A stretch of DNA of 64,000 nucleotides from Eubacteriales bacterium. GTDB taxonomy: Bacteria > Bacillota > Clostridia > Oscillospirales > CAG-272. Each line of letters begins with the position of its first letter. Within the stretch, counting starts at the first letter, position 1. The notes beneath the pieces were generated by a model, which saw nothing but the letters and a program-made list of their open reading frames with translations, did not search any database and was not told where the DNA came from. The position numbers and the translations under genes are program-made. The stretch lies in NCBI GenBank assembly GCA_045588165.1, contig JAZNDP010000015.1, forward strand, positions 12,214-76,213, given 5' to 3'. This document shows, piece by piece, positions 1-64,000 of this stretch.

Positions 1-1
1 C

Positions 2-841
2 GTGTTGTCCTTGGAATACGCCAAGAGAGAGAACGCAGAGCTGGTGATTACCACCGACCCCGACTGCGACCGTTTGGGCGTTGCGGTGAAACACGGCGGA
101 GAATACGTTCGTATGACGGGCAATCAGTCCGCGGCTGTTTTGCTGGAATACATCTTGTCCGAGCGCAAAAGACAGGGCAGTCTTCCCGCGGATGCGCTGA
201 TGATCAATACCGTCGTTACCTCTGACCTCGGGGATCGGATTTGCGCGGAGTACGGCGTACACGTTGAAAAAACATTGACCGGATTTAAATTTATCGGAGA
301 AAAGATCCATCAGCATCAGCTTGCCTCTGACAGAAGCTTCGTCTTTGGTTACGAAGAAAGCTACGGATGTCTGATTTCCGATTGTGTACGGGATAAGGAT
401 GCGGTGCAGGCGGCAATGATGCTGTGCGAAGCCGCAGCTCATTATCAAAAGCAAGGAATGGATCTGATCGACGTGCTGGAGAGCTTGTATGCAAAGCACG
501 GATTTTTCTTGGACGCGCTGGATAACTTTACCTTTCATGGTCTGGACGGTTCAGATAAGATTCGTGGACTCGTGGAGGGATTACGAAATAATCCACCTCG
601 AAAGGTAGGAGAAATAGACGTTGTTACCCTTGAAGACTATGAGTCCGTGGAGATGAGCAGAAGGGGATTCCCGAAATCCAACGTTCTGCGATTTATTCTC
701 GGTGACGGAAGCTGGATTGCCGTTCGTCCCAGCGGAACGGAGCCAAAGTGTAAATTCTATTTCTGTGTAATCGGCAAGAACCTCCAAGAGGCAGAGAAAA
801 AGCTGCAGAATATCCGTAAGGTTTTTGAGGAAAACTGCTGA
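2..841 (+). CDS. Phosphoglucomutase/phosphomannomutase-family protein, C-terminal part (5' end outside window)
   Basis: ORF is open at the window edge. Contains alpha-D-phosphohexomutase domains III-IV with the C-terminal RPSGTEPKxKFY loop. A strong terminator follows. Confidence 0.85.
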   Translation: MLSLEYAKRENAELVITTDPDCDRLGVAVKHGGEYVRMTGNQSAAVLLEYILSERKRQGSLPADALMINTVVTSDLGDRICAEYGVHVEKTLTGFKFIGEKIHQHQLASDRSFVFGYEESYGCLISDCVRDKDAVQAAMMLCEAAAHYQKQGMDLIDVLESLYAKHGFFLDALDNFTFHGLDGSDKIRGLVEGLRNNPPRKVGEIDVVTLEDYESVEMSRRGFPKSNVLRFILGDGSWIAVRPSGTEPKCKFYFCVIGKNLQEAEKKLQNIRKVFEENC

Positions 842-846
842 GTTCC

Positions 847-890
847 AAAGAGGTGCCATTCATTTTTGAATGGCACCTCTTTTTTATTTT
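847..890 (+). terminator. Rho-independent terminator
   Basis: Perfect 16-bp stem AAAGAGGTGCCATTCA / TGAATGGCACCTCTTT, TTTT loop, then a T-run. Confidence 0.85.
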
Positions 891-984
891 GCTGTTTTTT
901 AAAAATCACTTTCATTTCTGTATTTTTTGTGATATAATATGAGTTGGTTAACGTAATTCGTGCAGAAAGGAGAGGTGTGACGGG

Positions 985-2925
985 ATGAATCGGGATGAAC
1001 AAAAAACCGTACAATATTTAAATCATATTCAATCCCCCGAGGATTTCAAAAAGATCCCCGTGGACCAGATGTCCTATGTCGCGGACGAAATTCGGCAGGA
1101 ATTGATTCGGATCACCTCTGCCAACGGTGGGCATCTTGCATCCAATCTCGGTGTAGTGGAGCTGACCATGGCAATTCATCGGGTGTTTGATACCCCCAAG
1201 GATCACGTGATCTTTGACGTGGGGCATCAAAGCTATGTGCATAAAATGCTGACCGGACGGTATGGTGCCATGGATACCCTTCGCAAGCCAAGCGGTCTTT
1301 CGGGTTTTACCAAGCGGGAGGAAAGTGAGCATGACTGCTTTGGTGCGGGACATAGCTCCACCTCCTTATCCGCCGCGCTTGGATTTGCGATTTCGGACAA
1401 GTTAAATGATTCGGATGCTTATACGGTTGTCGTTGTCGGAGACGGCGCATATACCGGGGGAATGATTCACGAGGCGTTGAATAACTGCCACAGGAAGCTG
1501 AATCTGATTATTATTATGAATGAAAACGAAATGTCCATTTCGAAAAACATCGGACGTTTCGCCAAAAATCTTTCCAAATTGCGCACCAAATCCGGATATT
1601 TCAGAACAAAACGAGCAACCGGCGTATTCCTGAAAAAAATTCCTTTGGTAGGAAGGTATATTTTTCGCTTGGTAAGTAATATCAAGAGAATGGTTAAAAA
1701 TGCGTTGTACGGCTCAAACTATTTTGAAAGCATGGGGCTTACTTATCTCGGTCCCATTGACGGGAACGATTTTGAGGCGGTAGAGCATTTGCTTCGCGAA
1801 GCAAAGAAACTGAATGAAAGTGTTGTTGTGCATCTGAAAACAAAAAAGGGAAAAGGCTACGAGCCCGCGGAACAATCTCCCGAATTTTATCACGGCATGT
1901 CTCCCGTATGCGCAAACACGGCAGAGAAGAGAACGTTTTCCAAAGAAATGGGGCGATGGCTGACAGAACGAGCGGCAACCGACAACCGCATTTGCGCCGT
2001 GACTGCCGCCATGGGCGACGGAACGGGATTGAACGACTTTTGCAAAACCTACGAGAAACGGTTCTTTGATGTAGGAATTGCCGAGGAGCACGCCCTGACC
2101 TTTTGTGCGGGTTTGGCGGCAAACGGAATGAAACCCTTTGTAGCGATATATTCCACCTTCTTGCAAAGAGGGTACGATAATCTGATCCATGATATTGCCC
2201 TGCAAAGGCTTCCTTGCGTGATCTGCGTGGATCGGGCAGGTCTGAACGTGGGGGATGGGGCGACACATCACGGCATTTTTGACGTGGCATTTCTGTCACA
2301 GATCCCCAATATGAGGATCTATACGCCCATCACCTTGGGGGCGCTGGATCGAGCGCTGGAGGAGTCTTATTCCTACCATGACCGTCCCTCTGCTATTCGT
2401 TATCCCAACGGATGTGAGAGTGACGAGGTCCTTCGGATGTTTTATCCTAACGGGGAGTACCGCTCTCCCGGTATTGTAAAAAGCTTTGCGGATCAAGAGA
2501 GACCTAATCTTTTGATCATTACCTACGGAAGAATTGTGCTTCAAGCGATGGAAGCGAAAAAGAAACTGGAGGCGGATGGAATTTCCGTTGGAATCGTGTT
2601 ACTTGAAATGCTCAAGCCTTATGAGGAGACGGCGCGGCAATTGTCCTCTTTGGTATCTCACAGGACCAATCTCATCTTTTTGGAGGAAGGGATTCAAAGC
2701 GGAGGCATGGGAATGAATCTTGCATCCAGGATGGAACAGGAATATGGAATTCCCAACGATCGAATCCGTATTCTCGCAATCGATGATTCCTTTGTGGAAA
2801 AATCCCATGCTGACAAAACCATTTATGATGCGGCGGGAATCGGCGCGGCGGATATCTGTCGAATCGCCTTTGAACTTAACGCGAAACAGACTGTAAGGGG
2901 ATCATATGAATCATTCAGACTTTGA
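985..2925 (+). CDS. dxs: 1-deoxy-D-xylulose-5-phosphate synthase
   Basis: 646 aa. Has the DXS-typical GGHLASNLGVVELTMAIH and DVGHQSYVHKMLTGR motifs, the TPP-binding GDGAYTGGM, and transketolase-like C-terminal domains. Confidence 0.95.
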   Translation: MNRDEQKTVQYLNHIQSPEDFKKIPVDQMSYVADEIRQELIRITSANGGHLASNLGVVELTMAIHRVFDTPKDHVIFDVGHQSYVHKMLTGRYGAMDTLRKPSGLSGFTKREESEHDCFGAGHSSTSLSAALGFAISDKLNDSDAYTVVVVGDGAYTGGMIHEALNNCHRKLNLIIIMNENEMSISKNIGRFAKNLSKLRTKSGYFRTKRATGVFLKKIPLVGRYIFRLVSNIKRMVKNALYGSNYFESMGLTYLGPIDGNDFEAVEHLLREAKKLNESVVVHLKTKKGKGYEPAEQSPEFYHGMSPVCANTAEKRTFSKEMGRWLTERAATDNRICAVTAAMGDGTGLNDFCKTYEKRFFDVGIAEEHALTFCAGLAANGMKPFVAIYSTFLQRGYDNLIHDIALQRLPCVICVDRAGLNVGDGATHHGIFDVAFLSQIPNMRIYTPITLGALDRALEESYSYHDRPSAIRYPNGCESDEVLRMFYPNGEYRSPGIVKSFADQERPNLLIITYGRIVLQAMEAKKKLEADGISVGIVLLEMLKPYEETARQLSSLVSHRTNLIFLEEGIQSGGMGMNLASRMEQEYGIPNDRIRILAIDDSFVEKSHADKTIYDAAGIGAADICRIAFELNAKQTVRGSYESFRL

Positions 2926-3139
2926 TATAAAGAAAGGGCGTTATCGGCACTTTAAGGGCATGGAATACGAGGTGATCGACATAGCCTACCATTCCGAGAC
3001 AACGGAGCCGATGGTTGTATACCGTGCCATGTACGGTGATAAAAAGCTCTGGGTTCGTCCCGCTTCCATGTGGAGCGAAACAGTAGAGCGAGAGGGAAAG
3101 ACTTTTTCTCGATTCACCTACGTGGGCGATGATAAATAA
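2906..3139 (+). CDS. DUF1653-family small protein
   Basis: 77 aa. The pattern YRHFKG-EYEV...VVYRAMYGD-KLWVRP is typical of DUF1653. Overlaps the dxs 3' end by 20 nt. Confidence 0.7.
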   Translation: MNHSDFDIKKGRYRHFKGMEYEVIDIAYHSETTEPMVVYRAMYGDKKLWVRPASMWSETVEREGKTFSRFTYVGDDK

Positions 3140-3141
3140 AA

Positions 3142-3173
3142 GAAGACGCGGAAGCCATGGTTTCCGCGTCTTC
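3142..3173. terminator. Bidirectional hairpin terminator between convergent genes
   Basis: 12-bp stem GAAGACGCGGAA / TTCCGCGTCTTC with an 8-nt loop, flanked by A-run and T-run. Confidence 0.7.
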
Positions 3174-3175
3174 CT

Positions 3176-4711
3176 TTATTTATTCGGTAACCGTACCGCC
3201 TTGGTCACATACAGCAAAACCATGTAAATGCAAACGGAGAGAGAGATCTGCGCGGTGAGAGTCCATGGAGAAGAAGCAACGCCGCCGAACCGCAAGAGCA
3301 GCAATCGAACGAATGTCGTGGAAAGAATGGTGCAAAGCAGAGGTTTTCCAAGCCAATGGATCAATCGAGGCTTTACCTTCGTTATGACAAACAATCTGGT
3401 AATGCTTAACGTAGCATTTACGGTTTCCGTAAAATAGACAGTGATAATGTATCCTGTGATCCCATAGCTTGGGAGCAACGTCCAGACAAGGATAACGGAA
3501 AGCAGGGCGTCAACAATATTGACCCCCATACAAAACACCTGCTCTCCCAGACCCTTGAGAATGGAATCCACAGAGGTATCCAGATACATGACGGGAATCA
3601 GAGGAGCGATCATCAGTATGTATTTTCCCGCGCCAACCGAGGGGTAAACCACATTCGCCAGCTCGCAAGAAAAGCACATCATGATTCCCGCTGTTCCAAC
3701 GGCGAAAATTAAAACCGAATGGAATACTTTGTTGATGATTCGATCAATCCGAGCAGAGTCCCCCTGTGATAAGGATTCCGCAACCTCGGGGATGAGCAGT
3801 CCCGCAAAGGAGCCTGAAAGAGCGGAAGGGAAAAGGATCAGGGGGAACACCATGCTGTGAACCGTTCCATAAGCCGCGAGAGAGGTGTCTCTGGACGCAC
3901 CGCTTCGTTGCAATCCCCAAGGAATGAGCATATGCTCCAGGGTGATCAGTCCCGAGCGCACGTAGGCACTGAAGGCAATGGGGAGCGCGGTACTCATCAG
4001 CTTATCTTGTATTTTTTCGTTTTCTTGTGATGTGGAGGAAGAAGCTGCTCTGTTTCGTTCCAAAAGAAACAGTAAATATTGAACCAAAAAGGCAAGTCCC
4101 TCGGAAATTGCGCCGCCAAGCACGATGGAAAGACACGCGCTTTGGACATCTCTTGCGCCAATCAACGAAATAAAAAGAATACAGCCGTATATCCGAGTGA
4201 TTTGTCCTACGATCTGCACGATCGCGTTTTTATAAACACGTCGTACAGCGGTAAAATATCCGCCCAAAACAGAGGAAAGCGCAATGGGGGGGAGAGTGAA
4301 CGCCAACACCTGCATCGGCAGAACCGTACGGGGATCCTTTAATATTTTATTTCCAATTGCGGGGGCAAGAAAGAACAGGAGCGCACAGCTCACAATGCTG
4401 AAGCACAAAGCGTATGTAATACATTTCTTTACAATGCAAGTAATCTTAGGGCTCTTTAACGAAGACTGTCCCAAGACATGATGTTCTCCCAAGGCATCGG
4501 CAATCAGTTTGGTCGAGGCAAAGCCAATGCCCGAGGTAGCAAGGGTAACAGAAAAGGAATAAACGGTAGTGATCAGAGTAAAAAGCCCCATGGCTACGGC
4601 ACCGATCCGATTGGAAATATAAACGTTAAAGCTGACTGAAATGGAACGGATCAACAAGGAAACTGCCGTAACCAGCAATCCGTTGGCAATAAATTGTTTT
4701 CTTCTGTTCAT
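3176..4711 (-). CDS. MOP-superfamily polysaccharide/lipid II flippase, SpoVB-like
   Basis: About 510 aa and polytopic (around 14 hydrophobic segments), Wzx/MurJ/SpoVB-like. ATG at 4711 with a GGAAGG RBS is preferred over TTG at 4744. Confidence 0.65.
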   Translation of the reverse strand: MNRRKQFIANGLLVTAVSLLIRSISVSFNVYISNRIGAVAMGLFTLITTVYSFSVTLATSGIGFASTKLIADALGEHHVLGQSSLKSPKITCIVKKCITYALCFSIVSCALLFFLAPAIGNKILKDPRTVLPMQVLAFTLPPIALSSVLGGYFTAVRRVYKNAIVQIVGQITRIYGCILFISLIGARDVQSACLSIVLGGAISEGLAFLVQYLLFLLERNRAASSSTSQENEKIQDKLMSTALPIAFSAYVRSGLITLEHMLIPWGLQRSGASRDTSLAAYGTVHSMVFPLILFPSALSGSFAGLLIPEVAESLSQGDSARIDRIINKVFHSVLIFAVGTAGIMMCFSCELANVVYPSVGAGKYILMIAPLIPVMYLDTSVDSILKGLGEQVFCMGVNIVDALLSVILVWTLLPSYGITGYIITVYFTETVNATLSITRLFVITKVKPRLIHWLGKPLLCTILSTTFVRLLLLRFGGVASSPWTLTAQISLSVCIYMVLLYVTKAVRLPNK

Positions 4712-4871
4712 GCCGCTACCTTCCCGATTTTCCTTTTTGTACAACTATATGTTTTTATTTTAAAAATTAGAATTTAAAGCTTGTTTTGCTTGACAAGCAA
4801 CCCAGGAAAATGGTATACTATACAGGAAGATGAGTTCGCTCAAAACAGAATCGTGAGGATGGGAAATTCTT

Positions 4872-7403
4872 ATGAAAAAGATGTTAGTCATTGATGGAAA
4901 CAGCATACTGAACCGTGCGTTTTACGGAATCCGTTTGCTAACCAACAAGGATGGATTGTATACCAACGCAATCTATGGTATGATCACCATGGTTTCTCGT
5001 TATATGGACAGCCTCAAACCCGATTATTGCGCGGTAGCATTCGACCTGAAGGCGCCGACCTTCCGACATAAGATGTACGACGGATATAAGGCAAACCGCA
5101 AGGGAATGCCCGAAGAACTTGCCGTTCAATTGCCCTATGCCAAGGAATGTATGGCGCAGATGGGATTGAACGTTATTTCCTGTGAGGGATATGAGGCGGA
5201 TGATATCTTGGGCACCTTGGCATCCACTATGGGTGGGGATGACGTTCACGTTTACGTCCTGACCGGAGACCGCGATTCCTTACAGCTGATCGGTGAGCAC
5301 GTGTCGGTTCTGCTGGTAAAAACCAAGGAAACCATCGAATTTAATCGCGCTGTATTCCGGGAGCAGTACGGAATTGATCCCGAGCAATTCGTTGAGGTCA
5401 AGGCGCTGATGGGAGACAGCTCGGATAATATCCCCGGTGTTGCGGGAATCGGAGAAAAAACAGCGCTGAAATTGATCGCCGACTATAAAACCGTTTCCGA
5501 TTTGTACGACAGACTGGAGACAGCCTCACTTTCTGACGGAGTTCGCAAAAAGCTGGAGGCGGGAAGAGACATGGCGGTCATGTCACGCGCACTGTCAGAA
5601 ATTTTTGTTGCCGTGCCGATCTCAAGCAAGATTGACGATTATGCATACGTAGGTCCCGATGCTCCTGCTCTGAAAAAGCTCTTCCTCCAACTGGATTTTA
5701 CCGCGTTGATCAAAAAATTTAATCTGGAACAAACGGAGATCCCCGAAGGAGAGAAAAAAAGCGAGGAAAATGTAATATTCCGGTATCAGGTCGCAAAAGA
5801 ATTGTCCGCGCTGGCGGGAGAGGTACTTGCCCTTGATCTGGTTGATGATGCGGTACATTGCTATGACGGGGTGAATCTGTATACGGCTTCCGCTGCTGAT
5901 ATGGATTGGAATGATCTTGCCGCATATATTCAAAATCATTCGGTTGTATGCCATGATTCCAAAAAACTGTATAAGACGTTGATTGAGCGGAATATTTCTA
6001 TTCCGATGTGTTCCTTTGATACGCTGTTGGCGGCTTACGTTTTGGATTCGGGCAGGGGAAATTATACGCTTTCCGAATTGTTCGTCCGATATAAGAACCG
6101 TTCTTTGAACGAGGACATTCCAAGTGCCGTTGCCATATTTGATCTTTTCAAAATCTTGAAGGAAGAAATTGAAAATGGCGGTTTTGGCTCCCTGCTGTAT
6201 GACATTGAGCAACCTCTTGCTTCCGTTCTGGCAGAGATGGAGCTGATCGGATTTAAGATCGACGCGGAGGGAATTCGCGCGTACGGCGAGGAATTGAGCG
6301 AGGCTGCCCAAGCGCTGCAATTGCGAATCTACAGCTATGCGGGGGAGGAATTCAACATTGGTTCTCCCAAGCAGTTGGGGGAGGTTCTCTTTGAGAAGAT
6401 GGGCTTACCTAAATCAAGAAAGACAAAAACCGGTTATTCCACCGACGCGGAAACCCTGCAAAAGCTCTTGCCAAAGCATCCTATCATCGAGGATATTTTA
6501 GATTACCGTCAGGTAACCAAGCTAAAATCCACCTATGCAGACGGGTTGCCCAAGGCGGCAGATGAGCAGGGAAGAGTCCACAGCATTCTCAATCAAACGG
6601 GAACCGCTACGGGACGGCTCTCATCCTCTGAACCGAATTTGCAAAATATACCTGTCCGCACCGAACTTGGCAGACGATTCCGTAAATATTTCACGGCGCA
6701 GAATGAGGAATACGTTCTGATTGACGCGGATTATTCCCAGATCGAGTTGAGACTGTTGGCGCATATCGCGCAAGATGAAGCGATGATCGACGCGTTTCTT
6801 TCGGGAGAGGATGTGCATACGATGACGGCTGCCAAGGTATTTGGCGTGTCACCCGATATGGTTACCTCGGATTTGAGAAAGAAGGCAAAAGCCGTCAACT
6901 TTGGTATTATGTACGGAATCGGAGATTATTCGCTGTCCGAGGATCTTGGGATCTCCAAAGCACAGGCAAAGGAATATATTACGAGCTATTTTGAGAAATT
7001 CCCCCAGATCCGCGCTTATCTGGATCGCGTTCAGGAAGATGCAAAAAAAGACGGATATGTTACCACCTTGTTGGGAAGACGGCGGTATATTCCCGAGCTT
7101 GCATCATCCAATAAAAACGTACAGCATTTTGGGGAACGGGTGGCTATGAACAGCCCCATTCAGGGAACCGCGGCTGATATCATCAAGATCGCGATGATTC
7201 GAACCAATGATTCCTTGCATAAGAGAGGGCTTGATGCCCGTCTGATCATGCAGGTTCACGACGAATTGATTCTGGAATCACATCGAAGCTGTGCGGAGGA
7301 AGCGCGCGCCATTTTGGTGGATTGCATGGAAAATGCAATATCGCTTTCCATTCCGTTGTCCGTGGAAGGAAGCGTTGGCAACACATGGTACGATGCCAAA
7401 TAA
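4872..7403 (+). CDS. polA: DNA polymerase I
   Basis: 843 aa. N-terminal 5'-3' exonuclease (GDSSDNIPGVAGIGEKTA), central 3'-5' exo-like domain, and C-terminal family A polymerase motifs (DYSQIELRLLAH, KAVNFGIMYG, QVHDEL). Confidence 0.97.
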   Translation: MKKMLVIDGNSILNRAFYGIRLLTNKDGLYTNAIYGMITMVSRYMDSLKPDYCAVAFDLKAPTFRHKMYDGYKANRKGMPEELAVQLPYAKECMAQMGLNVISCEGYEADDILGTLASTMGGDDVHVYVLTGDRDSLQLIGEHVSVLLVKTKETIEFNRAVFREQYGIDPEQFVEVKALMGDSSDNIPGVAGIGEKTALKLIADYKTVSDLYDRLETASLSDGVRKKLEAGRDMAVMSRALSEIFVAVPISSKIDDYAYVGPDAPALKKLFLQLDFTALIKKFNLEQTEIPEGEKKSEENVIFRYQVAKELSALAGEVLALDLVDDAVHCYDGVNLYTASAADMDWNDLAAYIQNHSVVCHDSKKLYKTLIERNISIPMCSFDTLLAAYVLDSGRGNYTLSELFVRYKNRSLNEDIPSAVAIFDLFKILKEEIENGGFGSLLYDIEQPLASVLAEMELIGFKIDAEGIRAYGEELSEAAQALQLRIYSYAGEEFNIGSPKQLGEVLFEKMGLPKSRKTKTGYSTDAETLQKLLPKHPIIEDILDYRQVTKLKSTYADGLPKAADEQGRVHSILNQTGTATGRLSSSEPNLQNIPVRTELGRRFRKYFTAQNEEYVLIDADYSQIELRLLAHIAQDEAMIDAFLSGEDVHTMTAAKVFGVSPDMVTSDLRKKAKAVNFGIMYGIGDYSLSEDLGISKAQAKEYITSYFEKFPQIRAYLDRVQEDAKKDGYVTTLLGRRRYIPELASSNKNVQHFGERVAMNSPIQGTAADIIKIAMIRTNDSLHKRGLDARLIMQVHDELILESHRSCAEEARAILVDCMENAISLSIPLSVEGSVGNTWYDAK

Positions 7404-7412
7404 ATAAAATTT

Positions 7413-7466
7413 AACCACAGAAAATAAGTAACATACGCTGTTTCTTGCTTCTGTGGTTATTTTTTG
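7413..7466 (+). terminator. Probable terminator after polA
   Basis: 10-bp stem AACCACAGAA / TTCTGTGGTT with a large loop, followed by ATTTTTTG. Confidence 0.5.
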
Positions 7467-7499
7467 TTAAAAAAATAGCAAAAAAATCAATAAAACATA

Positions 7500-7528
7500 T
7501 GGACATTTGAACAACTTTATTGTATAAT
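7500..7528 (+). promoter_or_regulatory. Putative sigma-A promoter of the hydrogenase regulatory genes
   Basis: TGGACA - 17 nt - TATAAT, about 55 nt upstream of the 7584 start codon. Confidence 0.5.
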
Positions 7529-7583
7529 GTATAGGAATAGATATATTTATTATTTTTGTATAAAGCGATAAGGAGATACGGAT

Positions 7584-7937
7584 ATGCAGATGCGAAAAAT
7601 CGCGGAGTTGTTGGATGCAGATATTCTGTGCGGACATGACTCTCTGGACGGTGTTGTGAAATCCGCATTTGGCTGTGACATGATGAGCGACGTGTTGGCT
7701 TTTGTCAAAAATCAGGCAGTTTTGCTTACAGGGCTTTGTAATCCGCAGGTCGTTCGTACGGCAGAAATGATGGATATGCGATGCATCGTATTCGTTCGCG
7801 GCAAGATTCCTCCTGCGGAGGTAGTTGCGCTGGCAAAGGACGCGGGTATCGTTGTTATGACAACGAAAGAAAGAATGTACGCCGCTTGCGGTAAGCTGTA
7901 TACCCACGGACTTCCCGGAGGAGAAGAGGAATCATGA
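7584..7937 (+). CDS. DRTGG-domain protein (copy 1)
   Basis: 117 aa. Has the CDMMSDVLAF...LLTGL.NPQVVRTAE...FVRGK pattern that I recognise from DRTGG proteins annotated next to [FeFe]-hydrogenase genes. Good RBS (AAGGAG). Confidence 0.65.
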   Translation: MQMRKIAELLDADILCGHDSLDGVVKSAFGCDMMSDVLAFVKNQAVLLTGLCNPQVVRTAEMMDMRCIVFVRGKIPPAEVVALAKDAGIVVMTTKERMYAACGKLYTHGLPGGEEES

Positions 7938-8356
7938 CAGAAAGTGTAAATTTCCACTTTGATATTGACGGGGATAACTTCACGTCGGCGGGAGAAGCCT
8001 CAGTTCGGATCAAAAAGCTGCTCCGTGAGATGGGATTTTTACCCGATGTCATTCGGCGCGTATCGGTTGCCATGTACGAGGGTGAAATCAACATGGTAAT
8101 CCACGCCAACGGCGGGTCCGCGGACGTAAACGTTTATTGCGATCGCATTGAGATTATTCTGAAGGATAATGGTCCCGGTATTTCCGATATCGATCTGGCA
8201 ATGCAGGAAGGATATTCTACAGCGCCCGATACCATTCGTTCTCTTGGATTTGGCGCCGGCATGGGACTTCCGAACATGCAACGGTATACGGATGATATGA
8301 AAATAACGTCAGAGGTAGGCAAGGGAACCACCGTGTTTATGACGGTCAAGGTTTGA
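7934..8356 (+). CDS. SpoIIAB/RsbW-like serine-kinase-type ATPase (GHKL fold)
   Basis: 140 aa. N-box EGEINMVIHA, G1 DNGPGI, G2 GFGAGMGLP. ATGA start/stop overlap with the upstream DRTGG gene. Confidence 0.75.
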   Translation: MTESVNFHFDIDGDNFTSAGEASVRIKKLLREMGFLPDVIRRVSVAMYEGEINMVIHANGGSADVNVYCDRIEIILKDNGPGISDIDLAMQEGYSTAPDTIRSLGFGAGMGLPNMQRYTDDMKITSEVGKGTTVFMTVKV

Positions 8357-8383
8357 CTTGCTTCCCATGAAGAAGAGGTAGCG

Positions 8384-9649
8384 ATGTCTATTTATAAGCA
8401 CTCCGTGACACTTGAGCTATCCAAGTGTAAGGGATGCACCAACTGCATCAAACGCTGTCCTACCGAAGCGATTCGCGTACGGGACGGACACGCGATTATT
8501 AAAGAAGAAAATTGCATTGATTGCGGCGAATGCATCAGACTGTGCCCGTATCAAGCAAAGAAGGCAACCTTCGATAAATTTGAAGATTTTCAAGGGTACC
8601 GATATAAGATCGCCATTCCCGCACCGTCGCTGTACGGGCAGTTCGAGGATCTGGACGACGTGGATTACATCTTGACCGCCTTGTTGAAGTGCGGTTTTGA
8701 TGCTGTTTTTGAGGTTTCCCGCGCGGCGGAATTGATTACAGAATATACCCGCCGATATATGAAGCAGGAAAACCTTCCTATGCCGATCATCAGCTCGGCA
8801 TGTCCCGCAATCGTTCGTTTGATCGCATTGCGATTTCCTTACTTAAAAGAGCATCTGTTACCCTTGATGCCACCGATTGAATATGCGGCGAGAATCGCAA
8901 GAGAAGAAGCGCTGGCAACCCATCCCGAGCTTATGGATGACGATATCTGCGTCTTGTTTCTCTCTCCCTGCCCCGCAAAGATCAGTTACGTAAAGAATCC
9001 CCTCGGCGTGAAGAAAAGCGCCGTTACAGGATCTCTTGCCATCAGCGATTTTTATTTTAAGATCCGAGCGAAACGTAAGGAGATTTCAGATCCACTGCCC
9101 CTATCCCAATCGGGAATCATTGGTTTGAACTGGGCAAGTTCCGGCGGAGAAGCGACGTCTCTGTTGTCGGATAAGCATCTGGCGGCGGATGGAATTGAAA
9201 ACTGCATTCACGTACTGGATGAGATTGAAAACGGTACCCTGCATAACCTGGAATTTGTTGAGCTGAACGCTTGTCCCGGCGGCTGTGTGGGAGGAACCCT
9301 AAATGTGGAAAACCCATTTATTGCCAAGGCGAGATTGCAATCCATGAGAAAATACCTTCCGGTCTCCCGTAATCGCGTTGCGGTAGCGGATGAGATTCCC
9401 AAGAACATTTATTGGACGGAGGATTTGCCCTCTGATTGCTTTAATCAGCTATCCGATGACCGTATCACCGCCATTGCCAAGATGTCTGAGATCGAAGCGA
9501 TTTACAAAGAACTTCCGCATCTGGATTGCGGATCCTGCGGAGCGCCCAATTGTCATGCGTTGGCGGAGGATATCGTAAAGGGTGAGGCGAAAAAGAGTCA
9601 TTGTCTGATTCGACTTCGAGAGCATTTAAAAAAACAGGATCATGATTGA
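8384..9649 (+). CDS. hydS: Putative sensory [FeFe]-hydrogenase, HydS-like (M2e / group D architecture)
   Basis: 421 aa. N-terminal 2x[4Fe-4S] (CKGCTNCIKRCP, CIDCGECIRLCP). H-domain motifs are SSACP, SPCPAK and ELNACPGGCVGG. C-terminal C-x2-C-x4-C-x16-C motif. Confidence 0.8.
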   Translation: MSIYKHSVTLELSKCKGCTNCIKRCPTEAIRVRDGHAIIKEENCIDCGECIRLCPYQAKKATFDKFEDFQGYRYKIAIPAPSLYGQFEDLDDVDYILTALLKCGFDAVFEVSRAAELITEYTRRYMKQENLPMPIISSACPAIVRLIALRFPYLKEHLLPLMPPIEYAARIAREEALATHPELMDDDICVLFLSPCPAKISYVKNPLGVKKSAVTGSLAISDFYFKIRAKRKEISDPLPLSQSGIIGLNWASSGGEATSLLSDKHLAADGIENCIHVLDEIENGTLHNLEFVELNACPGGCVGGTLNVENPFIAKARLQSMRKYLPVSRNRVAVADEIPKNIYWTEDLPSDCFNQLSDDRITAIAKMSEIEAIYKELPHLDCGSCGAPNCHALAEDIVKGEAKKSHCLIRLREHLKKQDHD

Positions 9650-9670
9650 TCCGAGGGGAGGTGTTAACCC

Positions 9671-9994
9671 ATGACAGTAAAACAACTTGCAGAAGCCTTT
9701 GGCTACCGTGTGCTTTGCATGCCCGACGAGGGCAGAGAAGTGGTTGGCGGTTATGCGGGTGATCTTTTGAGCTGGGTCATGGGGCGACTGGAAACGAATA
9801 ACGCATGGGTAACCATTATGTCCAATGTAAATATCGTGGCAGTTGCGACTCTTGCCGATCCTTCCTGTATCATTCTTTCTGAAGGGGTTGTGTTGGAGCA
9901 AGATGTACTGAACCGAGCGATTCAGCAAGGTGTGAACGTACTCTCCACCGATAAAACCACCTTTTCGGTATGTGCCGATCTTGCCACGGTATGA
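9671..9994 (+). CDS. DRTGG-domain protein (copy 2)
   Basis: 107 aa. Layout similar to copy 1 (GDLLSWVM...WVTIMSN.NIVAVA...). Good RBS (GGGGAGG). Confidence 0.6.
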   Translation: MTVKQLAEAFGYRVLCMPDEGREVVGGYAGDLLSWVMGRLETNNAWVTIMSNVNIVAVATLADPSCIILSEGVVLEQDVLNRAIQQGVNVLSTDKTTFSVCADLATV

Positions 9995-10728
9995 TGAATC
10001 GGTATTTTTACGATTTTCATATTCATTCTTGTCTCTCACCTTGCGCGGATGACGATATGACCCCCAATAATATTGCCGGAATGGCGGCAATAAAGGGACT
10101 TCAGATTTTGGCGCTGACCGACCATAATTCCTGCAAAAACTGTCCCGCCTTTTTTGAGGCGTGCCGCAGACAGGGAATCGTTCCAATCGCCGGAATGGAA
10201 TTGACCACCGCCGAGGACATTCATCTGATCTGTCTGTTTGAGGAGCTCGCGCAGGCAATGGCATTTGACAAGGAGATTGCGGGACATATTCTTCCCGTTA
10301 AAAACCGTCCCGATATTTTCGGCAACCAATGGATCTTGGACGAAAATGACGAAATCAAAGGGGAAGAGGAGATCCTGCTGATCTCTGCTACGGATCTTTG
10401 GGTGCGGGAAGCCACTGAGCTTGCCAGATCCTTTGGCGCACACGTTCATCCCGCCCATATTGATCGGGAATCCAATGGAATGATTGCTATTCTGGGAGAT
10501 ATTCCGTCGGAATACGGATTTGTTTTTTATGAATTAAACGATCAATCCAATTTGGAATCCTATCAGAATCGATTTCCATATCTATCATCGGAAAATGTTT
10601 TGGTGTGTTCCGACGCACATCAGCTTTGGACCATCAGCGAGGCAGAGCATTTTATCATGATTGAGGACGAGCCATACAGCTCGGCATTGGTCAGGCACCG
10701 TTTATTTGAGTATTTGAACCGTGACTGA
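9991..10728 (+). CDS. PHP-family metal-dependent phosphoesterase
   Basis: PHP motifs DFHIHS, LTDHN and HPAHIDR. ATG 9991 (ATGA overlap with the DRTGG stop) is preferred over ATG 9970. Confidence 0.8.
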   Translation: MMNRYFYDFHIHSCLSPCADDDMTPNNIAGMAAIKGLQILALTDHNSCKNCPAFFEACRRQGIVPIAGMELTTAEDIHLICLFEELAQAMAFDKEIAGHILPVKNRPDIFGNQWILDENDEIKGEEEILLISATDLWVREATELARSFGAHVHPAHIDRESNGMIAILGDIPSEYGFVFYELNDQSNLESYQNRFPYLSSENVLVCSDAHQLWTISEAEHFIMIEDEPYSSALVRHRLFEYLNRD

Positions 10729-10794
10729 TCGGATTTTCAATGAATTTATTTTACAATAAATAAATTAAAATAAACACGGAGGATTTTTTTCAAC

Positions 10795-11289
10795 ATGAAA
10801 AAGAATTTGACCACAGTTATGTTCCGTGGTACAAAGGCTCAGGAAGAACAGCTGGACGCTGTCATTGAGCAGTACCGCGACACACCGGGTGCGTTGATGC
10901 CTGTACTGCAAAAGGCTCAGGATATTTACGGATATCTGCCTTTGGAGGTTCAGCGTATGATCGCTCTCAAAATGGGAATCTCCATGGAAGAGGTATACGG
11001 TGTATCCACCTTCTATTCCCAGTTTGTTTTGAACCCCAAGGGTGAAATCGCCATTGCGGTTTGTCTTGGAACAGCATGCTATGTAAAGGGAAGCGGAGAA
11101 ATTTTGGACAAGATCACCCAGATTCTCGGACTGCCCTCCGGTTCCACCACGCCTGACGGGAAGTATTCCTTGGAAGCAACCAGATGCATCGGTGCTTGCG
11201 GACTTGCTCCCGTGTTGACGATCAACAATGAGGTGTACGGAAGACTGACTCCCTCCGACATGGACGAAATTCTTGCAAAATACAAATAA
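10795..11289 (+). CDS. hydC: NuoE-like [2Fe-2S] subunit of NAD(P)-linked [FeFe]-hydrogenase (HydC)
   Basis: 164 aa. Thioredoxin-like [2Fe-2S] Cys pattern CLGTAC ... CIGAC. Lies in an operon with NuoF-like and HydA genes. Confidence 0.9.
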   Translation: MKKNLTTVMFRGTKAQEEQLDAVIEQYRDTPGALMPVLQKAQDIYGYLPLEVQRMIALKMGISMEEVYGVSTFYSQFVLNPKGEIAIAVCLGTACYVKGSGEILDKITQILGLPSGSTTPDGKYSLEATRCIGACGLAPVLTINNEVYGRLTPSDMDEILAKYK

Positions 11290-11298
11290 TCAACTCGT

Positions 11299-11847
11299 AT
11301 GAAGGAATTATCTTTAAATATTCTTGACGTAGCAAAGAACTCGGTTGTAGCGGGTGCGTCCTTGATCACGATTTCCTTGGATACCGATGAAAACGGATGG
11401 TTGACACTGAAAATCGTGGACGACGGTTGCGGCATGAGTGAAGAAATCTTGCGTCACGTAACCGATCCGTTTTATACTACACGAACCACACGCAAGGTCG
11501 GTCTTGGTTTGCCGTTACTGAAACTGGCGGCAGAGCAAACCGGAGGATATCTTCGGATGGAATCTTCCACCCAAGAGGGGGAAAGTGGGACGTCCTTGGT
11601 AGCGCAATTCAATACAAAAAGCATTGACTGTATGCCCCTCGGGGACATTATTTCAACTGTTTGCATTCTGATTGCGGGAAGTCCGGATATTGATTTTGAT
11701 TTTTCGGATACTTCCAAGGAAAGATCGGTATCATTGAAAACAAAGGAGCTTCGAGCGGTGCTTGGAGAGGGGATTTCTCTCGCGGAGCCGGAAGTTCAAG
11801 CTTGGATCGGAGAGTATTTGAAGGAGCAATATACTTTAATCGGTTAG
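11299..11847 (+). CDS. Histidine-kinase-like ATPase domain protein without DHp, receiver or sensor domains
   Basis: 182 aa. N-box LNILDVAKNS, G1 DDGCGM, FYTTR, G2 GLGLPL. No phospho-accepting His domain is visible. Confidence 0.75.
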   Translation: MKELSLNILDVAKNSVVAGASLITISLDTDENGWLTLKIVDDGCGMSEEILRHVTDPFYTTRTTRKVGLGLPLLKLAAEQTGGYLRMESSTQEGESGTSLVAQFNTKSIDCMPLGDIISTVCILIAGSPDIDFDFSDTSKERSVSLKTKELRAVLGEGISLAEPEVQAWIGEYLKEQYTLIG

Positions 11848-11881
11848 GATAAATTTTTCAAAATTAGATGGAGGAATCATT

Positions 11882-12256
11882 ATGAAATCTTTGGCGGAGC
11901 TTGCCGCAATCAGAGAAAAAATGCAGAGCAAGGTTGTGATTCGTGAAGGCGCGGCTACAATGAGAGTCGTTGTTGGCATGGCAACCTGCGGAATCGCTGC
12001 GGGAGCCAGACCGGTTCTCAAAGCGTTTGTTGACGGAGTCAACAAAGGTGAACTGACCGATAAGGTCACCATCACCCAGACCGGTTGTATCGGTATTTGT
12101 CAGTATGAGCCCGTAGTAGAAATCTTCGAAGAGGGTAAGGAAAAGGTTACATATGTCAAGCTGGATGCCGAAAAGGCTGCGGAGATTGTTGAAAAACATT
12201 TGAAGGGCGGACAGGTCGTGACCGAGTACACCATCGGCTCCTACAAGCAAAGCTAA
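11882..12256 (+). CDS. Thioredoxin-like ferredoxin-fold small subunit (HydD-like)
   Basis: 124 aa. Motifs MATCGIAAGA and TGCIGICQYEP. Only three Cys in total by my count, so the usual 4-Cys [2Fe-2S] ligand set is incomplete. Confidence 0.65.
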   Translation: MKSLAELAAIREKMQSKVVIREGAATMRVVVGMATCGIAAGARPVLKAFVDGVNKGELTDKVTITQTGCIGICQYEPVVEIFEEGKEKVTYVKLDAEKAAEIVEKHLKGGQVVTEYTIGSYKQS

Positions 12257-12288
12257 GCCTCAATAGAACATAAGAAAGGACAAAGAAT

Positions 12289-14085
12289 ATGTTTAGATCA
12301 CATGTTTTGATTTGTGGCGGTACCGGTTGTACGTCTTCCAACAGTCTCAAGATTCAGGAAGAAATGAACAAGGAGCTCCTTGCCGCAGGTCTTGAAAATG
12401 AGGTCAAAGTCGTCCTGACCGGATGCTTTGGTCTGTGCGCTCTGGGACCGATCATGATCGTATATCCCGAGGGAACCTTCTACAGCAACGTAAAACCCGA
12501 GGATGCTCGCGAGATCGTTCAGGAACATCTGCTGAAGGGTCGTCCTGTGGAAAGACTCGTTTACCACGAGACAACGAGTGAGGACACGCATCATGCGACC
12601 TCTCTCTCCGAAACCACCTTCTATAAGAAGCAGAAGAGAATTGCTCTGTGGAATTGCGGTGTGATCAATCCCGAAAATATTGATGAGTATATCGCAATGG
12701 ACGGTTATCGTGCGTTGGGTAAGGTCCTGACCGAGATGACTCCCGACGACGTAATCCAGACCATTCTGGATTCCGGACTCCGCGGAAGAGGCGGCGGCGG
12801 ATTCCCCACGGGACTGAAGTGGAAGTTTGCTTCTGGCAACCGCGGAAACGTAAAGAAATACGTCGCTTGTAACGCCGATGAGGGTGACCCCGGCGCGTTC
12901 ATGGACCGTTCCATTCTGGAGGGTGACCCCCACGCGGTTCTGGAGGCTATGGCGATCGCAGGTTACGCCATTGGCGCTGACGAAGGTTATATTTACGTTC
13001 GCGCGGAGTATCCCATTGCAATTCACCGTCTGGAGATTGCCATCAAGCAGGCTCGTGAATACGGTCTGTTGGGTAACGATATTTTTGGAACAGGCTTCAA
13101 TTTTGATATTCAGCTTCGCTTCGGCGCCGGCGCGTTCGTATGCGGTGAGGAAACCGCGCTGATGACCTCCATCGAGGGTAATCGCGGTGAGCCCCGTCCC
13201 CGTCCTCCGTTCCCCGCAGTAAAGGGTCTGTTCGGACAGCCTACGGTTCTGAACAACGTAGAGACCTACGCAAATATTTGCCAGATCATTCTGAACGGTC
13301 CCGAATGGTTTGCTTCCATGGGTACTGAAAAGTCCAAGGGAACCAAGGTGTTTGCTCTCGGCGGTAAGATCACGAATACGGGTCTTGTTGAAGTTCCTAT
13401 GGGAACAACCCTTCGTGAGGTTATTGAGGAGATCGGTGGCGGTATTCCAAATGGCAAGAAGTTTAAAGCGGCGCAGACCGGCGGTCCTTCCGGCGGATGT
13501 ATCCCCGCATCTCTGATTGATACTCCCATTGACTACGACAACCTGATCGCCATCGGCTCTATGATGGGATCCGGCGGTCTGATCGTTATGGACGAGAACA
13601 CCTGCATGGTAGACCTTGCTCGTTTCTTCCTTGATTTCACCGTGGACGAGTCCTGCGGTAAATGTACGCCTTGCCGTGTCGGAACAAGAAGATTGCTTGA
13701 GATCCTGGATAAGATCATCGCAGGAAACGGTGAGCTTGAAGATCTGGATAAGCTGGAGGAGCTCTCCAATTACATCAAGAGCGCGTCTCTTTGCGGTCTT
13801 GGTCAGACGGCGCCCAACCCCGTTCTTTCCACTCTCCGTTACTTCAGAGACGAGTACATAGCACATATCGTGGACAAGAAGTGTCCCGCAGGCGTATGTA
13901 AGAGCTTGCTGCAGTACAAGATCGATCCCGATAAGTGTAAGGGCTGTACGCTGTGCGCGAGAAAGTGTCCTGTGGGCGCTATCAGCGGTACCGTTAAGAA
14001 TCCTCACGTGATTGATACCGCAAAGTGTATCAAGTGCGGCGCTTGTATGGACAGCTGTAAGTTCAACGCAATTTATAAGGAATAA
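12289..14085 (+). CDS. hydB: NuoF-like FMN/NAD(P)H-binding subunit of electron-bifurcating-type hydrogenase (HydB)
   Basis: 598 aa. N-terminal [2Fe-2S] (CGGTGC...CFGLC), GRGGGGFPTGLKW loop, CGKCTPCR cluster, and a C-terminal 2x[4Fe-4S] domain (CKGCTLCARKCP, CIKCGACMDSC). Confidence 0.93.
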   Translation: MFRSHVLICGGTGCTSSNSLKIQEEMNKELLAAGLENEVKVVLTGCFGLCALGPIMIVYPEGTFYSNVKPEDAREIVQEHLLKGRPVERLVYHETTSEDTHHATSLSETTFYKKQKRIALWNCGVINPENIDEYIAMDGYRALGKVLTEMTPDDVIQTILDSGLRGRGGGGFPTGLKWKFASGNRGNVKKYVACNADEGDPGAFMDRSILEGDPHAVLEAMAIAGYAIGADEGYIYVRAEYPIAIHRLEIAIKQAREYGLLGNDIFGTGFNFDIQLRFGAGAFVCGEETALMTSIEGNRGEPRPRPPFPAVKGLFGQPTVLNNVETYANICQIILNGPEWFASMGTEKSKGTKVFALGGKITNTGLVEVPMGTTLREVIEEIGGGIPNGKKFKAAQTGGPSGGCIPASLIDTPIDYDNLIAIGSMMGSGGLIVMDENTCMVDLARFFLDFTVDESCGKCTPCRVGTRRLLEILDKIIAGNGELEDLDKLEELSNYIKSASLCGLGQTAPNPVLSTLRYFRDEYIAHIVDKKCPAGVCKSLLQYKIDPDKCKGCTLCARKCPVGAISGTVKNPHVIDTAKCIKCGACMDSCKFNAIYKE

Positions 14086-14097
14086 GAAAGGAGAACA

Positions 14098-15846
14098 GTG
14101 GACATGGAAACTATTAACGTTAAAATTAACGGCGTAGCCTATGCCGTTCCAAAGGGATCCACGGTTCTTGAGGCTGCAAGAGCGGCTAAAATAGATATCC
14201 CCACCCTTTGTTATCTGAAGGATATCAACGAGATCGGCGCTTGCCGTCTGTGTCTGGTTGAGGTATCCGAGGGAGGAAGACCCTTCCGTATGGTTACCGC
14301 GTGTGTATATCCCGTAACCGAGGGAATGGAGATCCTGACCAACACCCCCAAGATCAACAAATCCAGAAAGACCAATCTGGAGCTGTTGCTCTCCAACCAC
14401 GACAGAAAGTGTCTTTCTTGCGTTCGCAGCACAACCTGTGAGCTTCAGAAGCTCTCTCTGGAGTATGGTGTTGACGAAACGAAGTTCTCCGGCACGAAGA
14501 ATGAGTATAAGATTGACAAATCTTCTCCCATCATTCGCGATAACAACAAGTGTATCCTTTGCCGTCGTTGCGTTGCCGCTTGTAAGAATATGCAGGGAAT
14601 TGGTGTAATCGGCGCAAACGACAGAGGATTTGACACCCACATCGGATCGATCTTTGAGATGAGTCTGTCTGAGACCAGCTGTATCAACTGCGGTCTGTGT
14701 ATCGTAGCATGCCCCGTAGGCGCTCTGTATGAGAGAGATGATACCGATAAGATTCTGGATGCGATTGCAGATCCCAACAAGCACGTCTTGATTTGTACCG
14801 CTCCTTCTGTACGTGCGCAGATCGGTGAATGCTTCGGCTTCGAGCCCGGCACGGATTGCGAGGGTAAGATGGTTGCCGCGCTGAAGCGTCTGGGCTTTGA
14901 CGGTGTTTACGACATGAATCTGACGGCTGACCTGACGATCATGGAGGAGGCTACCGAGTTCCTCGGAAGAGTAAAGAACGGCGGCGTATTGCCCATGATT
15001 ACCTCTTGCTCTCCCGGTTGGATCAAATACTGTGAGCACTACTATCCCGAGTTTACCGAAAATCTTTCCACCTGTAAGTCTCCTCAGCAGATGTTTGGCG
15101 CAATTGCCAAGACCTATTATGCGGAGAAGATGGGCTGGAATCCCGAGGATATCTTCTTTGTTTCCGCAATTCCTTGTACCGCAAAGAAATTTGAGGTCGG
15201 CAGACCCGGACAGTCTGCGGCAGGTGTTCCTGACGTTGACGTTGCCGTTACGACCCGTGAGCTTGGCAGAATGATTGCCAAGGCAGGTATTGATTTCAAA
15301 TCTCTGGCTGATGAAGCATTTGATGATCCCTTTGCGTTCGGTAGTGGTGCTGGCGCGATCTTCGGTGCTACCGGCGGTGTTATGGAGGCAGCTCTGCGTA
15401 CCGCTGCGGAGGTAATTGAGAACAAGCCTCTGGAGAAGCTGGACTTTACCGAGGTTCGTGGTATTGAGGGCGTAAAGACCGCATCTTACAAGCTTGGTGA
15501 TATCACTCTGAACGTAGCGGTTGCTTCCGGTACTGCTAACGCGAAGAAGGTTCTCGAGGCAGTGAAGGCGGGTGAAATGAACGTTCAATTCATCGAGATC
15601 ATGGCATGTCCCGGCGGTTGTGTCAACGGCGGCGGACAGCCTATTCAACCCGCACTCGTAAGAGAAACCGTGGATCTGAAGACGGTCAGAGCGGCAGTTC
15701 TTTATAATGATGACGTGAACTGTGACATCCGTAAGTCTCACGAGAACTCCGGTGTAAAGAAGCTTTACGACGAGTTTCTTGGCGAGCCGAATAGCCACAA
15801 GGCACATGAGATTTTGCATACCCACTACGTAAAGCGCGGTCTGTAA
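14098..15846 (+). CDS. hydA: [FeFe]-hydrogenase catalytic subunit (HydA)
   Basis: 582 aa. N-terminal [2Fe-2S], H-x3-C-x2-C-x5-C cluster and 2x[4Fe-4S] domain. H-cluster motifs are L1 TSCSPGW, L2 IPCTAKKFE and L3 EIMACPGGCVNGGGQP. Start is GTG 14098 or ATG 14104. Confidence 0.93.
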   Translation: MDMETINVKINGVAYAVPKGSTVLEAARAAKIDIPTLCYLKDINEIGACRLCLVEVSEGGRPFRMVTACVYPVTEGMEILTNTPKINKSRKTNLELLLSNHDRKCLSCVRSTTCELQKLSLEYGVDETKFSGTKNEYKIDKSSPIIRDNNKCILCRRCVAACKNMQGIGVIGANDRGFDTHIGSIFEMSLSETSCINCGLCIVACPVGALYERDDTDKILDAIADPNKHVLICTAPSVRAQIGECFGFEPGTDCEGKMVAALKRLGFDGVYDMNLTADLTIMEEATEFLGRVKNGGVLPMITSCSPGWIKYCEHYYPEFTENLSTCKSPQQMFGAIAKTYYAEKMGWNPEDIFFVSAIPCTAKKFEVGRPGQSAAGVPDVDVAVTTRELGRMIAKAGIDFKSLADEAFDDPFAFGSGAGAIFGATGGVMEAALRTAAEVIENKPLEKLDFTEVRGIEGVKTASYKLGDITLNVAVASGTANAKKVLEAVKAGEMNVQFIEIMACPGGCVNGGGQPIQPALVRETVDLKTVRAAVLYNDDVNCDIRKSHENSGVKKLYDEFLGEPNSHKAHEILHTHYVKRGL

Positions 15847-15853
15847 AAGTGCG

Positions 15854-15884
15854 AAAGCCGTATGGGAAACCATACGGCTTTTTG
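15854..15884 (+). terminator. Rho-independent terminator of the hyd operon
   Basis: 12-bp stem AAAGCCGTATGG / CCATACGGCTTT, GAAA loop, then a T-run. Confidence 0.85.
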
Positions 15885-15916
15885 CTTCGATTGTATAGAA
15901 AGAAAAGGGAAATGAT

Positions 15917-16999
15917 ATGCATTTTATTACTCCTATTAACGGAACGATGATTCATCTGACCGATGAAAAAATTGTCAAGGGGCAAAATGTCGTCCACTGT
16001 GTCATCGATGCACCTGAATATTACAAGATCGAGATCAACGGAACACCGTGCATCTACCGTGCCGGACGTTGGTATTTGAGTGTTCCGCTTTTGGATAATA
16101 CCCTTGTTTTACAGGCGAAAAGCCTGACTACGGGAGAATGCATAGAAAGTACGGTTTATCGGCTATATACTCCCCGTAAAATATACCGTGTGTCTATTGA
16201 CGATGGAATATGGTTTTTACAGGATATCGCAAAAAATCAAGATCGGTACAAGAGTATTTTTGAAAATCCGTATTTAATGCTTTTGAGGCGGTTACATGAG
16301 GAATACGGAACAAAATTTCATATAAATATTTACAATGAATGTCCCGAGCACGGTGGTTTTCAGCTTTCTATGCTTTCCGACCGATTCAAGGACGAATGGC
16401 TCTCCGTGAACGATTGGGTGACACTGCATTTCCACGCGAAGGCGGATTCCCCCGGATATCCATATGCCACAGCCGACAGAAAAACCACCTATACGGAATG
16501 TAAGCAGGTCATGGATCAGATTGAACGCTTTGCGGGATACAGGGGCGCTGTTACAACCTTACACTTTGCGGAAACAACCGAAGAAGGTATCAGAGGCTTG
16601 TACGATTGCGGAGTAAGAGCGCTTCTTGGTGACTTTTCGCAAAGCAATGCAGGGAATATCCGGTTGTGTTATCAATCCAGCAGAGAGGAGTTTGATACGG
16701 TCCGTCGCTTTGGATTTTGGAAAAACCCAAGAACGGAAATGATCATGTTTTGTTGCGACACCGTATTGAACTGCGGATCACTTGATCAGATGAAGCAAGA
16801 ACTGGAGTGGTTTTCCTATCAGTACCCTGACCGTAGCTTTATGGATATTTTGATCCACGAGCAGTATTTTTACGAGGATTATCATCATTATCTTCCCGAT
16901 TATGAGAAGAGACTCAGAACAGGAATCGAATGGTGTATCCAACACGGATACACACCCGGTCTTGTCAAAGAGCTATTGGACGATCATTTGAGGAAATGA
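15917..16999 (+). CDS. Hypothetical protein (360 aa), function unknown
   Basis: Has its own RBS and is bounded by terminators. Only a weak NodB-like SIDDG element was noticed, which is not enough for an assignment. Confidence 0.4.
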   Translation: MHFITPINGTMIHLTDEKIVKGQNVVHCVIDAPEYYKIEINGTPCIYRAGRWYLSVPLLDNTLVLQAKSLTTGECIESTVYRLYTPRKIYRVSIDDGIWFLQDIAKNQDRYKSIFENPYLMLLRRLHEEYGTKFHINIYNECPEHGGFQLSMLSDRFKDEWLSVNDWVTLHFHAKADSPGYPYATADRKTTYTECKQVMDQIERFAGYRGAVTTLHFAETTEEGIRGLYDCGVRALLGDFSQSNAGNIRLCYQSSREEFDTVRRFGFWKNPRTEMIMFCCDTVLNCGSLDQMKQELEWFSYQYPDRSFMDILIHEQYFYEDYHHYLPDYEKRLRTGIEWCIQHGYTPGLVKELLDDHLRK

Positions 17000-17011
17000 T
17001 GCGACAGCTTT

Positions 17012-17044
17012 CTCCGTGCGGACATATGCCGCACGGAGTTTTTT
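17012..17044 (+). terminator. Rho-independent terminator
   Basis: 10-bp stem CTCCGTGCGG / CCGCACGGAG with a 7-nt loop, then TTTTTT. Confidence 0.8.
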
Positions 17045-17065
17045 ATAAAAGATTTAAGAAAAGAA

Positions 17066-17094
17066 TTGACAAGACTTTTTTGTTATGATATAAT
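17066..17094 (+). promoter_or_regulatory. Consensus sigma-A promoter
   Basis: TTGACA - 17 nt - TATAAT (both hexamers perfect), 40 nt upstream of ATG 17135. Confidence 0.65.
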
Positions 17095-17134
17095 TATATA
17101 AAGATAATTTTGTTTCATAGGACGAGGTGTTATA

Positions 17135-17794
17135 ATGAATCAAAGTAAGTTAAAACTTGTGTTTGGAATCGCCGGAATCGTTCTCGCAGTTGTTGCGATT
17201 GCACTCTTTTTCGTTGGTATTTTTGCAATTGATTTCGGGAATGCCGCAGTGGTAAAGATCATGGTCTTCATCATTTCTTTTCTTTGCCTTGCCTTGGCGG
17301 CAGAGTTGTTCTATTTGCTTTGGATCGAGAATGACAGCGCCCCCAACTACTTCTTGTATAATAGTCAAACCAAGAGAAACATTCCCGCCAATAAGCTGAC
17401 GATCCAAATCATTCACAGCAAAATGAATCGGTATTTGTCCGGCTTCGCTCCCAGCGAGGGAAAGCTTTGGACCGATAAGATTCTGGACAACCCTTACTTG
17501 GATATTGAGGACAAGTTCAAGCCCGCCGTCGCGTATAAGCTTCTGTACGATCTGGCAGAAAAGGACACCGAGCAAGCGTGGAAATGCTTTGAGCAGGCAT
17601 CTGAGGAGACGGTGGAATTCCTTTGCTCCGCATTGGAGATGAATTACGATACGGATATGGCAAGAACCCTGCGCCAGATGAAGGGATCTAATCCCTTGAA
17701 TTTGAAGCTGGTGAGAGACTATATTGTGAAAAACAGAAATTATCTGAAGGGCAAGTTGTGTCGGTATATTTACGATAACATTCAATTGTTCTGA
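17135..17794 (+). CDS. Membrane-anchored hypothetical protein (2 N-terminal TM helices plus soluble C-terminal domain)
   Basis: 219 aa. Hydrophobic stretches at about residues 9-30 and 37-62. I recognised no motif. Confidence 0.5.
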   Translation: MNQSKLKLVFGIAGIVLAVVAIALFFVGIFAIDFGNAAVVKIMVFIISFLCLALAAELFYLLWIENDSAPNYFLYNSQTKRNIPANKLTIQIIHSKMNRYLSGFAPSEGKLWTDKILDNPYLDIEDKFKPAVAYKLLYDLAEKDTEQAWKCFEQASEETVEFLCSALEMNYDTDMARTLRQMKGSNPLNLKLVRDYIVKNRNYLKGKLCRYIYDNIQLF

Positions 17795-17819
17795 TTTCAT
17801 TCTGTTTTGTGTCGTTTGC

Positions 17820-17858
17820 AAATACCATGCCACAAAACGGCATGGTATTTGTTCTTTT
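17820..17858 (+). terminator. Probable terminator
   Basis: 12-bp stem AAATACCATGCC / GGCATGGTATTT with a 7-nt loop and an interrupted T-run. Confidence 0.6.
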
Positions 17859-17887
17859 ATATCAAATGTTCGGAAAAGGAGTTTTTT

Positions 17888-18607
17888 ATGTTCTGTATCA
17901 AAATTGCGGATATACGTATTGCAATCGATAACAAATATAACTACGTAAAGCTCCTTTGTAATGATTACACCGTACCGGAAAGCGAAGGGGTGGATATGAC
18001 CGTACGGGTCTCCGAGGAAGAAATCCTTCGTGAAATGGAAGCCGCAGAGGTGAAAATAACACCTGACTATGCGGAGGGAGTTTGCGTATACCGATCCATC
18101 TGCAGACGACTGCCAATTGATTTTCAATCGTTTTTGATGCATTGCGCCGTGATTGAATACGAGGGACAGGGATATGCCTTCGCCGCCAAAAGCGGTACGG
18201 GAAAATCCACGCATATCGCCCTGTGGCAAAAAAGGTTTGGTGATTCTGTAAAAATCATTAACGGAGATAAGCCGATTATGCGGTTTGCGAATCATCATCT
18301 CCTCGCCTACGGAACACCTTGGTGCGGCAAGGAAGGCTATAACATCAACACTTCGGTTCCATTGACAGCAATATGCTTTTTGGAAAGATCGCAGACAAAT
18401 ACCATTCGAAGAATCAAAGCCGATGAAGCGGTGATGAGAATTTTTCATCAAATCCTGTCTCCCGAGGATATGGAAACGGTAGACGCGTTATTTCCGTTGC
18501 TGGATCGGATGCTTCGACAGATCCCTTGCTACGTATTAGGATGTAATATTTCCGAGGAAGCCGCAGAGGTTGCGTATCAGGGAATGAATCTGAAAAATAA
18601 TTTTTAA
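17888..18607 (+). CDS. P-loop protein with HPr-kinase-like Walker A (putative HprK-related kinase)
   Basis: 239 aa from ATG 17888 (AAAGGAG RBS); the longer 17807 ORF would run through the terminator. Central AKSGTGKST, then INGDKP and GTPWCGKEG. Confidence 0.5.
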   Translation: MFCIKIADIRIAIDNKYNYVKLLCNDYTVPESEGVDMTVRVSEEEILREMEAAEVKITPDYAEGVCVYRSICRRLPIDFQSFLMHCAVIEYEGQGYAFAAKSGTGKSTHIALWQKRFGDSVKIINGDKPIMRFANHHLLAYGTPWCGKEGYNINTSVPLTAICFLERSQTNTIRRIKADEAVMRIFHQILSPEDMETVDALFPLLDRMLRQIPCYVLGCNISEEAAEVAYQGMNLKNNF

Positions 18608-18626
18608 TCACAGAAAGAGAATCAAT

Positions 18627-18890
18627 ATGAAAATCAAAAAGGGCTTTGTAGTCAGAGAGCTTGCCGGTGAGTGCGTCGTCGTGGCACTTGGTGAGGCAAG
18701 TAAGGTCTTTAACGGAATCATTAAGCTGAACGCGACGGGAAAGATCCTTTGGGAAATGCTCGCCCGCGGCTGCGAAAAGGAAGAAGCGGTTGATGCGATA
18801 TTGAAGGATTACGAGATTGACCGTGAAACGGTAGAAGCGGATTTTGACCTCTTTGTAGAAACCTTAAAGGGAGCGAATATTCTTGAATAA
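18627..18890 (+). CDS. PqqD-family protein (RRE-type peptide chaperone fold)
   Basis: 87 aa. Typical PqqD layout: beta-strand start (FVVRELAGECVVV), LNATGKILWEML, and an acidic C-terminal helix region (ETVEADFDLFVETL). Confidence 0.75.
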   Translation: MKIKKGFVVRELAGECVVVALGEASKVFNGIIKLNATGKILWEMLARGCEKEEAVDAILKDYEIDRETVEADFDLFVETLKGANILE

Positions 18891-19365
18891 CCGAGAAATA
18901 AATTTGACGGATGCGATTGCGGTCATTGAGGAGGTCCTGGAGGGGGGCGGGGAATTCCGTCTTTACCCGAAGGGAACCAGTATGCTACCGCTTCTGCGGC
19001 AGGGCAAGGATTCTGTTGTTTTAAGCAAAAGACCTGATTCCGCAACGCCCCTAAAAAAGCACGATATTGCTTTTTACCGACGCAAAAACGGTCAGTTTGT
19101 CCTTCACCGTGTTATGAAAACATGTCGGGACGGCAGCTTTACGATGTGCGGAGATAATCAGACCGTCCCGGAGACGGGAATCCTTCCCGATCAGATCATA
19201 GGATATGTTTGCAGAATATATAAAGGGGAAAAAGAGCTCTCTTTCCATTCTGTAAGATATAAAATATACGTATTTTTTTGGACCTGTATGCCATATCGGC
19301 GTTGTATCAGATTTTTCAGAAGAGGCTTTCGCTTTATAAAACGTTGCCTTCTGGGAAATAAATAA
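18883..19365 (+). CDS. S24/S26-family serine peptidase (signal-peptidase/LexA-like fold)
   Basis: 160 aa. Nucleophile motif KGTSMLP, second catalytic motif FVLHRVMK, and a basic C-terminal tail. The TTG start overlaps the PqqD stop by 8 nt. Confidence 0.65.
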   Translation: MNNREINLTDAIAVIEEVLEGGGEFRLYPKGTSMLPLLRQGKDSVVLSKRPDSATPLKKHDIAFYRRKNGQFVLHRVMKTCRDGSFTMCGDNQTVPETGILPDQIIGYVCRIYKGEKELSFHSVRYKIYVFFWTCMPYRRCIRFFRRGFRFIKRCLLGNK

Positions 19366-19388
19366 GAATGAATTTCTGCTTCGATACC

Positions 19389-19428
19389 ATACCGCAAAAG
19401 ACTGCAGTTTTTTGCGGTATATTTTTTT
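19389..19428 (+). terminator. Rho-independent terminator
   Basis: 11-bp stem ATACCGCAAAA / TTTTGCGGTAT followed by ATTTTTTTG. Confidence 0.75.
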
Positions 19429-19443
19429 GTAGGAGAGGAAAAG

Positions 19444-20103
19444 ATGATAACCTTTACAAGCATTCAAAACGATCCCACGATCAAAGAATATATCAGCAAA
19501 GCTGACCAATCACTGTTGGCGCTGGGATACACCGAGCACAGCTTCGCTCACGTAGGGAAGGTCTCTCATTCGGTGGAATATATTTTAACAAGCCTTCATT
19601 TTCCCGAGCATGATATTGAACTTGGAAAAATCGCGGCATATATGCATGATATTGGCAATCTGGTAAATAGAGTGGATCATTCCCAAAGCGGAGCAATTAT
19701 GGCATTTCGTCTATTGGATCATATGGGCATGGATCCCGCGGATATAGCGACCATTGTCACCGCCATAGGGAATCACGACGAGGGAACGGGAGTTCCTGTC
19801 AATCCGATTGCCGCGGCTCTGATTTTAGCCGATAAATCCGATGTACGAAGAAGCCGCGTTCGTAATCGGGATGAGGCAACCTTTGATATCCATGACCGAG
19901 TGAATTATTCAGTCGTGGAATCAGATCTGACGATTCTGGATAAGGAACGGGAGATTCGCCTGAATCTGGTGATTGAAACGCAATACAGCTCGGTCATGGA
20001 TTATTTTGAGATATTCCTGAACCGTATGATTCTTTGCAGAAAAGCAGCGGAAACCTTAGGGTTGAAGTTCCGCCTGATCATCAATGATCAAATGCTGTTA
20101 TAA
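19444..20103 (+). CDS. HD-domain phosphohydrolase
   Basis: 219 aa. Motifs HSFAH, YMHDIGN, GNHDEG and ADKSD, typical of the HD superfamily. Confidence 0.75.
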   Translation: MITFTSIQNDPTIKEYISKADQSLLALGYTEHSFAHVGKVSHSVEYILTSLHFPEHDIELGKIAAYMHDIGNLVNRVDHSQSGAIMAFRLLDHMGMDPADIATIVTAIGNHDEGTGVPVNPIAAALILADKSDVRRSRVRNRDEATFDIHDRVNYSVVESDLTILDKEREIRLNLVIETQYSSVMDYFEIFLNRMILCRKAAETLGLKFRLIINDQMLL

Positions 20104-20128
20104 TTTTTATTTTTTTCTAAAAAAGCTA

Positions 20129-20157
20129 TTGACTTTACCGCTTTAGTGTGTTAAAAT
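20129..20157 (+). promoter_or_regulatory. Putative sigma-A promoter of the his operon
   Basis: TTGACT - 17 nt - TAAAAT, about 35 nt upstream of ATG 20192. Confidence 0.55.
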
Positions 20158-20191
20158 ATTAAAGTATTTTGGATAAAGAGGGGATATCAAT

Positions 20192-20485
20192 ATGAATATG
20201 CTTGAAAATAAAGGATATCAGCTGTTGATGAGAGCGATCGTTTCTATTCAAAACGAAGAGGAATGTATGGCATTTTTGGATGACTTGATGACCAAGAAGG
20301 AGTTGAATGACATCGCCCAGCGACTTCTGGTTGCGAAAATGTTATCGGATCAGGTAGTTTATAACAAAATTGTCGAGGAAACCGGCGCCAGTACCGCAAC
20401 CATCAGCCGTGTCAATCGCTGTATTTTATATGGAGACGGAGGGTATTCCCGTATTCTCGAACGAATTAAGGGAGAACAGAAATGA
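20192..20485 (+). CDS. TrpR-like YerC/YecD-family protein
   Basis: 97 aa. Motifs LT..E...IAQRL.VAKML and TGASTATISRV... match the YerC/YecD family as I recall it. Stop overlaps the hisZ start (ATGA). Confidence 0.75.
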   Translation: MNMLENKGYQLLMRAIVSIQNEEECMAFLDDLMTKKELNDIAQRLLVAKMLSDQVVYNKIVEETGASTATISRVNRCILYGDGGYSRILERIKGEQK

Positions 20486-21609
20486 GTTTTTCTAAGCAGG
20501 TATTGAAAAAAGAAGAAAGTGTCACGTACAGCTTAAGAGATCTGTACCGCAAGTACGGCTACTCCTTGTACAAGGTTAGCAAGTTTGAGGAGTACGATCT
20601 GTACGCTCATAACAAAAGCTTTCTCGTCAGCCAGAACGTTCTCACTTTTACCGATACCAACGGAAAGCTGTTGGCGCTGAAACCTGACGTGACCTTGTCT
20701 ATCATTAAAAACATTCCCGATCAGGACACGGTGATACATAAGCTTTGCTATAATGAGAACGTATACCGCACCTCCGCGGAAAGCAACGGCTTCCGCGAGA
20801 TCATGCAAACCGGACTGGAGTGTATCGGTAAGATTGATCTTTACGCCGAGTGCGAAGTAATCATGTTGGCGCTCCGCAGTCTGGAAACAGTCAGCAAGGA
20901 TTATATTTTGGACCTCTCACACATGGGAATCATTGACGGGCTTCTTGAATATACCAATATCGATCCCGCGGACAGAGAACCCTTTATCCGATTGATCGAG
21001 AGTAAAAACACCAATTCCTTGGCATATATTTGCGATCAACAGGGAATTTGTGAGGACATCAAGAAAAAGCTATGTACCCTTGCTGATCTGTATCTGCCCA
21101 TCAATCAGGCGCTTCCCGTTCTTGCCTCCCTGGTGCTTGGAGAAAAGATGAAGCAAGCCTATGAAAACCTGAAAAACATTGGGGCGGTTTTAAGCGCGTA
21201 CGGACTGGACAATCGGCTTTATCTTGACTTTTCTATTGTGAATGATGCCACATATTATGATGGATTGAGCTTCCGTGGATTTATTAACGGGATTCCCGAC
21301 AGCGTTCTCTCGGGAGGGCGGTATGATCGGTTGCTGCACCGTCTGGGTAAACAATCGGGCGCCATCGGATTTGCGGTTTATCTGGACCGTCTTGCACGGT
21401 TCGAGGCAGAAAGCGAGAGCTTTGACGTTGACGTAATGCTTTGGTATGATCCCGATACCAAGCCACAGGACCTTCTGGTAGCACAACGCCGTCTATTAGA
21501 AAACGGAAATCGTGTCATCACTGTTTCCGAGCCGTGTGAATCGGTTCGATACCGTCAACTGGTAAAATTGACAAATGGAGGAATGATCACCCTTGAAACC
21601 AATGATTAA
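20482..21609 (+). CDS. hisZ: ATP phosphoribosyltransferase regulatory subunit
   Basis: 375 aa. HisRS-like catalytic-core paralogue without an anticodon-binding domain, sitting directly upstream of a short-form hisG. Confidence 0.9.
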   Translation: MSFSKQVLKKEESVTYSLRDLYRKYGYSLYKVSKFEEYDLYAHNKSFLVSQNVLTFTDTNGKLLALKPDVTLSIIKNIPDQDTVIHKLCYNENVYRTSAESNGFREIMQTGLECIGKIDLYAECEVIMLALRSLETVSKDYILDLSHMGIIDGLLEYTNIDPADREPFIRLIESKNTNSLAYICDQQGICEDIKKKLCTLADLYLPINQALPVLASLVLGEKMKQAYENLKNIGAVLSAYGLDNRLYLDFSIVNDATYYDGLSFRGFINGIPDSVLSGGRYDRLLHRLGKQSGAIGFAVYLDRLARFEAESESFDVDVMLWYDPDTKPQDLLVAQRRLLENGNRVITVSEPCESVRYRQLVKLTNGGMITLETND

Positions 21610-22231
21610 CATTGCTCTGCCCAAAGGCCGACTGGGGGAGAAAGCTTACGGTATGTTTGAAAAAGCGGGCTTTGAGTGTCCTGCCATTCACGAGGAAAGC
21701 CGCAAGTTGATTTTTGAAAATCCGGAAAAGGGAGTTCGATATTTCTGGGTGAAGCCCTCTGACGTTGTAATTTACGTTGAGCGGGGCGCCGCTGATATCG
21801 GAATTGCGGGTAAGGATATTATTTTGGAATACGAGCCCGATATCTACGAGCTTGCGGATCTGGGAATCGGAAAATGCAGAATGGCGGTTGCCGCAAAAAA
21901 AGATTTCTGCGACCGCAGAGACCGTACCTTGCGAGTGGCAACGAAATTTCCCAATATCGCAAAGACCTATTATTCCTCTTTGAGCAGAGAGATCGATATC
22001 ATCAAGCTGAACGGCTCCATTGAGCTGGCACCAATCCTCGGGCTTTCCGACGTGATCGTGGATATCGTGGAAACGGGAAAAACACTCATCGAGAATGATC
22101 TTGAGCCGAAGAGCGATATTGTCAACATCAGCGCTCGCCTGGTAGCAAACAAGGTCAGCTATAAGTTTAAAAACGAAAGCATTCGAGCCATCTGTGAGCA
22201 GATGAATCGAGTGATCGAAAACGGGCAGTAA
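21593..22231 (+). CDS. hisG: ATP phosphoribosyltransferase, short form
   Basis: About 210 aa. Motifs INIALPKGRL and DIVETGKTL. Start is TTG 21593 or ATG 21602. Confidence 0.93.
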   Translation: MKPMINIALPKGRLGEKAYGMFEKAGFECPAIHEESRKLIFENPEKGVRYFWVKPSDVVIYVERGAADIGIAGKDIILEYEPDIYELADLGIGKCRMAVAAKKDFCDRRDRTLRVATKFPNIAKTYYSSLSREIDIIKLNGSIELAPILGLSDVIVDIVETGKTLIENDLEPKSDIVNISARLVANKVSYKFKNESIRAICEQMNRVIENGQ

Positions 22232-22248
22232 GTCCATAGGAGGATGCT

Positions 22249-23547
22249 GTGATACGGATATATAATTATAACGAGATTGATCGGTCGGAGATTTTCTCCA
22301 GAGAAATCGGCAGCACGAAAAATGTCGAGGGTGTGGTTTCCGATATTATTTGTGAGGTTCGAAGCAGAGGAGATGCCGCTCTTTTTGACTACTGTGAACG
22401 GTTCGACCGCGTGAAGCCGGATTCGCTGGAGGTGACCCAAGAGGAGATCGATAAAGCTTTTGCATCGGTAGATCCCACTTTTATCGAGATTCTGAAAAAG
22501 GCATCGAAGAACATTTACGCCTTTCATTCCAGACAGGTTCGGAATAGCTTTGTAATCAATGAAACCGATGGCGTGGTTATTGGGCAAAAGGTGATTCCGA
22601 TTGAAAAAGTCGGTCTTTACGTACCGGGAGGAACAGCGGCTTATCCGTCCTCCGTATTGATGAACTCCATTCCTGCCAAAATTGCAGGCTGTAAGGAGAT
22701 CGTTATGGTGACCCCCCCCTCACGGGACGGCAGTGTAAACCCCGTCATTCTTGCCGCCGCGAAGCTTGCAGGCGTAGGACGGATCTTTAAGGTTGGTGGT
22801 GCGCAGGCGATTGCCGCTCTGGCATACGGAACCGAGACCGTTCCCGCAGTGGATAAAATCGTCGGTCCCGGCAATGCATTTGTTGCCGAGGCAAAGAAGC
22901 AGGTATTCGGTAAGGTTGCCATCGACATGATCGCGGGTCCCAGTGAAATTTTGGTAATTGCGGACAGCACGTGCAATCCTGTCTACGTAGCCGCCGACCT
23001 TTTGTCTCAAGCAGAGCACGATAAGATGGCAAGTGCGGTTTTGGTTACCGATTCTTCGGAGCTTGCAGAACAGGTATCCCTTGAACTGGAGCGTCAAATT
23101 CCTCTTCTGGGAAGGGAAGAGATCGCGCGTGCATCCATTGATCAGAACGGCAAAATCATCGTCACAGACAGTATTTTACAGGCTGTAGAGGTTGCAAACA
23201 GCATAGCCCCCGAGCATCTGGAGCTCTGTGTAGACGATCCCTTCCGCTATTTGGATAAAATTCAACACGCGGGATCGATCTTTATGGGAAAATATTGTCC
23301 CGAAGCCTTGGGAGATTACTTTGCCGGTCCCAATCACACGCTACCTACCAGCGGAACGGCACGCTTTTCCAGTCCCTTGTCGGTGGACGATTTCGTTAAG
23401 AAAACACAATTCACCTATTATACCGAGGAAGCGCTCCAAAAGGTAAGCAAGGATATTGAGTTTTTTGCTCAAAAGGAAGGCCTTGGCGCTCATGCAAAAA
23501 GCGCCGTGATCCGATTTGAGGATTTCATAGAAACCGAGGAGAAATAA
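22249..23547 (+). CDS. hisD: Histidinol dehydrogenase
   Basis: 432 aa. Motifs IDMIAGPSE, QAEHD and EHLEL, in his-operon context. Confidence 0.95.
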   Translation: MIRIYNYNEIDRSEIFSREIGSTKNVEGVVSDIICEVRSRGDAALFDYCERFDRVKPDSLEVTQEEIDKAFASVDPTFIEILKKASKNIYAFHSRQVRNSFVINETDGVVIGQKVIPIEKVGLYVPGGTAAYPSSVLMNSIPAKIAGCKEIVMVTPPSRDGSVNPVILAAAKLAGVGRIFKVGGAQAIAALAYGTETVPAVDKIVGPGNAFVAEAKKQVFGKVAIDMIAGPSEILVIADSTCNPVYVAADLLSQAEHDKMASAVLVTDSSELAEQVSLELERQIPLLGREEIARASIDQNGKIIVTDSILQAVEVANSIAPEHLELCVDDPFRYLDKIQHAGSIFMGKYCPEALGDYFAGPNHTLPTSGTARFSSPLSVDDFVKKTQFTYYTEEALQKVSKDIEFFAQKEGLGAHAKSAVIRFEDFIETEEK

Positions 23548-24620
23548 TGAGCCGTTTCATCAATTCAAAATACGCACGTCTTGAGGCTTACACACCCGGC
23601 GAACAGCCAACAGACATGAAATACATTAAGTTGAATACCAACGAATCCCCCTTTCCGCCTTCTGCGGGTGTTCTTCGAGCCGTCAATGAGGATGCAGTAT
23701 CTCGCTTGAATCTATACCCCGATCCTGTTTGCAAGGGGCTTAAGAAAAAGCTTGCGGACTTGTATGGGGTCCAAGCAGACAATGTTTTTGTATCCAACGG
23801 ATCCGATGACATTTTAAATTTCTCCTTTATGGCTTTTTGCAACGCGGAGAATCATCCGGTAAAATTCCCGCAAATCTCTTATGGCTTTTACCGCGTTTAT
23901 GCCGAGCTTTACGGCGTACGCTACACAGAAATCCCGCTGAAAGAGGATTTTTCCATTTGTGTTGAGGATTATCTGGGCAACGATGCGAACGTAGTAATTG
24001 CCAACCCCAATGCGCCCACAGGTCTTGCATTATCCAAAAAGGAGATTGAACGTATCGTTCTCGCCAATCCCGACCGTTTGGTTTTGATCGATGAGGCGTA
24101 CGTAGACTTTGGCGCGGAATCCTGTGTGGATCTTACCTTAAAATACGACAATCTTTTGGTGGTTCAAACCTATTCCAAATCCCGTTCCATGGCAGGTGCC
24201 AGACTTGGATTTGCCTTTGGCAATCGGGAGATGATCGCGGATCTTGAAAAAATCAAGTTTTCTACCAATCCCTATAATATCAACCGTTTGACCTTGCTTG
24301 CGGGAGAAGCTGCCATTGAGGATAATCCGTATTATATGGATCACTGTGAAACGATTGCCAAAACCAGAAAATATACCCAAGAAAAATTGAGAGAAATGGG
24401 CTTTACATGTACCGATTCCAAAGCAAACTTTATTTTTGCGAAAAGTGGGGAGATCGGCGGTGAGGAGCTTTATCTCAAGCTGAAGGCGCAGGGAATTCTC
24501 GTACGGCACTTCAGCAATCCATTGATCTGCGACTACAACCGAATCACAGTTGGAACAAGAGAACAAATGGACTGTTTAATACAAGCGATCGCTTCAATTC
24601 TGAAAAAGGACGTAAAATAA
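23547..24620 (+). CDS. hisC: Histidinol-phosphate aminotransferase
   Basis: 357 aa. Class II aminotransferase with the TYSKSRSMAG PLP-lysine motif. Confidence 0.93.
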   Translation: MSRFINSKYARLEAYTPGEQPTDMKYIKLNTNESPFPPSAGVLRAVNEDAVSRLNLYPDPVCKGLKKKLADLYGVQADNVFVSNGSDDILNFSFMAFCNAENHPVKFPQISYGFYRVYAELYGVRYTEIPLKEDFSICVEDYLGNDANVVIANPNAPTGLALSKKEIERIVLANPDRLVLIDEAYVDFGAESCVDLTLKYDNLLVVQTYSKSRSMAGARLGFAFGNREMIADLEKIKFSTNPYNINRLTLLAGEAAIEDNPYYMDHCETIAKTRKYTQEKLREMGFTCTDSKANFIFAKSGEIGGEELYLKLKAQGILVRHFSNPLICDYNRITVGTREQMDCLIQAIASILKKDVK

Positions 24621-25210
24621 TGAGAAAAGCTGAAATCAACAGAAAAACGGCTGAAACCGATATCTCCTTGAGCTTAAATCTGGACGGTAACGGTGTTGCC
24701 GATATCAACAGCGGTTGTGGTTTTTTAGATCACATGCTGACCCTGCTTGCGTCTCACGCAAACATTGACCTTACGGTACGATGCGTGGGGGATACCCACG
24801 TAGACTACCATCACAGCGTAGAGGATATTGGAATCTGTCTGGGACAAGCCTTTGCCAAGGCGATTGGTGACGCCAAGGGAATCAACCGTTACGGTAGCAT
24901 GATCTTGCCCATGGACGAGACTTTGATCCTTTGCGCCATGGATATTTCCGGTCGGGACTGCCTTTGCTTCGGTCTGAATATTCCTGCCGAGCAGATCGGT
25001 GATTTTGATACCGAGCTTGCGGAGGAATTCTTCATTGCCTTTGTACGGCATTCCAAGATTTGTCTGCATTTTCAACAGCTGGCAGGTAAGAACTCCCACC
25101 ACATCATTGAAGGAGCCTTTAAGGCGTTTGCTCACGCGCTTGAGACCGCAGTGGCAATTGATCCTAAAAAGGCAGATAAGATTCCTTCCACAAAGGGTAT
25201 GCTGATATGA
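24620..25210 (+). CDS. hisB: Imidazoleglycerol-phosphate dehydratase
   Basis: 196 aa. Motifs GCGFLDHML, DYHHSVEDIG and NSHHIIEG. Confidence 0.95.
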   Translation: MRKAEINRKTAETDISLSLNLDGNGVADINSGCGFLDHMLTLLASHANIDLTVRCVGDTHVDYHHSVEDIGICLGQAFAKAIGDAKGINRYGSMILPMDETLILCAMDISGRDCLCFGLNIPAEQIGDFDTELAEEFFIAFVRHSKICLHFQQLAGKNSHHIIEGAFKAFAHALETAVAIDPKKADKIPSTKGMLI

Positions 25211-25818
25211 TAGCGATCATTGATTACGGTGTTGGTAATTTGTTCTCACTGAATAGCTCCTTTCGCGCCATTGGTGCCGAGGTTACCGTTACCTCCGATC
25301 CTGCGCAGATTGCGGCGGCAGACCGAATTCTTTTGCCGGGTGTAGGCGCTTTTGCCGATGCGGCAAAAAAACTCCGAGACAGCGGACTTGACCGTGTTAT
25401 TATGAAAGAAACGGCAAATGGCAAACCCCTGCTTGGAATTTGTCTCGGTATGCAGATGCTGTTTGAGAAAAGCTATGAATACGGCGAGCATGAAGGACTT
25501 GGCTTGATTCCCGGCGCAATTCGTCCCATCAGTGATGTGATTCCGAACGATCTGAAGATCCCTCATATTGGTTGGAACCCTCTGCATATGAAAGGAGAAA
25601 AGGATCCTTTGTTTTCCCATATTCAGGAAGGGGATTGTGTTTATTTCGTTCACTCCTTCTATGCGGCACATTGTGAGGATTACGTCATTGCCACCGCGGA
25701 ATACGGCGCGGAGCTGACTGCCGCAGTTCGAAATAAAAACGTTTGGGGTACCCAATTCCATCCCGAAAAGAGCGGCAAGGTCGGACTTGCAATTTTGAAA
25801 GCGTTTTGCGAAATGTAA
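25207..25818 (+). CDS. hisH: Imidazole glycerol phosphate synthase, glutaminase subunit
   Basis: 203 aa. Class I amidotransferase with GICLGMQ and QFHPEKS. Confidence 0.95.
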   Translation: MIAIIDYGVGNLFSLNSSFRAIGAEVTVTSDPAQIAAADRILLPGVGAFADAAKKLRDSGLDRVIMKETANGKPLLGICLGMQMLFEKSYEYGEHEGLGLIPGAIRPISDVIPNDLKIPHIGWNPLHMKGEKDPLFSHIQEGDCVYFVHSFYAAHCEDYVIATAEYGAELTAAVRNKNVWGTQFHPEKSGKVGLAILKAFCEM

Positions 25819-25828
25819 AGGAGCAGAT

Positions 25829-26551
25829 ATGAACATAATACCTGCAATTGATCTGATTGGCGGACAAGCAGTCCGACTGATGAAGGGCGATTACAATAAA
25901 GTAACCGTATACAGTGATGCCCCTGCGGAGGTTGCAAAAAGCTTTGAGGAAAGCGGCGCAAAATTTTTGCATATCGTTGATCTGGATGGCGCCAAAGAGG
26001 GAAGTACAGCAAATTTTGAGACCATACAAAGTATTGTGGCTAAAACCAATCTTTCCGTTGAGGTTGGCGGCGGAATCCGAAGCATGGATACCGTCAAGAA
26101 ATACATTGAGATTGGTGTCGACCGCGTGATCATTGGAACGGCAGCGGTTACAGATCCCGACTTTTTGAAAAGCGCGGTTGCGGCATATCCCGATCATATT
26201 GCCGTCGGCATTGATATTAAGGACGGAATGGTTGCAATCAAGGGTTGGACTGAGGTCAGTGCGCTTTCTTGCTTTGATTTTTGTAAATCGGTTCAGGATC
26301 TGGGTGTCAAGACCATCATCTGCACGGATATTTCCAAGGACGGTATGATGTCGGGCACCAATCTGGAGCTTTACCGTGACCTATCCGATCAATTTAAGCT
26401 GAATATTATCGCTTCGGGCGGTATTTCTACCATGGAAGACGTACGCCGTCTGGCGGAAATGAATTTGTACGGAGCAATCCTTGGGAAGGCTCTGTATACG
26501 GGAGCAATTGATTTGAGGGAGGCTGTTTCCCTCGCAAAGGAGTACGCATGA
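25829..26551 (+). CDS. hisA: ProFAR isomerase
   Basis: 240 aa. Motifs IIPAIDL, HIVDLDGA and ASGGIS. Confidence 0.95.
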   Translation: MNIIPAIDLIGGQAVRLMKGDYNKVTVYSDAPAEVAKSFEESGAKFLHIVDLDGAKEGSTANFETIQSIVAKTNLSVEVGGGIRSMDTVKKYIEIGVDRVIIGTAAVTDPDFLKSAVAAYPDHIAVGIDIKDGMVAIKGWTEVSALSCFDFCKSVQDLGVKTIICTDISKDGMMSGTNLELYRDLSDQFKLNIIASGGISTMEDVRRLAEMNLYGAILGKALYTGAIDLREAVSLAKEYA

Positions 26552-27306
26552 TTACAAAGCGAATTATTCCTTGTCTGGATGTCAAAAACGGACGTGTGGT
26601 CAAGGGAGTTAATTTTCTGGATTTAAAGGATGTTTCCTCGCCTGTTTCCTTAGCGGAATTTTACAGCGATTGCGGAGCGGACGAATTGGTTTTCTACGAC
26701 ATTACCGCGTCTTATGAGGAACGGTCTTTATTTACGGATATTTTGAGAGAAACGGCAGAGCGTGTGTTTATTCCTCTGACGGTAGGGGGCGGTATTCGCT
26801 CTCTGGACGATTTTGACCGCGTATTAAAGTGTGGCGCGGACAAAGTCAGCGTGAATTCCGGCGCCATTGCCAATCCCGATCTGATTTACCATGCCGCCAA
26901 AAAATACGGAGACCAATGTGTGGTTCTATCCGTAGATATGAAACGTGTAGGAAACTCTTTCCACGTATTTAATAAGGGTGGACGAGAAGATACGGGAATG
27001 GAAGCCATTGAGTGGATCAAACGCGGTGTTGCCAACGGCGCGGGAGAAATTGTGGTCAACAGCATTGATACCGACGGTGTCAAGGGAGGCTTTGATCTTG
27101 AAATGCTTGACGCGGTTTGTCATGCCGTTCAAGTACCTGTTATTGCGTCGGGCGGCGCGGGGTGCATCGACGATTTTGTTACTCTGTTCCATCAACTCCC
27201 CAAGGTGGACGCGGGACTTGCGGCTTCCATTTTCCACTTTGGAGAGGTTAATATCAAGGATCTAAAACAACGATTGAAGAATGAAAATATTCACGTCAGA
27301 TTATAA
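26548..27306 (+). CDS. hisF: Imidazole glycerol phosphate synthase, cyclase subunit
   Basis: 252 aa. Motifs KRIIPCLDV, LTVGGGIRS and ASGGAG. Confidence 0.96.
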   Translation: MITKRIIPCLDVKNGRVVKGVNFLDLKDVSSPVSLAEFYSDCGADELVFYDITASYEERSLFTDILRETAERVFIPLTVGGGIRSLDDFDRVLKCGADKVSVNSGAIANPDLIYHAAKKYGDQCVVLSVDMKRVGNSFHVFNKGGREDTGMEAIEWIKRGVANGAGEIVVNSIDTDGVKGGFDLEMLDAVCHAVQVPVIASGGAGCIDDFVTLFHQLPKVDAGLAASIFHFGEVNIKDLKQRLKNENIHVRL

Positions 27307-27318
27307 AGGAGAGCAAGG

Positions 27319-27966
27319 ATGCTTACAGTTAATGAATTGAAATTTGATGAAAAGGGTCTGATCCCCGCCGTTGTCGTGGATGCCGTATCCAAAAAAGTAC
27401 TGACGGTTGCATACATGAATCGGGAAAGTCTGGAGATCAGCATGAAGGAGGGAAGCACCTGCTTCTGGTCTCGCTCCAGACAATGTCTGTGGAGAAAAGG
27501 AGAAACCTCCGGAAACAAACAGCATATCGTCAGCATTACCACCGATTGCGACCGCGATGCGCTGACGGTTTCCGTATATAAGGATGGTCCCGCCTGCCAC
27601 CTTGGAACAGATTCCTGCTTCAACGAGGTAATTTACCAAGGAGAGTCGGAGGAATTTTCCCTGGAAGCTCTGATGAAGGTCATTGAGGGAAGAAAGCTGG
27701 AGAAAAAGGAAGGATCTTATACCACCTATTTGTTTGAAAAGGGAATTGACAAGATTCTTAAAAAGGTGGGAGAGGAATCCACCGAGGTCATCATTGCGGG
27801 AAAAGCCAACGATCGCGCGGAAACGATTTACGAAATCGCCGATCTTGTCTACCACGTGATGGTTCTGATGATCGAAATGGGAATTTCCTTGGAAGATATC
27901 AAGAGTGAGCTCGCCTCCAGACACGTCATTGATCACAAAGTGAAGCAAGAAAAGATGACGAAATAA
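27319..27966 (+). CDS. hisI: Bifunctional phosphoribosyl-AMP cyclohydrolase / phosphoribosyl-ATP pyrophosphatase
   Basis: 215 aa. N-terminal HisI ([23 protein letters not shown]) fused to C-terminal HisE (YTTYLFEKG...EE..E). Confidence 0.93.
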
Positions 27967-28010
27967 CAAAAACTACCGATTGCGTTGCAATCGGTAGTTT
28001 TTGTTTTGAT
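27966..28010 (+). terminator. Rho-independent terminator of the his operon
   Basis: Perfect 18-bp stem ACAAAAACTACCGATTGC / GCAATCGGTAGTTTTTGT with a 3-nt loop, then TTTTG. Confidence 0.85.
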
Positions 28011-28091
28011 TGTCATCGCTCCCTAAGATCGGCTGTATTTTCATGTTTTTTGAGCAACAATTTCAATCAAACTATTCATGGAGGTGATTGA

Positions 28092-28880
28092 ATGAAAAAA
28101 AGAATTTGTGTTTATTTGTTTTCTGTTATTTCTATATTGATCATTGGTTCCATTACCGTTTCTGCGGTAAGTGAACCAATATTCAATTGGTATTGCAAAA
28201 GAAACAAGGAGCATAAACAACCAATTGCCGATGCATCCATGCAATGGATTGAAACTTACGGAGGATATTATATTGACCCTCAGCATGGGGATAACGACAA
28301 AGAAAAAGTAGTCTATCTTACTTTTGACGCGGGGTATGAAAACGGAAATATTGGAAAGATACTCGATATAATGAAAGAAGAACAAGTGACGGGAGCGTTT
28401 TTTGTTTTAAGTCATCTGGTCACCTCGCATCCCGATCTGATAAAAAGAATGGCAGACGAGGGGCATATCGTTGCCAATCATACGGCACATCACAAGGATA
28501 TGACGAAGCTCGATGATCTTGATGCCGTCAGAAAGGAATTAGATACGCTAAATGACCTGTACCGTGAGGTTACGGGCAAAGAACTTGCTAAATATTACCG
28601 TCCTCCGGAGGGAAAATTTGACCGACAATCCTTATCCTTTGTCCATCAGCTTGGATATAAGACCGTCTTTTGGAGTCTGGCATATGCCGATTGGGACAAT
28701 GAGAAGCAGCCATCATCGGAATCGGCAATGAATACGCTGATGACCTATATGCACAACGGCGCTGTCATTCTCTTGCATCCCACGTCCGCAACCAACTCGG
28801 CAATTCTCGAGGAATTTATTCAAGCGCTAAAAGAGCAAGGGTACCAATTCGGCACGCTGGATGAATTGACCCAAGCATAA
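28092..28880 (+). CDS. pdaA: Polysaccharide deacetylase, PdaA-like (delta-lactam-biosynthetic de-N-acetylase type)
   Basis: 262 aa with an N-terminal signal/anchor. LTFDAGYENG replaces the NodB TFDDG motif, as in the PdaA subfamily. Also has ANHTAHH and LLHP. Confidence 0.65.
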   Translation: MKKRICVYLFSVISILIIGSITVSAVSEPIFNWYCKRNKEHKQPIADASMQWIETYGGYYIDPQHGDNDKEKVVYLTFDAGYENGNIGKILDIMKEEQVTGAFFVLSHLVTSHPDLIKRMADEGHIVANHTAHHKDMTKLDDLDAVRKELDTLNDLYREVTGKELAKYYRPPEGKFDRQSLSFVHQLGYKTVFWSLAYADWDNEKQPSSESAMNTLMTYMHNGAVILLHPTSATNSAILEEFIQALKEQGYQFGTLDELTQA

Positions 28881-28908
28881 AAAAAGGATCGCGTACGCGA
28901 TCCTTTTT
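28881..28908. terminator. Bidirectional hairpin between convergent genes
   Basis: Palindrome AAAAAGGATCGCG TA CGCGATCCTTTTT with A/T runs on both sides. Confidence 0.7.
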
Positions 28909-28929
28909 GGTTGTTGATATTAATTATAC

Positions 28930-29907
28930 TTACTCATGATTGTCTGAAAATATCGCTTCATCCGTGTCAGCATCCTCGGTCTGATAGGGCTCGATCATGT
29001 AACGGTCAATAATCGGATACGCCGCATAGGAAGTAATAAACCCTATGGTAGCAAGTATATAAACGAAGGGAATGATCAACGGGAGGGAAATACCAAGAGG
29101 CATAAGCCAGAAGATCAAAAAGATGTGAAGAGCAAACAGTAACACCAGTCCGATTCCCGCCATCAGATTCCGCCTGATGCCAAGCACAGAGAAGATCAGT
29201 GCATTTTTCAGGATTTTCAAATTGGACAGGTCAAACGTGATCAACAAATGATAAATGTAGAAGCGCATAACGATATAGATCAGAGCAATTGCAAAGATAG
29301 CGAAATACATAAAGTCTGCGCCAAAGGAGCCTGTCTTATAATAGAAGAACAGGAAATCCACTATCAAAACCGCGCTGAAAATAAAGTCGATCAGACCCAT
29401 AAAAAACGCTTGCTTGAAATTTCGTTTGATGGCATAGAAGTAGTCGGAGAATACAAACACGGCATCCCCGCGCACCAATCCGCGAAGTACATATTTCGCG
29501 CCCACGTTCTGCCAACCCCAGGTAATTGCCAAAAACAATCCCAGAAGAATCATTGTAATCATCATCCAGGGATTGAACACAGGAACCTCCATCTGGATAC
29601 CCGCAAAATCCAGAGATTGCGCAAGGGAAGGGGACGGAAGAATTTTGGTCATGCCGTATAAGGGGGCAAAGCTTACCGATGTCACGGTAGGTGTTTTGGC
29701 ACCCAGAAAATAAATACCGAAAATCCCCAGCAAAGGAATAATCTGAAAAAGCATCAGCAGATTTAATTGAAGCAATTGGGTAAACTTTCTTCCCCAAAGG
29801 ACGAAAAAGAATTTCAGATTTGGCTTTCGGTTTTCCTTTTCATAAACACCTTTGCCGTCTCGATTCATGTCAAAGAGCTTAAACTTTTTTTCTTTCTTGT
29901 TTCTCAA
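28930..29907 (-). CDS. YesL/DUF624-like polytopic membrane protein
   Basis: 325 aa. The N-terminal pattern (basic start, GKGV..E....P.., FF...GRKF..L..LNLL.LF..IP) resembles DUF624 proteins. Multiple TM segments. Confidence 0.5.
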   Translation of the reverse strand: MRNKKEKKFKLFDMNRDGKGVYEKENRKPNLKFFFVLWGRKFTQLLQLNLLMLFQIIPLLGIFGIYFLGAKTPTVTSVSFAPLYGMTKILPSPSLAQSLDFAGIQMEVPVFNPWMMITMILLGLFLAITWGWQNVGAKYVLRGLVRGDAVFVFSDYFYAIKRNFKQAFFMGLIDFIFSAVLIVDFLFFYYKTGSFGADFMYFAIFAIALIYIVMRFYIYHLLITFDLSNLKILKNALIFSVLGIRRNLMAGIGLVLLFALHIFLIFWLMPLGISLPLIIPFVYILATIGFITSYAAYPIIDRYMIEPYQTEDADTDEAIFSDNHE

Positions 29908-29930
29908 AATTCTATTTCCTTATCTAATCT

Positions 29931-30749
29931 TTATTTATTTTTTGCGCCAAGCTCGTTCGCGCGATTGGTGCAGGCGAGCATTGCTTGTTCAACGGCTTCA
30001 CTTAAGTGATACTCGTCTAATTTTTCCAGCGCGCGCTCCGTGGTTCCTCCTTTGGAAGCCACTCTGGAAATCCACATATCAGGAGTATCCTTGGATCCCT
30101 TCAACAGCATGGCAGAGCCAATGACCATATCGCAAATGATATTGAGCAAATCCCGATCGGGAATTTTTTGAACAAGCGCCCCTTGATAGATCGCATTAAT
30201 AAACTGAAATACATAGGCGGGAGAGGAGGAGGTTACACCGATCATTCGGTTCATTTCTTCCTCGTTGATCAAAACGATGCTTCCCGCGCATTGAAATACA
30301 GAACAGACGAAGTCAAAATCCGAAGGGTTGGAAAGGGGATTTTCACAAATCAATGATACGCCCTGTCCTATCAACATCGGAACGTTGGGAAGAACACGGA
30401 TCACACATGCATCACTCAAGGCGGCGGAAATATCGGTGACCGCAATTCCCGCGGCAATAGAGATATAAAGCTTCTTTTCGTGTCCGTCAACGGAAGAAAT
30501 CTCCTGAAGAACTTCGGGAAAATTCTGGGGCTTGACCGAAAGAAGCACACAATCCGCTTCGGAAACCGCATCCGCAATGGTCAATACGGAACGATAGGGA
30601 ATGGAAGAATTTGTGGGAAGATCCGTATATTGATTGGAATTTTTATCATAAAGCAAAATTTCGGAAATAGATATGCCATGAGCAACAACGCCTGAGATAA
30701 TGGCCTTTGCCATGTTTCCTACGCCAATTACAGCAAGTTTTCGATTCAT
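29931..30749 (-). CDS. proC: Pyrroline-5-carboxylate reductase
   Basis: NAD(P)-binding KLAVIGVGNMA and the C-terminal P5CR signature SKGGTTE. ATG 30749 preferred (GAGGTG RBS). Confidence 0.9.
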   Translation of the reverse strand: MNRKLAVIGVGNMAKAIISGVVAHGISISEILLYDKNSNQYTDLPTNSSIPYRSVLTIADAVSEADCVLLSVKPQNFPEVLQEISSVDGHEKKLYISIAAGIAVTDISAALSDACVIRVLPNVPMLIGQGVSLICENPLSNPSDFDFVCSVFQCAGSIVLINEEEMNRMIGVTSSSPAYVFQFINAIYQGALVQKIPDRDLLNIICDMVIGSAMLLKGSKDTPDMWISRVASKGGTTERALEKLDEYHLSEAVEQAMLACTNRANELGAKNK

Positions 30750-30825
30750 TCTGTTCACCTCGCCATCTTAAATTTCATTATATCATACTTTTTTTAACAA
30801 AAGATAAATTCTTATGGTTTATTTT

Positions 30826-31602
30826 TTAAAGATCTCGGTTATACCGTAAAATTTCAAAAGCAAAAACCGCTGTAGCGGCAGAGGTAGACAAGGATCCGCC
30901 AAAGGTACCTCCGTAATCGATTCTTACGATTTTATCTGCCATGTCCAATACCGATCTGGAAATTCCTCTTTTTTCGCCCCCCAAAATAACCAAAAGCGGT
31001 TTTTGAAGGGGAATATCAAACAGGGAAACGGAATCGCGGATTCCCGCGCACAGAACGGTATAGCCTTTTTCCTTAAACATGGGAATTGCTACGGTGGGAT
31101 TGGCAACGTAAAGCTTCATCAACTCGGATGTCCCCGCGGAGGAACGGGCAACCACGCCGGCAGCCCCCATCCAATTGCGCTCTCCCAAAACCAAGCCGTC
31201 AACACCCGCCGCGTAAAGAGAACGAACCGCATATCCAAAATTATAAGGGTCCTCTACGCCGTCTAAAATAAAATATACGCCGTTTTCTTGAATGGAATGA
31301 GGAGACAGAGGGGGAAGGATTCGATCGGTACAGAGGGCAATAATACCGCCATGGCTGGTACCAACGCACAGCTCGTCAATAACAGAACGTTCTGTAAATT
31401 CAACCTCGAAGGACAGCTCACGGGCCTTTGCCTGCAGGAAGCCAAGCTCCCGTCTCTTTGAATCGACCTTTTCCCGATCAAAAAGAACACGAAGGATCCG
31501 TCTGTCATTGGTCTGCGCCTCAATTCCTTTCAAAAGCGCAGAAATGGAAGGCATCCCCTCCAAAATATCCGATTCAGAAAATTTCTTGATTTCCTTTTGC
31601 AT
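30826..31602 (-). CDS. SpoU/TrmH-family RNA 2'-O-ribose methyltransferase (RlmB-like)
   Basis: SpoU motifs LDGVEDPYNFG, ILGGEKRGIS and a knot-region C-terminus. ATG at 31602 preferred over the longer ORF. Confidence 0.8.
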   Translation of the reverse strand: MQKEIKKFSESDILEGMPSISALLKGIEAQTNDRRILRVLFDREKVDSKRRELGFLQAKARELSFEVEFTERSVIDELCVGTSHGGIIALCTDRILPPLSPHSIQENGVYFILDGVEDPYNFGYAVRSLYAAGVDGLVLGERNWMGAAGVVARSSAGTSELMKLYVANPTVAIPMFKEKGYTVLCAGIRDSVSLFDIPLQKPLLVILGGEKRGISRSVLDMADKIVRIDYGGTFGGSLSTSAATAVFAFEILRYNRDL

Positions 31603-31689
31603 AAAAAATCCTTTGAAATAATAATAAAATAGAGAAAAAGAAGCATATATTGGTAAGGAATAAACCAATTGGTAAAGAAGGGATTCGCT

Positions 31690-31950
31690 ATGATGTATAT
31701 TTCATCCGGCAAGGAACGATGTGTAACACTTGCGACGTATCTGGTGGAAAATCATACGACTGTACGGGCTGTTGCCGCACAGTTTGGAATCAGTAAAAGT
31801 ACGGTACATAAAGATATTACTCAGCACTTAAAGCGGGTCAATCGCCCCTTGTATGAGCAAGCAAAAACCGTTTTAGAACAAAATAAAAAAGAAAGACATC
31901 TACGCGGAGGCGAAGCCACCAAGCAAAAATACAAGCATGAGAGTCATTAG
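31690..31950 (+). CDS. spoIIID: Sporulation transcriptional regulator SpoIIID
   Basis: HTH VRAVAAQFGISKSTVHKDI and the C-terminal basic region RHLRGGEATKQKYK match SpoIIID. ATG 31690 or 31693 is the likely start. Confidence 0.9.
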   Translation: MMYISSGKERCVTLATYLVENHTTVRAVAAQFGISKSTVHKDITQHLKRVNRPLYEQAKTVLEQNKKERHLRGGEATKQKYKHESH

Positions 31951-31959
31951 TTCTACTTG

Positions 31960-32661
31960 TTATTTTGGCAATGGAAGAATATGGAATTTTGATTGATGGA
32001 TATTCCGACAAAGCGCAACGTATAACTCATTACCGAGCCTGCGTTTCAGATCCTCAAATCCCTCCATTACACCTGCATAATCGGAAAGAGAGTGGGAAAT
32101 GCAGGGAAGAAGGGGCGTATTTCTTTTAATCAAATCAGACAATGCCTCCCGAGAGGAGATCGAAGTAATATAATTGAGATCGATACATGCCCGAAAGGAT
32201 TTGGAGGACATCAGTCGATTCAGCTGATCCTCGGGATTTGTTTTTAAGTTGGATTCAAAGCAACTGAAAATCGGCCGGCAATGCTGACGAAATATAATAC
32301 CGTTCAGATCAGTATTGATCCAATCCTCCTCACAGAAAATGGGAAGCCGTAAGAAGATAGCGTCACTTCGGTTGACAGTCATACGCGAAAGGAACGGTTC
32401 AGAGGAAATACCTTCGGTCATCAGCACATCTGCACAAACGAAATATTTGATACCGCGTGGACAATTGGCGCGAATCAGCTGTTTGATTTGGCGAATGCGA
32501 TCCTGCATCATCGAAACTGTTAGATGATTGTGATCAAAGGATACGGTAAACACAAAGGTTCGAATACCAATCTCGCAAAAATAAGAAAACGTCTCCTTTA
32601 GCACAGAATCGTTCAGATGCTGATTTGAGACAATGAGATAGTCAAAATCTAACACGGACAC
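31960..32661 (-). CDS. Hypothetical protein; possible degenerate CpsB/YwqE-like PHP-fold protein
   Basis: 233 aa. Block-wise resemblance to the PHP-type tyrosine phosphatase layout, but most metal-ligand His/Asp positions appear substituted. Judged by eye only. Confidence 0.3.
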   Translation of the reverse strand: MSVLDFDYLIVSNQHLNDSVLKETFSYFCEIGIRTFVFTVSFDHNHLTVSMMQDRIRQIKQLIRANCPRGIKYFVCADVLMTEGISSEPFLSRMTVNRSDAIFLRLPIFCEEDWINTDLNGIIFRQHCRPIFSCFESNLKTNPEDQLNRLMSSKSFRACIDLNYITSISSREALSDLIKRNTPLLPCISHSLSDYAGVMEGFEDLKRRLGNELYVALCRNIHQSKFHILPLPK

Positions 32662-32722
32662 AGAAGGGGACCTCCGCTTCGTAAGTCATGGATACGTTGA
32701 TTTTAAAATTTCATTCCCGAAA

Positions 32723-32758
32723 CCTAATTATACAAAATGCAAATTTTGTATAATTAGG
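32723..32758. repeat. Perfect 16-bp AT-rich palindrome (possible operator / back-to-back -10 boxes)
   Basis: CCTAATTATACAAAAT GCAA ATTTTGTATAATTAGG. Each arm carries TATAAT in the outward direction. Confidence 0.9.
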
Positions 32759-32907
32759 GGGATAGTTTTTAGAATAAACCCGCCTTGAATACTTTCAAAT
32801 ATACCGTAATTTTATCATATTCCAAAGGAATTGTCAAGGCATCGAATCTCTATTTTTGACTGATCTGTAAATCTTCTTCTCCAATCGACAATTTTTCCAA
32901 AAAACTA

Positions 32908-32936
32908 TTGATTATTTATTCCTTTCTTGATATAAT
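32908..32936 (+). promoter_or_regulatory. Putative sigma-A promoter
   Basis: TTGATT - 17 nt - TATAAT, 39 nt upstream of ATG 32975. Confidence 0.55.
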
Positions 32937-32974
32937 GAACATATCAATAATTTGTTTGGAGGATTCAATCTACT

Positions 32975-33409
32975 ATGGCACTGAAAATGAGATTTTTGTA
33001 TTACTCCGGTAAAGCCAAGATGCAAGCAATGGCTGAGATCGTGAAAAAGGAGTTTGATCTTTCGCAGAATCACAATGCGATCGACATCATTCCTCCCGCA
33101 TACTCTTGTGAAAATGAAAGATTGGTTATTCTTGCTGTTTCCGGTAAGGGTGAGCCTGATGACGTGCTGCGCCGCTTCTGCTTCGAGCTCAACAAGAAAA
33201 AGGCTCAGAACGTAGCTCTGCTGGTTGACGGCGACGAAAAGATCGCGAATAAACTGCTGGAGGTTCTGCGCGAGACAGGAACCAATGTAATCAACGACGT
33301 CAAGTACATCAAGATCAGCGGTCTTCCTTTCTTTGGCGGTAAGGTTACCGAGGAGGAAAAGCAAGATCTTGTTACTTGGGTACGCTCTATCATTGATCAG
33401 CTTCAATAA
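32975..33409 (+). CDS. Hypothetical protein, flavodoxin-like size and layout without the usual FMN phosphate-binding loop
   Basis: 144 aa. Alternating beta/alpha pattern, but the N-terminal loop reads YYSGKAKMQ rather than S/T-x-T-G-x-T. Confidence 0.35.
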   Translation: MALKMRFLYYSGKAKMQAMAEIVKKEFDLSQNHNAIDIIPPAYSCENERLVILAVSGKGEPDDVLRRFCFELNKKKAQNVALLVDGDEKIANKLLEVLRETGTNVINDVKYIKISGLPFFGGKVTEEEKQDLVTWVRSIIDQLQ

Positions 33410-33415
33410 TGCTAA

Positions 33416-33432
33416 AAATTTTGTATAATTAG
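33416..33432 (+). repeat. Third copy of the palindrome arm (17-nt exact direct repeat of 32741-32757)
   Basis: AAATTTTGTATAATTAG is identical at both sites. This copy sits 7 nt after the 32975-33409 stop codon. Confidence 0.9.
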
Positions 33433-33463
33433 ATCATTCTTCACTTTGCAAAATGATAAACTA

Positions 33464-33505
33464 AAAAGTGCTACACAGACAGAACTCTGTGTAGCGCTTT
33501 TTATT
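33464..33505. terminator. Bidirectional terminator between convergent genes
   Basis: Stem of about 15 bp (AAAAGTGCTACACAG / CTGTGTAGCGCTTTT, one G-U pair) with an 8-nt loop and A/T runs on both sides. Confidence 0.8.
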
Positions 33506-33509
33506 TGTT

Positions 33510-34451
33510 TTAATAAAAGGTTGCCACCTCTTGCTTGGGCGGAACGGCAAATTCCGTACTTTCAACATAAAGAACAGGTCCCGGCTGACGGTACAAACTA
33601 TGTCGTTCGATTTTGATCGATCCTTTCACCGTGATCCAGCTCCTTGCCTTCAGCATAATCGGTTCCTTAAAAATACAGATCAACCCGCTGAACTGAATAT
33701 CATCTACACAACAAGTCATTACGTGACGACCTAAAATCACGGCATTTTTGGGCAACCGTGGATCGGGTGCAACCATTCCCTTGAATTTTACTGTTTTTCC
33801 TTGATAGGTATTCATTTCCTCGGAAAGATCTCTATACCAAAGCGCATAATCCTCGTCCGCGATTTCTATCACGGGAGCATTTACATCAAACGGCAACGGA
33901 TCCTCGATGTCATCATATTCCACATGTCCGTCAGGATAATCATATACAATAGCAATTCGTCGCGAAATACCTCTAACGATCTTATGAATCTCCTCCTTAT
34001 CAATGGCGTCCGAGGCACGGTTCAGAACAATCATTTCCGCGTCACGAAGCTTATCCACGGTAAGCTGGCGAAGGTTGTTATTGTAGCGGATGAAGGTATT
34101 GGCATCGGCAAACATCATATTCTGGTAAATTGCCCAGCTGGCAGGCATTGCCGCATAAAGTGTTTGCAACGACCACATTCCGTTGTATTCGACAATGATG
34201 CGATCTATTCGTTTGTTTCTGGTAATTTCTTCCAGATTTTCTCTGGTGATCCAACTCTCGTCTTCCACAACGTGAATCTTTACGTTGTGTCCCCAAAAGC
34301 GAGAAGGATCCAATTCCTCAATTCCCTCCTCACAAAGAAGGACCAGAGTTTTTTCCCCGCTGTTAAAGTTTTCATCATTCAGAGATTCCTGAATAATAGA
34401 GGTCTTCCCTCCCTCTAAAAATCCGGTAAAAAGGTATACGGGTAATTTCAT
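33510..34451 (-). CDS. CobW-like P-loop domain fused to a DUF1980-like C-terminal domain
   Basis: 313 aa. N-terminal GFLEGGKTS Walker A but no CxCC motif. The C-terminal GRHVMTCCVDDIQFSG resembles the conserved CC-containing segment of DUF1980/TIGR03943 proteins. Confidence 0.55.
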   Translation of the reverse strand: MKLPVYLFTGFLEGGKTSIIQESLNDENFNSGEKTLVLLCEEGIEELDPSRFWGHNVKIHVVEDESWITRENLEEITRNKRIDRIIVEYNGMWSLQTLYAAMPASWAIYQNMMFADANTFIRYNNNLRQLTVDKLRDAEMIVLNRASDAIDKEEIHKIVRGISRRIAIVYDYPDGHVEYDDIEDPLPFDVNAPVIEIADEDYALWYRDLSEEMNTYQGKTVKFKGMVAPDPRLPKNAVILGRHVMTCCVDDIQFSGLICIFKEPIMLKARSWITVKGSIKIERHSLYRQPGPVLYVESTEFAVPPKQEVATFY

Positions 34452-34455
34452 GAAA

Positions 34456-35586
34456 TCACTCCTTCAGCGTACTGTGAAACAAATTTTCCAGCGCTTCCTC
34501 GTCGATCTTCGAGCCAATCACACAAAGCTTTCCGATGGGAGCAGCACTTCCCTTTCTCACGTTGATCTCTCCGGGAATATAATCGAAATGGAGCCATTCG
34601 CCGTTCTCCGATTCTACAATTCCCTTTGCGCGAAGAATGATGCCGTAAACGTCATCGTACTTCAATGCGCTCAGTATATCTTCAATCTCCTCGGCATCAA
34701 ATTTGCGCAGAGTTTCCATTCCCCATGAGGTAAATACCTCCTCTGCGTGGTGGTGATGATGATGATCATGGTTACATCCGCAATGCTCATGGTGATGTTC
34801 GTGATGCTCATGGTGATGCTCTTGCTCGTGCTCACACTCACAATGCTCATGATGAGCATGATGATGGTGGTGATGATATTCATGCTCGCAGTCACAATGC
34901 TCGTGGTGATCGTGATCGTGATGGTGTTCATGATCATGGTGATGCCCACATTCAGGACACACCGTTTCCGCAGCCAATTCCTCTTCCAAAGAAGATTTAT
35001 TTTCCATGGCATGAATCAAGGTATGAATATCCAAGGATGAAGCGGGAGTGGTTACGATGACTGCTTTATCATTGTGCTGACGGACCAGCGCCAGCGCCTC
35101 CTGCAGCTTGTGATCTGTGGTTTTATCTGTATGGCTGAACACAATGCACTTTGCATGAACGATTTGGTCATTAAAAAACTCACCAAAATTCTTCATATAC
35201 ATTTTACACTTGTTGACGTCCACCACTACTGTTGCGCTGTTTATCTCCACTCCCTCCAGCTCCGCCTCCAGAACCGCCTTGGTGACGTCACTAAGCTTTC
35301 CTACGCCGGAAGGCTCGATCAAAATACGATCGGGCTGATACTCGGCAATTACCTGTGACAATGCCCTGCTGAAATCACCAACTAAGGAACAGCAGATGCA
35401 TCCCGAATTCATTTCAGCCACCCGAACACCGGTATCCTTTAAAAATCCTCCGTCAACGCCAATCTCGCCAAACTCATTTTCTATCAAAACAAGCTTCTCT
35501 CCCGCGTGCGCCTCACCAATCAGGCGATTGATCAGCGTAGTCTTTCCCGCGCCCAAAAAGCCCGATATAATATCAATTTTGACCAT
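34456..35586 (-). CDS. COG0523 (CobW/ZigA/YeiR-type) G3E GTPase metallochaperone with His/Cys-rich insert
   Basis: Walker A GFLGAGKTT, metal-binding GCICCS, EPSGVG, a 71-residue H/C/E/D-rich linker and a CobW_C-like end. ATG 35586 (GAGGA RBS) lies downstream of the fba terminator. Confidence 0.85.
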   Translation of the reverse strand: MVKIDIISGFLGAGKTTLINRLIGEAHAGEKLVLIENEFGEIGVDGGFLKDTGVRVAEMNSGCICCSLVGDFSRALSQVIAEYQPDRILIEPSGVGKLSDVTKAVLEAELEGVEINSATVVVDVNKCKMYMKNFGEFFNDQIVHAKCIVFSHTDKTTDHKLQEALALVRQHNDKAVIVTTPASSLDIHTLIHAMENKSSLEEELAAETVCPECGHHHDHEHHHDHDHHEHCDCEHEYHHHHHHAHHEHCECEHEQEHHHEHHEHHHEHCGCNHDHHHHHHAEEVFTSWGMETLRKFDAEEIEDILSALKYDDVYGIILRAKGIVESENGEWLHFDYIPGEINVRKGSAAPIGKLCVIGSKIDEEALENLFHSTLKE

Positions 35587-35623
35587 ACTTATTTTCCTCA
35601 TTAAAAATCGTTTATTTATGGAA

Positions 35624-35650
35624 ACAGAGGTTGCCTTCGGCAACCTCTGT
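35624..35650 (-). terminator. Hairpin terminator after fba
   Basis: 12-bp stem ACAGAGGTTGCC / GGCAACCTCTGT with a short loop. The U-run on the minus strand is weak. Confidence 0.6.
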
Positions 35651-35660
35651 GTTTATTGTC

Positions 35661-36524
35661 TTACGCCTTACCGACGGAACCGAACAGCTCCATCTTTTCC
35701 TTTACGGTTGCCTTGATTGCCTCAATACCGGGAGCAAGAACCTTTCTGGGGTCGAAGCCCTTTCCAACCAGATCCTTTCCCTCCTCAATGTACTGACGGG
35801 TTGCCGCCGCAAACGAAAGCTGACATTCCGTGTTCACGTTAATCTTGGCAACGCCCAGAGAAATCGCCTTCTTGATCATATCGGAAGGGATACCGGTTCC
35901 GCCATGGAGAACCAGAGGCATGTCCCCCGTCTTCTGCTGAATGGCATCCAGCGTCTCAAAGGACAGACCTGCCCAGTTTGCGGGATACTTTCCGTGAATG
36001 TTTCCGATACCAGCCGCCAACATGGTGATTCCCAGATCAGCGATCATCTTGCACTCATTGGGATCCGCGCACTCGCCTGCTCCAACAACGCCATCCTCTT
36101 CTCCGCCAATGGAACCTACCTCTGCCTCCAGAGACAGACCCTTTTCGTTACACACAGAAACCAACTCAGTGGTCTTTGCGATATTTTCATCAATGGGATA
36201 ATGGGAACCATCAAACATAACGGAGGAGAATCCCGCTTCAATGCACTTGTAGCACGCCTCATAAGAGCCGTGATCCAGATGAAGCGCCACAGGAACCGTG
36301 ATCTTCAGCTCCTCCAGCATACCGTTTACCATTCCAACAATGGTCTTGTAGCCGGCCATGTATTTTCCCGCGCCCTCAGAAACACCGAGAATAACGGGAG
36401 AATTCATCTCCTGAGCGGTAAGCAGAATCGCCTTTGTCCACTCCAGATTGTTGATGTTGAATTGACCGACGGCATATTTGCCGGCCTTTGCTTTGGTAAG
36501 CATTTCTTTGGTTGAAACAAGCAT
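35661..36524 (-). CDS. fba: Fructose-1,6-bisphosphate aldolase, class II
   Basis: About 287 aa. Has the class II (metal-dependent) motifs LHLDHG, VMFDGS and LVLHGGTGIP. ATG 36524 with an AAAGGAG RBS. Confidence 0.93.
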   Translation of the reverse strand: MLVSTKEMLTKAKAGKYAVGQFNINNLEWTKAILLTAQEMNSPVILGVSEGAGKYMAGYKTIVGMVNGMLEELKITVPVALHLDHGSYEACYKCIEAGFSSVMFDGSHYPIDENIAKTTELVSVCNEKGLSLEAEVGSIGGEEDGVVGAGECADPNECKMIADLGITMLAAGIGNIHGKYPANWAGLSFETLDAIQQKTGDMPLVLHGGTGIPSDMIKKAISLGVAKINVNTECQLSFAAATRQYIEEGKDLVGKGFDPRKVLAPGIEAIKATVKEKMELFGSVGKA

Positions 36525-36562
36525 AGTAAAATCTCCTTTACATACATTTTTATCCATAAAGT

Positions 36563-36591
36563 ATTATACACCATTCGTCAAGAAAAATCAA
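36563..36591 (-). promoter_or_regulatory. Putative sigma-A promoter of fba
   Basis: On the minus strand, TTGATT - 17 nt - TATAAT, about 40 nt upstream of ATG 36524. Confidence 0.5.
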
Positions 36592-36707
36592 GGCTTGATA
36601 AAAATATTTTCCTTTATTTTTGAAAAAATCATTGATATTGAGGCGCAACAATGATATACTTAATGTAAGAGATTAAAAATATTATTTTATATATTCGGAG
36701 GTTGCCC

Positions 36708-36956
36708 ATGAATTTCAATACCGAACAGAATAAGGAGCGCTTAAGCGAGTCTCAAATGAAGGAAGCGCTTCAACAAATATATGAGGCACTTTGCGAGAAG
36801 GGCTATGACCCCGCAAGACAGATCGCAGGATATATTTTGTCGGAGGACCCCGTTTATATTACCGATTGGAAAAACGCCAGGGGCTTGATCGGACACATTG
36901 ATCGGGATGATCTGCTTTTGGCACTGATACGAAATTATTTGGAATCCGAAACGTAA
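36708..36956 (+). CDS. ireB: IreB-family regulatory phosphoprotein (UPF0297)
   Basis: About 82 aa. Motifs YEAL.EKGYDP..QIAGYILSEDP.YIT and ARGLI match the UPF0297/IreB family. ATG 36708 lies 6 nt after GGAGG. Confidence 0.8.
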   Translation: MNFNTEQNKERLSESQMKEALQQIYEALCEKGYDPARQIAGYILSEDPVYITDWKNARGLIGHIDRDDLLLALIRNYLESET

Positions 36957-36978
36957 AAATTGGCAGGAGGTGATTCTC

Positions 36979-38328
36979 ATGAGAAAAACAACGGGTTTGA
37001 TCAGGGGGATCACCCTCATTTTTTCCATTGTACTGCTATGGAGTTCCCTGTTTAGTCTCCCCGCCTCCGCCTCGCTCTCCCTCCCAACCGTTTCGGGCGT
37101 TTCCGCCGCATATCTGTATAATTACGACAGCGACCGCGTCTTGCTTCAGCAAAATCCGAAAATTCCGATCCCTCCCGCCTCTACCGTAAAAATCATGACC
37201 GGTCTTTTGGCACTCCAAAAGCTAGAGCATCGCCAAGATGAGCTCGTTACGGTCACGGCGGACATGCTGACAGGCATACAAGGGTATACAATCAACCTAA
37301 AAGCCGACACAACCCTGAAGATCCGTGATCTTCTGTACGGTGTGATTTGCGGAGGGGGAAACGATGCAGCAAACGTATTGGCGATCCTTTCCTGCGACAG
37401 TGTAGAAGCATTTGTGGAGGAAATGAATCGCTATGCCCGTGCCATTGGTTGTACCCAAACCCACTATACTAACCCAACGGGCATTGACGATGCAAATATG
37501 GTTACCACGTTGGAGGATATTGTAATCATCGCAAAAAAAGCCGCGGAGCATCCCACCTTTCTGGAAATGAGCTCGGCTGTCAATTATGCCTATACCCCCG
37601 TTGGCGCCAACGACTCCGTGGTCTTTTATAATCGAAATGCTCAAATCAGTACCTTCTCCGGGGCGGGATATCAGAATCGTCACGTAAAAGGGCTGAATGC
37701 GGGTATGACGGACAGAGGTGGGTACTGTGTCGTAAGCTATGCGACAAACGGAGAGGAACGATATCTCTGTATCATCATGGGCGCCTCGGAAACCCCTGTC
37801 GGGATCATGTCCTATTATCATTCCAATCACTTACTGAATTATCTGTTTCAAAAATACTCCTATCTTCCAATCGCACAGAAGAACGATGAAATTTGCTCCG
37901 TGCCTGTTCAGTACGCGCTGCCTCAAAATGGCGAAAAAGAGGTCTCTGTTCCTTGTGTTCTGACGAAGGATTTATATGGATTTATTCCTGCGGATACCGA
38001 TCTGAAGGAGGGACTTGACTATCGGGTCTATTTTTACGAGAATCCCCTCACAGCGCCTGTAGAATCGGGAACCGTAATCGGAGGCGTTGACATTTACTTA
38101 GGAGATGACTTCATTTCCGGATGTCCCATTGCCGCGGCAAAAAACATTGATTCCAGTTCCCTTCTCGTTTCCCTAGCCAAAATGAAATCCAATATTCTTT
38201 CCCGCAGAAGTCTTATTATTCTTCTGTTTTTGATCCCCATGCTTTGTCTCTATCTTTACATGTCAGGACAGCGGCATCGACGCAAGAGCATCAAAACGAT
38301 TTCGGATATTCAAAGGCTCCAAAAATAA
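36979..38328 (+). CDS. D-alanyl-D-alanine carboxypeptidase (peptidase S11, DacB-like)
   Basis: Signal peptide, SxxK (ASTVKIMT), SGN-like GGGNDAA, a KTG-like region and a C-terminal membrane anchor. ATG 36979 follows AGGAGG. Confidence 0.85.
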   Translation: MRKTTGLIRGITLIFSIVLLWSSLFSLPASASLSLPTVSGVSAAYLYNYDSDRVLLQQNPKIPIPPASTVKIMTGLLALQKLEHRQDELVTVTADMLTGIQGYTINLKADTTLKIRDLLYGVICGGGNDAANVLAILSCDSVEAFVEEMNRYARAIGCTQTHYTNPTGIDDANMVTTLEDIVIIAKKAAEHPTFLEMSSAVNYAYTPVGANDSVVFYNRNAQISTFSGAGYQNRHVKGLNAGMTDRGGYCVVSYATNGEERYLCIIMGASETPVGIMSYYHSNHLLNYLFQKYSYLPIAQKNDEICSVPVQYALPQNGEKEVSVPCVLTKDLYGFIPADTDLKEGLDYRVYFYENPLTAPVESGTVIGGVDIYLGDDFISGCPIAAAKNIDSSSLLVSLAKMKSNILSRRSLIILLFLIPMLCLYLYMSGQRHRRKSIKTISDIQRLQK

Positions 38329-38362
38329 AAGACGAAGCGCGCGGCTTCGTCTTTTATTGATT

Positions 38363-38941
38363 TTACTTTCGTTGCGCGGATCGCTTGTTGAAAAACTGTG
38401 CCAGAATTCTGAAATTTTTGAAGCCGGCGAAATAAGCAATCCAAGAGGTTGCAAGTGCGGGAATAACCAAAAGATAGAATGTCCACCAATAGTGCCACAG
38501 GTGAAGCCCTCCCGGAACCGAAATCTCCAACGCTAAGCCGCAGTACATTCCTTCCAAGAACATGGCAATCGTCATCACAACGCTTGCGATACTACCCGCA
38601 ATCTTAACCGTTCCCATGGTGGAATACACACAAGAATAGATCAGAGCGATCAGAAGGTTCGGAATATTGGCGATCAAAGAGAGCAAAAGTCCGGTATGGG
38701 GTCTGTATGGCTTCTTGCCAACGTCTACTGAAATTCTGTCTTTTGCGCCGATTTCCCAGGTCATCGTATAAATTAAAAACAAATAAAAAGCAATCGCAAA
38801 TACGCTTACAACCATAGAAAGGATCCGATTTTCAGCGGCGCTTGTTGCCAAGGAAAGAACGCTTCCGAAAATAGAAATCGCAAACTGGTTGATAAACATT
38901 TTGATCATGCTGTATGAATACTGACTAAAAAAGCCTTTCAT
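38363..38941 (-). CDS. Hypothetical integral membrane protein
   Basis: 192 aa with about 5 hydrophobic segments. No recognisable motif. Confidence 0.45.
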   Translation of the reverse strand: MKGFFSQYSYSMIKMFINQFAISIFGSVLSLATSAAENRILSMVVSVFAIAFYLFLIYTMTWEIGAKDRISVDVGKKPYRPHTGLLLSLIANIPNLLIALIYSCVYSTMGTVKIAGSIASVVMTIAMFLEGMYCGLALEISVPGGLHLWHYWWTFYLLVIPALATSWIAYFAGFKNFRILAQFFNKRSAQRK

Positions 38942-39096
38942 ATCGATCCTCCCATTGAAAAGATACCTGCTATCTTGGTTATTATAGATGATTTTTCAAC
39001 ATTTTGCAAGACATTCGGCAAAAAATTTACACTTTATCCACTAAATTATCACCGAATGTTATATAATATAGGTAGATACTTTCACGGAGGTTCAAA

Positions 39097-40107
39097 ATGG
39101 TCTACAGTGTTCCCCTTGAAACCCTGCCGACTCTGGTACGGGAATACGCGTCCTATAAAGCAGTCATTCAAAACTCGTCCGAAAAAACAATTTCGGAATA
39201 TTTGCTGGATCTACGTACCTTTTTTCGCTTTTTATTGGCTCGTGAGAAAAAGATTCAACCGAACACGGAGGAATTCGAGGCGATCGATATCAGCGGAATT
39301 GATCTGAATTACATCAAAAACATTACAACCGAAGATATCTATGAATTCCTGATGTATGCGGACAGCGTTCGCGGAAATATGGCGGCGGCAAAATCCAGAA
39401 AGCTTTCCGCAATCAAGGGATTCTTTAAATACTTAACGGTAAAGCGTATGATGCTGGAGGAAAATCCTGCCGCGAATATCGAGTCTCCCAAGAGAGCGCA
39501 ATCCCTTCCCAAATTCTTGTCCTTGGAGGAAAGTCTTTCTCTGTTGGATGCCGTGCGAAACGATACGGAATCTCCATCCAGAGTGCGTGATTTTGCAATT
39601 ATTACTCTTTTTCTCAACTGCGGCATGCGAGTTTCCGAGCTTGTGGGAGTTGATCTGAACGACGTTGACCGACAACTTCGCTCCATGAGTGTTACGGGAA
39701 AAGGAAACAAACAGCGAATCATTTATTTGAATGAAGCTTGTCGGGATGCCCTTTCCGATTATATGAATGAACGGTTGAGTGAAAAATACGTAAAAGTGAA
39801 CTCCCCTGCCCTTTTTTTGAGCAAGCGTCAGCAACGAATCAGCGTAAAAACCGTTCAATGGTTGGTGTATAAATATCTGGATCTTGCGGGCTTGGAATCC
39901 AGGCACTACTCCGTCCATAAGCTTCGCCACACCGCCGCCACCCTGATGTATCAATCGGGCAACGTGGATGTTCGTGTGCTAAAGGATATCCTTGGACACG
40001 AGCAATTGAACACCACCCAGATCTATACCCATGTCAGCAACCGCAGTATGCAGGAGGCAATGGAGCATAACCCCCTCGCCACACAAGAGGGATTGTCCGA
40101 CGAATAA
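39097..40107 (+). CDS. Tyrosine recombinase, XerC/XerD-like
   Basis: 336 aa. N-terminal SAM-like domain. Catalytic residues are in place: R (GMRVSEL), HKLRH, LGHEQLNTTQIYTHV (H...Y). Confidence 0.85.
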   Translation: MVYSVPLETLPTLVREYASYKAVIQNSSEKTISEYLLDLRTFFRFLLAREKKIQPNTEEFEAIDISGIDLNYIKNITTEDIYEFLMYADSVRGNMAAAKSRKLSAIKGFFKYLTVKRMMLEENPAANIESPKRAQSLPKFLSLEESLSLLDAVRNDTESPSRVRDFAIITLFLNCGMRVSELVGVDLNDVDRQLRSMSVTGKGNKQRIIYLNEACRDALSDYMNERLSEKYVKVNSPALFLSKRQQRISVKTVQWLVYKYLDLAGLESRHYSVHKLRHTAATLMYQSGNVDVRVLKDILGHEQLNTTQIYTHVSNRSMQEAMEHNPLATQEGLSDE

Positions 40108-40114
40108 GGTAACC

Positions 40115-40148
40115 AAAAAGGAAGGAACCCATGGCTCCTTCCTTTTTT
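40115..40148. terminator. Bidirectional hairpin between convergent genes
   Basis: AAAAAGGAAGGA / TCCTTCCTTTTT 12-bp stem plus inner pairs, with A/T runs on both sides. Confidence 0.65.
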
Positions 40149-40154
40149 ACTCAG

Positions 40155-41633
40155 TTAAAGAATAATACAAATCAGTCCGCCGCTGCCCTCGTTGATGATT
40201 CGCTCCAGAGTTTCGGAAAGCTTTGTTCTGGATTCCTCCGGCATGTGCTCAAGCTTCGTGTGCAAGCCTTCGTTGACAAGCTCATAAAGGCTCTTTCCGA
40301 ACACGTTGGATTCCCAGATCTTGCCCGGCTCCTTCTCAAATTCCCGAAGCATATAGTGCACAAGCTCCTGAGATTGCTGTTCTGTTCCTACAATGGGGTT
40401 AATCTCGGTTTCGATATTGGCTCGAATCAGATGAATCGACTGTGCCGAAGCGCAAAGACGAACACCGTATCCGCCCGATTGCTTGACGATCTCGGGCTCC
40501 TCCAGATGCAGCTCCTCAATGCGTGGCATGACGATACCATACCCTTTTTCCTCTGCCATAGCGAGAGCTTCCGCAACGCGGTCGTATTGCGCCTTGGCGA
40601 CGGAAAGATCCTTCAGGAGATCAATCAGCGCGTTTTCATCGGGAATTTCAAATCCCGTCAGCTCACTGATCACCGAGTAATAAAGCGCGTCGTCAAAGGA
40701 AACACGGATTTTGGCTTTTCCCGTTCCAAGATCAATATCCTCAATGGCGCTGTCCTGTACGTATTCATTATCGGATAGCCGTTGGAATGCCTTCTTGATA
40801 TCTCCCGTTTTATGAACCTGATCGGCACAGGAGCAGATCGACGACCGCAAGGACGCCTTGATTGGATGATCCTGATCCAACGCACTCATCCAACCGGGTG
40901 TTTCCACACAGATCTCCGATACGGGAAATTCATGCAACACAAGCTCCAGAATGTGCCGGATATCCTCCGCGTTCAAGTCAATACAGCTAACAAGCGCTAC
41001 AGGCACACCGTATTTTTCTTCCAGCTCATAAGCAAGAGCTACTGCCGATTCCGCTGAGGGATCCGCGGAGTTTAATACCATAGCAAAAGGCTTTCCGATT
41101 TCCTTCAGCTCACCGACGATCCGCTCCTCTGCCTCAACATAGCTCTCTCGCGAGATCTCTCCGATACTGCCATCCGAGGTGATCAGCATACCGATGGTAG
41201 AGTGTTCCTTGATAACCTTTTCCGTCCCCATCTCTGCCGCTTCCACAAAGGGCATCGGCTCCTCCTGCCATGGCGTATGGACCATTCTGGGCTGACCGTT
41301 TTCAATGGTTCCAAGCGCCTCGGAGACAATATACCCCACGCAATCAATCATTTTGACACGAAGGGAGGCGCAATCATCGAGACGAATGGTGACCGCCTCA
41401 TCGGGAACGAATTTCGGCTCGGTGGTCATGACCGTCTTTCCCGCCGCCGACTGGGGCATTTCGTCTCTTGCCCGATCTCTGGAATACCCATCCTCCATAT
41501 TCGGCAGAACAAGAGACTCCATAAAGCGTTTGATAAAGGTTGACTTTCCTGTTCGAACCGGCCCTACCACGCCAATGTAAATATCGCCCCCGGTTCGCAC
41601 GGCAATATCCTGATAAATTGAATGCTCTGCCAT
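40155..41633 (-). CDS. spoIVA: Stage IV sporulation protein A (spore coat morphogenetic ATPase)
   Basis: 492 aa. The N-terminus IYQDIAVRTGGDIYIGVVGPVRTGKSTFIKRFM (Walker A) and the overall length are typical of SpoIVA. Confidence 0.95.
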   Translation of the reverse strand: MAEHSIYQDIAVRTGGDIYIGVVGPVRTGKSTFIKRFMESLVLPNMEDGYSRDRARDEMPQSAAGKTVMTTEPKFVPDEAVTIRLDDCASLRVKMIDCVGYIVSEALGTIENGQPRMVHTPWQEEPMPFVEAAEMGTEKVIKEHSTIGMLITSDGSIGEISRESYVEAEERIVGELKEIGKPFAMVLNSADPSAESAVALAYELEEKYGVPVALVSCIDLNAEDIRHILELVLHEFPVSEICVETPGWMSALDQDHPIKASLRSSICSCADQVHKTGDIKKAFQRLSDNEYVQDSAIEDIDLGTGKAKIRVSFDDALYYSVISELTGFEIPDENALIDLLKDLSVAKAQYDRVAEALAMAEEKGYGIVMPRIEELHLEEPEIVKQSGGYGVRLCASAQSIHLIRANIETEINPIVGTEQQSQELVHYMLREFEKEPGKIWESNVFGKSLYELVNEGLHTKLEHMPEESRTKLSETLERIINEGSGGLICIIL

Positions 41634-41718
41634 AATAAATTAATCCTCCCGATCAATGTTTCAGTAAACTATATGGGAGGATTGTTTATTTTAGAACTAT
41701 TTTGTTTTGGAGCTGTCG

Positions 41719-42225
41719 TTACAGCGATCTTGGCAGAATTTTATAGATCTCGTCAATTGCCGCTTGGGGCAAAAGGGTATGAAGATCCTCGCCCGCCAGA
41801 ATTTTTGCACGAACAACAGTTGAACTGACCTCTGCCAGCTCCTCATTGGATTTTAATAAAACAGTCTCTGCTTCGGGATTGTGCTCACGATTGAATTTTG
41901 CCATGGATTCCTCGTATGCCAGATCCTTCTCATTTCGGTATCCCTTCACGATGGCACACGCGCCAAGCTCCTTGGCAAGACTCCACAGCATTCCGTCAGA
42001 GGTAATTACACAGACGTTATCAAGACCGCTAACAGCCGCCTCTGCGATTTGTTTTCTCTGCTCCATGGTGAACATATATTGCTTTTGGGAATTGATCATC
42101 ACGGCAAGATAAACGGTATCATAGTCCTCCGCCGCGCGCCGTACCAGATCCAGATGTCCCACGGTTATAGGGTCAAAGCTTCCGGGAACGATGGCAATTC
42201 GCGCCTTTTCTTTTTTCATCAGCAT
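41719..42225 (-). CDS. coaD: Phosphopantetheine adenylyltransferase
   Basis: 168 aa. GSFDPITVGH nucleotidyltransferase motif and a C-terminal SSTVVR motif. Confidence 0.93.
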   Translation of the reverse strand: MLMKKEKARIAIVPGSFDPITVGHLDLVRRAAEDYDTVYLAVMINSQKQYMFTMEQRKQIAEAAVSGLDNVCVITSDGMLWSLAKELGACAIVKGYRNEKDLAYEESMAKFNREHNPEAETVLLKSNEELAEVSSTVVRAKILAGEDLHTLLPQAAIDEIYKILPRSL

Positions 42226-42794
42226 TCAGACTCCTTCCCCGTAGGCTCCAAAATAGTAATCACGGTTTTGCTGTATTTGGAAATTCTTTTTGCGCAATAG
42301 ACAGAAGCCAAGGAGGTGTATTGAGAAAGCAGATTTTCCATATCCCCCTCGCAAACGATGATCGTGGTAGGCTTGAGCATGTCGTATTCCTTCAGCGCCT
42401 CCAGAACCGGTTGATACAATCCCGACGCATAGGGAGGATCCAAAAAAACAATATCAAATTTCCGCCCCCGATTGCGACGGATATAGTCCATACAATCGGA
42501 CAGACGTACCGAGCAATCGGTGGTCAGCTTGGTTTTGGTGACATTCTCCTCAATCACTCGTACAGCATCCTTGGAACGATCCACCAAAACGGCGTGTCGG
42601 GCACCGCGGCTCACCGCCTCCAAGCCCATTTGTCCCGATCCCGCAAACAGATCTAATACTTCCCTTCCTTCCAGATCAAACTGGATCATGGAAAAAACGG
42701 CTTCCTTGACTCGCTCCGCGGTAGGTCTGGTAGCATCTCCCTCCAAGGTTTTCAGACGGATTCCTTTTGCCCGTCCTGTAATAATTCTCATCAT
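42219..42794 (-). CDS. rsmD: 16S rRNA (guanine966-N2)-methyltransferase
   Basis: 191 aa. Motifs MRIITGRAKG, TRPT..RVKEA.F, DLFAGSG and DPPY. Confidence 0.9.
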   Translation of the reverse strand: MMRIITGRAKGIRLKTLEGDATRPTAERVKEAVFSMIQFDLEGREVLDLFAGSGQMGLEAVSRGARHAVLVDRSKDAVRVIEENVTKTKLTTDCSVRLSDCMDYIRRNRGRKFDIVFLDPPYASGLYQPVLEALKEYDMLKPTTIIVCEGDMENLLSQYTSLASVYCAKRISKYSKTVITILEPTGKESEC

Positions 42795-42806
42795 ACTATT
42801 CTTTCC

Positions 42807-44657
42807 TCAATTTGTTTGTTTCTCATGAAAATAACGGTAAACGGTAACAGCGTCCGTCCGACTGATTCCGCTGACCGCGGAAAGCTCCTCCGCCGTTGCG
42901 TTTTTAATTGCCGAAAGGGTGCCCATGGCATCCAACAGCTTCTTTGCTTTGGCAGGACCGATTCCATCGATCTTTTCCAGACTGGAATGCTTTAAGGTTT
43001 TTTGCTTTGCCTTGGTTGTAATCCCAACGGTAAAGCGGTGAACCTCCTCCTGTATTTTATAGATCAACATAAAAGTAGATTTTTCACGGGCAATATTGAT
43101 CTCGTCATGCTCGGTACACAAGGCTCTCGTTTTATGGAACTCGTCCTTAACCATACCGAAAACGGGAATGGAAACATCTTCATCCTTCAGAATTTCTTTT
43201 ACAGCGGACACATGCCCTCTTCCCCCGTCTACCAAAATCAGATCGGGGTATTCGGAAAAGGATCCCTTCTGATCCTCTTTCAGATGACGGATTCGCCTCT
43301 GAAGTGCCTCCCGCATAGAAGAATAATCGTCCGCTTGTCCCACAACGGATCGAATCCGAAAGCTTCTGTAATCGGTTTTCTTGGGTTTTCCGTTCTCAAA
43401 AACCACCATACCCGCGGTGATATTTTCACTTCCGATATTGGAAATGTCGTACGCCTCGATTCGCATCGGCAAACACTCCAGTCGCAGGAGTTGTGCCAAT
43501 CGAAACAAAACAGACTCGTCCTTCTGGGCATCCAGCTTGCTCTGTCTCGCCTTTTCTTCGGCGTTCTTTGTGGCAGTTTGGCAGATTTCCTTGACAGCTC
43601 CCCGTTCGGGATGGCGAATCTCCACCTTGTGTCCCGTTCGACGGCTAAAATACTCCTCCAAGGAAACACGATCTTCCTCATCCAATTCAAAGGAGGTGAT
43701 AATCTGTTTGGGGATATATTCGCTCAACTGATAATGCTCCATCAAAAACGCGCCCAGAGACGCGCCGTCAGTAATGGCATCTGACCCGAGCAAAAAATCC
43801 GATTTATCCGCAACAACACCGTCTCGGACTTGTATAAATGAGATGCACCCAAAGGCGTCCTCCGCATACAAACCGAATACGTCCATGTTGACATCGGGAG
43901 ACGCTACCACGTGTTGCTTCTGATTTAACTGCTTTAATGCCTTGATCGTATCTCTGCATCCCGCGGCAGCCTCGTAGTTTTCCGCCTCGGCATAAGCATA
44001 CATCTGTTGCTCCAGCTTGGCAACGGCGCTTCCGGTATGTCCCTTCAGAATATCCATCGCGCAACGAATCAAATCCTCGTACTCCTCTCGGGACACCTTC
44101 CCCGTACACAACCCGCAGCATTGCCGCATCTGGTAGTAGATGCATGGGCGTTCTTTTCCGATATCCTTGGGAAAGGAGCGCTTACAATTGGGAATACCGA
44201 GGGATTTATGAAGAATATTCAAAATAGAATAGGCTGTTGCCGTTCCGGAAAAGGGACCGAAATATTTCCCCTTATCCGACGCTCTTGTGCGGGTAAAAAT
44301 GATTCTTGGATACTCACCCTGTGTAATTTTAATATAAGGATAGGTTTTGGCATCCTTGAGCTTGATATTGTATTTTGGCGCGTATTGCTTGATCAAGGCA
44401 TTTTCAAGAGTCAGCGCCTCGATCTCGGTCTTGCAGAGAATATAATCGAAATTCTCAGCCGTAGAAACCATTTGCGCCGTTTTTACGTTTTTCTTGCTGT
44501 TTTGAAAATATTGAGAAACACGGTTTTTCAGCTTTCTTGATTTTCCAACGTAGATCACCTTATCATGCCCATCACGCATGATATAGATGCCCGGAGAGGC
44601 AGGCAAGGAATTTGCCTTTTGAAGCAGCTCTTCGGTTCTCTTGACAGACTTTGGCAT
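42807..44657 (-). CDS. uvrC: Excinuclease ABC subunit C
   Basis: 616 aa. N-terminal GIY-YIG (PGIYIMRD...VIYVGKS), UVR domain, RNase H-like endonuclease domain and C-terminal (HhH)2. Confidence 0.95.
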   Translation of the reverse strand: MPKSVKRTEELLQKANSLPASPGIYIMRDGHDKVIYVGKSRKLKNRVSQYFQNSKKNVKTAQMVSTAENFDYILCKTEIEALTLENALIKQYAPKYNIKLKDAKTYPYIKITQGEYPRIIFTRTRASDKGKYFGPFSGTATAYSILNILHKSLGIPNCKRSFPKDIGKERPCIYYQMRQCCGLCTGKVSREEYEDLIRCAMDILKGHTGSAVAKLEQQMYAYAEAENYEAAAGCRDTIKALKQLNQKQHVVASPDVNMDVFGLYAEDAFGCISFIQVRDGVVADKSDFLLGSDAITDGASLGAFLMEHYQLSEYIPKQIITSFELDEEDRVSLEEYFSRRTGHKVEIRHPERGAVKEICQTATKNAEEKARQSKLDAQKDESVLFRLAQLLRLECLPMRIEAYDISNIGSENITAGMVVFENGKPKKTDYRSFRIRSVVGQADDYSSMREALQRRIRHLKEDQKGSFSEYPDLILVDGGRGHVSAVKEILKDEDVSIPVFGMVKDEFHKTRALCTEHDEINIAREKSTFMLIYKIQEEVHRFTVGITTKAKQKTLKHSSLEKIDGIGPAKAKKLLDAMGTLSAIKNATAEELSAVSGISRTDAVTVYRYFHEKQTN

Positions 44658-44716
44658 CTTCTTGCCTCCCTTCTAAAAAACATAAAAGGGCTGTGGAAAC
44701 ACAGCCCGTATGTCGA

Positions 44717-44980
44717 TTATTCAGCAAATCCGGTTTGTACCAGGGCAATCAAGCCGTCAATTGCCAACGATTCATCCTGTCCCTCCGCAATCAGGGTTAC
44801 AGTCATTCCCTTCGCAATTCCCAAAGAAAGAACACCTAACAGGCTCTTTGCATTTACCTTCCGATCGTCCTTTTCTACCCAAATAGAACTCTTATAGGAA
44901 TTCGCCTTTTGAATGAAAAAGGTCGCAGGTCTTGCGTGCAATCCGATATTATTCGTGATTGTGACTTCTTTTCTTACCAT
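44717..44980 (-). CDS. ptsH: Phosphocarrier protein HPr
   Basis: 87 aa. Active-site GLHARPA (His15) and regulatory NAKSLLGVLSLG (Ser46). Confidence 0.9.
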   Translation of the reverse strand: MVRKEVTITNNIGLHARPATFFIQKANSYKSSIWVEKDDRKVNAKSLLGVLSLGIAKGMTVTLIAEGQDESLAIDGLIALVQTGFAE

Positions 44981-45189
44981 ATATATTAGCTCCTGTTCCT
45001 CAAAATAGAATATAAAAAGCGTAACTATATTCCATAAAATAATACTCTACATACAATAGTATATCAAAAATGCGACGCAAAATCAAGTAGGAAATGCTGG
45101 TGATATTGTATAAACTTTTGCTTGTCAAAAAAGATATTCTGTTTCATTTTGTACACAAGATGGCAAAAACCATACAGAAATCGACTTTT

Positions 45190-45753
45190 TTATTGTTCTT
45201 CCGGCACGATATCCTCGATCAAAATCACTACCGTTACCCGTTCTGTTTGTACAGACACAGTCTGCCCTGCGGATAAATATCGAGATCCGTTCACCAAAAA
45301 GCCGCCATCTTCCGTATAACTTCCAAGACAACGCATTCTTCCGTTGGCATCCACGCGGGATTCATTATTGGGATACTGAACCTCCTCAACCAAGCCATCC
45401 TCCGTCACAAACTGTTTGGTGGCAGGCTGGTACGACAGCGCGCGGTTTTGTCCTTCTGAAGCGCCAATCAGGGTTCCCATCTCTTTCCCATCATCGGAAA
45501 AATAAACCACGTCATCCACGGAAAAATAATACTCGGGAGTAGTATAGCGAACATCCTTGATGGAAAAGGACACAATGTAATTGGATTGATTACGGGAACC
45601 CGTAAAAATATCCAAATGGTTATAGCGCAAATATACGCCGATTACTGCCGCAAGAATCAAAAGAATAATAAATGCATCCAGCGCGCGAAAGCGGGGACCT
45701 GATTTGATTTTCTTTTCCTTTTTCTCTTTTTGCTTTTTCATATCTTTCCTCAC
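45190..45753 (-). CDS. DUF4330-like membrane-anchored protein (paralogue 1)
   Basis: 187 aa. Basic N-terminus, FRALDAFIILLILAAVIGVY anchor and a beta-rich ectodomain. Layout matches the neighbouring paralogue. Confidence 0.5.
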   Translation of the reverse strand: MRKDMKKQKEKKEKKIKSGPRFRALDAFIILLILAAVIGVYLRYNHLDIFTGSRNQSNYIVSFSIKDVRYTTPEYYFSVDDVVYFSDDGKEMGTLIGASEGQNRALSYQPATKQFVTEDGLVEEVQYPNNESRVDANGRMRCLGSYTEDGGFLVNGSRYLSAGQTVSVQTERVTVVILIEDIVPEEQ

Positions 45754-45787
45754 ACAATATGGATAGATTTTCGTGCAGATACCTTAA

Positions 45788-46324
45788 TCACACGGGAGTA
45801 AGGCCGATGCAAAATCCTTCACATGAATAATCGGGAAAACGAAGAGACATTTTCTCCCCGACAGCAATTCGGCATCCGTTAACCGAATAGCCGCTTCCCT
45901 CCATGTAATCCGCAGTCGCGGTAATCGTCACGATCAAGTTATAACGATTTGGATATTCCACCAATACGCCAACGGTGCTGTTTTCCTCTGTTTTATAACT
46001 CAGTTCAGAATATTTTGTATGATAATCCACACCTTGCGAAACCGTACCCAAATTGTTCTTCGTTACAGCGTCAACGACAAGGTCACCCTCCTTTATTTTA
46101 TTAATAAAGGCTTCATCGACACCCGTAATTTCCACCGTATACTGAATTGTTTTCGTCTCGCTCCTGACGATTGTTTGGATCCAACGAAACGGAGCGAACA
46201 CATAAATAATTGCAGCAACCACCAAAAGAATGATGATGACGATAATCAAATCGATCAGATTAAAGCGTCCGGTGCGTTTCTTCTTGGAAACAACTGCCGC
46301 ATTTCCATTATTTGAATGATTCAT
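45788..46324 (-). CDS. DUF4330-like membrane-anchored protein (paralogue 2)
   Basis: 178 aa. The RFNLIDLIIVIIILLVVAAIIY anchor is typical of DUF4330 as I recall it. Confidence 0.55.
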   Translation of the reverse strand: MNHSNNGNAAVVSKKKRTGRFNLIDLIIVIIILLVVAAIIYVFAPFRWIQTIVRSETKTIQYTVEITGVDEAFINKIKEGDLVVDAVTKNNLGTVSQGVDYHTKYSELSYKTEENSTVGVLVEYPNRYNLIVTITATADYMEGSGYSVNGCRIAVGEKMSLRFPDYSCEGFCIGLTPV

Positions 46325-46358
46325 GCTTGATTTCCTTTCTTGGAGTTTGGCTCCTTAA

Positions 46359-48332
46359 TTATAAATTCAGATCAAGAGACGCCTGATCCGATTCCATATA
46401 TGCATTCCATTCGTGACGTCGCTGCTCATCCTTTCCGATTCGAACACATGCGCATCCGATAGCCAAAACGCCCCAGAATAAGAAGAACACACGATAATTG
46501 TACCAAACGAAATCAAAAACTCCCATCACAAGAGCCGCAAGCAATGCACCCATCACGGCGGCAACGGTCAAGCGGGAACCCTGATCCTTGGCAGTCTTGA
46601 TATATTCAAGGCTCATTTGCGCATGGAGGACAATGACTGTCAAAAAGATCAGCAAACCGCCGACACCCATTCCCAATAAAATCTGCAAATACAAGCTGTG
46701 GGAGTGCTGTGCCGCCTCAATTCCCGCATAGGCATATTGAGGATAGATCGCCCGATATGCGGAATTACCGTATCCGATTCCGCTCCAAAAATAATCCTTG
46801 ATGGCTTGCAGGTTTCCCTTCCATGTATATACGCGATATGCGGTGGAGGAATCCGAAAAATTACCGATGCTTGTAAAGCGCCCAACGATAGATTGGGGCA
46901 AAAGGAAGGATAAGAACGGAATGGCAAAGCCTAAGAAAAATAAGTTTCTGAGTGTTTTTCTGCTATAAATCAAAGCAAACAGCAGCACACAGGCAAGAGA
47001 TGCCAACCATGCACCTCTGGACCACGTCAGTATGATACAGAGGAGAATTGATGCGATACTGAATAACGAAACGAATTTCGTCTTCTTTTGCTTTGCCCGT
47101 GTCAGCAAAAACAAGGAAAACGGGAGAATCAACAACAAATACGATGCCAAAATATTTGGATTTTCAAAGACGGAAACCACACGCCCCTTGATATTGGAAA
47201 AATGAGTCAGATCCAGCCAAGCGCCCTCCGTCACAAGTCCTAGCATATACTGAGCGATGCCTATGATGGCAACAATGGTTCCTGAGCTGACCAAGGTCAA
47301 AATGCATCTGCGTATCCATTTCTCGGTTCGCATCAAATTGACAACAAGGAAATAACCAAGCATCAAAACACAAGAAAGCACTACTTCCCAATATCCCTGT
47401 TTGCCTCCCGCAGAAATCGCGCCAGAAAAATACAGAGTCAGGAAAAACAAGACCACTGCAAGATCAACCAGCTCAATTTTCAAGATCCTCTTACCGCGAA
47501 TCAGTTTGACGGCATAGCTGAAGCTCGTCAACAAAACCAACATGCCGAGAACCACGGCAGGCGAGGAGAAAATGGACATAAAAGGAGCAAGAAACAGCGC
47601 AAAGATCACACCGATTTCGGGATTGGAAAAGATCAGTAAAACCCCGATCAAAAATACAACGGTAACTAAAATATGAATCGGGTTGACAAAAAGAGTTAAA
47701 ATTCCAAAGAGCATTCCGAGGAAAAACGAGATATTGGATCTTGAGCGATTGTTTTTGGCGGGAATATCAAAGGTTTCTTCGCGGAAACCAAGCCCGTCAA
47801 TAAAAATTGAGCGAGGGATTCTTCCTTTTACAATCGCCGTGGCAATATTGTCTCGGGTGAGCAACAACGGAATCGCGAGAATACAACACGCAATTCCTGT
47901 CATGACAAAGCTGAACTCGGATTGCGCCAAGCCGGGAACCATCCACCGAACCAGATAAACCAATACCGTATAGACGCCAAAGAAAAACAAAAAGCTTCCC
48001 CATGATTTCAGCGGAACCGACAGAAATCCGTATGCCCGTTTTTCCATTCGTTGAATAAATCGGCTTTCCTCAAAGGATCTGGAAAAGTATTCTTTTACCT
48101 TTCGAAAATAAGATTTTTGTTTTGTTCCGCCTTGAGAATAATTTTTAATAAAACCTTGTTCAAATGCATTCTGCTTTTGAGAATAGGAGGTGAAAATCTT
48201 TCCAAAAAAGCCATTGCTGATTGCTTGGTAAATGGCAAACGAAAGCTTGTCCAACAAGAAAACGAACCAGCTGATGGAGGAGAACCCCGCCGTTCTTTCA
48301 TTAGAACTCCGCTTATCCTTATTTCTTTTCAA
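46359..48332 (-). CDS. O-antigen ligase/Wzy_C-like polytopic membrane protein
   Basis: About 657 aa with many TM segments. The loop WSRGAWLA...H.HSLYLQIL resembles the Wzy_C/O-antigen ligase motif. TTG 48332 (GGAGGG RBS) is proposed because the longer ORF overlaps trmD by 110 nt. Confidence 0.65.
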   Translation of the reverse strand: MKRNKDKRSSNERTAGFSSISWFVFLLDKLSFAIYQAISNGFFGKIFTSYSQKQNAFEQGFIKNYSQGGTKQKSYFRKVKEYFSRSFEESRFIQRMEKRAYGFLSVPLKSWGSFLFFFGVYTVLVYLVRWMVPGLAQSEFSFVMTGIACCILAIPLLLTRDNIATAIVKGRIPRSIFIDGLGFREETFDIPAKNNRSRSNISFFLGMLFGILTLFVNPIHILVTVVFLIGVLLIFSNPEIGVIFALFLAPFMSIFSSPAVVLGMLVLLTSFSYAVKLIRGKRILKIELVDLAVVLFFLTLYFSGAISAGGKQGYWEVVLSCVLMLGYFLVVNLMRTEKWIRRCILTLVSSGTIVAIIGIAQYMLGLVTEGAWLDLTHFSNIKGRVVSVFENPNILASYLLLILPFSLFLLTRAKQKKTKFVSLFSIASILLCIILTWSRGAWLASLACVLLFALIYSRKTLRNLFFLGFAIPFLSFLLPQSIVGRFTSIGNFSDSSTAYRVYTWKGNLQAIKDYFWSGIGYGNSAYRAIYPQYAYAGIEAAQHSHSLYLQILLGMGVGGLLIFLTVIVLHAQMSLEYIKTAKDQGSRLTVAAVMGALLAALVMGVFDFVWYNYRVFFLFWGVLAIGCACVRIGKDEQRRHEWNAYMESDQASLDLNL

Positions 48333-49038
48333 GAGCTTCCCTCCTTCCAAATTTTTCAAGAATATCCGGACGGTTCCGCATTGTTTGTTCCAATGCCTGC
48401 TCCTTTCTCCAGATATCGATATTCTCATGATGACCGGATATTAAAACATCCGGAACCTTGACTCCGTGAAATTCATAGGGCCTTGTATATTGGGGGTATT
48501 CTAAAAATCCGCTGGATATGCTTTCCTTTTCGTAGCACTCCGGATCGGACAGAACTCCGTCAATCAAGCGCGCGACACAGTCCACCAGAATACACGCGGG
48601 AATCTCCCCTCCCGTTAAAACGTAGTCTCCGATCGAAATTTCCTCATCAACGATCTCGTCAATGATTCTTCGATCCACACCCTCGTAATGACCGCAAAGA
48701 ATGATCAGCTGATCGTATTTCGACAGCTCCTCAGCCTTTCTCTGATTCAGAAGCTGACCCGAGGGGGACATAAAGATGACCCGTCTGTTTTCCGCCTGCT
48801 CGGGACGAGCCTCGCAAACCGCTTCATAACACCGATAAATTGGCGGTGCCATCATCAGCATTCCCTTTCCCCCGCCGTACGGGGTGTCGTCCACCCGTCT
48901 GTGCTTGTTCTCGGAGTAATCGCGAATATTATAGGTCTTTACCTCAATCGCGCCGCTTTTTTGCGCTCTTCCGATGATGCTCTCTCCCAGCACGGTATCC
49001 ACCAGATCGGGAAACAGCGTCATAATATCGAATTTCAT
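48319..49038 (-). CDS. trmD: tRNA (guanine37-N1)-methyltransferase
   Basis: 239 aa. Motifs FDIMTLFP, YGGGKGM, GHYEGVD and DYVLTGGE. Confidence 0.95.
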   Translation of the reverse strand: MKFDIMTLFPDLVDTVLGESIIGRAQKSGAIEVKTYNIRDYSENKHRRVDDTPYGGGKGMLMMAPPIYRCYEAVCEARPEQAENRRVIFMSPSGQLLNQRKAEELSKYDQLIILCGHYEGVDRRIIDEIVDEEISIGDYVLTGGEIPACILVDCVARLIDGVLSDPECYEKESISSGFLEYPQYTRPYEFHGVKVPDVLISGHHENIDIWRKEQALEQTMRNRPDILEKFGRREALEKK

Positions 49039-49053
49039 ACAATCCTCCGGAAA

Positions 49054-49563
49054 TCAGTCCAGCATCCCCTCAATGGGGCGAACGAAAATCCCTTTCTTGA
49101 TATCCACGTGATCCACAAACTCATCCACAACCGGAATCATTCTCTCCCCCGACGGGGTCGTTACCACATAAATATCCGACGCTCCGCGATTGATCATGTC
49201 GGAAAGCTTTCCGTATACCGTTCCATTGTCCGCATCGATCACGTCAAGGCCAATCAGATCAACGATAAAATATTCCCCGTCCTCCAGATCGAAGTCCTCT
49301 CTGTCGGCGTACACGGTCTGACCCTTGAGAGAAAGCGCCAGATCCATGGTATCTACGCCCTCCAAGGTAAAAATAACAAATTGCTTAAAGATTGATGCCT
49401 TGAGTACGCGATAACAACGGTACTCTTTACCGAACCTGATATATACTTTTTTTAACGCGGCAAGATCCTCCGGCTCATTACACCAGGACTCCAGTTTCAA
49501 TCCCCCGTGACAAGCGTGAGTGTTGACGATTTTTCCGCATTCAATATAAGAGCTTGACAACAT
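49054..49563 (-). CDS. rimM: 16S rRNA processing protein RimM
   Basis: 169 aa. RimM N-terminal barrel plus PRC-barrel C-terminus, immediately upstream of trmD. Confidence 0.9.
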   Translation of the reverse strand: MLSSSYIECGKIVNTHACHGGLKLESWCNEPEDLAALKKVYIRFGKEYRCYRVLKASIFKQFVIFTLEGVDTMDLALSLKGQTVYADREDFDLEDGEYFIVDLIGLDVIDADNGTVYGKLSDMINRGASDIYVVTTPSGERMIPVVDEFVDHVDIKKGIFVRPIEGMLD

Positions 49564-49754
49564 TGTGATCCCTCGACTTTTTGATGCATTTATACATTAC
49601 ATTATTATAGCACAAATTCCCATTTTTTTCAACAGTTTTAAAAATTTAATTTATAAAATTCAATTATAAACAAAGAATTTACAAATGGGGTATTGCTTTT
49701 TTTGAAAAAATATGGTATTATAGTGTAAATTTATGATTTGGAGGAACAACCATT

Positions 49755-50039
49755 ATGGGTGGAAGCATTGGATCGATCATTTTGATCGTCGTTATGTTCG
49801 TAGCTCTTTACTTCTTCATGATCAGACCTCAGAAGAAGCAGGAGAAGCAGATCAATGACATGAGAAACAATCTGCAGGTTGGTGACGAGATCACCACCAT
49901 CGGCGGTATCATCGGAAAGATCGTCAGCATCAAGGAAGAGACCTTGATGATTGAAACCGGTCACGACCGCACGAAGATCAGAATCCTCAAGACCGCCGTT
50001 CGTCAGGTTGACGTAAAGGCAGAGGACGCACAAGACTGA
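49755..50039 (+). CDS. yajC: Preprotein translocase subunit YajC
   Basis: 94 aa. Single TM, FFMIRPQKKQ and GDEITTIGGIIGKIVSI. Confidence 0.9.
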   Translation: MGGSIGSIILIVVMFVALYFFMIRPQKKQEKQINDMRNNLQVGDEITTIGGIIGKIVSIKEETLMIETGHDRTKIRILKTAVRQVDVKAEDAQD

Positions 50040-50050
50040 TTGATCACGAA

Positions 50051-50080
50051 AAAAGGCTCTGCCAGACGGCAGAGCCTTTT
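50051..50080. terminator. Bidirectional terminator between convergent genes
   Basis: Perfect 13-bp stem AAAAGGCTCTGCC / GGCAGAGCCTTTT with an AGAC loop. Confidence 0.85.
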
Positions 50081-50087
50081 ATATTTT

Positions 50088-50873
50088 TTAAAGAACTTTT
50101 TGCAGGAATTGCTGCAAGCGAGGATTCTTGGGTGCTCCGAAAAACTCCTCCGGAGGCGCCTCCTCCGCAATTACACCGTCGCACATAAACAAAACCTTAT
50201 CCGCAACCTCACGAGCAAATCCCATTTCGTGGGTAACGACAACCATCGTCATTCCCTCTGCGGCAAGCGCTTTCATTAAATCAAGCACCTCTCCAACCAT
50301 TTCGGGGTCTAGCGCGGAGGTTGGTTCATCAAAAAGGATTACCTCGGGATCCATTGCCAGAGCACGGGCAATGGCAACACGCTGCTTTTGTCCACCGGAA
50401 AGCTGAGACGGATAGGCATCGGCTTTATCCGGCAATCCAACCATTTCCAGCAGCTCCTTTGCTCTTTTAACCGCCTCTTCCTTTGTTTTGAGCTTCAATT
50501 TCACAGGAGCCAAGGTCAGGTTTTCGACAATCGATTTATGCGGGAACAGATTAAAATGCTGAAAAACCATACCCATTTTCTTTCGAACGGCATTGATATT
50601 ACATTTCGAAGATGTAATCAGCTCACCTTTAAAATAGATCTCACCGGAGGTGGGAGTTTCCAGAAGATTCAAGCATCTCAAGAAGGTACTCTTTCCTCCG
50701 CCGGAAGGACCGATAATTACAATTTTTTCACCCTTTTTGATAGAGTAATCGAAGTCGCGCAAAACCTTAATTTCACCGTTATGGAAATCCTTTACAAGAT
50801 TTTTAACCTCGATCAAAGCATTTGGATTAGGCGCGCATTCCAAAATATTATTTTTTGTATTCTTATTTTTCAC
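50088..50873 (-). CDS. Polar amino acid ABC transporter ATP-binding protein
   Basis: Walker [10 protein letters not shown], signature LSGGQKQR, Walker [12 protein letters not shown]; GlnQ/HisP-like. GTG 50873 is proposed as the start, because the longer ORF would overlap the permease gene by 92 nt. Confidence 0.9.
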
Positions 50874-52251
50874 TCTTGCGCAACCTCCTCTCCAGAAGCG
50901 ATACCAAATAGGACAAACCAAGAACCAATACGAGATAAACAACGGCAATAGCAATCAGCGGCATAAAGTTACTGTAGGTGATTGCACGAATCTTCAAACC
51001 GCCCAGCGTCAAATCGGCAACGCCGATATAGAACGCAACCGAGGTCTCCTTCAGTAGAGCGATAAACTCGTTTGCCAAGGAAGGCAAAATCGCCTTGAAT
51101 GCCTGCGGAATCACAATATACCACATGGTTGCCACATAGCCAAGTCCCAAGCTTCTTCCTGCTTCGGTTTGTCCGTCATCAATAGACATGATACCGCCAC
51201 GCATGATCTCCGATACATATGCACCGGAATTTATACCAAAGCAAAGAACCGCGGCAACAAATTTATCAACACCCAGGGGAAGAAGCAAAACGAAGTAAAT
51301 AATTAAAAGCTGAATCATGACGGGAGTACCGCGCATCACTGCTAAATAAACCCGACAAACAGCATCCAGAATCTTCAGTTTTCCGGTTTTTGCACAGGTA
51401 CAACGAATTGCCGCAACCAAAAAACCGATAATTACGCCAAGAATAAGAGCAAAGAATGTAATCAGGAGCGTATTTCCAAGACCCTTGGCAAGGTAGGTCC
51501 AACGGTTTTCTTCAATAAAGTTTTTATGAAAATCCTGTTTAAACGTATTCCATGTACGGCTGATAAAGGTTGAGGTATCAGGCTTGGCGCTGTCATAATT
51601 GTTCAGCTTGATGCAATCAATAAATCCGTTTCTCAACGTATTACTGGTGCTGATATCAACCGTTTCCCCACCGCCGATATCCAGCGTCATGGTATTCTTT
51701 ACAATTTCCTGAGCGGATAAAATTCCGCCAAATGCAGTATCTACGGTTTCGTCGGAAAGATAAACGACGATGTCATCATTCATCTCATAAAGAACGATCT
51801 CCATCTCTCCCGATTTTACAGGAGCGGATGCCAGCAGAGCTTGCAGCTTGGGCTCAATCTCCAACATAACCTGAGTGGCATTTTTGGGACGTCCATTTTG
51901 GTTCGGAGTGTTTGCATCTCGAAGAAGAGCATTCACATGATCCTTGACTGTACCGTGCACGTCAATGGTTTCATACGTACACTTCAGACGAATATCCTTT
52001 TCCGAGCCGTATTCCAAGGACTGGACCGTTACTTTGCTGAGTGAGCGAATATGCTTTGCAGTATCTGCGATATTAAGAGGCAAGGAATCCAATGCGGAGT
52101 CCACGATTTCCTGTGCTGCCTCCACATTGATATCGGCTGACACCCGACGACTTAATCGATCAAAGATCAATAATCCGGCAACCGTGCCAACAACAACAAG
52201 CAAAGCAATCAGCGCAATCCAAAAATTGCGACGATGATTTGTATTTCTCAT
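50863..52251 (-). CDS. Amino acid ABC transporter permease with a long N-terminal extracytoplasmic extension
   Basis: 462 aa. TM1 at about residues 10-30, an unassigned domain of about 210 aa, then a His/Glu/Gln/Arg-type permease core with the EAA loop (TEAGRSLGL). Confidence 0.85.
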
Positions 52252-52275
52252 AAAAAATAAGCCTTCCTAAACCGC

Positions 52276-52311
52276 AAAAAAATAGGAAAGCCGAAACATT
52301 CCTATTTTTTT
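52276..52311 (-). terminator. Intra-operon hairpin between the SBP and permease genes (partial terminator/attenuator)
   Basis: 13-bp stem AAAAAAATAGGAA / TTCCTATTTTTTT with a 10-nt loop, in the 92-nt gap. Confidence 0.5.
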
Positions 52312-52343
52312 GCAATTATTATTCGTTCCGTAATGGATGTTGA

Positions 52344-53135
52344 TTAGCCCTCAGCGGGAATATACTTTGCGACGATCTTGTCAATCGTTCCGTCCTTAGT
52401 CAGAGCAACAATCGCCTCGTTGATCTTGTTCAGAAGATCGGAGTTACCCTTCTTGACACAGATCGCGTAATCCTCATCAGCGTAAGAGGTCTCCAGAATC
52501 TTAAGTCCGGCGTTTGCCTTAACAAGTGCCTTTGCAGGCTCGTTGTCGATGATAACACAGTCGACATCGCCGCCAACCAGAGCGAGAACCGCATTGTTAC
52601 CGTTGTTGTAAGGGGTTACATTATCGGAACCGAAATCATCGGTTGCGTAAATATCACCGGTTGTACCCTGCTGTACACCAACCTTGTAGGCTGCACCCTC
52701 TGCGTAAAGATCGTCAACGGAAGTAATGGGAGAATCTACGGGAACGATGATGGACTGAACACCGGTTGCATAGCTGTTAGAGAAATCGATCTCCTGCAGA
52801 CGCTTTTCGGTAACGGTCATACCCGCCATACCAAAATCAACAGAGCCTTCCTTAACGGCTGTAATGATGGTATCAAACTCCATGTCCTCGATTACCAGGT
52901 CATATCCCATGTGGGCGGCAATTGCAGCAGCGATTTCAGCATCGATACCAACGATCTTGCCATCCTGATAGTACTCGTAGGGCTGGAAGTAAGCATTGGT
53001 TGCCATCTTCAGAACAGGCTTAGCCTGAGGCTCGCCCTCTCCTCCGTCATCATTGGTGTTGTTATCCTTTGCGCATCCAACAAAGCAAAGGGACAGGCAA
53101 AGCAACGCCATAATCAAAGCAATAATTTTTTTCAT
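52344..53135 (-). CDS. Amino acid ABC transporter substrate-binding lipoprotein
   Basis: 263 aa. Lipobox LSLCFVGC and a type 3 periplasmic-binding fold (DAEIAAAIA, GMAGMTVT.KR). Confidence 0.88.
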   Translation of the reverse strand: MKKIIALIMALLCLSLCFVGCAKDNNTNDDGGEGEPQAKPVLKMATNAYFQPYEYYQDGKIVGIDAEIAAAIAAHMGYDLVIEDMEFDTIITAVKEGSVDFGMAGMTVTEKRLQEIDFSNSYATGVQSIIVPVDSPITSVDDLYAEGAAYKVGVQQGTTGDIYATDDFGSDNVTPYNNGNNAVLALVGGDVDCVIIDNEPAKALVKANAGLKILETSYADEDYAICVKKGNSDLLNKINEAIVALTKDGTIDKIVAKYIPAEG

Positions 53136-53177
53136 TTTCTTTTCCTCCGAAAAAAGTTTTTTAAGTGTACGTTACAC

Positions 53178-53206
53178 ATTATAGCGCATAAAATTTATCT
53201 TGTCAA
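53178..53206 (-). promoter_or_regulatory. Consensus sigma-A promoter of the amino acid ABC operon
   Basis: On the minus strand, TTGACA - 17 nt - TATAAT (both perfect), about 40 nt upstream of ATG 53135. Confidence 0.65.
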
Positions 53207-53228
53207 TACTTTTTTGAAAAATTATTCA

Positions 53229-56078
53229 TCACAATTCAATTTTTTCTCGTTTTTTATGCAAGATTTTATGCAAATATTCGCCTGTATACGATTTTTTATT
53301 CATAGAAACCTCTTCCGGTGTACCCACGGCGACCACGGTTCCTCCTCCGTCTCCGCCCTCGGGACCGAGATCAATGATATAATCTGCGGTCTTGATCACC
53401 TCCAGATTATGCTCGATCACAAGCAAGGAATTTCCCGCGTCGCAGAGTCTCTGAAGCACTTGAATCAGCTTGGATACGTCCTCGCTGTGCAATCCCGTGG
53501 TAGGCTCGTCCAGAATATACAGTGTCTTCCCCGTTCCCCGTTTGGAAAGCTCAGTTGCAAGCTTCACGCGTTGAGCCTCTCCGCCCGAAATGGTTGTTGA
53601 CGGCTGTCCAAGCTTGACATAGCTCAATCCCACGTCATAAAGGGTTTGGAGCTTATTTTTGATTTTCGGAATGCCGTCAAAGAAGCCAAGCGCCTCCTCC
53701 ACCGTCATATCCAGAACGTCCGCAATGCTCTTCCCTTTGTATTTGACCTCCAACGTATCTCTGTTATACCGCTTTCCGCGACAGACGTCACAGGTAACGT
53801 AAACATCGGGAAGAAAATGCATTTCGATCTTCTTGAGTCCGTCTCCCTCGCACGCCTCGCACCGTCCTCCTCGAACGTTAAAGGAAAACCGTCCCGGTTT
53901 ATAGCCTCTCGCCTTAGCTTCCGTTGTTTGAGCAAACAGGTCGCGAATATCGGCAAACAATCCGGTGTATGTGGCAGGGTTGGAGCGCGGTGTGCGTCCA
54001 ATGGGACTCTGGTCAATATCAATTACTTTATCCAGATTTTCAATACCAAGAATTTCCCGATATTTGCCACGGGAACGAATTGCTCCGTTCAACTCTCTGG
54101 ACAACGTGGGATTGATGATCCCGTTTACCAGGGAGGATTTTCCCGATCCCGAAACACCCGTCACACAGACAAAGCAACCGAGAGGAATTTTTACGTCAAT
54201 ATTCTTCAGATTGTGCTCGCCGGCGCCGAACACCTCCAAAAACACTCCGTTTCCTTTTCGTCTTTCCCTTGGAATCGGAATCTGCTTTCTTCCCGACAGA
54301 TACGCGCCGGTAATGGAGGTGGGATGCGCCATAACCTCCGCGGGCGATCCCGCCGCAACGATCTCGCCGCCGTGAATTCCCGCGCCGGGACCGATATCGA
54401 TCAGGTAATCGGATTCCATCATGGTTTCCTCATCGTGCTCAACCACGATCACCGTATTTCCCAAATCTCTTAATTTTTTTAACGTTTGGATCAGCTTGGT
54501 ATTGTCTCTTTGATGCAAGCCGATGCTTGGCTCGTCCAGAATATACAGCACGCCAACCAAGGCGGAGCCAATCTGCGTTGCCAATCGAATCCGTTGCGCT
54601 TCTCCGCCGGAAAGCGAGCCCGCCTTTCTGGCAAGGGTCAGATAGTCAAGTCCAACACTGACCAAAAAACCAAGTCTGCCCTTAATTTCCTTCAGAATTT
54701 CAGCGGCAATGAGCTCTTCGGTTTCGGTTGGGTTAAATTCAGAAATAAATTTCAACGCTTCCGATACAGACATGCGACAAAAATCATCAATATTGATTCC
54801 CCCCACCGTTACTGCTAGATAGTTGGGGGACAGACGCTTCCCCTGACATACGGGACAAGGCGCCTCCTCAACAAATTGCTCGTAATATTCATCGTTTCCC
54901 GATTGCGCGATTCGATTTTCGATCATTTTGACCAATCCCTCAAACCGAGTCTTTTGACGGTGCGCTTCCTTACCAAACCACCGCTCCACGTCGTAAAGCT
55001 CATGGTCGGAGCCGTACAGCAGAACGTTATACATCTTTTCGGAAAATTTCTCGATGGGGGTATCAATGTCAAAACCGAACCGCTTACCGACCTCGATAAA
55101 CAGCGGTCCGTTCCAGCTTTGCTCCTCCATTGTTTTAAAGCCATTGACCGCGATGGCGCCCTGACGCAGACTCAATTTCGGATTGGGAATCAAACGGTCA
55201 ACCGCAATTCTCCGCATCTCTCCAAGTCCCGCGCAGTGAGGACACGCCCCCGCAGGGTTATTAAAGGAAAACATACGCGGCTCCAGATCGCCAAAGGAAA
55301 TTCCGTGCTCCTCGCACGCGTAGCTTTGAGAAAATTCCAATTCCGACGGTTCGCCTTCTCTCGGAACTGTGACGACGATCAGGTGTCCTTCCGCCAAACG
55401 CAGGGCATTTTCAACCGAATCGGACACACGGGAGCGAAGCTCGGGCTTCATGACCAAGCGGTCAACCACCACCTCAATATTATGCTTTTTATTTTTATCC
55501 AGTTTAATTTCCTCGGAGATATCGTACAGGCTTCCGTCTACGCGAACACGCACGTATCCGCTCTTTTTGGCGGTAGCAAACACCTTTTCGTGCATTCCCT
55601 TTTGAGAACGCACCACAGGAGCCAAGATCATGAACCGCTCTCCCACGGGGAATTCCATGATCTTGTCAATAATGGTATCCGTAGACTGCATTCGGATCTC
55701 TTTCCCGCAGATGGGACAGTGAGGGATTCCGATTCTCGCGTAAAGCAGACGCAGATAATCATAGATCTCGGTTACCGTACCCACGGTAGAACGTGGGTTT
55801 TTGGAGGTGGTTTTCTGGTCAATGGCGATCGCGGGAGACAATCCCTCAATCAAGTCTACGTCAGGCTTGTCCATCTGACCTAAGAACTGTCTTGCGTAAG
55901 AGGACAGCGATTCCACAAATCTTCGATGCCCCTCGGCGTAGATCGTGTCAAAGGCAAGTGAGGACTTTCCCGAACCGGATAAGCCGGTTAAGATCACCAA
56001 CTGATCTCTGGGTATTTCCAGACTGATATTTTTTAGGTTATGAACGCGAGCGCCGCGTATTACAATCGATTTTGGCAT
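53229..56078 (-). CDS. uvrA: Excinuclease ABC subunit A
   Basis: 949 aa. Two ABC ATPase modules ([18 protein letters not shown]) and zinc-finger CxxC pairs. Confidence 0.97.
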
Positions 56079-56083
56079 GTTAT

Positions 56084-58057
56084 TTATCCCTTTCGAAGCT
56101 CCGCGATCTTATCGCGAATATAGGCGGCTTGCTCAAACTCCAGATTCTTTGCCGCTCTTCTCATTTGTGCCGTCAGATCCTCGATCTGTCTATCCCGTTC
56201 CTTCGCGGAAAGCTTTCTGCCGCTGTCCTTCTTCCGACCGGACTCGCCCGTAGCCTTTCCGATCTCGATGACGTCGTGTACATCCTTGACGATGGTCTGA
56301 GGAATAATACCGTGAGCCTCGTTATATTCCATTTGAAGCGCTCTTCTTCGATTGGTTTCCCGAATCGCAGCCTTCATAGAGCCCGTCATGATATCCGCGT
56401 ACATAATGACCTTTCCCTCCGCGTTTCTGGCAGCCCGTCCAATCGTCTGGATCAGACTGCGCTCCGCACGCAAAAATCCTTCTTTATCCGCATCAAGGAT
56501 GGCAACCAAGGACACCTCGGGAATATCCAGTCCTTCTCTCAACAGATTGATTCCCACCAAAACGTCAAATTCTCCCCGACGGAGATCACGAACGATCTGC
56601 ATGCGCTCCAGCGTATCCACGTTAAAGTGAATGTACTTGACCTTGATGCCGTTCTTCTCCAGATATTCGGTCAGATCCTCCGCCATTTTTCGGGTAAGTG
56701 TTGTAACAAGCACACGCTCGTTCCTTTGGACACGAAGGCGGATCTCACCGATGAGATCATCTACCTGCCCCTCGATGGGTCTTACCTCGACCTCCGGATC
56801 CACAAGTCCGGTAGGACGAATGATCTGTTCCACGGTTTTCTCGGACATCTCCGCCTCGTATTCTCCGGGAGTGGCGCTGACGAAAACCGTTTGATGAATC
56901 TTTGATTCAAATTCTTCAAAGAAAAGAGGACGGTTATCATACGCCGAGGGCAAACGAAAGCCGAAATCAACCAGATTTTTCTTTCTGGCAGTATCTCCCC
57001 CGCTCATTCCCCTGACCTGCGGTATCGTAACGTGGGACTCATCCACAAACAAAAGAAAATCATCGGGAAAATAATCAAACAGCGTATGGGGAGTGGATCC
57101 CGCGGGTCTGCCCGCCAAAATACGGGAATAATTTTCGATTCCGGAGCAGAATCCCACCTCACGGAGCATTTCCATATCGTATTTGACCCGCTCCTCAATT
57201 CTCTGGGCTTCGATCAACTTTCCTTGAGAACGGAAGAACTCCACGCGCTCTACCATTTCCGACATGATCTGACCGATAGCTCTCTCTTTTTTATCATCGG
57301 ACACCGCATAGTGCGTAGCGGGATAGATGGCAACGTAATTGAGAGTCCTTAAGACCTCACCCGTAACAATATTGATCTCCGAGATCCGATCGATCTCATC
57401 CCCGAAAAATTCTACGCGCCAAGCCTTGTCCTGCATGTTTGCGGGAATGATGTCCACCGTATCACCCTGAACACGGAATTTGTCACGCTCCAAGGAAAGA
57501 TCGTTTCGATCATAGCTGATGGCAATCAGCCGACGAATCAGCTCGTCCCGCTCCATTGCCATACCTTGGCGAAGTGCCAGAACCAGCTTTTTATATTCCT
57601 CCGGGTCTCCCAAGGAATAGATACAGGACACACTCGCCACGATAATGACGTCGTTCCGCTCAAACAACGCGGAGGTGGCGCTGTGACGAAGCATATCGAT
57701 CTCGTCGTTGATCATGGCATCCTTTTCGATATATACGTCTTTTCCCGGGATATATGCTTCAGGCTGATAGTAATCGTAATAGGACACAAAATACTCTACG
57801 GCATTGTCCGGAAACATCTGCCGAAATTCGGAGCACAGCTGTCCTGCCAGCGTCTTATTGTGCGCCAGAACCAAGGTGGGCTTATTCACGTTGGCGATCA
57901 CGTTCGCCATGGTAAAGGTTTTTCCCGATCCGGTGACTCCCAGAAGCGTTTGCTTTTTCAACCCTTTTTTTATGCCGTCTGTCAGCTCTTGAATCGCGCG
58001 GGGCTGATCGCCGCTGGGCTGATAGCTTGAGCACAATTCAAATTTTCGTTCCGTCAT
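56084..58057 (-). CDS. uvrB: Excinuclease ABC subunit B
   Basis: Helicase motifs GVTGSGKT and DESH, beta-hairpin region and a C-terminal UVR domain. ATG 58057 lies 8 nt after GGAGG. Confidence 0.97.
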
Positions 58058-58183
58058 CGACCACACCTCCGTCATTTTTTAACCTATCTTCAATATTATA
58101 TCATATTTTTTTGAGGAAATAAAGAGTTTCACTTAAAATAGAGACTTTATTTGCAGAAAAAAACAATTTTTTTCAAAAAAGTA

Positions 58184-58212
58184 TTGCAATTGAAAAGGAA
58201 ATGTGATATAAT
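58184..58212 (+). promoter_or_regulatory. Sigma-A promoter with extended -10 for tRNA-Val
   Basis: TTGCAA - 17 nt - TATAAT preceded by TGA (TGnTATAAT). The tRNA 5' end is 13 nt downstream. Confidence 0.65.
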
Positions 58213-58224
58213 ACTATTTGTTGC

Positions 58225-58301
58225 GGAGGCATAGCTCAGCTGGTTAGAGTGCATGCTTGACATGCATGAGGTCACTGGTTCGATTCCAGTTGTCTCCACC
58301 A
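58225..58301 (+). tRNA. tRNA-Val (anticodon GAC), CCA encoded
   Basis: Manual cloverleaf. 7-bp acceptor stem (one G-U), D arm GCTC/GAGT, anticodon stem CATGC/GCATG with loop TTGACAT, T arm ACTGG-TTCGATT-CCAGT, discriminator A plus CCA. Confidence 0.9.
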
Positions 58302-58331
58302 AAGCCCCAAAGGCGTGAGCCTTTGGGGCTT
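58302..58331 (+). terminator. Hairpin terminator after tRNA-Val
   Basis: Perfect 13-bp stem AAGCCCCAAAGGC / GCCTTTGGGGCTT with a GTGA loop. The T-run is weak. Confidence 0.7.
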
Positions 58332-58365
58332 GTCTTATTGTACTTTCTGTATGTTGGAGGACAGC

Positions 58366-60093
58366 GTGAAAAAACTGTTGAAGTATTTAAACGGATACAC
58401 AAAGGAATCCATTTTGGCTCCCGCCTTCAAATGCCTGGAGGCGATTTTTGAGCTCTTGGTTCCTTTGGCAGTTGCGCAAATTATTGACACGGGAATGCAC
58501 AGGGGAGACACAAAAACCGTCTTTTTCATGTGCGGCATCATGATCGCGCTCGGTGTCATCGGACTAGTTTGCGCGATCTGCGCCCAATTTTTTGCCGCAC
58601 GGGCTGCCGTTGGCTTTGCCACGAAAATGAGAAGCGCTCTTTTTTCTCATATACAAAGCTTCGACTACACCACCACGGATCGGATCGGGACGTCTACCTT
58701 GATTACCAGAATGACCACCGACATCAATTCGGTTCAAACGGGAATCAATCTGTTCCTTCGTCTGTTCATGCGCTCCCCTTTCATTGTTTTTGGCGCTATG
58801 ATCATGGCGTTTACCATCAACGTAAATCTTGCGCTGATCTTTGCCGCAACCATTCCTCTGTTGGCGATCGTCGTTTTCGGGATTATGCTGATTACCGTTC
58901 CGATTTACAAAAAATCACAGAAAAATCTGGATATTGTGGTTGGTAAGGTGCGGGAAAACTACAACGGAACGCGAGTAGTACGCGCATTCAACAAGGAGTC
59001 CTATGAGATTGAGGATTTTGATCAAAAGCATGGCGCCTTGACCAAAATCCAGCTCTTTGCGGGACGGATCTCTGCGCTGATGAATCCTCTCACCTATGTC
59101 ATTATCAATCTGGCGGTGGTTTTGCTGCTTCGAAACGGAGCGATTACCGTACAGGATGGAACGATTTCACAGGGTGAGCTGATTGCGCTGTATAACTATA
59201 TGTCGCAGATTCTGGTTGAGCTGATCAAGCTCGCCAATCTGATCATCACTCTGAACAAGGCATCCGCCAGCGCCCAGCGCATCTCGGATATTATGGATAC
59301 TCCCTCGGACATCCGCAGAACGGCGGAGGAGGAACATATGTGTGACGGAAGCGCAATTTCCTTCAAAAACGTATCCTATCATTATCATAAGGACGGTGAT
59401 GCGGCGATTTCGGACGTTACCTTTTCTGTGACTCCGGGACAAACGGTTGGTATTATTGGCGGAACGGGATCGGGAAAATCAACCCTTGTACAGTTGATGC
59501 CCGGCTTTTACGATCCAAGTGCGGGAAGTGTTTTCATCAACGGAAAAAACACGGCTCTTTACGAAAAGAATGAATTGAGAGATCTCTTTGGTGTCGTTTC
59601 TCAAAAAGCAACGCTATTCAAGGGTACCATCCGCTCCAATTTGCTATGGGGATGCCCAAACGCGGAGGACGAAGCGATCTGGAGCGCTCTCGAACTGGCA
59701 CAAGCAAAGGATTTTGTAGAGCAGAAGCCGAACGGTCTTGACGAGAAGGTTCAACAAAACGGAAGCAATTTTTCGGGCGGTCAGAAGCAACGACTGTCCA
59801 TTGCCCGTGCCCTTTTGAAAAAACCAAAATTCTTGATTCTGGATGATTCCGCCTCCGCATTGGATTATGTGACCGAATCCAAATTAAGAAAAGCGATCGC
59901 CGGTTTGGATTACGATCCAACAATTTTGATCGTTTCTCAACGCGCCTCGTCCATCATGCACGCCGATCTGATTCTCGTATTGGATGACGGCATCGTAGTG
60001 GGTCAAGGAACCCATGCGGAATTGATGGATTCCTGTGACGTATACCGCGAGATCTATCATTCTCAATTTCCCGAGGGAGGTGAGTCCAAATGA
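58366..60093 (+). CDS. ABC exporter permease/ATPase, subunit with degenerate catalytic site
   Basis: Six-TM exporter domain plus NBD. Walker A GGTGSGKST, signature FSGGQKQR, Walker B LILDDS (Asp where the catalytic Glu is expected). Start is GTG 58366 or ATG 58351. Confidence 0.85.
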   Translation: MKKLLKYLNGYTKESILAPAFKCLEAIFELLVPLAVAQIIDTGMHRGDTKTVFFMCGIMIALGVIGLVCAICAQFFAARAAVGFATKMRSALFSHIQSFDYTTTDRIGTSTLITRMTTDINSVQTGINLFLRLFMRSPFIVFGAMIMAFTINVNLALIFAATIPLLAIVVFGIMLITVPIYKKSQKNLDIVVGKVRENYNGTRVVRAFNKESYEIEDFDQKHGALTKIQLFAGRISALMNPLTYVIINLAVVLLLRNGAITVQDGTISQGELIALYNYMSQILVELIKLANLIITLNKASASAQRISDIMDTPSDIRRTAEEEHMCDGSAISFKNVSYHYHKDGDAAISDVTFSVTPGQTVGIIGGTGSGKSTLVQLMPGFYDPSAGSVFINGKNTALYEKNELRDLFGVVSQKATLFKGTIRSNLLWGCPNAEDEAIWSALELAQAKDFVEQKPNGLDEKVQQNGSNFSGGQKQRLSIARALLKKPKFLILDDSASALDYVTESKLRKAIAGLDYDPTILIVSQRASSIMHADLILVLDDGIVVGQGTHAELMDSCDVYREIYHSQFPEGGESK

Positions 60094-61844
60094 AGGTCAA
60101 GGAAAACGTAAAAACCTTTGGTGCGGTCTTACGGTACCTGAAAATTTATCGTATCCATTTTCTGATTTCTCTGCTCTTTACCGCTATTTCGGTCGCCCTT
60201 ACTCTGTACGTTCCCATTCTGGTTGGTAACGCCATCGATTTTGCCATTGGTCAGGGACAGGTAGACCTGCCGTCTATTGGCAGAATTCTGATTAAAATCA
60301 CAGTTTCCGTTCTGATCACGGGCTTGCTTGGATGGTTGATCAACGTGCTGAACAACCGCATGACCTACGGGATTATGAGAAACATAAGACACAGGGCCTT
60401 CCTTCGAATTCAGGAGTTTCCCATTTCCTTTATTGATTCTCACCGAACGGGAGAGATCGTCAGCCAAATTATTACCGATGTGGATCAGTTCTCCGACGGA
60501 CTGCTGGTTGGATTCACCCAGTTCTTCAATGGCATTATGACCATTCTGGGAACTCTGATTTTTATGCTGATCATCAGCCCTCCCATTACCGTTCTTGTGG
60601 TAATCGTTACCCCGCTGTCTCTGTTTGTAGCCGCGTATATTGCGAAAAAAACTTATTCTATGTTTAAGCTGCAATCCGAAATTCGCGGGGAGCAAACGGG
60701 GTTGATCGACGAGACGATCAGCGGACACAAGACGGTGGTAGCATTTTCACAGGAGGATCGGGTACAAAAGGAATTTGACGAGATCAATGACCGTCTGTCC
60801 GATGCTTCCCTTCGCGCCATCTTTTTCTCCTCCATCACCAATCCTGCCACTCGCTTTGTCAACAGTCTGGTTTACGCATTGATTGCCCTTGTTGGCGCAC
60901 TGCTTTATATCGGCGGTGGCAGCAGCATCACGATCGGTACTCTTTCCAGTTTCCTTTCCTATGCCACCCAGTATACCAAGCCCTTTAACGAGATCTCGGG
61001 TGTTGTCACCGAGCTGCAAAATGCCCTGGCTTGCGCGGCAAGAGTCTTTGACCTGATCGAGCAACCCATCCAATCTCCGGATGCGGAGGATCCTTGCGTC
61101 CCCGAAACCATTGAGGGAAACGTGAAATTTTCTCACGTTGATTTTTCCTATACTACCGATAAACCGCTGATTCGCGACTTCAACATGGAGGCGAAACCCG
61201 GGCAGCACATTGCCATCGTAGGTCCTACGGGATGCGGAAAAACGACGCTGATCAATTTACTGATGCGCTTTTACGATGTCAAAGCGGGTGTGATTTCGCT
61301 GGATGACGTCAATATTCAGGAATACACACGCCACAAGCTTCGAACCTCCTACGGAATGGTATTGCAGGACACTTGGCTTTGCGGAGGAACCATTCGGGAT
61401 AACATTGCCTTCGGAAAACCGGATGCTGATGACGAGGAAATTATTGCCGCTGCCAAAGCCGCTCACGCTCATAGCTTTATTCGCCGTTTGCCCAATGGAT
61501 ATCAAACGGTCATTTCCGAGGACGGCGGTTCCCTGTCACAGGGGCAAAAACAGCTTCTTTGCATTGCAAGAGTCATGCTTTGTTTGCCTGAAATGCTGAT
61601 TCTTGATGAAGCGACATCGTCGATTGATACACGAACCGAGATCCGAATTCAAAAAGCCTTTGCCACCATGATGGAGGGGCGAACCAGCTTTGTTGTTGCT
61701 CATCGATTATCCACCGTTCAGGAAGCGGACATTATTCTCGTGATGAAAGACGGTAACATTATCGAGCAAGGCACCCACGCCGCATTGCTGAAAAACAATG
61801 GATTTTATACCGAGTTGTATCACAGTCAATTTGCAACCGAATAA
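60090..61844 (+). CDS. ABC exporter permease/ATPase, subunit with consensus site
   Basis: 584 aa. Walker A GPTGCGKTT, signature LSQGQKQL, Walker B LILDEATS. ATGA overlap with the upstream subunit supports a heterodimer. Confidence 0.88.
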   Translation: MKVKENVKTFGAVLRYLKIYRIHFLISLLFTAISVALTLYVPILVGNAIDFAIGQGQVDLPSIGRILIKITVSVLITGLLGWLINVLNNRMTYGIMRNIRHRAFLRIQEFPISFIDSHRTGEIVSQIITDVDQFSDGLLVGFTQFFNGIMTILGTLIFMLIISPPITVLVVIVTPLSLFVAAYIAKKTYSMFKLQSEIRGEQTGLIDETISGHKTVVAFSQEDRVQKEFDEINDRLSDASLRAIFFSSITNPATRFVNSLVYALIALVGALLYIGGGSSITIGTLSSFLSYATQYTKPFNEISGVVTELQNALACAARVFDLIEQPIQSPDAEDPCVPETIEGNVKFSHVDFSYTTDKPLIRDFNMEAKPGQHIAIVGPTGCGKTTLINLLMRFYDVKAGVISLDDVNIQEYTRHKLRTSYGMVLQDTWLCGGTIRDNIAFGKPDADDEEIIAAAKAAHAHSFIRRLPNGYQTVISEDGGSLSQGQKQLLCIARVMLCLPEMLILDEATSSIDTRTEIRIQKAFATMMEGRTSFVVAHRLSTVQEADIILVMKDGNIIEQGTHAALLKNNGFYTELYHSQFATE

Positions 61845-61883
61845 AGACAGGAGACGATTGCAGAGCAATCGTCTCCTGTCTTT
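61843..61883. terminator. Bidirectional terminator between convergent genes
   Basis: Perfect 19-bp stem AAAGACAGGAGACGATTGC / GCAATCGTCTCCTGTCTTT with a 3-nt loop. Confidence 0.85.
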
Positions 61884-64000
61884 ATTTTCGTTGTTTTTCC
61901 TTCCATGCGATATAATCAAAATGGGTTCTGCAAAAATGATTATACTGCACCTCCGCACTTGATATTCCGCAAAATTCGTTCTCCGCTAACGCATGATTGA
62001 AAAACGGAAGAGTTGGAGACGTTTCGGGCAACGTTGAACTGCCGATCTCACGCCAAACGTATTGGGCATCCGTCACGGTAATTTGTATCGGAAAGCTCCG
62101 TTTTACCTGGATCATGCCCACATATTGAACAGATTCCGACGGGCACAGATTATCCAAGCATACACCGCCATCCGCCGAATCATACTTTACCGGTATATGA
62201 CAGGTGCAGTACTCGGTAGGCTCTGTTCCCGCAACAAAATACCCGATCTCCTTCCGTGTACCGCGGGGATCTCTTTGGCACGCCTGTGTCATGAGAGCAC
62301 CCGAATCCGAGCAATATTCCCGTGCCACTACGTTCTCTCCCAAGGAAAAAGTATCCAGATTTTCCCGATCGGTTGATGGAAGCACCTCTCTTTCGTGAAT
62401 CCGTGTCATGATGTCATCCCAGATATCAATACAGATATTACTTCCGCTCAATGCCTTGGGATACTCATAACCGTACCACACACCACCGATAAAATAAGGC
62501 GTATATCCCACATACCATCGGTCATAATTATTTTGTGTTGTTCCGGTTTTGCCCGCGCATTCCACCATCTTTTGCAGGGAGATCGCCGTCGCCGTACCGC
62601 TCTTGACAACATCTTGAAGCATACGGCTGACAACCGAGGCACTATCTGCCCCTATGACGGCTTTTCCTGCATACCGATTTTCCAGCACAATGCTTCCCGC
62701 GCTATCCGTTACCTTATAATAAGAACGGGGGGCGTTATAAATTCCCTGATTGACAAAAATAGAATACGCCGCCGTAATCTCTCGAACCGTAACGCCGTAA
62801 TTCATTTGTCCCAGCGCCAAAGAGGCAAGATCAATATCCGTTATATACGCTCCGTCTGCCGTATACCCCGAGGAGATCAGACTTTTCATATTCAACTCAT
62901 CATACAGAAAATCAAAGGACTCCTGCAAGCCAAGATCCTCAAGAACCCGCACCGTCACGGTATTAACCGAATGCGCCAACGCGTAATTGACGTTGGTCAA
63001 TCCACGATATGTTCCCGTGGAATTTTTAGGCCATGCTACAGGCTGAACGATCTCCCCCTTTTCCGCATCCAAATTATATTTCCCAAAGCTTACGGGTACG
63101 TCGTCGTAAACACTTGCCCAGGTAATCAAGCCCCGATCCAGAGCGGGGGCATATACCGACAGCGGCTTGATCACAGATCCCGCGGGACGGTTCGTTTGCG
63201 TGGCAAAATTCTGTATGCGGTTTGCGTTTTTCCTTCCGATAGCTCCGGCAACACCCAGAATATCCCCGTTTTGAGGGTCAATGACGATAATTGCCGACTG
63301 TGGCGCTTCTCCTTGCGCGTTGGAATAAAAATTTGCCGTATTTTCGTAATAGCCATCCAGAATCGACTGAATCTGCGGATCCATTGCGGTATAAATTTTC
63401 AATCCTCCCGTATAAATCATCAGATTTGCCATGGTACGGCTATAGCCCTTTTCCTCAACCAGATCGTTGATGATATCCTCCAGCACCATATCCACGTACC
63501 AGGAATTGATCTCGCTTGAATCATACTTTTCATTGATTTTCAGGGCAAGTTCCTTTTGCATGGCATCTTCCATTTCCTCAACGGAAATATACCCCTGCTT
63601 TTGCATTTCCTTCAGAATCAGATCTCTTCGGCTTTTATTATTCTCGGGGTTTAAAATCGGATCGTAATAGGATGGACTGTTGGTAATAGCGGCAATGCAA
63701 GCGCATTCACTTAAGGATAACTCCCATACGCTTTTGGAAAAATAATACTCCGATGCCGCCTGAACGCCGTAACACCCTTGTGATAGATTGATGATATTCA
63801 AGTACAGCCCAAGAATCTCTTGCTTGTCCATCTTGGTTTCCAAATCCAACGCCCAGAATATTTCCTGAAGCTTTCGCTGAAAAGAATACTCATCCTTATC
63901 GGTTACGTTTTTGATCAGCTGTTGCGTAATGGTGGATCCGCCGAAGCTATCGCTGAATTTCAAAAAATAATTGACTCCCGCGGATACAGTTCGTTTCCAG
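61882..64000 (-). CDS. Class A penicillin-binding protein (glycosyltransferase GT51 + transpeptidase), 5' end outside window
   Basis: The reading frame stays open upstream of the listed TTG (…WKRTVSAGVNYFLKFSD…). GT51 motifs GGSTITQQL and RK..E, transpeptidase SxxK (GSVIKPL), and KTGT. Confidence 0.9.
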   Translation of the reverse strand, partial: WKRTVSAGVNYFLKFSDSFGGSTITQQLIKNVTDKDEYSFQRKLQEIFWALDLETKMDKQEILGLYLNIINLSQGCYGVQAASEYYFSKSVWELSLSECACIAAITNSPSYYDPILNPENNKSRRDLILKEMQKQGYISVEEMEDAMQKELALKINEKYDSSEINSWYVDMVLEDIINDLVEEKGYSRTMANLMIYTGGLKIYTAMDPQIQSILDGYYENTANFYSNAQGEAPQSAIIVIDPQNGDILGVAGAIGRKNANRIQNFATQTNRPAGSVIKPLSVYAPALDRGLITWASVYDDVPVSFGKYNLDAEKGEIVQPVAWPKNSTGTYRGLTNVNYALAHSVNTVTVRVLEDLGLQESFDFLYDELNMKSLISSGYTADGAYITDIDLASLALGQMNYGVTVREITAAYSIFVNQGIYNAPRSYYKVTDSAGSIVLENRYAGKAVIGADSASVVSRMLQDVVKSGTATAISLQKMVECAGKTGTTQNNYDRWYVGYTPYFIGGVWYGYEYPKALSGSNICIDIWDDIMTRIHEREVLPSTDRENLDTFSLGENVVAREYCSDSGALMTQACQRDPRGTRKEIGYFVAGTEPTEYCTCHIPVKYDSADGGVCLDNLCPSESVQYVGMIQVKRSFPIQITVTDAQYVWREIGSSTLPETSPTLPFFNHALAENEFCGISSAEVQYNHFCRTHFDYIAWKEKQRK

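Follow-up and report, generated by a model that had tools for sequence, protein, structure and literature searches.

The locus raises the question of what six accessory genes are doing in one operon with a HydABC-type hydrogenase, and where a signal passing through them could be directed, since the original prediction read them as a signalling cassette with no output domain of its own.

Organization and control of the operon

In the window (the whole stretch of 64,000 nucleotides analyzed here), all six accessory open reading frames were found on the plus strand where they had been placed before. Together with four hydrogenase genes they are predicted to form a ten-gene operon running from the promoter at 7500-7528 to the terminator at 15854-15887:

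4872-7403: polA open reading frame, upstream of the operon
7413-7466, plus strand: intrinsic terminator of polA, stem AACCACAGAA ... TTCTGTGGTT, then a T-run; read directly from the sequence
7500-7528, plus strand: predicted sigma-70-type promoter, TGGACA, 17-nt spacer, TATAAT; 11 of 12 consensus positions
7584-7937, plus strand: DRTGG-1, 117 aa, single domain (Pfam DRTGG 32.9 bits, cutoff 25.2, E = 6e-8)
7934-8356, plus strand: ATPase1, 140 aa, SpoIIAB/RsbW/RsbT-class GHKL ATPase (HATPase_c / HATPase_c_2)
8384-9649, plus strand: HydS, 421 aa, group D (M2e) putative sensory [FeFe]-hydrogenase
9671-9994, plus strand: DRTGG-2, 107 aa, paralogue of DRTGG-1 (Pfam DRTGG 29.9 bits, E = 5e-7)
9991-10728, plus strand: PHP phosphoesterase, 245 aa from the likely start (Pfam PHP 47.3 bits; longest reading frame from 9970)
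10795-11289, plus strand: HydC, NuoE-like [2Fe-2S] subunit interleaved in the cassette (PF01257, E = 1e-49)
11299-11847, plus strand: ATPase2, 182 aa, stand-alone GHKL ATPase with a small C-terminal subdomain (HATPase_c 54.8 bits, E = 1.5e-14)
11882-12256, plus strand: HydD, small thioredoxin-like [2Fe-2S] subunit (PF01257, E = 3e-6; NF041612, E = 3e-13)
12289-14085, plus strand: HydB, NuoF-like flavoprotein subunit (Complex1_51K, NADH_4Fe-4S, 2Fe-2S_thioredx 4-79, Fer4 543-595)
14098-15846, plus strand: HydA, catalytic [FeFe]-hydrogenase subunit (NF040763, 854 bits, cutoff 765)
15854-15887, plus strand: intrinsic terminator of the operon, AAAGCCGTATGG-GAAA-CCATACGGCTTT, then a T-run; 8 nt past the hydA stop

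The last of these was read from the sequence and is absent from the list of the automatic scan. As polA is followed by a terminator of its own, the operon appears to be shielded against read-through. The Pfam assignments of the six accessory proteins are all above the gathering thresholds, which bears out the domain calls made originally, and every sequence motif quoted then was found in the proteins. HydA also matches Fe_hyd_lg_C (E = 4e-94) and Fe_hyd_SSU. HydB has a [2Fe-2S] domain at its N terminus and a 2x[4Fe-4S] domain at its C terminus, which we take to be the architecture of a bifurcating-type HydB.

For the PHP gene, the domain and the stop codon stand as predicted, but the start at 9970 is less likely than one at 9991. 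The latter, which gives a 4-nt overlap with the DRTGG-2 stop codon, is most likely correct because the identical database protein P0424 has 245 aa and because -4 nt is the commonest overlap between the two genes (36 of 72 loci).

Across 14 related loci, conservation ahead of the operon is limited to TAT(G/A)GACA and a TATAAT-type -10 hexamer (TATAAT itself in 13 of the 14) set 17 nt apart, and no conserved operator was seen there. Transcription of the operon is probably constitutive. A Rex box as control element was considered and is not supported by the upstream sequence. Pfam and NCBIfam profile searches of the operon genes found no DNA-binding, HisKA or receiver domain, in line with the prediction that a DNA-binding or classical two-component part would be missing, and an RNA family search of the operon found none. 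The operon is flanked upstream by genes for DXP synthase and a MatE-type transporter and by polA, and downstream, checked to 25818, by four unassigned reading frames and histidine-biosynthesis genes; no regulator gene lies in the operon or in these immediate flanks.

Conservation of the accessory genes

The six genes are a widely conserved module around a putative H2-sensing group D HydS. About 60 of the 115 related loci preserve the gene order, with DRTGG1-ATPase1-HydS-DRTGG2 as a near-invariant core (at least 95% of testable loci). With ATPase1 as anchor in 80 metagenome loci, DRTGG-1 was located upstream in 65/68, and HydS, DRTGG-2 and PHP downstream in 45/46, 42/43 and 33/37, respectively. 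The same associations recur when HydS serves as anchor in 33 genome loci (27/28, 30/30, 29/29 and 27/27, in the same order), where HydA is present in 14/15. The arrangement is thus far beyond chance, and the predicted linkage to HydABC is conserved. This type of locus has been catalogued since 2010-2012, and the gene order named for Thermoanaerobacter-, Caldicellulosiruptor- and C. thermocellum-type genomes can be found in published work (PMC3561251, Table 6; PMC4694547). There, the M2e gene precedes the first of the structural genes listed by five positions, as with Cthe_0335 and Cthe_0340-0342 (PMC3561251, Table 6); similarly, HydS in the window lies five genes ahead of hydD.

The view of a cassette wrapped around the hydrogenase did not hold. 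The six genes are contiguous in a Candidatus Hydrogenedentes locus (L036), in two further loci (L040, L042) and in the stand-alone locus L129, with ATPase2 directly after PHP in all four, and hydC is the gene that moves (after PHP in 35 loci, before DRTGG-1 in 15, after ATPase2 in 3). Such contiguous or stand-alone sets in other lineages place ATPase2 in the cassette and not with HydABC. Caldanaerobacter subterraneus has the order hydC-tte0891-hydD-hydB-hydA, and tte0891, at the operon position of ATPase2, was not among the subunits of purified (HydABCD)2 (PMC4694547). Cassettes of four to six genes also occur without HydABC within 7-10 kb (L117, L120, L121, L021, L129), so that the target need not be the adjoining enzyme; this is a point against the switch considered below.

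The DRTGG-1 stop overlaps the ATPase1 start here and in 63 of 98 loci; overlaps are likewise found for HydS-DRTGG2 (32/70), DRTGG-2 with the PHP start (50/72) and PHP-ATPase2 (9/17), and for hydD-hydB and hydB-hydA in no case. DRTGG-1 is fused to ATPase1 in at least seven cluster representatives and in the Thermovenabulum locus L047. Among 150 ATPase1 cluster representatives, 33 are fused to a HydS-like protein with all cluster cysteines retained and 30 to a pair of CBS domains, two of the latter in cassette contexts (L043, L128). In the HydS fusions, ATPase1 joins HydS at its N-terminal [4Fe-4S] end, and the equivalent of K199 is Gln in 27 of the 31 proteins aligned there, so that these perhaps do not bind the di-iron site, which would also speak against the switch. 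With near-universal adjacency, commonly overlapping or abutting genes and pairwise fusions elsewhere, DRTGG-1, ATPase1 and HydS behave as one unit; DRTGG-2, PHP and ATPase2 are a second, dispensable arm that travels with this core, and the PHP-ATPase2 part of it is missing from some core-keeping cassettes (L043, L117). The natural fusions suggest that ATPase1 and a DRTGG protein are likely the direct partners of the sensor HydS.

Properties of the accessory proteins

By its residues and domains, HydS is assigned to the group D (M2e) sensor-type [FeFe]-hydrogenases with an intact H-cluster site, its sensor role being putative. Two Fer4 domains are followed by the H-domain (Fe_hyd_lg_C, 96.5 bits) and a C-terminal four-cysteine FeS domain (PF04060); a PAS domain was not found by Pfam search. 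The H-cluster cysteines C140, C196, C297 and C301 are conserved together with K199, which we equate with the H-cluster lysine, and the proton-relay cysteine is replaced by A139. HydS shares 45% identity with its Thermovenabulum counterpart. Of the group D signature it has S253, E256, D269 and E293, with residues as defined previously (PMC10407848), and the signature was also compared with that of a second study (PMC8163306). As predicted, HydS is the only protein of the cassette that has been studied, in isolation: TamHydS shows sensor-like kinetics and CO tolerance (PMC8163306), and H2 reduces an N-terminal cluster of it, not the C-terminal one (PMC13104023). Group D is described as putatively sensory (PMC8163306) or functionally undefined (PMC11216029), a point against the switch considered below, and the literature up to 2026 still calls the signaling partners of HydS unidentified.

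The nearest solved structures to ATPase1 are those of SpoIIAB (1til, 1th8; E = 7e-15), and SpoIIAB is also its best NCBIfam match (TIGR01925, E = 3e-17), at 62.6 bits far below the equivalog cutoff of 135. Partner switching by SpoIIAB/RsbW involves STAS proteins, whereas the cassette operon has no STAS partner; both observations speak against a switch of this kind. E49, N53, D78-x-G80-x-G82 and G105-F-G-A-G109 are at least 90% conserved (150 representatives). ATPase2 has D10, N14, D41-x-G-x-G45, G68 and G70 invariant across lineages; the conserved residues of both ATPases presumably bind ATP. By sequence, ATPase2 is nearest to the CA domains of histidine kinases (KinB, 1.7e-15), and, as anticipated, Pfam found no HisKA domain with a phospho-accepting histidine in it. 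Its whole-length AF2 model (pLDDT 86.8, pTM 0.83) is nearest to the N-terminal ATPases of MutL/PMS2/TopoVI-B, not to kinases.

DRTGG-2 is 25% identical to DRTGG-1 over the full length (E = 9e-12), and D32, S35 and T49 (DRTGG-1 numbering) are invariant in both paralogues in several lineages. The serine and threonine may be invariant simply because DRTGG-family proteins need them for their fold or for a ligand, which would again tell against the switch. The DRTGG profile matches the structures 3l2b/3l31; in family II pyrophosphatases, CBS-DRTGG-CBS forms an insert regulated by adenine nucleotides.

In PHP, D15, H17, H19, D51, H52, E77, H85, H163, D215, H217 and C25 (numbering from 9970) are invariant. 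Its histidines and acidic residues are presumably metal-binding, and C25, six residues past H19, presumably takes the site of the His/Asp ligand of the third metal in other PHP enzymes. The AF2 model (pLDDT 91, pTM 0.90) and the sequence both place PHP nearest to nucleotide and nucleic-acid phosphoesterases, namely Endonuclease Q, the pAp phosphatases (3e0f, 2yb1), TM0559 and RNase AM. The protein phosphatases CpsB/YwqE are not among these nearest relatives and are missing from the top 50 fold matches. The nuclease- and nucleotidase-like PHP and the clamp-like ATPase2 are further observations against the switch. The two writers and one eraser originally proposed find no support in these proteins, as sequence comparison shows no relationship between the two ATPases (E = 1.2), one is MutL-like and PHP has the relatives just named.

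Possible functions of the cassette

The reading we prefer, with a probability of about 0.4, is an H2-responsive switch resembling partner switching and lacking a DNA-binding output of its own. The six proteins would act as one multi-protein switch that reports H2 or the coupled redox state through protein-protein and ATP-dependent steps. HydS would oxidize H2 and thereby reduce its N-terminal [4Fe-4S] domain; this would change the ATP-dependent activity or partner choice of ATPase1, which in turn would phosphorylate or sequester the DRTGG proteins, proposed here in the role that STAS proteins have with SpoIIAB/RsbW. The invariant Asp-x-x-Ser and Thr would be the candidate site, PHP bound to DRTGG-2 might reset the state, and ATPase2, a kinase-less GHKL module always beside PHP or hydC/hydD, might relay it to HydABCD.

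Less probably, the same sensor core could have a transcriptional output encoded elsewhere, with ATPase1 as an anti-sigma factor or regulator antagonist. The state of HydS would decide whether ATPase1 retains or frees its target, be it a sigma factor, Rex or some other regulator; a DRTGG protein would be the anti-anti-factor, and the genes of the regulon, such as those for hydrogenases and adhE, would be found outside the operon. The closest solved relatives of ATPase1, the anti-sigma factors SpoIIAB and RsbW, and the stand-alone cassettes fit this reading. Moreover, T. saccharolyticum shows changed amounts of adhE transcript when the PAS-type sensor hfsB is deleted (PMC5707799). In L036, L040 and L042, the cassette has NtrC-type two-component systems or receiver-only proteins as neighbours. 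A Rex gene lies directly upstream in L128 and also in L047, where the Rex stop overlaps the first gene of the cassette. However, such Rex adjacency is occasional, Rex boxes occur upstream in 3 of 92 loci at ≤1 mismatch, no Pfam-labelled neighbourhood contains a sigma-factor or STAS gene, the operon and its immediate flanks hold no regulator, and most loci have hydC and ATPase2 in among the structural genes.

It is improbable, although the relatives of PHP invite the idea, that the PHP-ATPase2 arm targets a nucleotide or RNA. PHP might hydrolyze a pAp- or ApnA-type signal sensed via DRTGG/CBS modules, for which the CBS fusions of ATPase1 and the link of DRTGG to the pyrophosphatase insert would speak, or PHP and the MutL-like ATPase2, whose genes overlap where adjacent, might process hyd mRNA and place the operon under post-transcriptional control by H2; the PHP-hydC gap is the largest of the operon (median 110 nt). 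Yet fold neighbours do not fix the substrate of PHP, because PHP enzymes include protein phosphatases, neither a nucleic-acid-binding domain nor, in the operon, an RNA family was detected, and the arm is absent from some core-keeping cassettes.

Least probable is a role outside signaling, in which the cassette would serve HydABCD as an assembly, repair or regulatory-subunit set; the GHKL ATPases would then be clamps akin to chaperones, and HydS a scaffold or an auxiliary hydrogenase of low activity. Cassette genes embedded in the structural operon with hydC moving among them, the MutL/Hsp90-class fold of ATPase2 and the retention of tte0891 in a synthetic operon that yielded active enzyme in E. 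coli (PMC4694547), where a helper role is conceivable, would agree with this reading, but cassettes exist without HydABC nearby, L034 and L035 have HydC, HydB and HydA near a longer, distant HydS (27-28% identical, not domain-typed) and no cassette, TamHydS behaves like a sensor, and a SpoIIAB-class ATPase and CBS fusions are typical signaling parts.

If the H2-responsive switch is real, the bifurcating hydrogenase would be tuned quickly and post-translationally to H2 pressure.

Operon Organization and Flanking Regions

According to the ORF listing of the window, positions 7584-15846 hold ten co-directional genes that are separated by short gaps or overlap, and that were assigned by Pfam and NCBIfam profile searches. 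Six of them (DRTGG-1, ATPase1, HydS, DRTGG-2, PHP, and ATPase2) form the cassette, and the other four are the enzyme genes hydC, hydD, hydB, and hydA. The original prediction had described this gene set by a series of short motifs; since all of these motifs were present (ORFs, Pfam, NCBIfam), the observation is confirmed, and Pfam searches with the six cassette proteins returned the same domain assignments.

Genes of the operon (window position, strand, product)
7584-7937, +, DRTGG-1: 117 aa; Pfam DRTGG
7934-8356, +, ATPase1: 140 aa; GHKL ATPase, best family match SpoIIAB, under the equivalog cutoff
8384-9649, +, HydS: 421 aa; 2x[4Fe-4S], H-domain and C-terminal FeS motif, no PAS
9671-9994, +, DRTGG-2: 107 aa; Pfam DRTGG
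probably 9991-10728, +, PHP: 245 aa; PHP phosphoesterase
10795-11289, +, HydC: 164 aa; NuoE-like
11299-11847, +, ATPase2: 182 aa; GHKL ATPase, no HisKA
11882-12256, +, HydD: 124 aa; small [2Fe-2S] protein
12289-14085, +, HydB: 598 aa; NuoF-like
14098-15846, +, HydA: 582 aa; [FeFe]-hydrogenase, NF040763 854 bits vs. a cutoff of 765

The longest ORF of the PHP gene starts at 9970. A start at 9991 is preferred because an identical database protein (245 aa) begins there and because it gives the PHP start a 4-nt overlap (ATGA) with the DRTGG-2 stop, as is most often seen in related loci. HydB combines an FMN/NADH domain with an N-terminal [2Fe-2S] and a C-terminal 2x[4Fe-4S] domain, which we take to be the architecture of bifurcating-type HydB. 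Together with an A-type multimeric HydA and a NuoE-like HydC, the domain set of electron-bifurcating HydABC is complete, and the enzyme is putatively of this type with a predicted ferredoxin/NADH-coupled activity. The largest gap in the operon is the AT-rich PHP-hydC spacer (10729-10794, 66 nt; median of 110 nt in 31 loci), which could contain an internal promoter or mRNA processing site separating the expression of cassette and enzyme. An Rfam search of the operon yielded no RNA element.

On the 5′ side, the operon is flanked by housekeeping genes (DXP synthase, a MatE-type transporter, and polA at 4872-7403). Behind polA, positions 7413-7466 form a hairpin and T-run, and a promoter-like site at 7500-7528 (TGGACA, 17-nt spacer, TATAAT) matches 11 of 12 consensus positions. 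A clear terminator hairpin (15854-15887) is located 8 nt 3′ of hydA. Directly beyond it lie four consecutive ORFs on the + strand (15917-20103; 360, 219, 266, and 219 aa) without Pfam match at E <= 1e-4, the third of which (17807-18607) carries a P-loop-like SGTGKST motif, and then histidine-biosynthesis genes (checked to 25818). Elsewhere in the window, the cumulative GC skew reaches its maximum near 28-30 kb, the skew itself being positive before and negative after this point, and the long ORFs, judged by eye from the ORF list, change from mostly + to mostly - strand at approximately 28.9 kb, a pattern expected at a replication terminus or at the boundary of a large inversion. A lone tRNA-Val(GAC) is found at 58225-58301.

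HydS as a Putative Sensory Hydrogenase

HydS consists of an N-terminal 2x[4Fe-4S] region (Pfam Fer4 families), the Fe_hyd_lg_C H-domain and a C-terminal PF04060 domain, while Pfam detected no PAS domain in the window protein. The H-cluster residues C140, C196, C297, and C301 as well as K199 are kept in 77-78 of 78 HydS sequences, the C-terminal cluster (C382, C385, C390, C407) in all 78, and A139, which stands in place of the proton-relay cysteine (C299 in CpI), in 75. K199 is presumably the equivalent of the H-cluster lysine of CpI that contacts the distal-iron cyanide. Residues S253, E256, D269, and E293 correspond, by motif rather than by alignment with the TamHydS sequence, to the group D residues S249, E252, D265, and E289 of TamHydS, the HydS of Thermoanaerobacter mathranii, for which the group D residue list and a putative proton path along these four residues have been published (PMC10407848). 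G254, G255, and E256 are invariant in 32 orthologues.

Judged from its sequence, the window HydS displays every literature-defining feature of the group D (M2e) enzymes, and its gene lies upstream of a multimeric A1 TR(M3)-type HydABC(D) in one operon. It is 45% identical over the full length to the HydS of Thermovenabulum, which is encoded in the same type of operon. At E <= 1e-20 the database yields more than 8000 matching clusters, of which the best 120 (75-100% identity) are labeled as Clostridia, Ruminococcaceae, and Oscillospiraceae MAGs, mostly from herbivore gut. Low turnover and CO tolerance have been reported only for TamHydS (PMC8163306), in which H2 reduces an N-terminal cluster and not the C-terminal one (PMC13104023). 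The window HydS is best described as a putative sensory hydrogenase, and low turnover, CO tolerance, and H2-dependent signaling are predicted properties of it.

ATPase1 and the DRTGG Pair

The closest solved structures to ATPase1 are SpoIIAB (E = 7e-15) and RsbW. The protein has the Bergerat fold with an E-x-x-x-N motif, a DxGxG motif and a Gly-rich lid, and E49, N53, D78, G80, G82, and G105-G109 are conserved to at least 90% among the best 150 of 2248 matching representatives. Its scores stay under the equivalog cutoffs, with 62.6 vs. 135 bits for TIGR01925 and 25-32 vs. 145-155 bits for the RsbW models. A direct sequence comparison of ATPase1 with ATPase2 revealed no relationship (E = 1.2).

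Both DRTGG proteins exceed the PF07085 gathering score of 25.2 (32.9 bits for DRTGG-1 and 29.9 bits for DRTGG-2), and they are paralogues with 25% identity (E = 9e-12). The DRTGG profile matched the structures 2ioj, 3l2b/3l31, and 1ko7, which include the HPr-kinase N-domain, and it did not match STAS. In both proteins the name-giving DR and TGG motifs are replaced (alignment by eye to the Pfam consensus), and D32, S35, and T49 are the only invariant non-initiator residues common to both across lineages.

Conserved Linkage and Locus Architectures

For comparison, HydS served as the anchor to collect 33 genome loci and ATPase1 to collect 80 metagenome loci, and their ORFs were labeled by phmmer against the ten window proteins. 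The linkage counts cover the loci whose contig reaches far enough.

Linkage of the cassette genes in related loci
DRTGG-1 directly 5′ of ATPase1: genome loci 27/28; metagenome loci 65/68
HydS directly 3′ of ATPase1: genome loci 30/30; metagenome loci 45/46
DRTGG-2 present: genome loci 29/29; metagenome loci 42/43
PHP present: genome loci 27/27; metagenome loci 33/37
HydA in locus: genome loci 14/15; metagenome loci 15/19

The linkage between cassette and HydABC, which the original prediction had assumed to extend to other genomes, is thus conserved. The gene order of the window is found in 35 loci. In 15 loci hydC precedes DRTGG-1, so that the cassette lies wholly within the hyd operon; in seven, the five genes from DRTGG-1 to PHP are divergent from hydC-ATPase2-hydD-hydB-hydA, and in three the six cassette genes are contiguous and followed by hydC-hydD-hydB-hydA. 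Overlapping genes are frequent within the cassette (DRTGG1-ATPase1 63/98, DRTGG2-PHP 50/72, HydS-DRTGG2 32/70, PHP-ATPase2 9/17), and none were found between hydD and hydB or between hydB and hydA in the loci counted.

Stand-alone cassettes make up a minority of the loci. Three of them (L117, L120, L121) consist of the four-gene core DRTGG1-ATPase1-HydS-DRTGG2 among unrelated neighbors, and a fourth (L123) also has just the four core genes with a shorter upstream flank. L021 is a stand-alone five-gene version. In L129 all six genes form an operon, HydABC is absent from the surrounding 8 kb, and a nearby gene with a T9SS sorting domain suggests a Bacteroidota-like host. From the architectures we conclude that PHP and ATPase2 form a dispensable second arm. 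The apparent fusions ATPase2::HydD in L107 and DRTGG2::PHP in L102 were rejected as a frameshift or stop-less run on low-quality contigs.

Gene Fusions and Variant Cassettes

ATPase1 matched 2248 of 1.84 billion cluster representatives, and the best 150 of these matches were typed for fusions. Among the 150, ATPase1 is fused N-terminally to a HydS-like protein in 33 cases, a linker of approximately 12 residues separating the ATPase from the first ferredoxin motif; a CBS pair stands in front of ATPase1 in 30, and at least seven are DRTGG1::ATPase1 fusions, one of them an annotated 267-aa Thermovenabulum protein. In view of these fusions and of the conserved adjacency, it appears likely that DRTGG-1, ATPase1, and HydS act as one physical unit. 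The ATPase1::HydS fusions (database proteins P0144-P0270) retain all N-terminal, H-cluster and C-terminal cysteines, and 27 of the 31 that align there have Gln at the position of window K199, so that the Gln-bearing forms may bind only the [4Fe-4S] part or have a modified site.

ATPase1::HydS fusions also occur in complete cassettes. In L036 (Candidatus Hydrogenedentes), a receiver protein is followed by DRTGG, ATPase1::HydS, DRTGG, PHP, and ATPase2, and this cassette is divergent from a HydCBA operon whose last gene encodes a HydS::HisKA::HATPase protein. L040 and L042 contain DRTGG, ATPase1::HydS, DRTGG, PHP, ATPase2, HydC, HydD, HydB, and HydA with an NtrC-type two-component pair in front. 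Proteins of 685-710 aa in which Fer4, Fe_hyd_lg_C, and FeS domains are joined to HisKA and HATPase_c were observed in L036 (1-1568, - strand) and in L040 (18259-19641), adjoining HydABC in both. Judged by its predicted domains, this protein joins a hydrogenase-like sensor directly to the transmitter part of a histidine kinase, and its gene shares the locus with a group D-type cassette.

CBS::ATPase1 is found in cassettes of the type DRTGG-CBS::ATPase1-HydS (L043, L128). The one in L043 (7646-16169) is made up of DRTGG, CBS-CBS::ATPase1, a 506-aa HydS and DRTGG without PHP and ATPase2, and has a HydC/HydB(GltD-fused)/HydA operon on one side and a complete rnfCDGEAB on the other. A CBS::ATPase in L045 (Chlamydiae MAG) lies next to recG without HydS and was set aside as an unrelated paralogue context. 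Directly 5′ of the cassette, a gene for a Rex-type repressor (Put_DNA-bind_N and CoA_binding) was observed in L047 (7372-8004) and L128 (1196-1843). The former, from Thermovenabulum, overlaps the cassette start by 4 nt, and the latter precedes a CBS::ATPase1-type cassette. No Rex gene adjoins the window operon.

Proposed Signal Flow and Its Target

The reading best supported by the data is an H2- or redox-responsive switch resembling partner switching, to which we assign a probability of roughly 0.4. What was observed are the parts list, its conservation, the fusions and the conserved catalytic-motif residues, from which we infer the following steps. HydS would oxidize H2 slowly. ATPase1 is tethered in the natural fusions at the N-terminal end of HydS, and in TamHydS a cluster in the N-terminal part is reduced by H2. 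ATPase1 would then act differently, in an ATP-dependent way, on the DRTGG proteins, or bind them differently. PHP together with DRTGG-2 would reset this state, and ATPase2 would hand it to HydABCD.

A different target is conceivable for the same core, namely a remote transcriptional one such as Rex or a sigma-like factor. The Rex genes beside two of the cassettes fit such a target; no STAS antagonist or sigma factor was found in the operon or in the Pfam-labeled related loci, however, and no regulator domain in the immediate flanks of the window operon (DXP synthase to polA; downstream to 25818), and we regard this alternative as unlikely. Regarding the operon's own promoter, conservation among 14 related upstream regions is limited to the -35 and -10 elements plus an A-rich tract, with no operator-like conserved block. 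Rex operators in the window were rejected, with three matches at <=2 mismatches vs. 3.8 expected by chance, and a Rex operator as general control was rejected as well, since a match at <=1 mismatch occurs in only 3 of 92 upstream regions. The missing operator block and the Rex boxes at or near chance level weakly and indirectly suggest that the H2 signal is not used mainly to switch the operon's own promoter.

PHP and ATPase2

PHP has the complete set of metal ligands (HxH, DH, E, H, H, and DxH), and D15, H17, H19, D51, H52, E77, H85, H163, D215, and H217 (counted from the ORF start at 9970) do not vary among 34 sequences drawn from several lineages. All 34 also have Cys25 (window 10042-10044), which lies six residues past HxH and belongs to an invariant LSPC motif. 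At the equivalent position, other PHP enzymes bind the third metal through His or Asp, and Cys25 could mark a redox-sensitive or iron-preferring site. The predicted model has a pLDDT of 91 and a pTM of 0.90. Profile and fold searches place PHP near Endonuclease Q, pAp phosphatases, TM0559, RNase AM, and Pol III PHP domains, and the protein phosphatases CpsB/YwqE are absent both from the profile-to-PDB matches at E <= 0.01 and from the first 50 Foldseek matches.

ATPase2 matches HATPase_c (Pfam, E = 1.5e-14) and the CA domains of KinB and ZraS (E = 1e-15 to 1e-14), and it is similar to histidine-kinase CA domains in its N, G1, and G2 boxes. The protein opens at the N-box helix and has no DHp/HisKA domain with a phospho-accepting His; likewise, the window operon encodes no receiver domain. 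The AlphaFold model is compact with two subdomains (pLDDT 86.8, pTM 0.83). Over the whole length, the best Foldseek matches are the ATPase modules of MutL/PMS2/MLH1 and TopoVI-B (E ~1e-7, TMq 0.45-0.60, 177-208 columns), while matches to histidine-kinase CA domains are limited to the first ~100 residues. The C-terminal subdomain of ~75 residues is far smaller than a GHL transducer domain. From the gene neighborhoods of the fusions, we conclude that ATPase2 belongs to the cassette and not to the enzyme, which is consistent with the absence of Tte0891, encoded between hydC and hydD in Caldanaerobacter, from the subunits of purified (HydABCD)2 (PMC4694547).

The original prediction had seen in these genes a signaling cassette with two potential writers, of which ATPase2 would be one, and PHP as potential eraser. 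Its interpretation as a signaling cassette is partly supported by the present data, and its views of PHP and ATPase2 had to be corrected. The nuclease- and nucleotidase-like neighbors of PHP would suit an arm of PHP and ATPase2 directed at a nucleotide or RNA; we consider this distinctly improbable. A non-signaling assembly or helper role of the cassette, set beside the four-gene cores among unrelated neighbors, appears the most improbable of all.

Relation to Known Systems and Significance

The closest known systems are the group D loci, i.e., TamHydS and Cthe_0335/TTE0887/Athe_1292 upstream of A1 TR(M3) HydABC. HydS architecture and signature residues are as in the window, and HydS likewise lies upstream of HydABC(D) with a "histidine kinase-like ATPase" as neighbor (PMC8163306; PMC3561251; PMC3608648). 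The window shows no essential difference and is a further instance from an uncultured gut/rumen lineage of Clostridia. The published locus descriptions report only "a kinase," plus an AraC regulator in T. mathranii (PMC8163306; PMC3561251; PMC3608648), with no mention of the DRTGG pair, PHP, fusions or alternative architectures.

Group C (M2f) comprises HydS-PAS proteins such as Thermotoga maritima HydS and that of T. saccharolyticum hfsABCD, and a Ruminococcus albus HydS with an adjacent Ser/Thr kinase (PMC5707799). As in the window, a low-activity hydrogenase-like sensor is encoded next to the bifurcating HydABC with kinase-type neighbors, and it has been proposed to match fermentation to H2 pressure (PMC5707799). 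In contrast, the window HydS lacks PAS, and its partners are DRTGG proteins, a SpoIIAB-like ATPase and PHP instead of a PAS-coupled kinase. The cassette is also missing from L034 and L035, whose HydS is longer and distantly related. The same logic is found in HoxBC-HoxJ-HoxA of Cupriavidus necator, where a slow hydrogenase H2 sensor is bound to a kinase-type transmitter (PMC5707799). However, the sensors are non-homologous ([NiFe] vs. [FeFe]), and HoxJ is a true histidine kinase with the response regulator HoxA, whereas the window operon has neither a His-phosphotransfer domain nor a response regulator.

SpoIIAB-SpoIIAA-SpoIIE, RsbW-RsbV-RsbU, and RsbT/stressosome modules likewise combine a small dimer-type GHKL Ser-kinase-like ATPase with small single-domain partners and a metal-dependent phosphoesterase. 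The window operon differs in that STAS, PP2C, and sigma factor are absent, DRTGG and PHP take those slots, and sensing falls to an Fe-S/H-cluster protein that is encoded beside the kinase or fused with it. Tentatively, and with more doubt than confidence, the cassette may represent an undescribed partner-switching-like class, in which a SpoIIAB-type ATPase would be firmly coupled, in a complex or as a fusion, to an H2 sensor derived from an [FeFe]-hydrogenase, DRTGG would stand for STAS and a Cys-containing PHP for PP2C, and the state would reach the bifurcating hydrogenase directly through a kinase-less GHKL module. The DRTGG fold family is shared with the CBS-DRTGG-CBS insert of family II pyrophosphatases and the N-terminal domain of HPr kinase. 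Related cassettes carry CBS pairs on ATPase1, comparable to that insert, but the window DRTGG domains are free-standing (107-117 aa). ATPase2 has the Bergerat fold in common with MutL/PMS2 and histidine-kinase CA domains, but with just 182 aa it lacks the DHp/His domain of the latter and the DNA-repair C-terminal domain of MutL.

The products of fermenters are set by the H2 partial pressure (acetate and H2 vs. more reduced products), and H2 feeds methanogens in rumen and gut, from which the relatives of the window originate. Land et al. (2020) noted the kinase-like ATPase beside TamHydS and asked how a signal passes without PAS (PMC8163306), group D is classed as functionally undefined in a survey of 2024 (PMC11216029), and a 2026 study on TamHydS, the only characterized group D member, closes with a call to identify its interaction partners (PMC13104023). 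Searches by locus tag returned catalog mentions only, and full-text searches brought up no paper linking HydS to DRTGG, PHP or anti-sigma-type/partner-switching partners, in line with the original expectation that no mechanistic description exists. The locus is therefore counted as a further case of a known, mechanistically open type, and its existence would not surprise a hydrogenase specialist. New are the fusion evidence, the definition of a six-gene module together with its variant forms, and the revised assessment of PHP and ATPase2. With SpoIIAB-like ATPase1 and DRTGG-1 named as candidate direct partners of HydS, with DRTGG-2, PHP, and ATPase2 as candidate second arm, with candidate residues, and with cultured organisms reported to have this locus type (C. 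thermocellum, Caldicellulosiruptor, Thermoanaerobacter), the group D signaling question becomes directly testable. If the partner-switching-like class is real, it would mean post-translational H2-feedback control of fermentative H2 output in at least two bacterial phyla, possibly a third.

Follow-up and report, generated by a model that had tools for sequence, protein, structure and literature searches.

A putative kinase, RRE and SipW-like peptidase gene trio of gut Clostridia with similarity to the core of linear polyphosphorylated peptide maturation

Three adjoining genes in a 64 kb stretch of Oscillospiraceae DNA (the whole of which is referred to as the window) encode an HprK-fold P-loop protein (K), a discrete PqqD-family RiPP recognition element (RRE; B) and a SipW-like signal-peptidase-I homologue (S). 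This trio is probably a reduced, Clostridial version of the K-B-S core that matures LPP-type RiPPs. The family concerned, that of the linear polyphosphorylated peptides (LPPs), was described in May 2026 by Popov et al. (Nat Commun 2026; PMC13381572). An earlier note, made from the DNA sequence alone, had offered two readings of the trio: an RRE-guided kinase/peptidase pair that acts on a substrate encoded elsewhere, or an undescribed processing system. The first of these is also the best explanation here. The second has been overtaken by the LPP study, in which a kinase, a discrete RRE and a SipW-like leader peptidase form the validated core (PMC13381572); on sequence comparison the trio is not undescribed, with K and S being clearly, and B weakly, homologous to LppK, LppS and LppB, respectively.

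In the proposed mechanism, B would bind the leader of a ribosomal precursor via a Tyr-x-x-(Pro)-x-hydrophobic motif, K would use ATP to phosphorylate, possibly repeatedly, a Ser residue near the leader/core junction, and S, as a cytoplasmic enzyme with a Ser/His/Asp catalytic set, would dock on the B-leader complex and cut off the leader. Since a substrate gene, LppN and LppD are all unlinked to the trio, its substrate would most likely be a leader-bearing peptide or protein whose gene lies at another place in the genome. We infer the kinase activity and its site, the RRE-dependent cleavage and the trans-encoded substrate from LppK, LppB and LppS. Gene deletions, mass spectrometry and in vitro cleavage showed that LppK polyphosphorylates core Ser3 and that LppS (S29/H68/D93) removes the leader only in the presence of LppB; deletion of LppK abolished phosphorylation, and the enzyme accepted only Ser (PMC13381572).

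The gene trio and its surroundings

The three genes are co-directional (+ strand) and tightly packed within positions 17888-19365. The K gene (17888..18607, +) has an ATG start and encodes 239 aa, the B gene (18627..18890, +) encodes 87 aa, and the S gene (18883..19365, +) encodes 160 aa from a TTG start, with 8 nt shared between it and B. All homologues of S begin with MNN(G/R)E, in support of the TTG start. Hairpin terminators lie on both sides of the unit. The upstream one (17818..17852, +) is intrinsic-terminator-like, with a 14 bp stem followed by a T-run; the downstream one (19389..19420, +), which closes the transcription unit of the trio, is terminator-like with a 14 bp stem followed by ATTTTTTTGT. 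The open reading frames, their motifs, the overlap and the flanking hairpins were all present where the earlier note had placed them.

Comparison with four related species gave dN/dS values of 0.02-0.13 where dS could be estimated, and database searches found more than 4,000 homologous protein clusters for K and 659 for S. K, B and S are therefore real genes and not chance open reading frames. A non-functional remnant was considered and rejected, based on the dN/dS values and the invariant catalytic residues of the family.

The usual upstream neighbour of the trio is a gene for a 219-aa, two-helix membrane protein, TM219 (17135..17794, +). It is preceded by a sigma-70-type promoter (17066..17094, +; TTGACA-17-TATAAT with an extended -10 TG, 12/12 consensus matches), which is itself directly preceded by a terminator (17012-17038). 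No comparable promoter was found between the 17818-17852 hairpin and the K gene, and in the window this hairpin is probably a leaky terminator or an attenuator. Most of the closer relatives have a hairpin at the same TM219/K position with a different stem sequence, and many have a promoter after the hairpin. The description of the locus as a three-gene module held for the trio itself but not for its clean boundary, as TM219 usually travels along.

Within about 5 kb of the trio, in both directions, lie genes for hydrogenase subunits, a 360-aa protein, TM219, an HD-domain protein and a TrpR-like protein, together with hisZ/G/D. Between species the trio keeps its chromosomal position, with hydrogenase, his and pyr genes around it. 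No Asn-synthetase-like lasso cyclase (C) or transglutaminase-like B2 protease was encoded among the genes within these 5 kb flanks. No radical SAM enzyme or radical SAM/SPASM homologue was present in the 64 kb window, and tblastn with 11 N-type proteins of related loci as queries detected no NTP_transf_5 (LppN-type) gene in the 64 kb. The corresponding search with 12 D-type queries detected D-like ABC genes only at 58.4-61.8 kb, approximately 40 kb from the trio. The flanks consist of hydrogenase and histidine-biosynthesis genes, with no capsular or exopolysaccharide locus context. In agreement with the orphan status that had been assigned to the trio, no precursor, core enzyme or exporter was found nearby.

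Comparison of K, B and S with LPP proteins

K carries the motifs AKSGTGKST, INGDKP and GTPWCGKEG, and its precomputed Pfam assignment is PF27840 (the 'ScmC' family). The HprK-like fold that had been proposed for it was borne out by an AF2 model (pLDDT 90), for which the top PDB matches in Foldseek were the HprK/P C-terminal domain (1kkm and 1jb1, E about 2e-6), followed by PEPCK. The P-loop segment S102-T108 and the segment N125-P129 are invariant, as are six Cys residues among the close Oscillospiraceae homologues. When K was compared to the LppK protein of a true lpp cluster (L095, positions 6960-7745), BLASTP gave an E value of 1e-10 with 25% identity over 138 aa, and hhalign gave a probability of 97.3% (E = 1.8e-11). 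The L095 locus was retrieved via a 3-sequence LppS alignment and is a genuine lpp cluster: its LppS shares 97% identity with a protein of cluster 1 in PMC13381572, and its precursor is near-identical, with one substitution, to the precursor listed for that strain (MKPYVKPSVLTHSKVKFET...). Members of the K family also occur in Rosetta-stone fusions (K+NTP_transf_5, K+Peptidase_S24, radical SAM+K and K+Tyr-phosphatase). K is predicted to be an ATP-dependent Ser kinase that would act on an RRE-bound precursor.

The assignment of B as a PqqD-type RRE was supported by a match to Pfam PqqD PF05402 above the gathering score (E = 1.1e-14) and by matches to the PDB sequences of TbiB1 (1e-7), LppB (9x8z, chain 9x8z_B; 3.7e-4) and PbaB1 (0.044). 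In LppB, residues N33, D70 and F74 grip the YxxP leader motif (PMC13381572). The equivalent residues in B, N35, D72 and F76, are conserved in 59/60, 54/60 and 56/60 family members, respectively, and the retention of these leader-binding residues points to a classical leader peptide. In pairwise comparison, B was 40% identical to the 'other RREs' of that paper versus 21-27% for the LPP RREs. B appears from its sequence to be the counterpart of LppB, to which its direct match is weak.

S, a signal-peptidase-I homologue of the archaeal/ER type, contains the motifs GTSMLP, FVLHRVMK and CGDNQ, and its family has an invariant S33, H75 and D91, corresponding to the catalytic S29/H68/D93 of LppS. All 26 of the S family members that were compared matched TIGR02228 (best E = 3.2e-7) and 19/26 matched the SipW model. 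A profile search of PDB sequences with the S family gave nothing significant, the best match being LexA (E = 0.32), and the S26-type assignment, which agrees with that made in the earlier note, therefore rests on the TIGR02228 matches and the LppS comparison. Against the sequence similarity network (SSN) clusters of PMC13381572, S was 39% identical to cluster 9, 32% to cluster 4 and 24-30% to cluster 1 (LppS), and BLASTP against four cluster-1 LppS sequences gave E values of 1e-7 to 1e-11. Both S and LppS have an N-terminal helix, a catalytic domain and a basic hydrophobic tail, with no N-terminal transmembrane helix. The N-terminus of S is not hydrophobic, hence there is no N-terminal anchor, and its C-terminal tail is hydrophobic/basic. 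The SipW, Sec11 and archaeal-type signal peptidases I (MEROPS S26B) share with S the Ser-His-Asp motifs GxSMxP, HR(V/I) and GDN. Unlike these enzymes, S has no N-terminal membrane anchor and scores below the equivalog cut-offs (score of 20 against a cut-off of 190 for the NF046067 SipW model). It is also encoded with an RRE and a kinase, whereas housekeeping SipW is linked to secreted TasA/TapA-type substrates; a genuine sipW-tasA locus (L092) was used for comparison.

LPP clusters have the same three components as the window: a kinase of the HprK type, a stand-alone PqqD RRE, and a leader peptidase that is SipW-like, has a Ser/His/Asp catalytic set and carries no anchor at its N-terminus. The gene order K-B-S is common to both, as are overlapping B/S genes; the complete order in the P. 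alginolyticus lpp operon is A-K-B-S-D-N (PMC13381572). In contrast, the sequence identity to the LPP proteins is low (24-30%), and in pairwise comparison S and B group with SSN clusters 9 and 4 ('RRE others') and not with the LPP clade. The host of the window belongs to the Oscillospiraceae, whereas LPP hosts are Bacilli. The trio occupies a chromosomal position that is conserved from species to species, whereas the distribution of LPP clusters is patchy, driven by horizontal transfer and located inside capsule loci (PMC13381572). The window also has an extra conserved two-helix membrane protein. LppN, an NTP transferase (PF14907), and LppD, an MsbA-like exporter, co-occur with LppS in nearly all LPP clusters (PMC13381572); unlike in LPP, no LppA-type precursor, LppN or LppD is linked to the trio in the window.

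Related loci and the search for a precursor

The Clostridial lineage of the trio comprises at least 470 species and 9,309 protein clusters at 50% identity. The LPP study was restricted to Bacilli, and the lineage appeared there only as 'RRE others' SSN clusters (PMC13381572). On the favoured reading, the LPP-type core also occurs in Clostridia of the gut and rumen, as a lineage of far greater size. Among the species-level loci with enough flanking sequence, S adjoined K in 46/53 and B in 38/53, confirming the co-occurrence of the three genes in other genomes. One sub-clade has TM219-K-S with no RRE at all, which is a poor fit with a strictly RRE-dependent mechanism.

Fuller loci were found in the Lachnospiraceae and Erysipelotrichaceae, where an orthologous trio (K 45-55% identical) lies beside NTP_transf_5 (PF14907) and an ABC exporter. 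Some of these loci add a radical SAM/SPASM enzyme and some lie inside polysaccharide loci, with an EPS context in some Lachnospiraceae relatives. An NTP transferase was present in 6/42 related loci and an LppD-like exporter in 9/42, and neither was ever present in TM219-type loci. Peptides of 48-81 aa in the fuller loci share the leader M-K-x-Y-x-x-(P/A/L)-x-hydrophobic-x-V-(I/V)-x-F-(D/E)-N-(E/S)-D-(V/I)-(V/I)-T-(A/T/S)-S. On Butyrivibrio fibrisolvens pNP243, K is followed by a 57-aa peptide with YVKPEL and then by B and S; in another locus (L034) the precursor lies directly upstream of K. These Clostridial relatives resemble LPP clusters in having NTP_transf_5, an MsbA-like exporter, Yxx(P)-leader peptides and, in some cases, a polysaccharide locus. 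Their leaders differ in spacing, with P-x6-F-(D/E)-N compared to P-x9-F-x-(T/A) in LPP; the published LppA leader is YxxPxVLxHQxIxFETxxS, with the motif Px9Fx[T/A] (PMC13381572). Two forms of the lineage were distinguished: a complete biosynthetic cluster, which has a leader-peptide family of its own, and a minimal form with TM219. The Oscillospiraceae copy in the window is of the reduced form, with no precursor, exporter or NTP transferase linked to the trio.

Precursor hunts covered the window and 86 loci, and were all negative for the clade of the window. They employed the Clostridial leader as a regular expression, the pattern [YW]xxPx-hydrophobic within the first 45 residues combined with a ribosome-binding-site filter, the clustering of all YxxP-like short open reading frames across loci, and the published Px9Fx[T/A] motif. 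No precursor-like open reading frame was found in the 64-kb window or in approximately 30 TM219-type relatives (10 kb on each side), and related but different leaders were found only in the Lachnospiraceae and Erysipelotrichaceae relatives. Given these negative results, a substrate in trans is assumed and not seen. There is precedent for split clusters, since Supplementary Data 1 of the LPP study lists an RRE and a precursor 'elsewhere in the genome' (PMC13381572). Should the minimal form act in trans or on a protein of its host, the function of polyphosphorylated peptides could be studied in a simple and conserved system, and genome-mining tools would have to allow for RRE-containing trios that are not complete clusters in themselves. 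Should it be no more than a split cluster, the gain would be a useful annotation: PF27840 'ScmC' proteins beside PqqD and S24/S26 proteins could be named LppK-like, and their partners LppB-like and LppS-like. In the Acutalibacteraceae, lipoprotein-like 'c8' proteins encoded upstream of K were considered as possible precursors; they have Sec/lipobox signals and no leader motif.

TM219 and the alternative explanations

TM219 has two N-terminal transmembrane helices followed by a helical domain of approximately 150 aa with a predicted cytoplasmic location. The protein matched no family in Pfam or NCBIfam, and its AF2 model (pLDDT 80) gave no PDB fold match. Its dN/dS values were 0.04-0.12. As a kinase substrate TM219 was disfavoured, since it has no YxxP motif and no Ser residue that is invariant across both clades. 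It is a possible fourth component of the trio, and would probably be a membrane partner rather than a substrate.

The association between TM219 and K suggests a different explanation, which we regard as unlikely: that TM219-K-B-S is a domesticated protein-processing or signalling module that phosphorylates and/or cleaves the cytoplasmic domain of TM219, or is tethered by TM219 for action on another host protein, with no secreted natural product. TM219 sits directly upstream of K, which is the place of the precursor in the P. alginolyticus lpp operon and in L034, and it stays beside K while the upstream flanks change (22/53 species-level loci); however, 31/53 K-B-S loci have no TM219, and among the loci with TM219 and no trio (L090/L091) one genome keeps it at the same position. 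In favour of this module, no separate promoter for K follows the TM219 hairpin in the window, and in a distant clade that lacks the RRE the TM219 stop codon is only 0-17 nt from the K start, but a terminator and a separate promoter lie between TM219 and K in most of the closer relatives. The positive-inside rule would place the soluble domain of TM219 on the cytoplasmic side together with K, B and S; against this, TM219 has neither a YxxP-type motif nor a Ser residue invariant in both clades, and LppK takes only Ser. A domesticated module would fit with the absence of a small precursor, an NTP transferase and an exporter, and with strongly purifying selection on genes whose chromosomal position is conserved; the leader-binding residues kept in B speak against it. 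There is likewise a rather low probability that the LPP-type machinery of gut Oscillospiraceae is a vertically inherited, exporter-less housekeeping module with TM219 that acts on a protein of the cell itself or on a phosphopeptide signal inside the cell, rather than on a secreted natural product. If the domesticated reading is true, RiPP enzymology has been repurposed for host physiology, and the module would provide a first handle on the purpose of LPP-type chemistry.

Two further explanations were considered. It is improbable that B and S are a general-purpose 'RRE + leader peptidase' pair and that K is, instead of a kinase, an ATPase, chaperone or nucleotide-dependent adaptor, with chemistry that differs from that of LPP. 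Such pairs do occur without K, in a radical SAM-PqqD-S24/S26 locus on the B. thuringiensis plasmid pHS18-3 and, with other tailoring enzymes, in anammox, Acidobacteria and Bacteroidota clusters (PMC13381572), but K is homologous to LppK, whose loss abolishes phosphorylation. Fusion of K family members to radical SAM enzymes is consistent with a non-kinase role, whereas the K-tyrosine-phosphatase fusion suggests phosphate chemistry; the six invariant Cys residues of the close Oscillospiraceae homologues could indicate a metal site, for which HprK has no known counterpart, but the nearest structures, HprK/P and PEPCK, are kinases that share this P-loop fold. It is very improbable that the trio consists of accessory genes left behind by a lasso cluster of the paeninodin type, or that it belongs to the SynChlorMet or HPr-rel-A cassettes. 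An HprK-like kinase and PqqD are also found in paeninodin and pseudomycoidin lasso clusters (PMC7533575), where the kinase (PadeK/ThcoK/PsmK) is, as in the trio, guided by a discrete PqqD RRE (B1), and the PsmN nucleotidyltransferase of this type has a parallel in the NTP_transf_5 partner of the relatives of the trio. The likeness to paeninodin drawn in the earlier note is sound for the kinase and PqqD, but not for the protease: lasso clusters use a Cys protease (B2) and not S26 peptidases (PMC13381572), whereas the trio has an S26-type Ser peptidase with no macrolactam cyclase or B2 protease nearby. Lasso kinases act on a C-terminal Ser (PMC7533575) and LppK acts on core Ser3 (PMC13381572).

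ScmC of SynChlorMet (TIGR04249/PF27840) and the HprK-related kinases A/B (TIGR04352/TIGR04355) belong to the same broad P-loop family as K and share its pairing with a PqqD protein, which in the HPr-rel-A system is TIGR04353, and TIGR04249 was the best NCBIfam match of K (9.3e-10). The score of 38.3 bits is nevertheless far below the curated cut-off of 125, and TIGR04352 (HPr-rel-A kinase A) scored 18.3 bits, over the P-loop segment only, against a cut-off of 200; the suggested link to these cassettes was consequently not upheld. The window also has no radical SAM/SPASM gene that could provide the ScmE/F partners. An S26 peptidase is not known to be a defining member of the SynChlorMet and HprK-related kinase A/B cassettes of TIGRFAMs. 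Literature searches on ScmC/SynChlorMet returned unrelated acronyms only, and those on S24/S26 with PqqD returned nothing useful. The unit is conserved in hundreds of species and is under purifying selection, which argues that it is not a decaying remnant.

The K-B-S trio and its proteins

The three open reading frames proposed in the earlier note were borne out: K (17888-18607, 239 aa), then, after a gap of 19 nt, B (18627-18890, 87 aa), and finally S (18883-19365, 160 aa), which has a TTG start and overlaps B by 8 nt. Hairpins resembling terminators lie on the 5' (17818-17852) and 3' (19389-19420) sides of the trio, and no promoter could be detected in the 36 nt that separate the first hairpin from the K start. 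Directly upstream lies TM219 (17135-17794), encoding a 219-aa membrane protein whose two transmembrane helices precede a helical domain; this gene has a sigma-70 promoter of perfect consensus (17066-17094). Purifying selection on TM219, K, B and S was strong, with dN/dS values of 0.02-0.13 in those comparisons with four related species for which dS was estimable.

The domain assignments made earlier for all three proteins were also correct. K had no match in the Pfam copy searched locally; it is assigned to PF27840 (ScmC) by the protein database, and against NCBIfam it matched TIGR04249 (ScmC) at 9e-10, far under the curated cut-off. An AlphaFold2 model (pLDDT 90, 27 homologues as input) had as its top PDB matches the HprK/P C-terminal kinase domain (E about 2e-6) and then ATP-dependent PEPCK. 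The P-loop SGTGKST and an NGDKP motif are invariant in the K homologues. B is a PqqD-family RiPP recognition element (RRE; PF05402, E = 1.1e-14). In the S family, TIGR02228 (archaeal/ER-type signal peptidase I) was matched by 26/26 members tested and the SipW model by 19 of them; S33, H75 and D91 are invariant, and S carries no N-terminal membrane anchor.

Six cysteines of K (C24, C66, C72, C146, C163 and C219; gene at 17888-18607) were invariant in the 27 homologues. Their conservation suggests a metal or redox site, none such having been described for HprK/P.

Comparison with the LPP pathway

The linear polyphosphorylated peptide (LPP) RiPP pathway was described from Bacilli by Popov et al. 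(Nat Commun 2026; PMC13381572). Its core comprises the precursor LppA, the HprK-like kinase LppK, the discrete RRE LppB, the SipW-like peptidase LppS, the MsbA-like exporter LppD and the NTP transferase LppN, and the clusters are often housed in capsule loci (PMC13381572). LppK adds several phosphates to core Ser3; LppS (S29/H68/D93), which favours phosphorylated substrate, cannot remove the leader unless it is presented by LppB, and LppB residues N33, D70 and F74 hold the YxxP motif of the leader (PMC13381572). In the published similarity network, Clostridial RRE-linked peptidases form clusters 4 and 9, labelled "RRE others" and left unstudied (PMC13381572).

S was 39% identical to a cluster-9 Ruminococcus protein and 32% identical to cluster 4; it shared 24-30% identity (E 1e-7 to 1e-11) and its architecture with four bona fide LppS proteins. 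B matched the PDB sequences of TbiB1 (1e-7) and of the LppB crystal-structure chain (3.7e-4), and keeps equivalents of N33, D70 and F74. For K, the comparison was made with L095, an authentic lpp cluster of metagenomic origin (gene order A-N-K-B-S-D); its LppS shares 97% identity with a cluster-1 member, and its precursor is near-identical to that published for the same strain. K aligned with the LppK of L095 at E = 1e-10 (BLASTP) and 97.3% probability (hhalign), and both lack a PF07475 match. Both systems also have the order K-B-S and overlapping B and S genes. The trio is not new in kind: the core of the system was characterised in 2026, and the window carries a reduced Clostridial form of it. 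The suggestion in the earlier note of an undescribed system did not hold (PMC13381572). No precursor, NTP transferase, exporter or EPS context was found with the window trio; it should be named LPP-like (K-B-S core) and not be counted as an LPP cluster.

Gene content, folds, conserved catalytic and binding residues, homology and selection were observed directly. By analogy with the LPP enzymes, B would bind a Tyr-x-x-(Pro) leader, K would phosphorylate a Ser close to the leader/core junction, and S, docked via its N-terminal helix on B and the leader, would remove the leader. With A, N and D absent from the window locus, a substrate encoded elsewhere is most likely; in some of the published cases the precursor and RRE are "elsewhere in the genome" (PMC13381572).

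Extended loci, their putative precursors and the Acutalibacteraceae loci

The locus exists in two forms, extended and reduced. Extended loci (Lachnospiraceae, Erysipelotrichaceae) comprise the trio plus an NTP_transf_5 gene and an ABC exporter, in some cases with a radical SAM/SPASM enzyme; some lie within polysaccharide loci with LCP transferase, priming glycosyltransferase and CpsB/D-like genes. They encode precursor-like peptides of 48-81 aa with a common leader (e.g. MKKNYVIPEISVIQFENEDIVTAS...), of the pattern M-K-x-Y-x-x-(P/A/L)-x-hydrophobic-x-V-(I/V)-x-F-(D/E)-N-(E/S)-D-(V/I)-(V/I)-T-(A/T/S)-S, and variable cores that are often Cys/Gly/Trp-rich. Among the related loci, these peptides were located at L066 11506-11667, L068 8160-8315, L082 8057-8221 and 11501-11665, L054 3965-4132, L032 15048-15206 and L034 63-308, and on the reverse strand at L040 2976-3131, L043 5679-5852 and L061 2240-2404. 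None matched an NCBIfam model, and the P-to-F spacing is 6 residues, compared to 9 in published LPP leaders.

On Butyrivibrio fibrisolvens pNP243 (NZ_CP146964.1; L093 8572-10595), a K-like gene annotated "hypothetical protein" is followed by a 57-aa peptide (MKKAYVKPELKASMNG...CYDPCWNPCYNPCQPSYGRIW) containing YVKPEL, a PqqD gene and an S24/S26 peptidase gene, surrounded by nucleotidyltransferase, glycosyltransferase, ABC-transporter and two-component-system genes. Butyrivibrio loci resembling this one were reported as "lasso" clusters in a 2020 rumen survey (PMC7533575).

In Acutalibacteraceae, a lipoprotein-like protein of 98-130 aa is encoded 4-10 nt upstream of K (L044 9618-9995, L049 9638-9997, L056 1886-2233, L060 9648-9995, L062 9603-9995 and L083), with K-B-S and an ABC exporter to its 3' side. 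Its sequence shows a lipobox signal and a low-complexity linker, and the conserved C-terminus reads ...GG(T/S)DPYVEDIF or ...NDPA(V)EDPF.

The reduced form, TM219 and the distribution of K

The reduced form (Oscillospiraceae, including the window) consists of TM219-K-B-S alone: neither an NTP transferase nor an exporter was found in any of 20 such loci, and no motif search revealed a leader peptide. The orphan character first noticed for the window trio, which is linked to no precursor, NTP transferase or exporter, is real. The position is conserved, with hydrogenase genes on one side and his or pyr genes on the other. In the window these flanks are housekeeping genes, encoding NADH-dependent [FeFe]-hydrogenase subunits of 598 and 582 aa upstream (12289-15846) and a TrpR-like protein followed by hisZ, hisG and hisD downstream (20192-23547). 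Between TM219 and the hydrogenase genes lies an ORF of 360 aa (15917-16999); it had no match in Pfam or NCBIfam and, among 86 related loci, recurred only in the closest relative, L007. Directly 3' of the trio terminator, a 219-aa HD-domain protein (19444-20103; PF01966 at borderline score) is encoded; in the closest relatives this gene is generally found just downstream of the trio, but other relatives lack it or have it displaced, and its proximity probably reflects synteny, not a functional link.

TM219 remains adjacent to K though the surroundings change, and in one clade, in which B is missing, its stop lies 0-17 nt from the K start. It also occupies, directly upstream of K, the place taken by the precursor in the characterised P. 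alginolyticus operon. A reading of the trio centred on TM219 is considered unlikely. Several features speak against TM219 as the substrate: it has no YxxP motif, no Ser conserved across clades and a fold matching no solved structure, and a terminator and separate promoter usually lie between it and K. Furthermore, it is kept without the trio in one genome: in GCA_015657155.1 (L090/L091 1966-4287) a homologue, 51% identical, at the same syntenic position is directly followed by Lgt and a CPBP (Rce1-like) protease, and both the trio and the HD-domain gene are absent from that position. A role as partner or scaffold was ranked above that of substrate.

K homologues fell into over 4,000 clusters at 90% identity and 9,309 at 50% identity (1,376 with E<=1e-30), and a K homologue is encoded by at least 470 GTDB species representatives across Oscillospiraceae, Acutalibacteraceae, Lachnospiraceae and Erysipelotrichaceae. 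Where flanking sequence sufficed (53 species-level loci), S adjoined K in 46 loci, B did so in 38 and TM219 in 22. This Clostridial lineage is very large, prevalent in the gut and unstudied, and its minimal form at a conserved chromosomal position poses a testable question, the purpose of LPP-type chemistry.

Natural fusions (P0368, P0434, P0417, P0453 and P0440) join K to NTP_transf_5 (two clusters), Peptidase_S24, a radical SAM domain or a Y_phosphatase3 tyrosine phosphatase. In one Oscillospiraceae species (L022), a 213-aa histidine-phosphatase gene (PGAM-like, RHGESEAN) lies between TM219 (1868-2515) and K (3294-3998); together with the K-phosphatase fusion, this insertion may hint at reversible phosphorylation. 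In a few species (L057, L075 and L084) K occurs without B or S. The genes after the lone K in L057 and L075 encode a CPBP-family intramembrane protease and, beyond it, a TadA-like deaminase, whose gene comes directly after K in L084.

A radical SAM - PqqD - S24/S26 peptidase operon with no kinase was observed on B. thuringiensis plasmid pHS18-3 (NZ_CP012102.1; L094 5330-7480). A mersacidin-family lantibiotic gene, encoded separately, lies a few kb away, beyond two recombinase genes. The operon shows the RRE and S26 pair as a portable leader-removal unit used alongside other tailoring enzymes.
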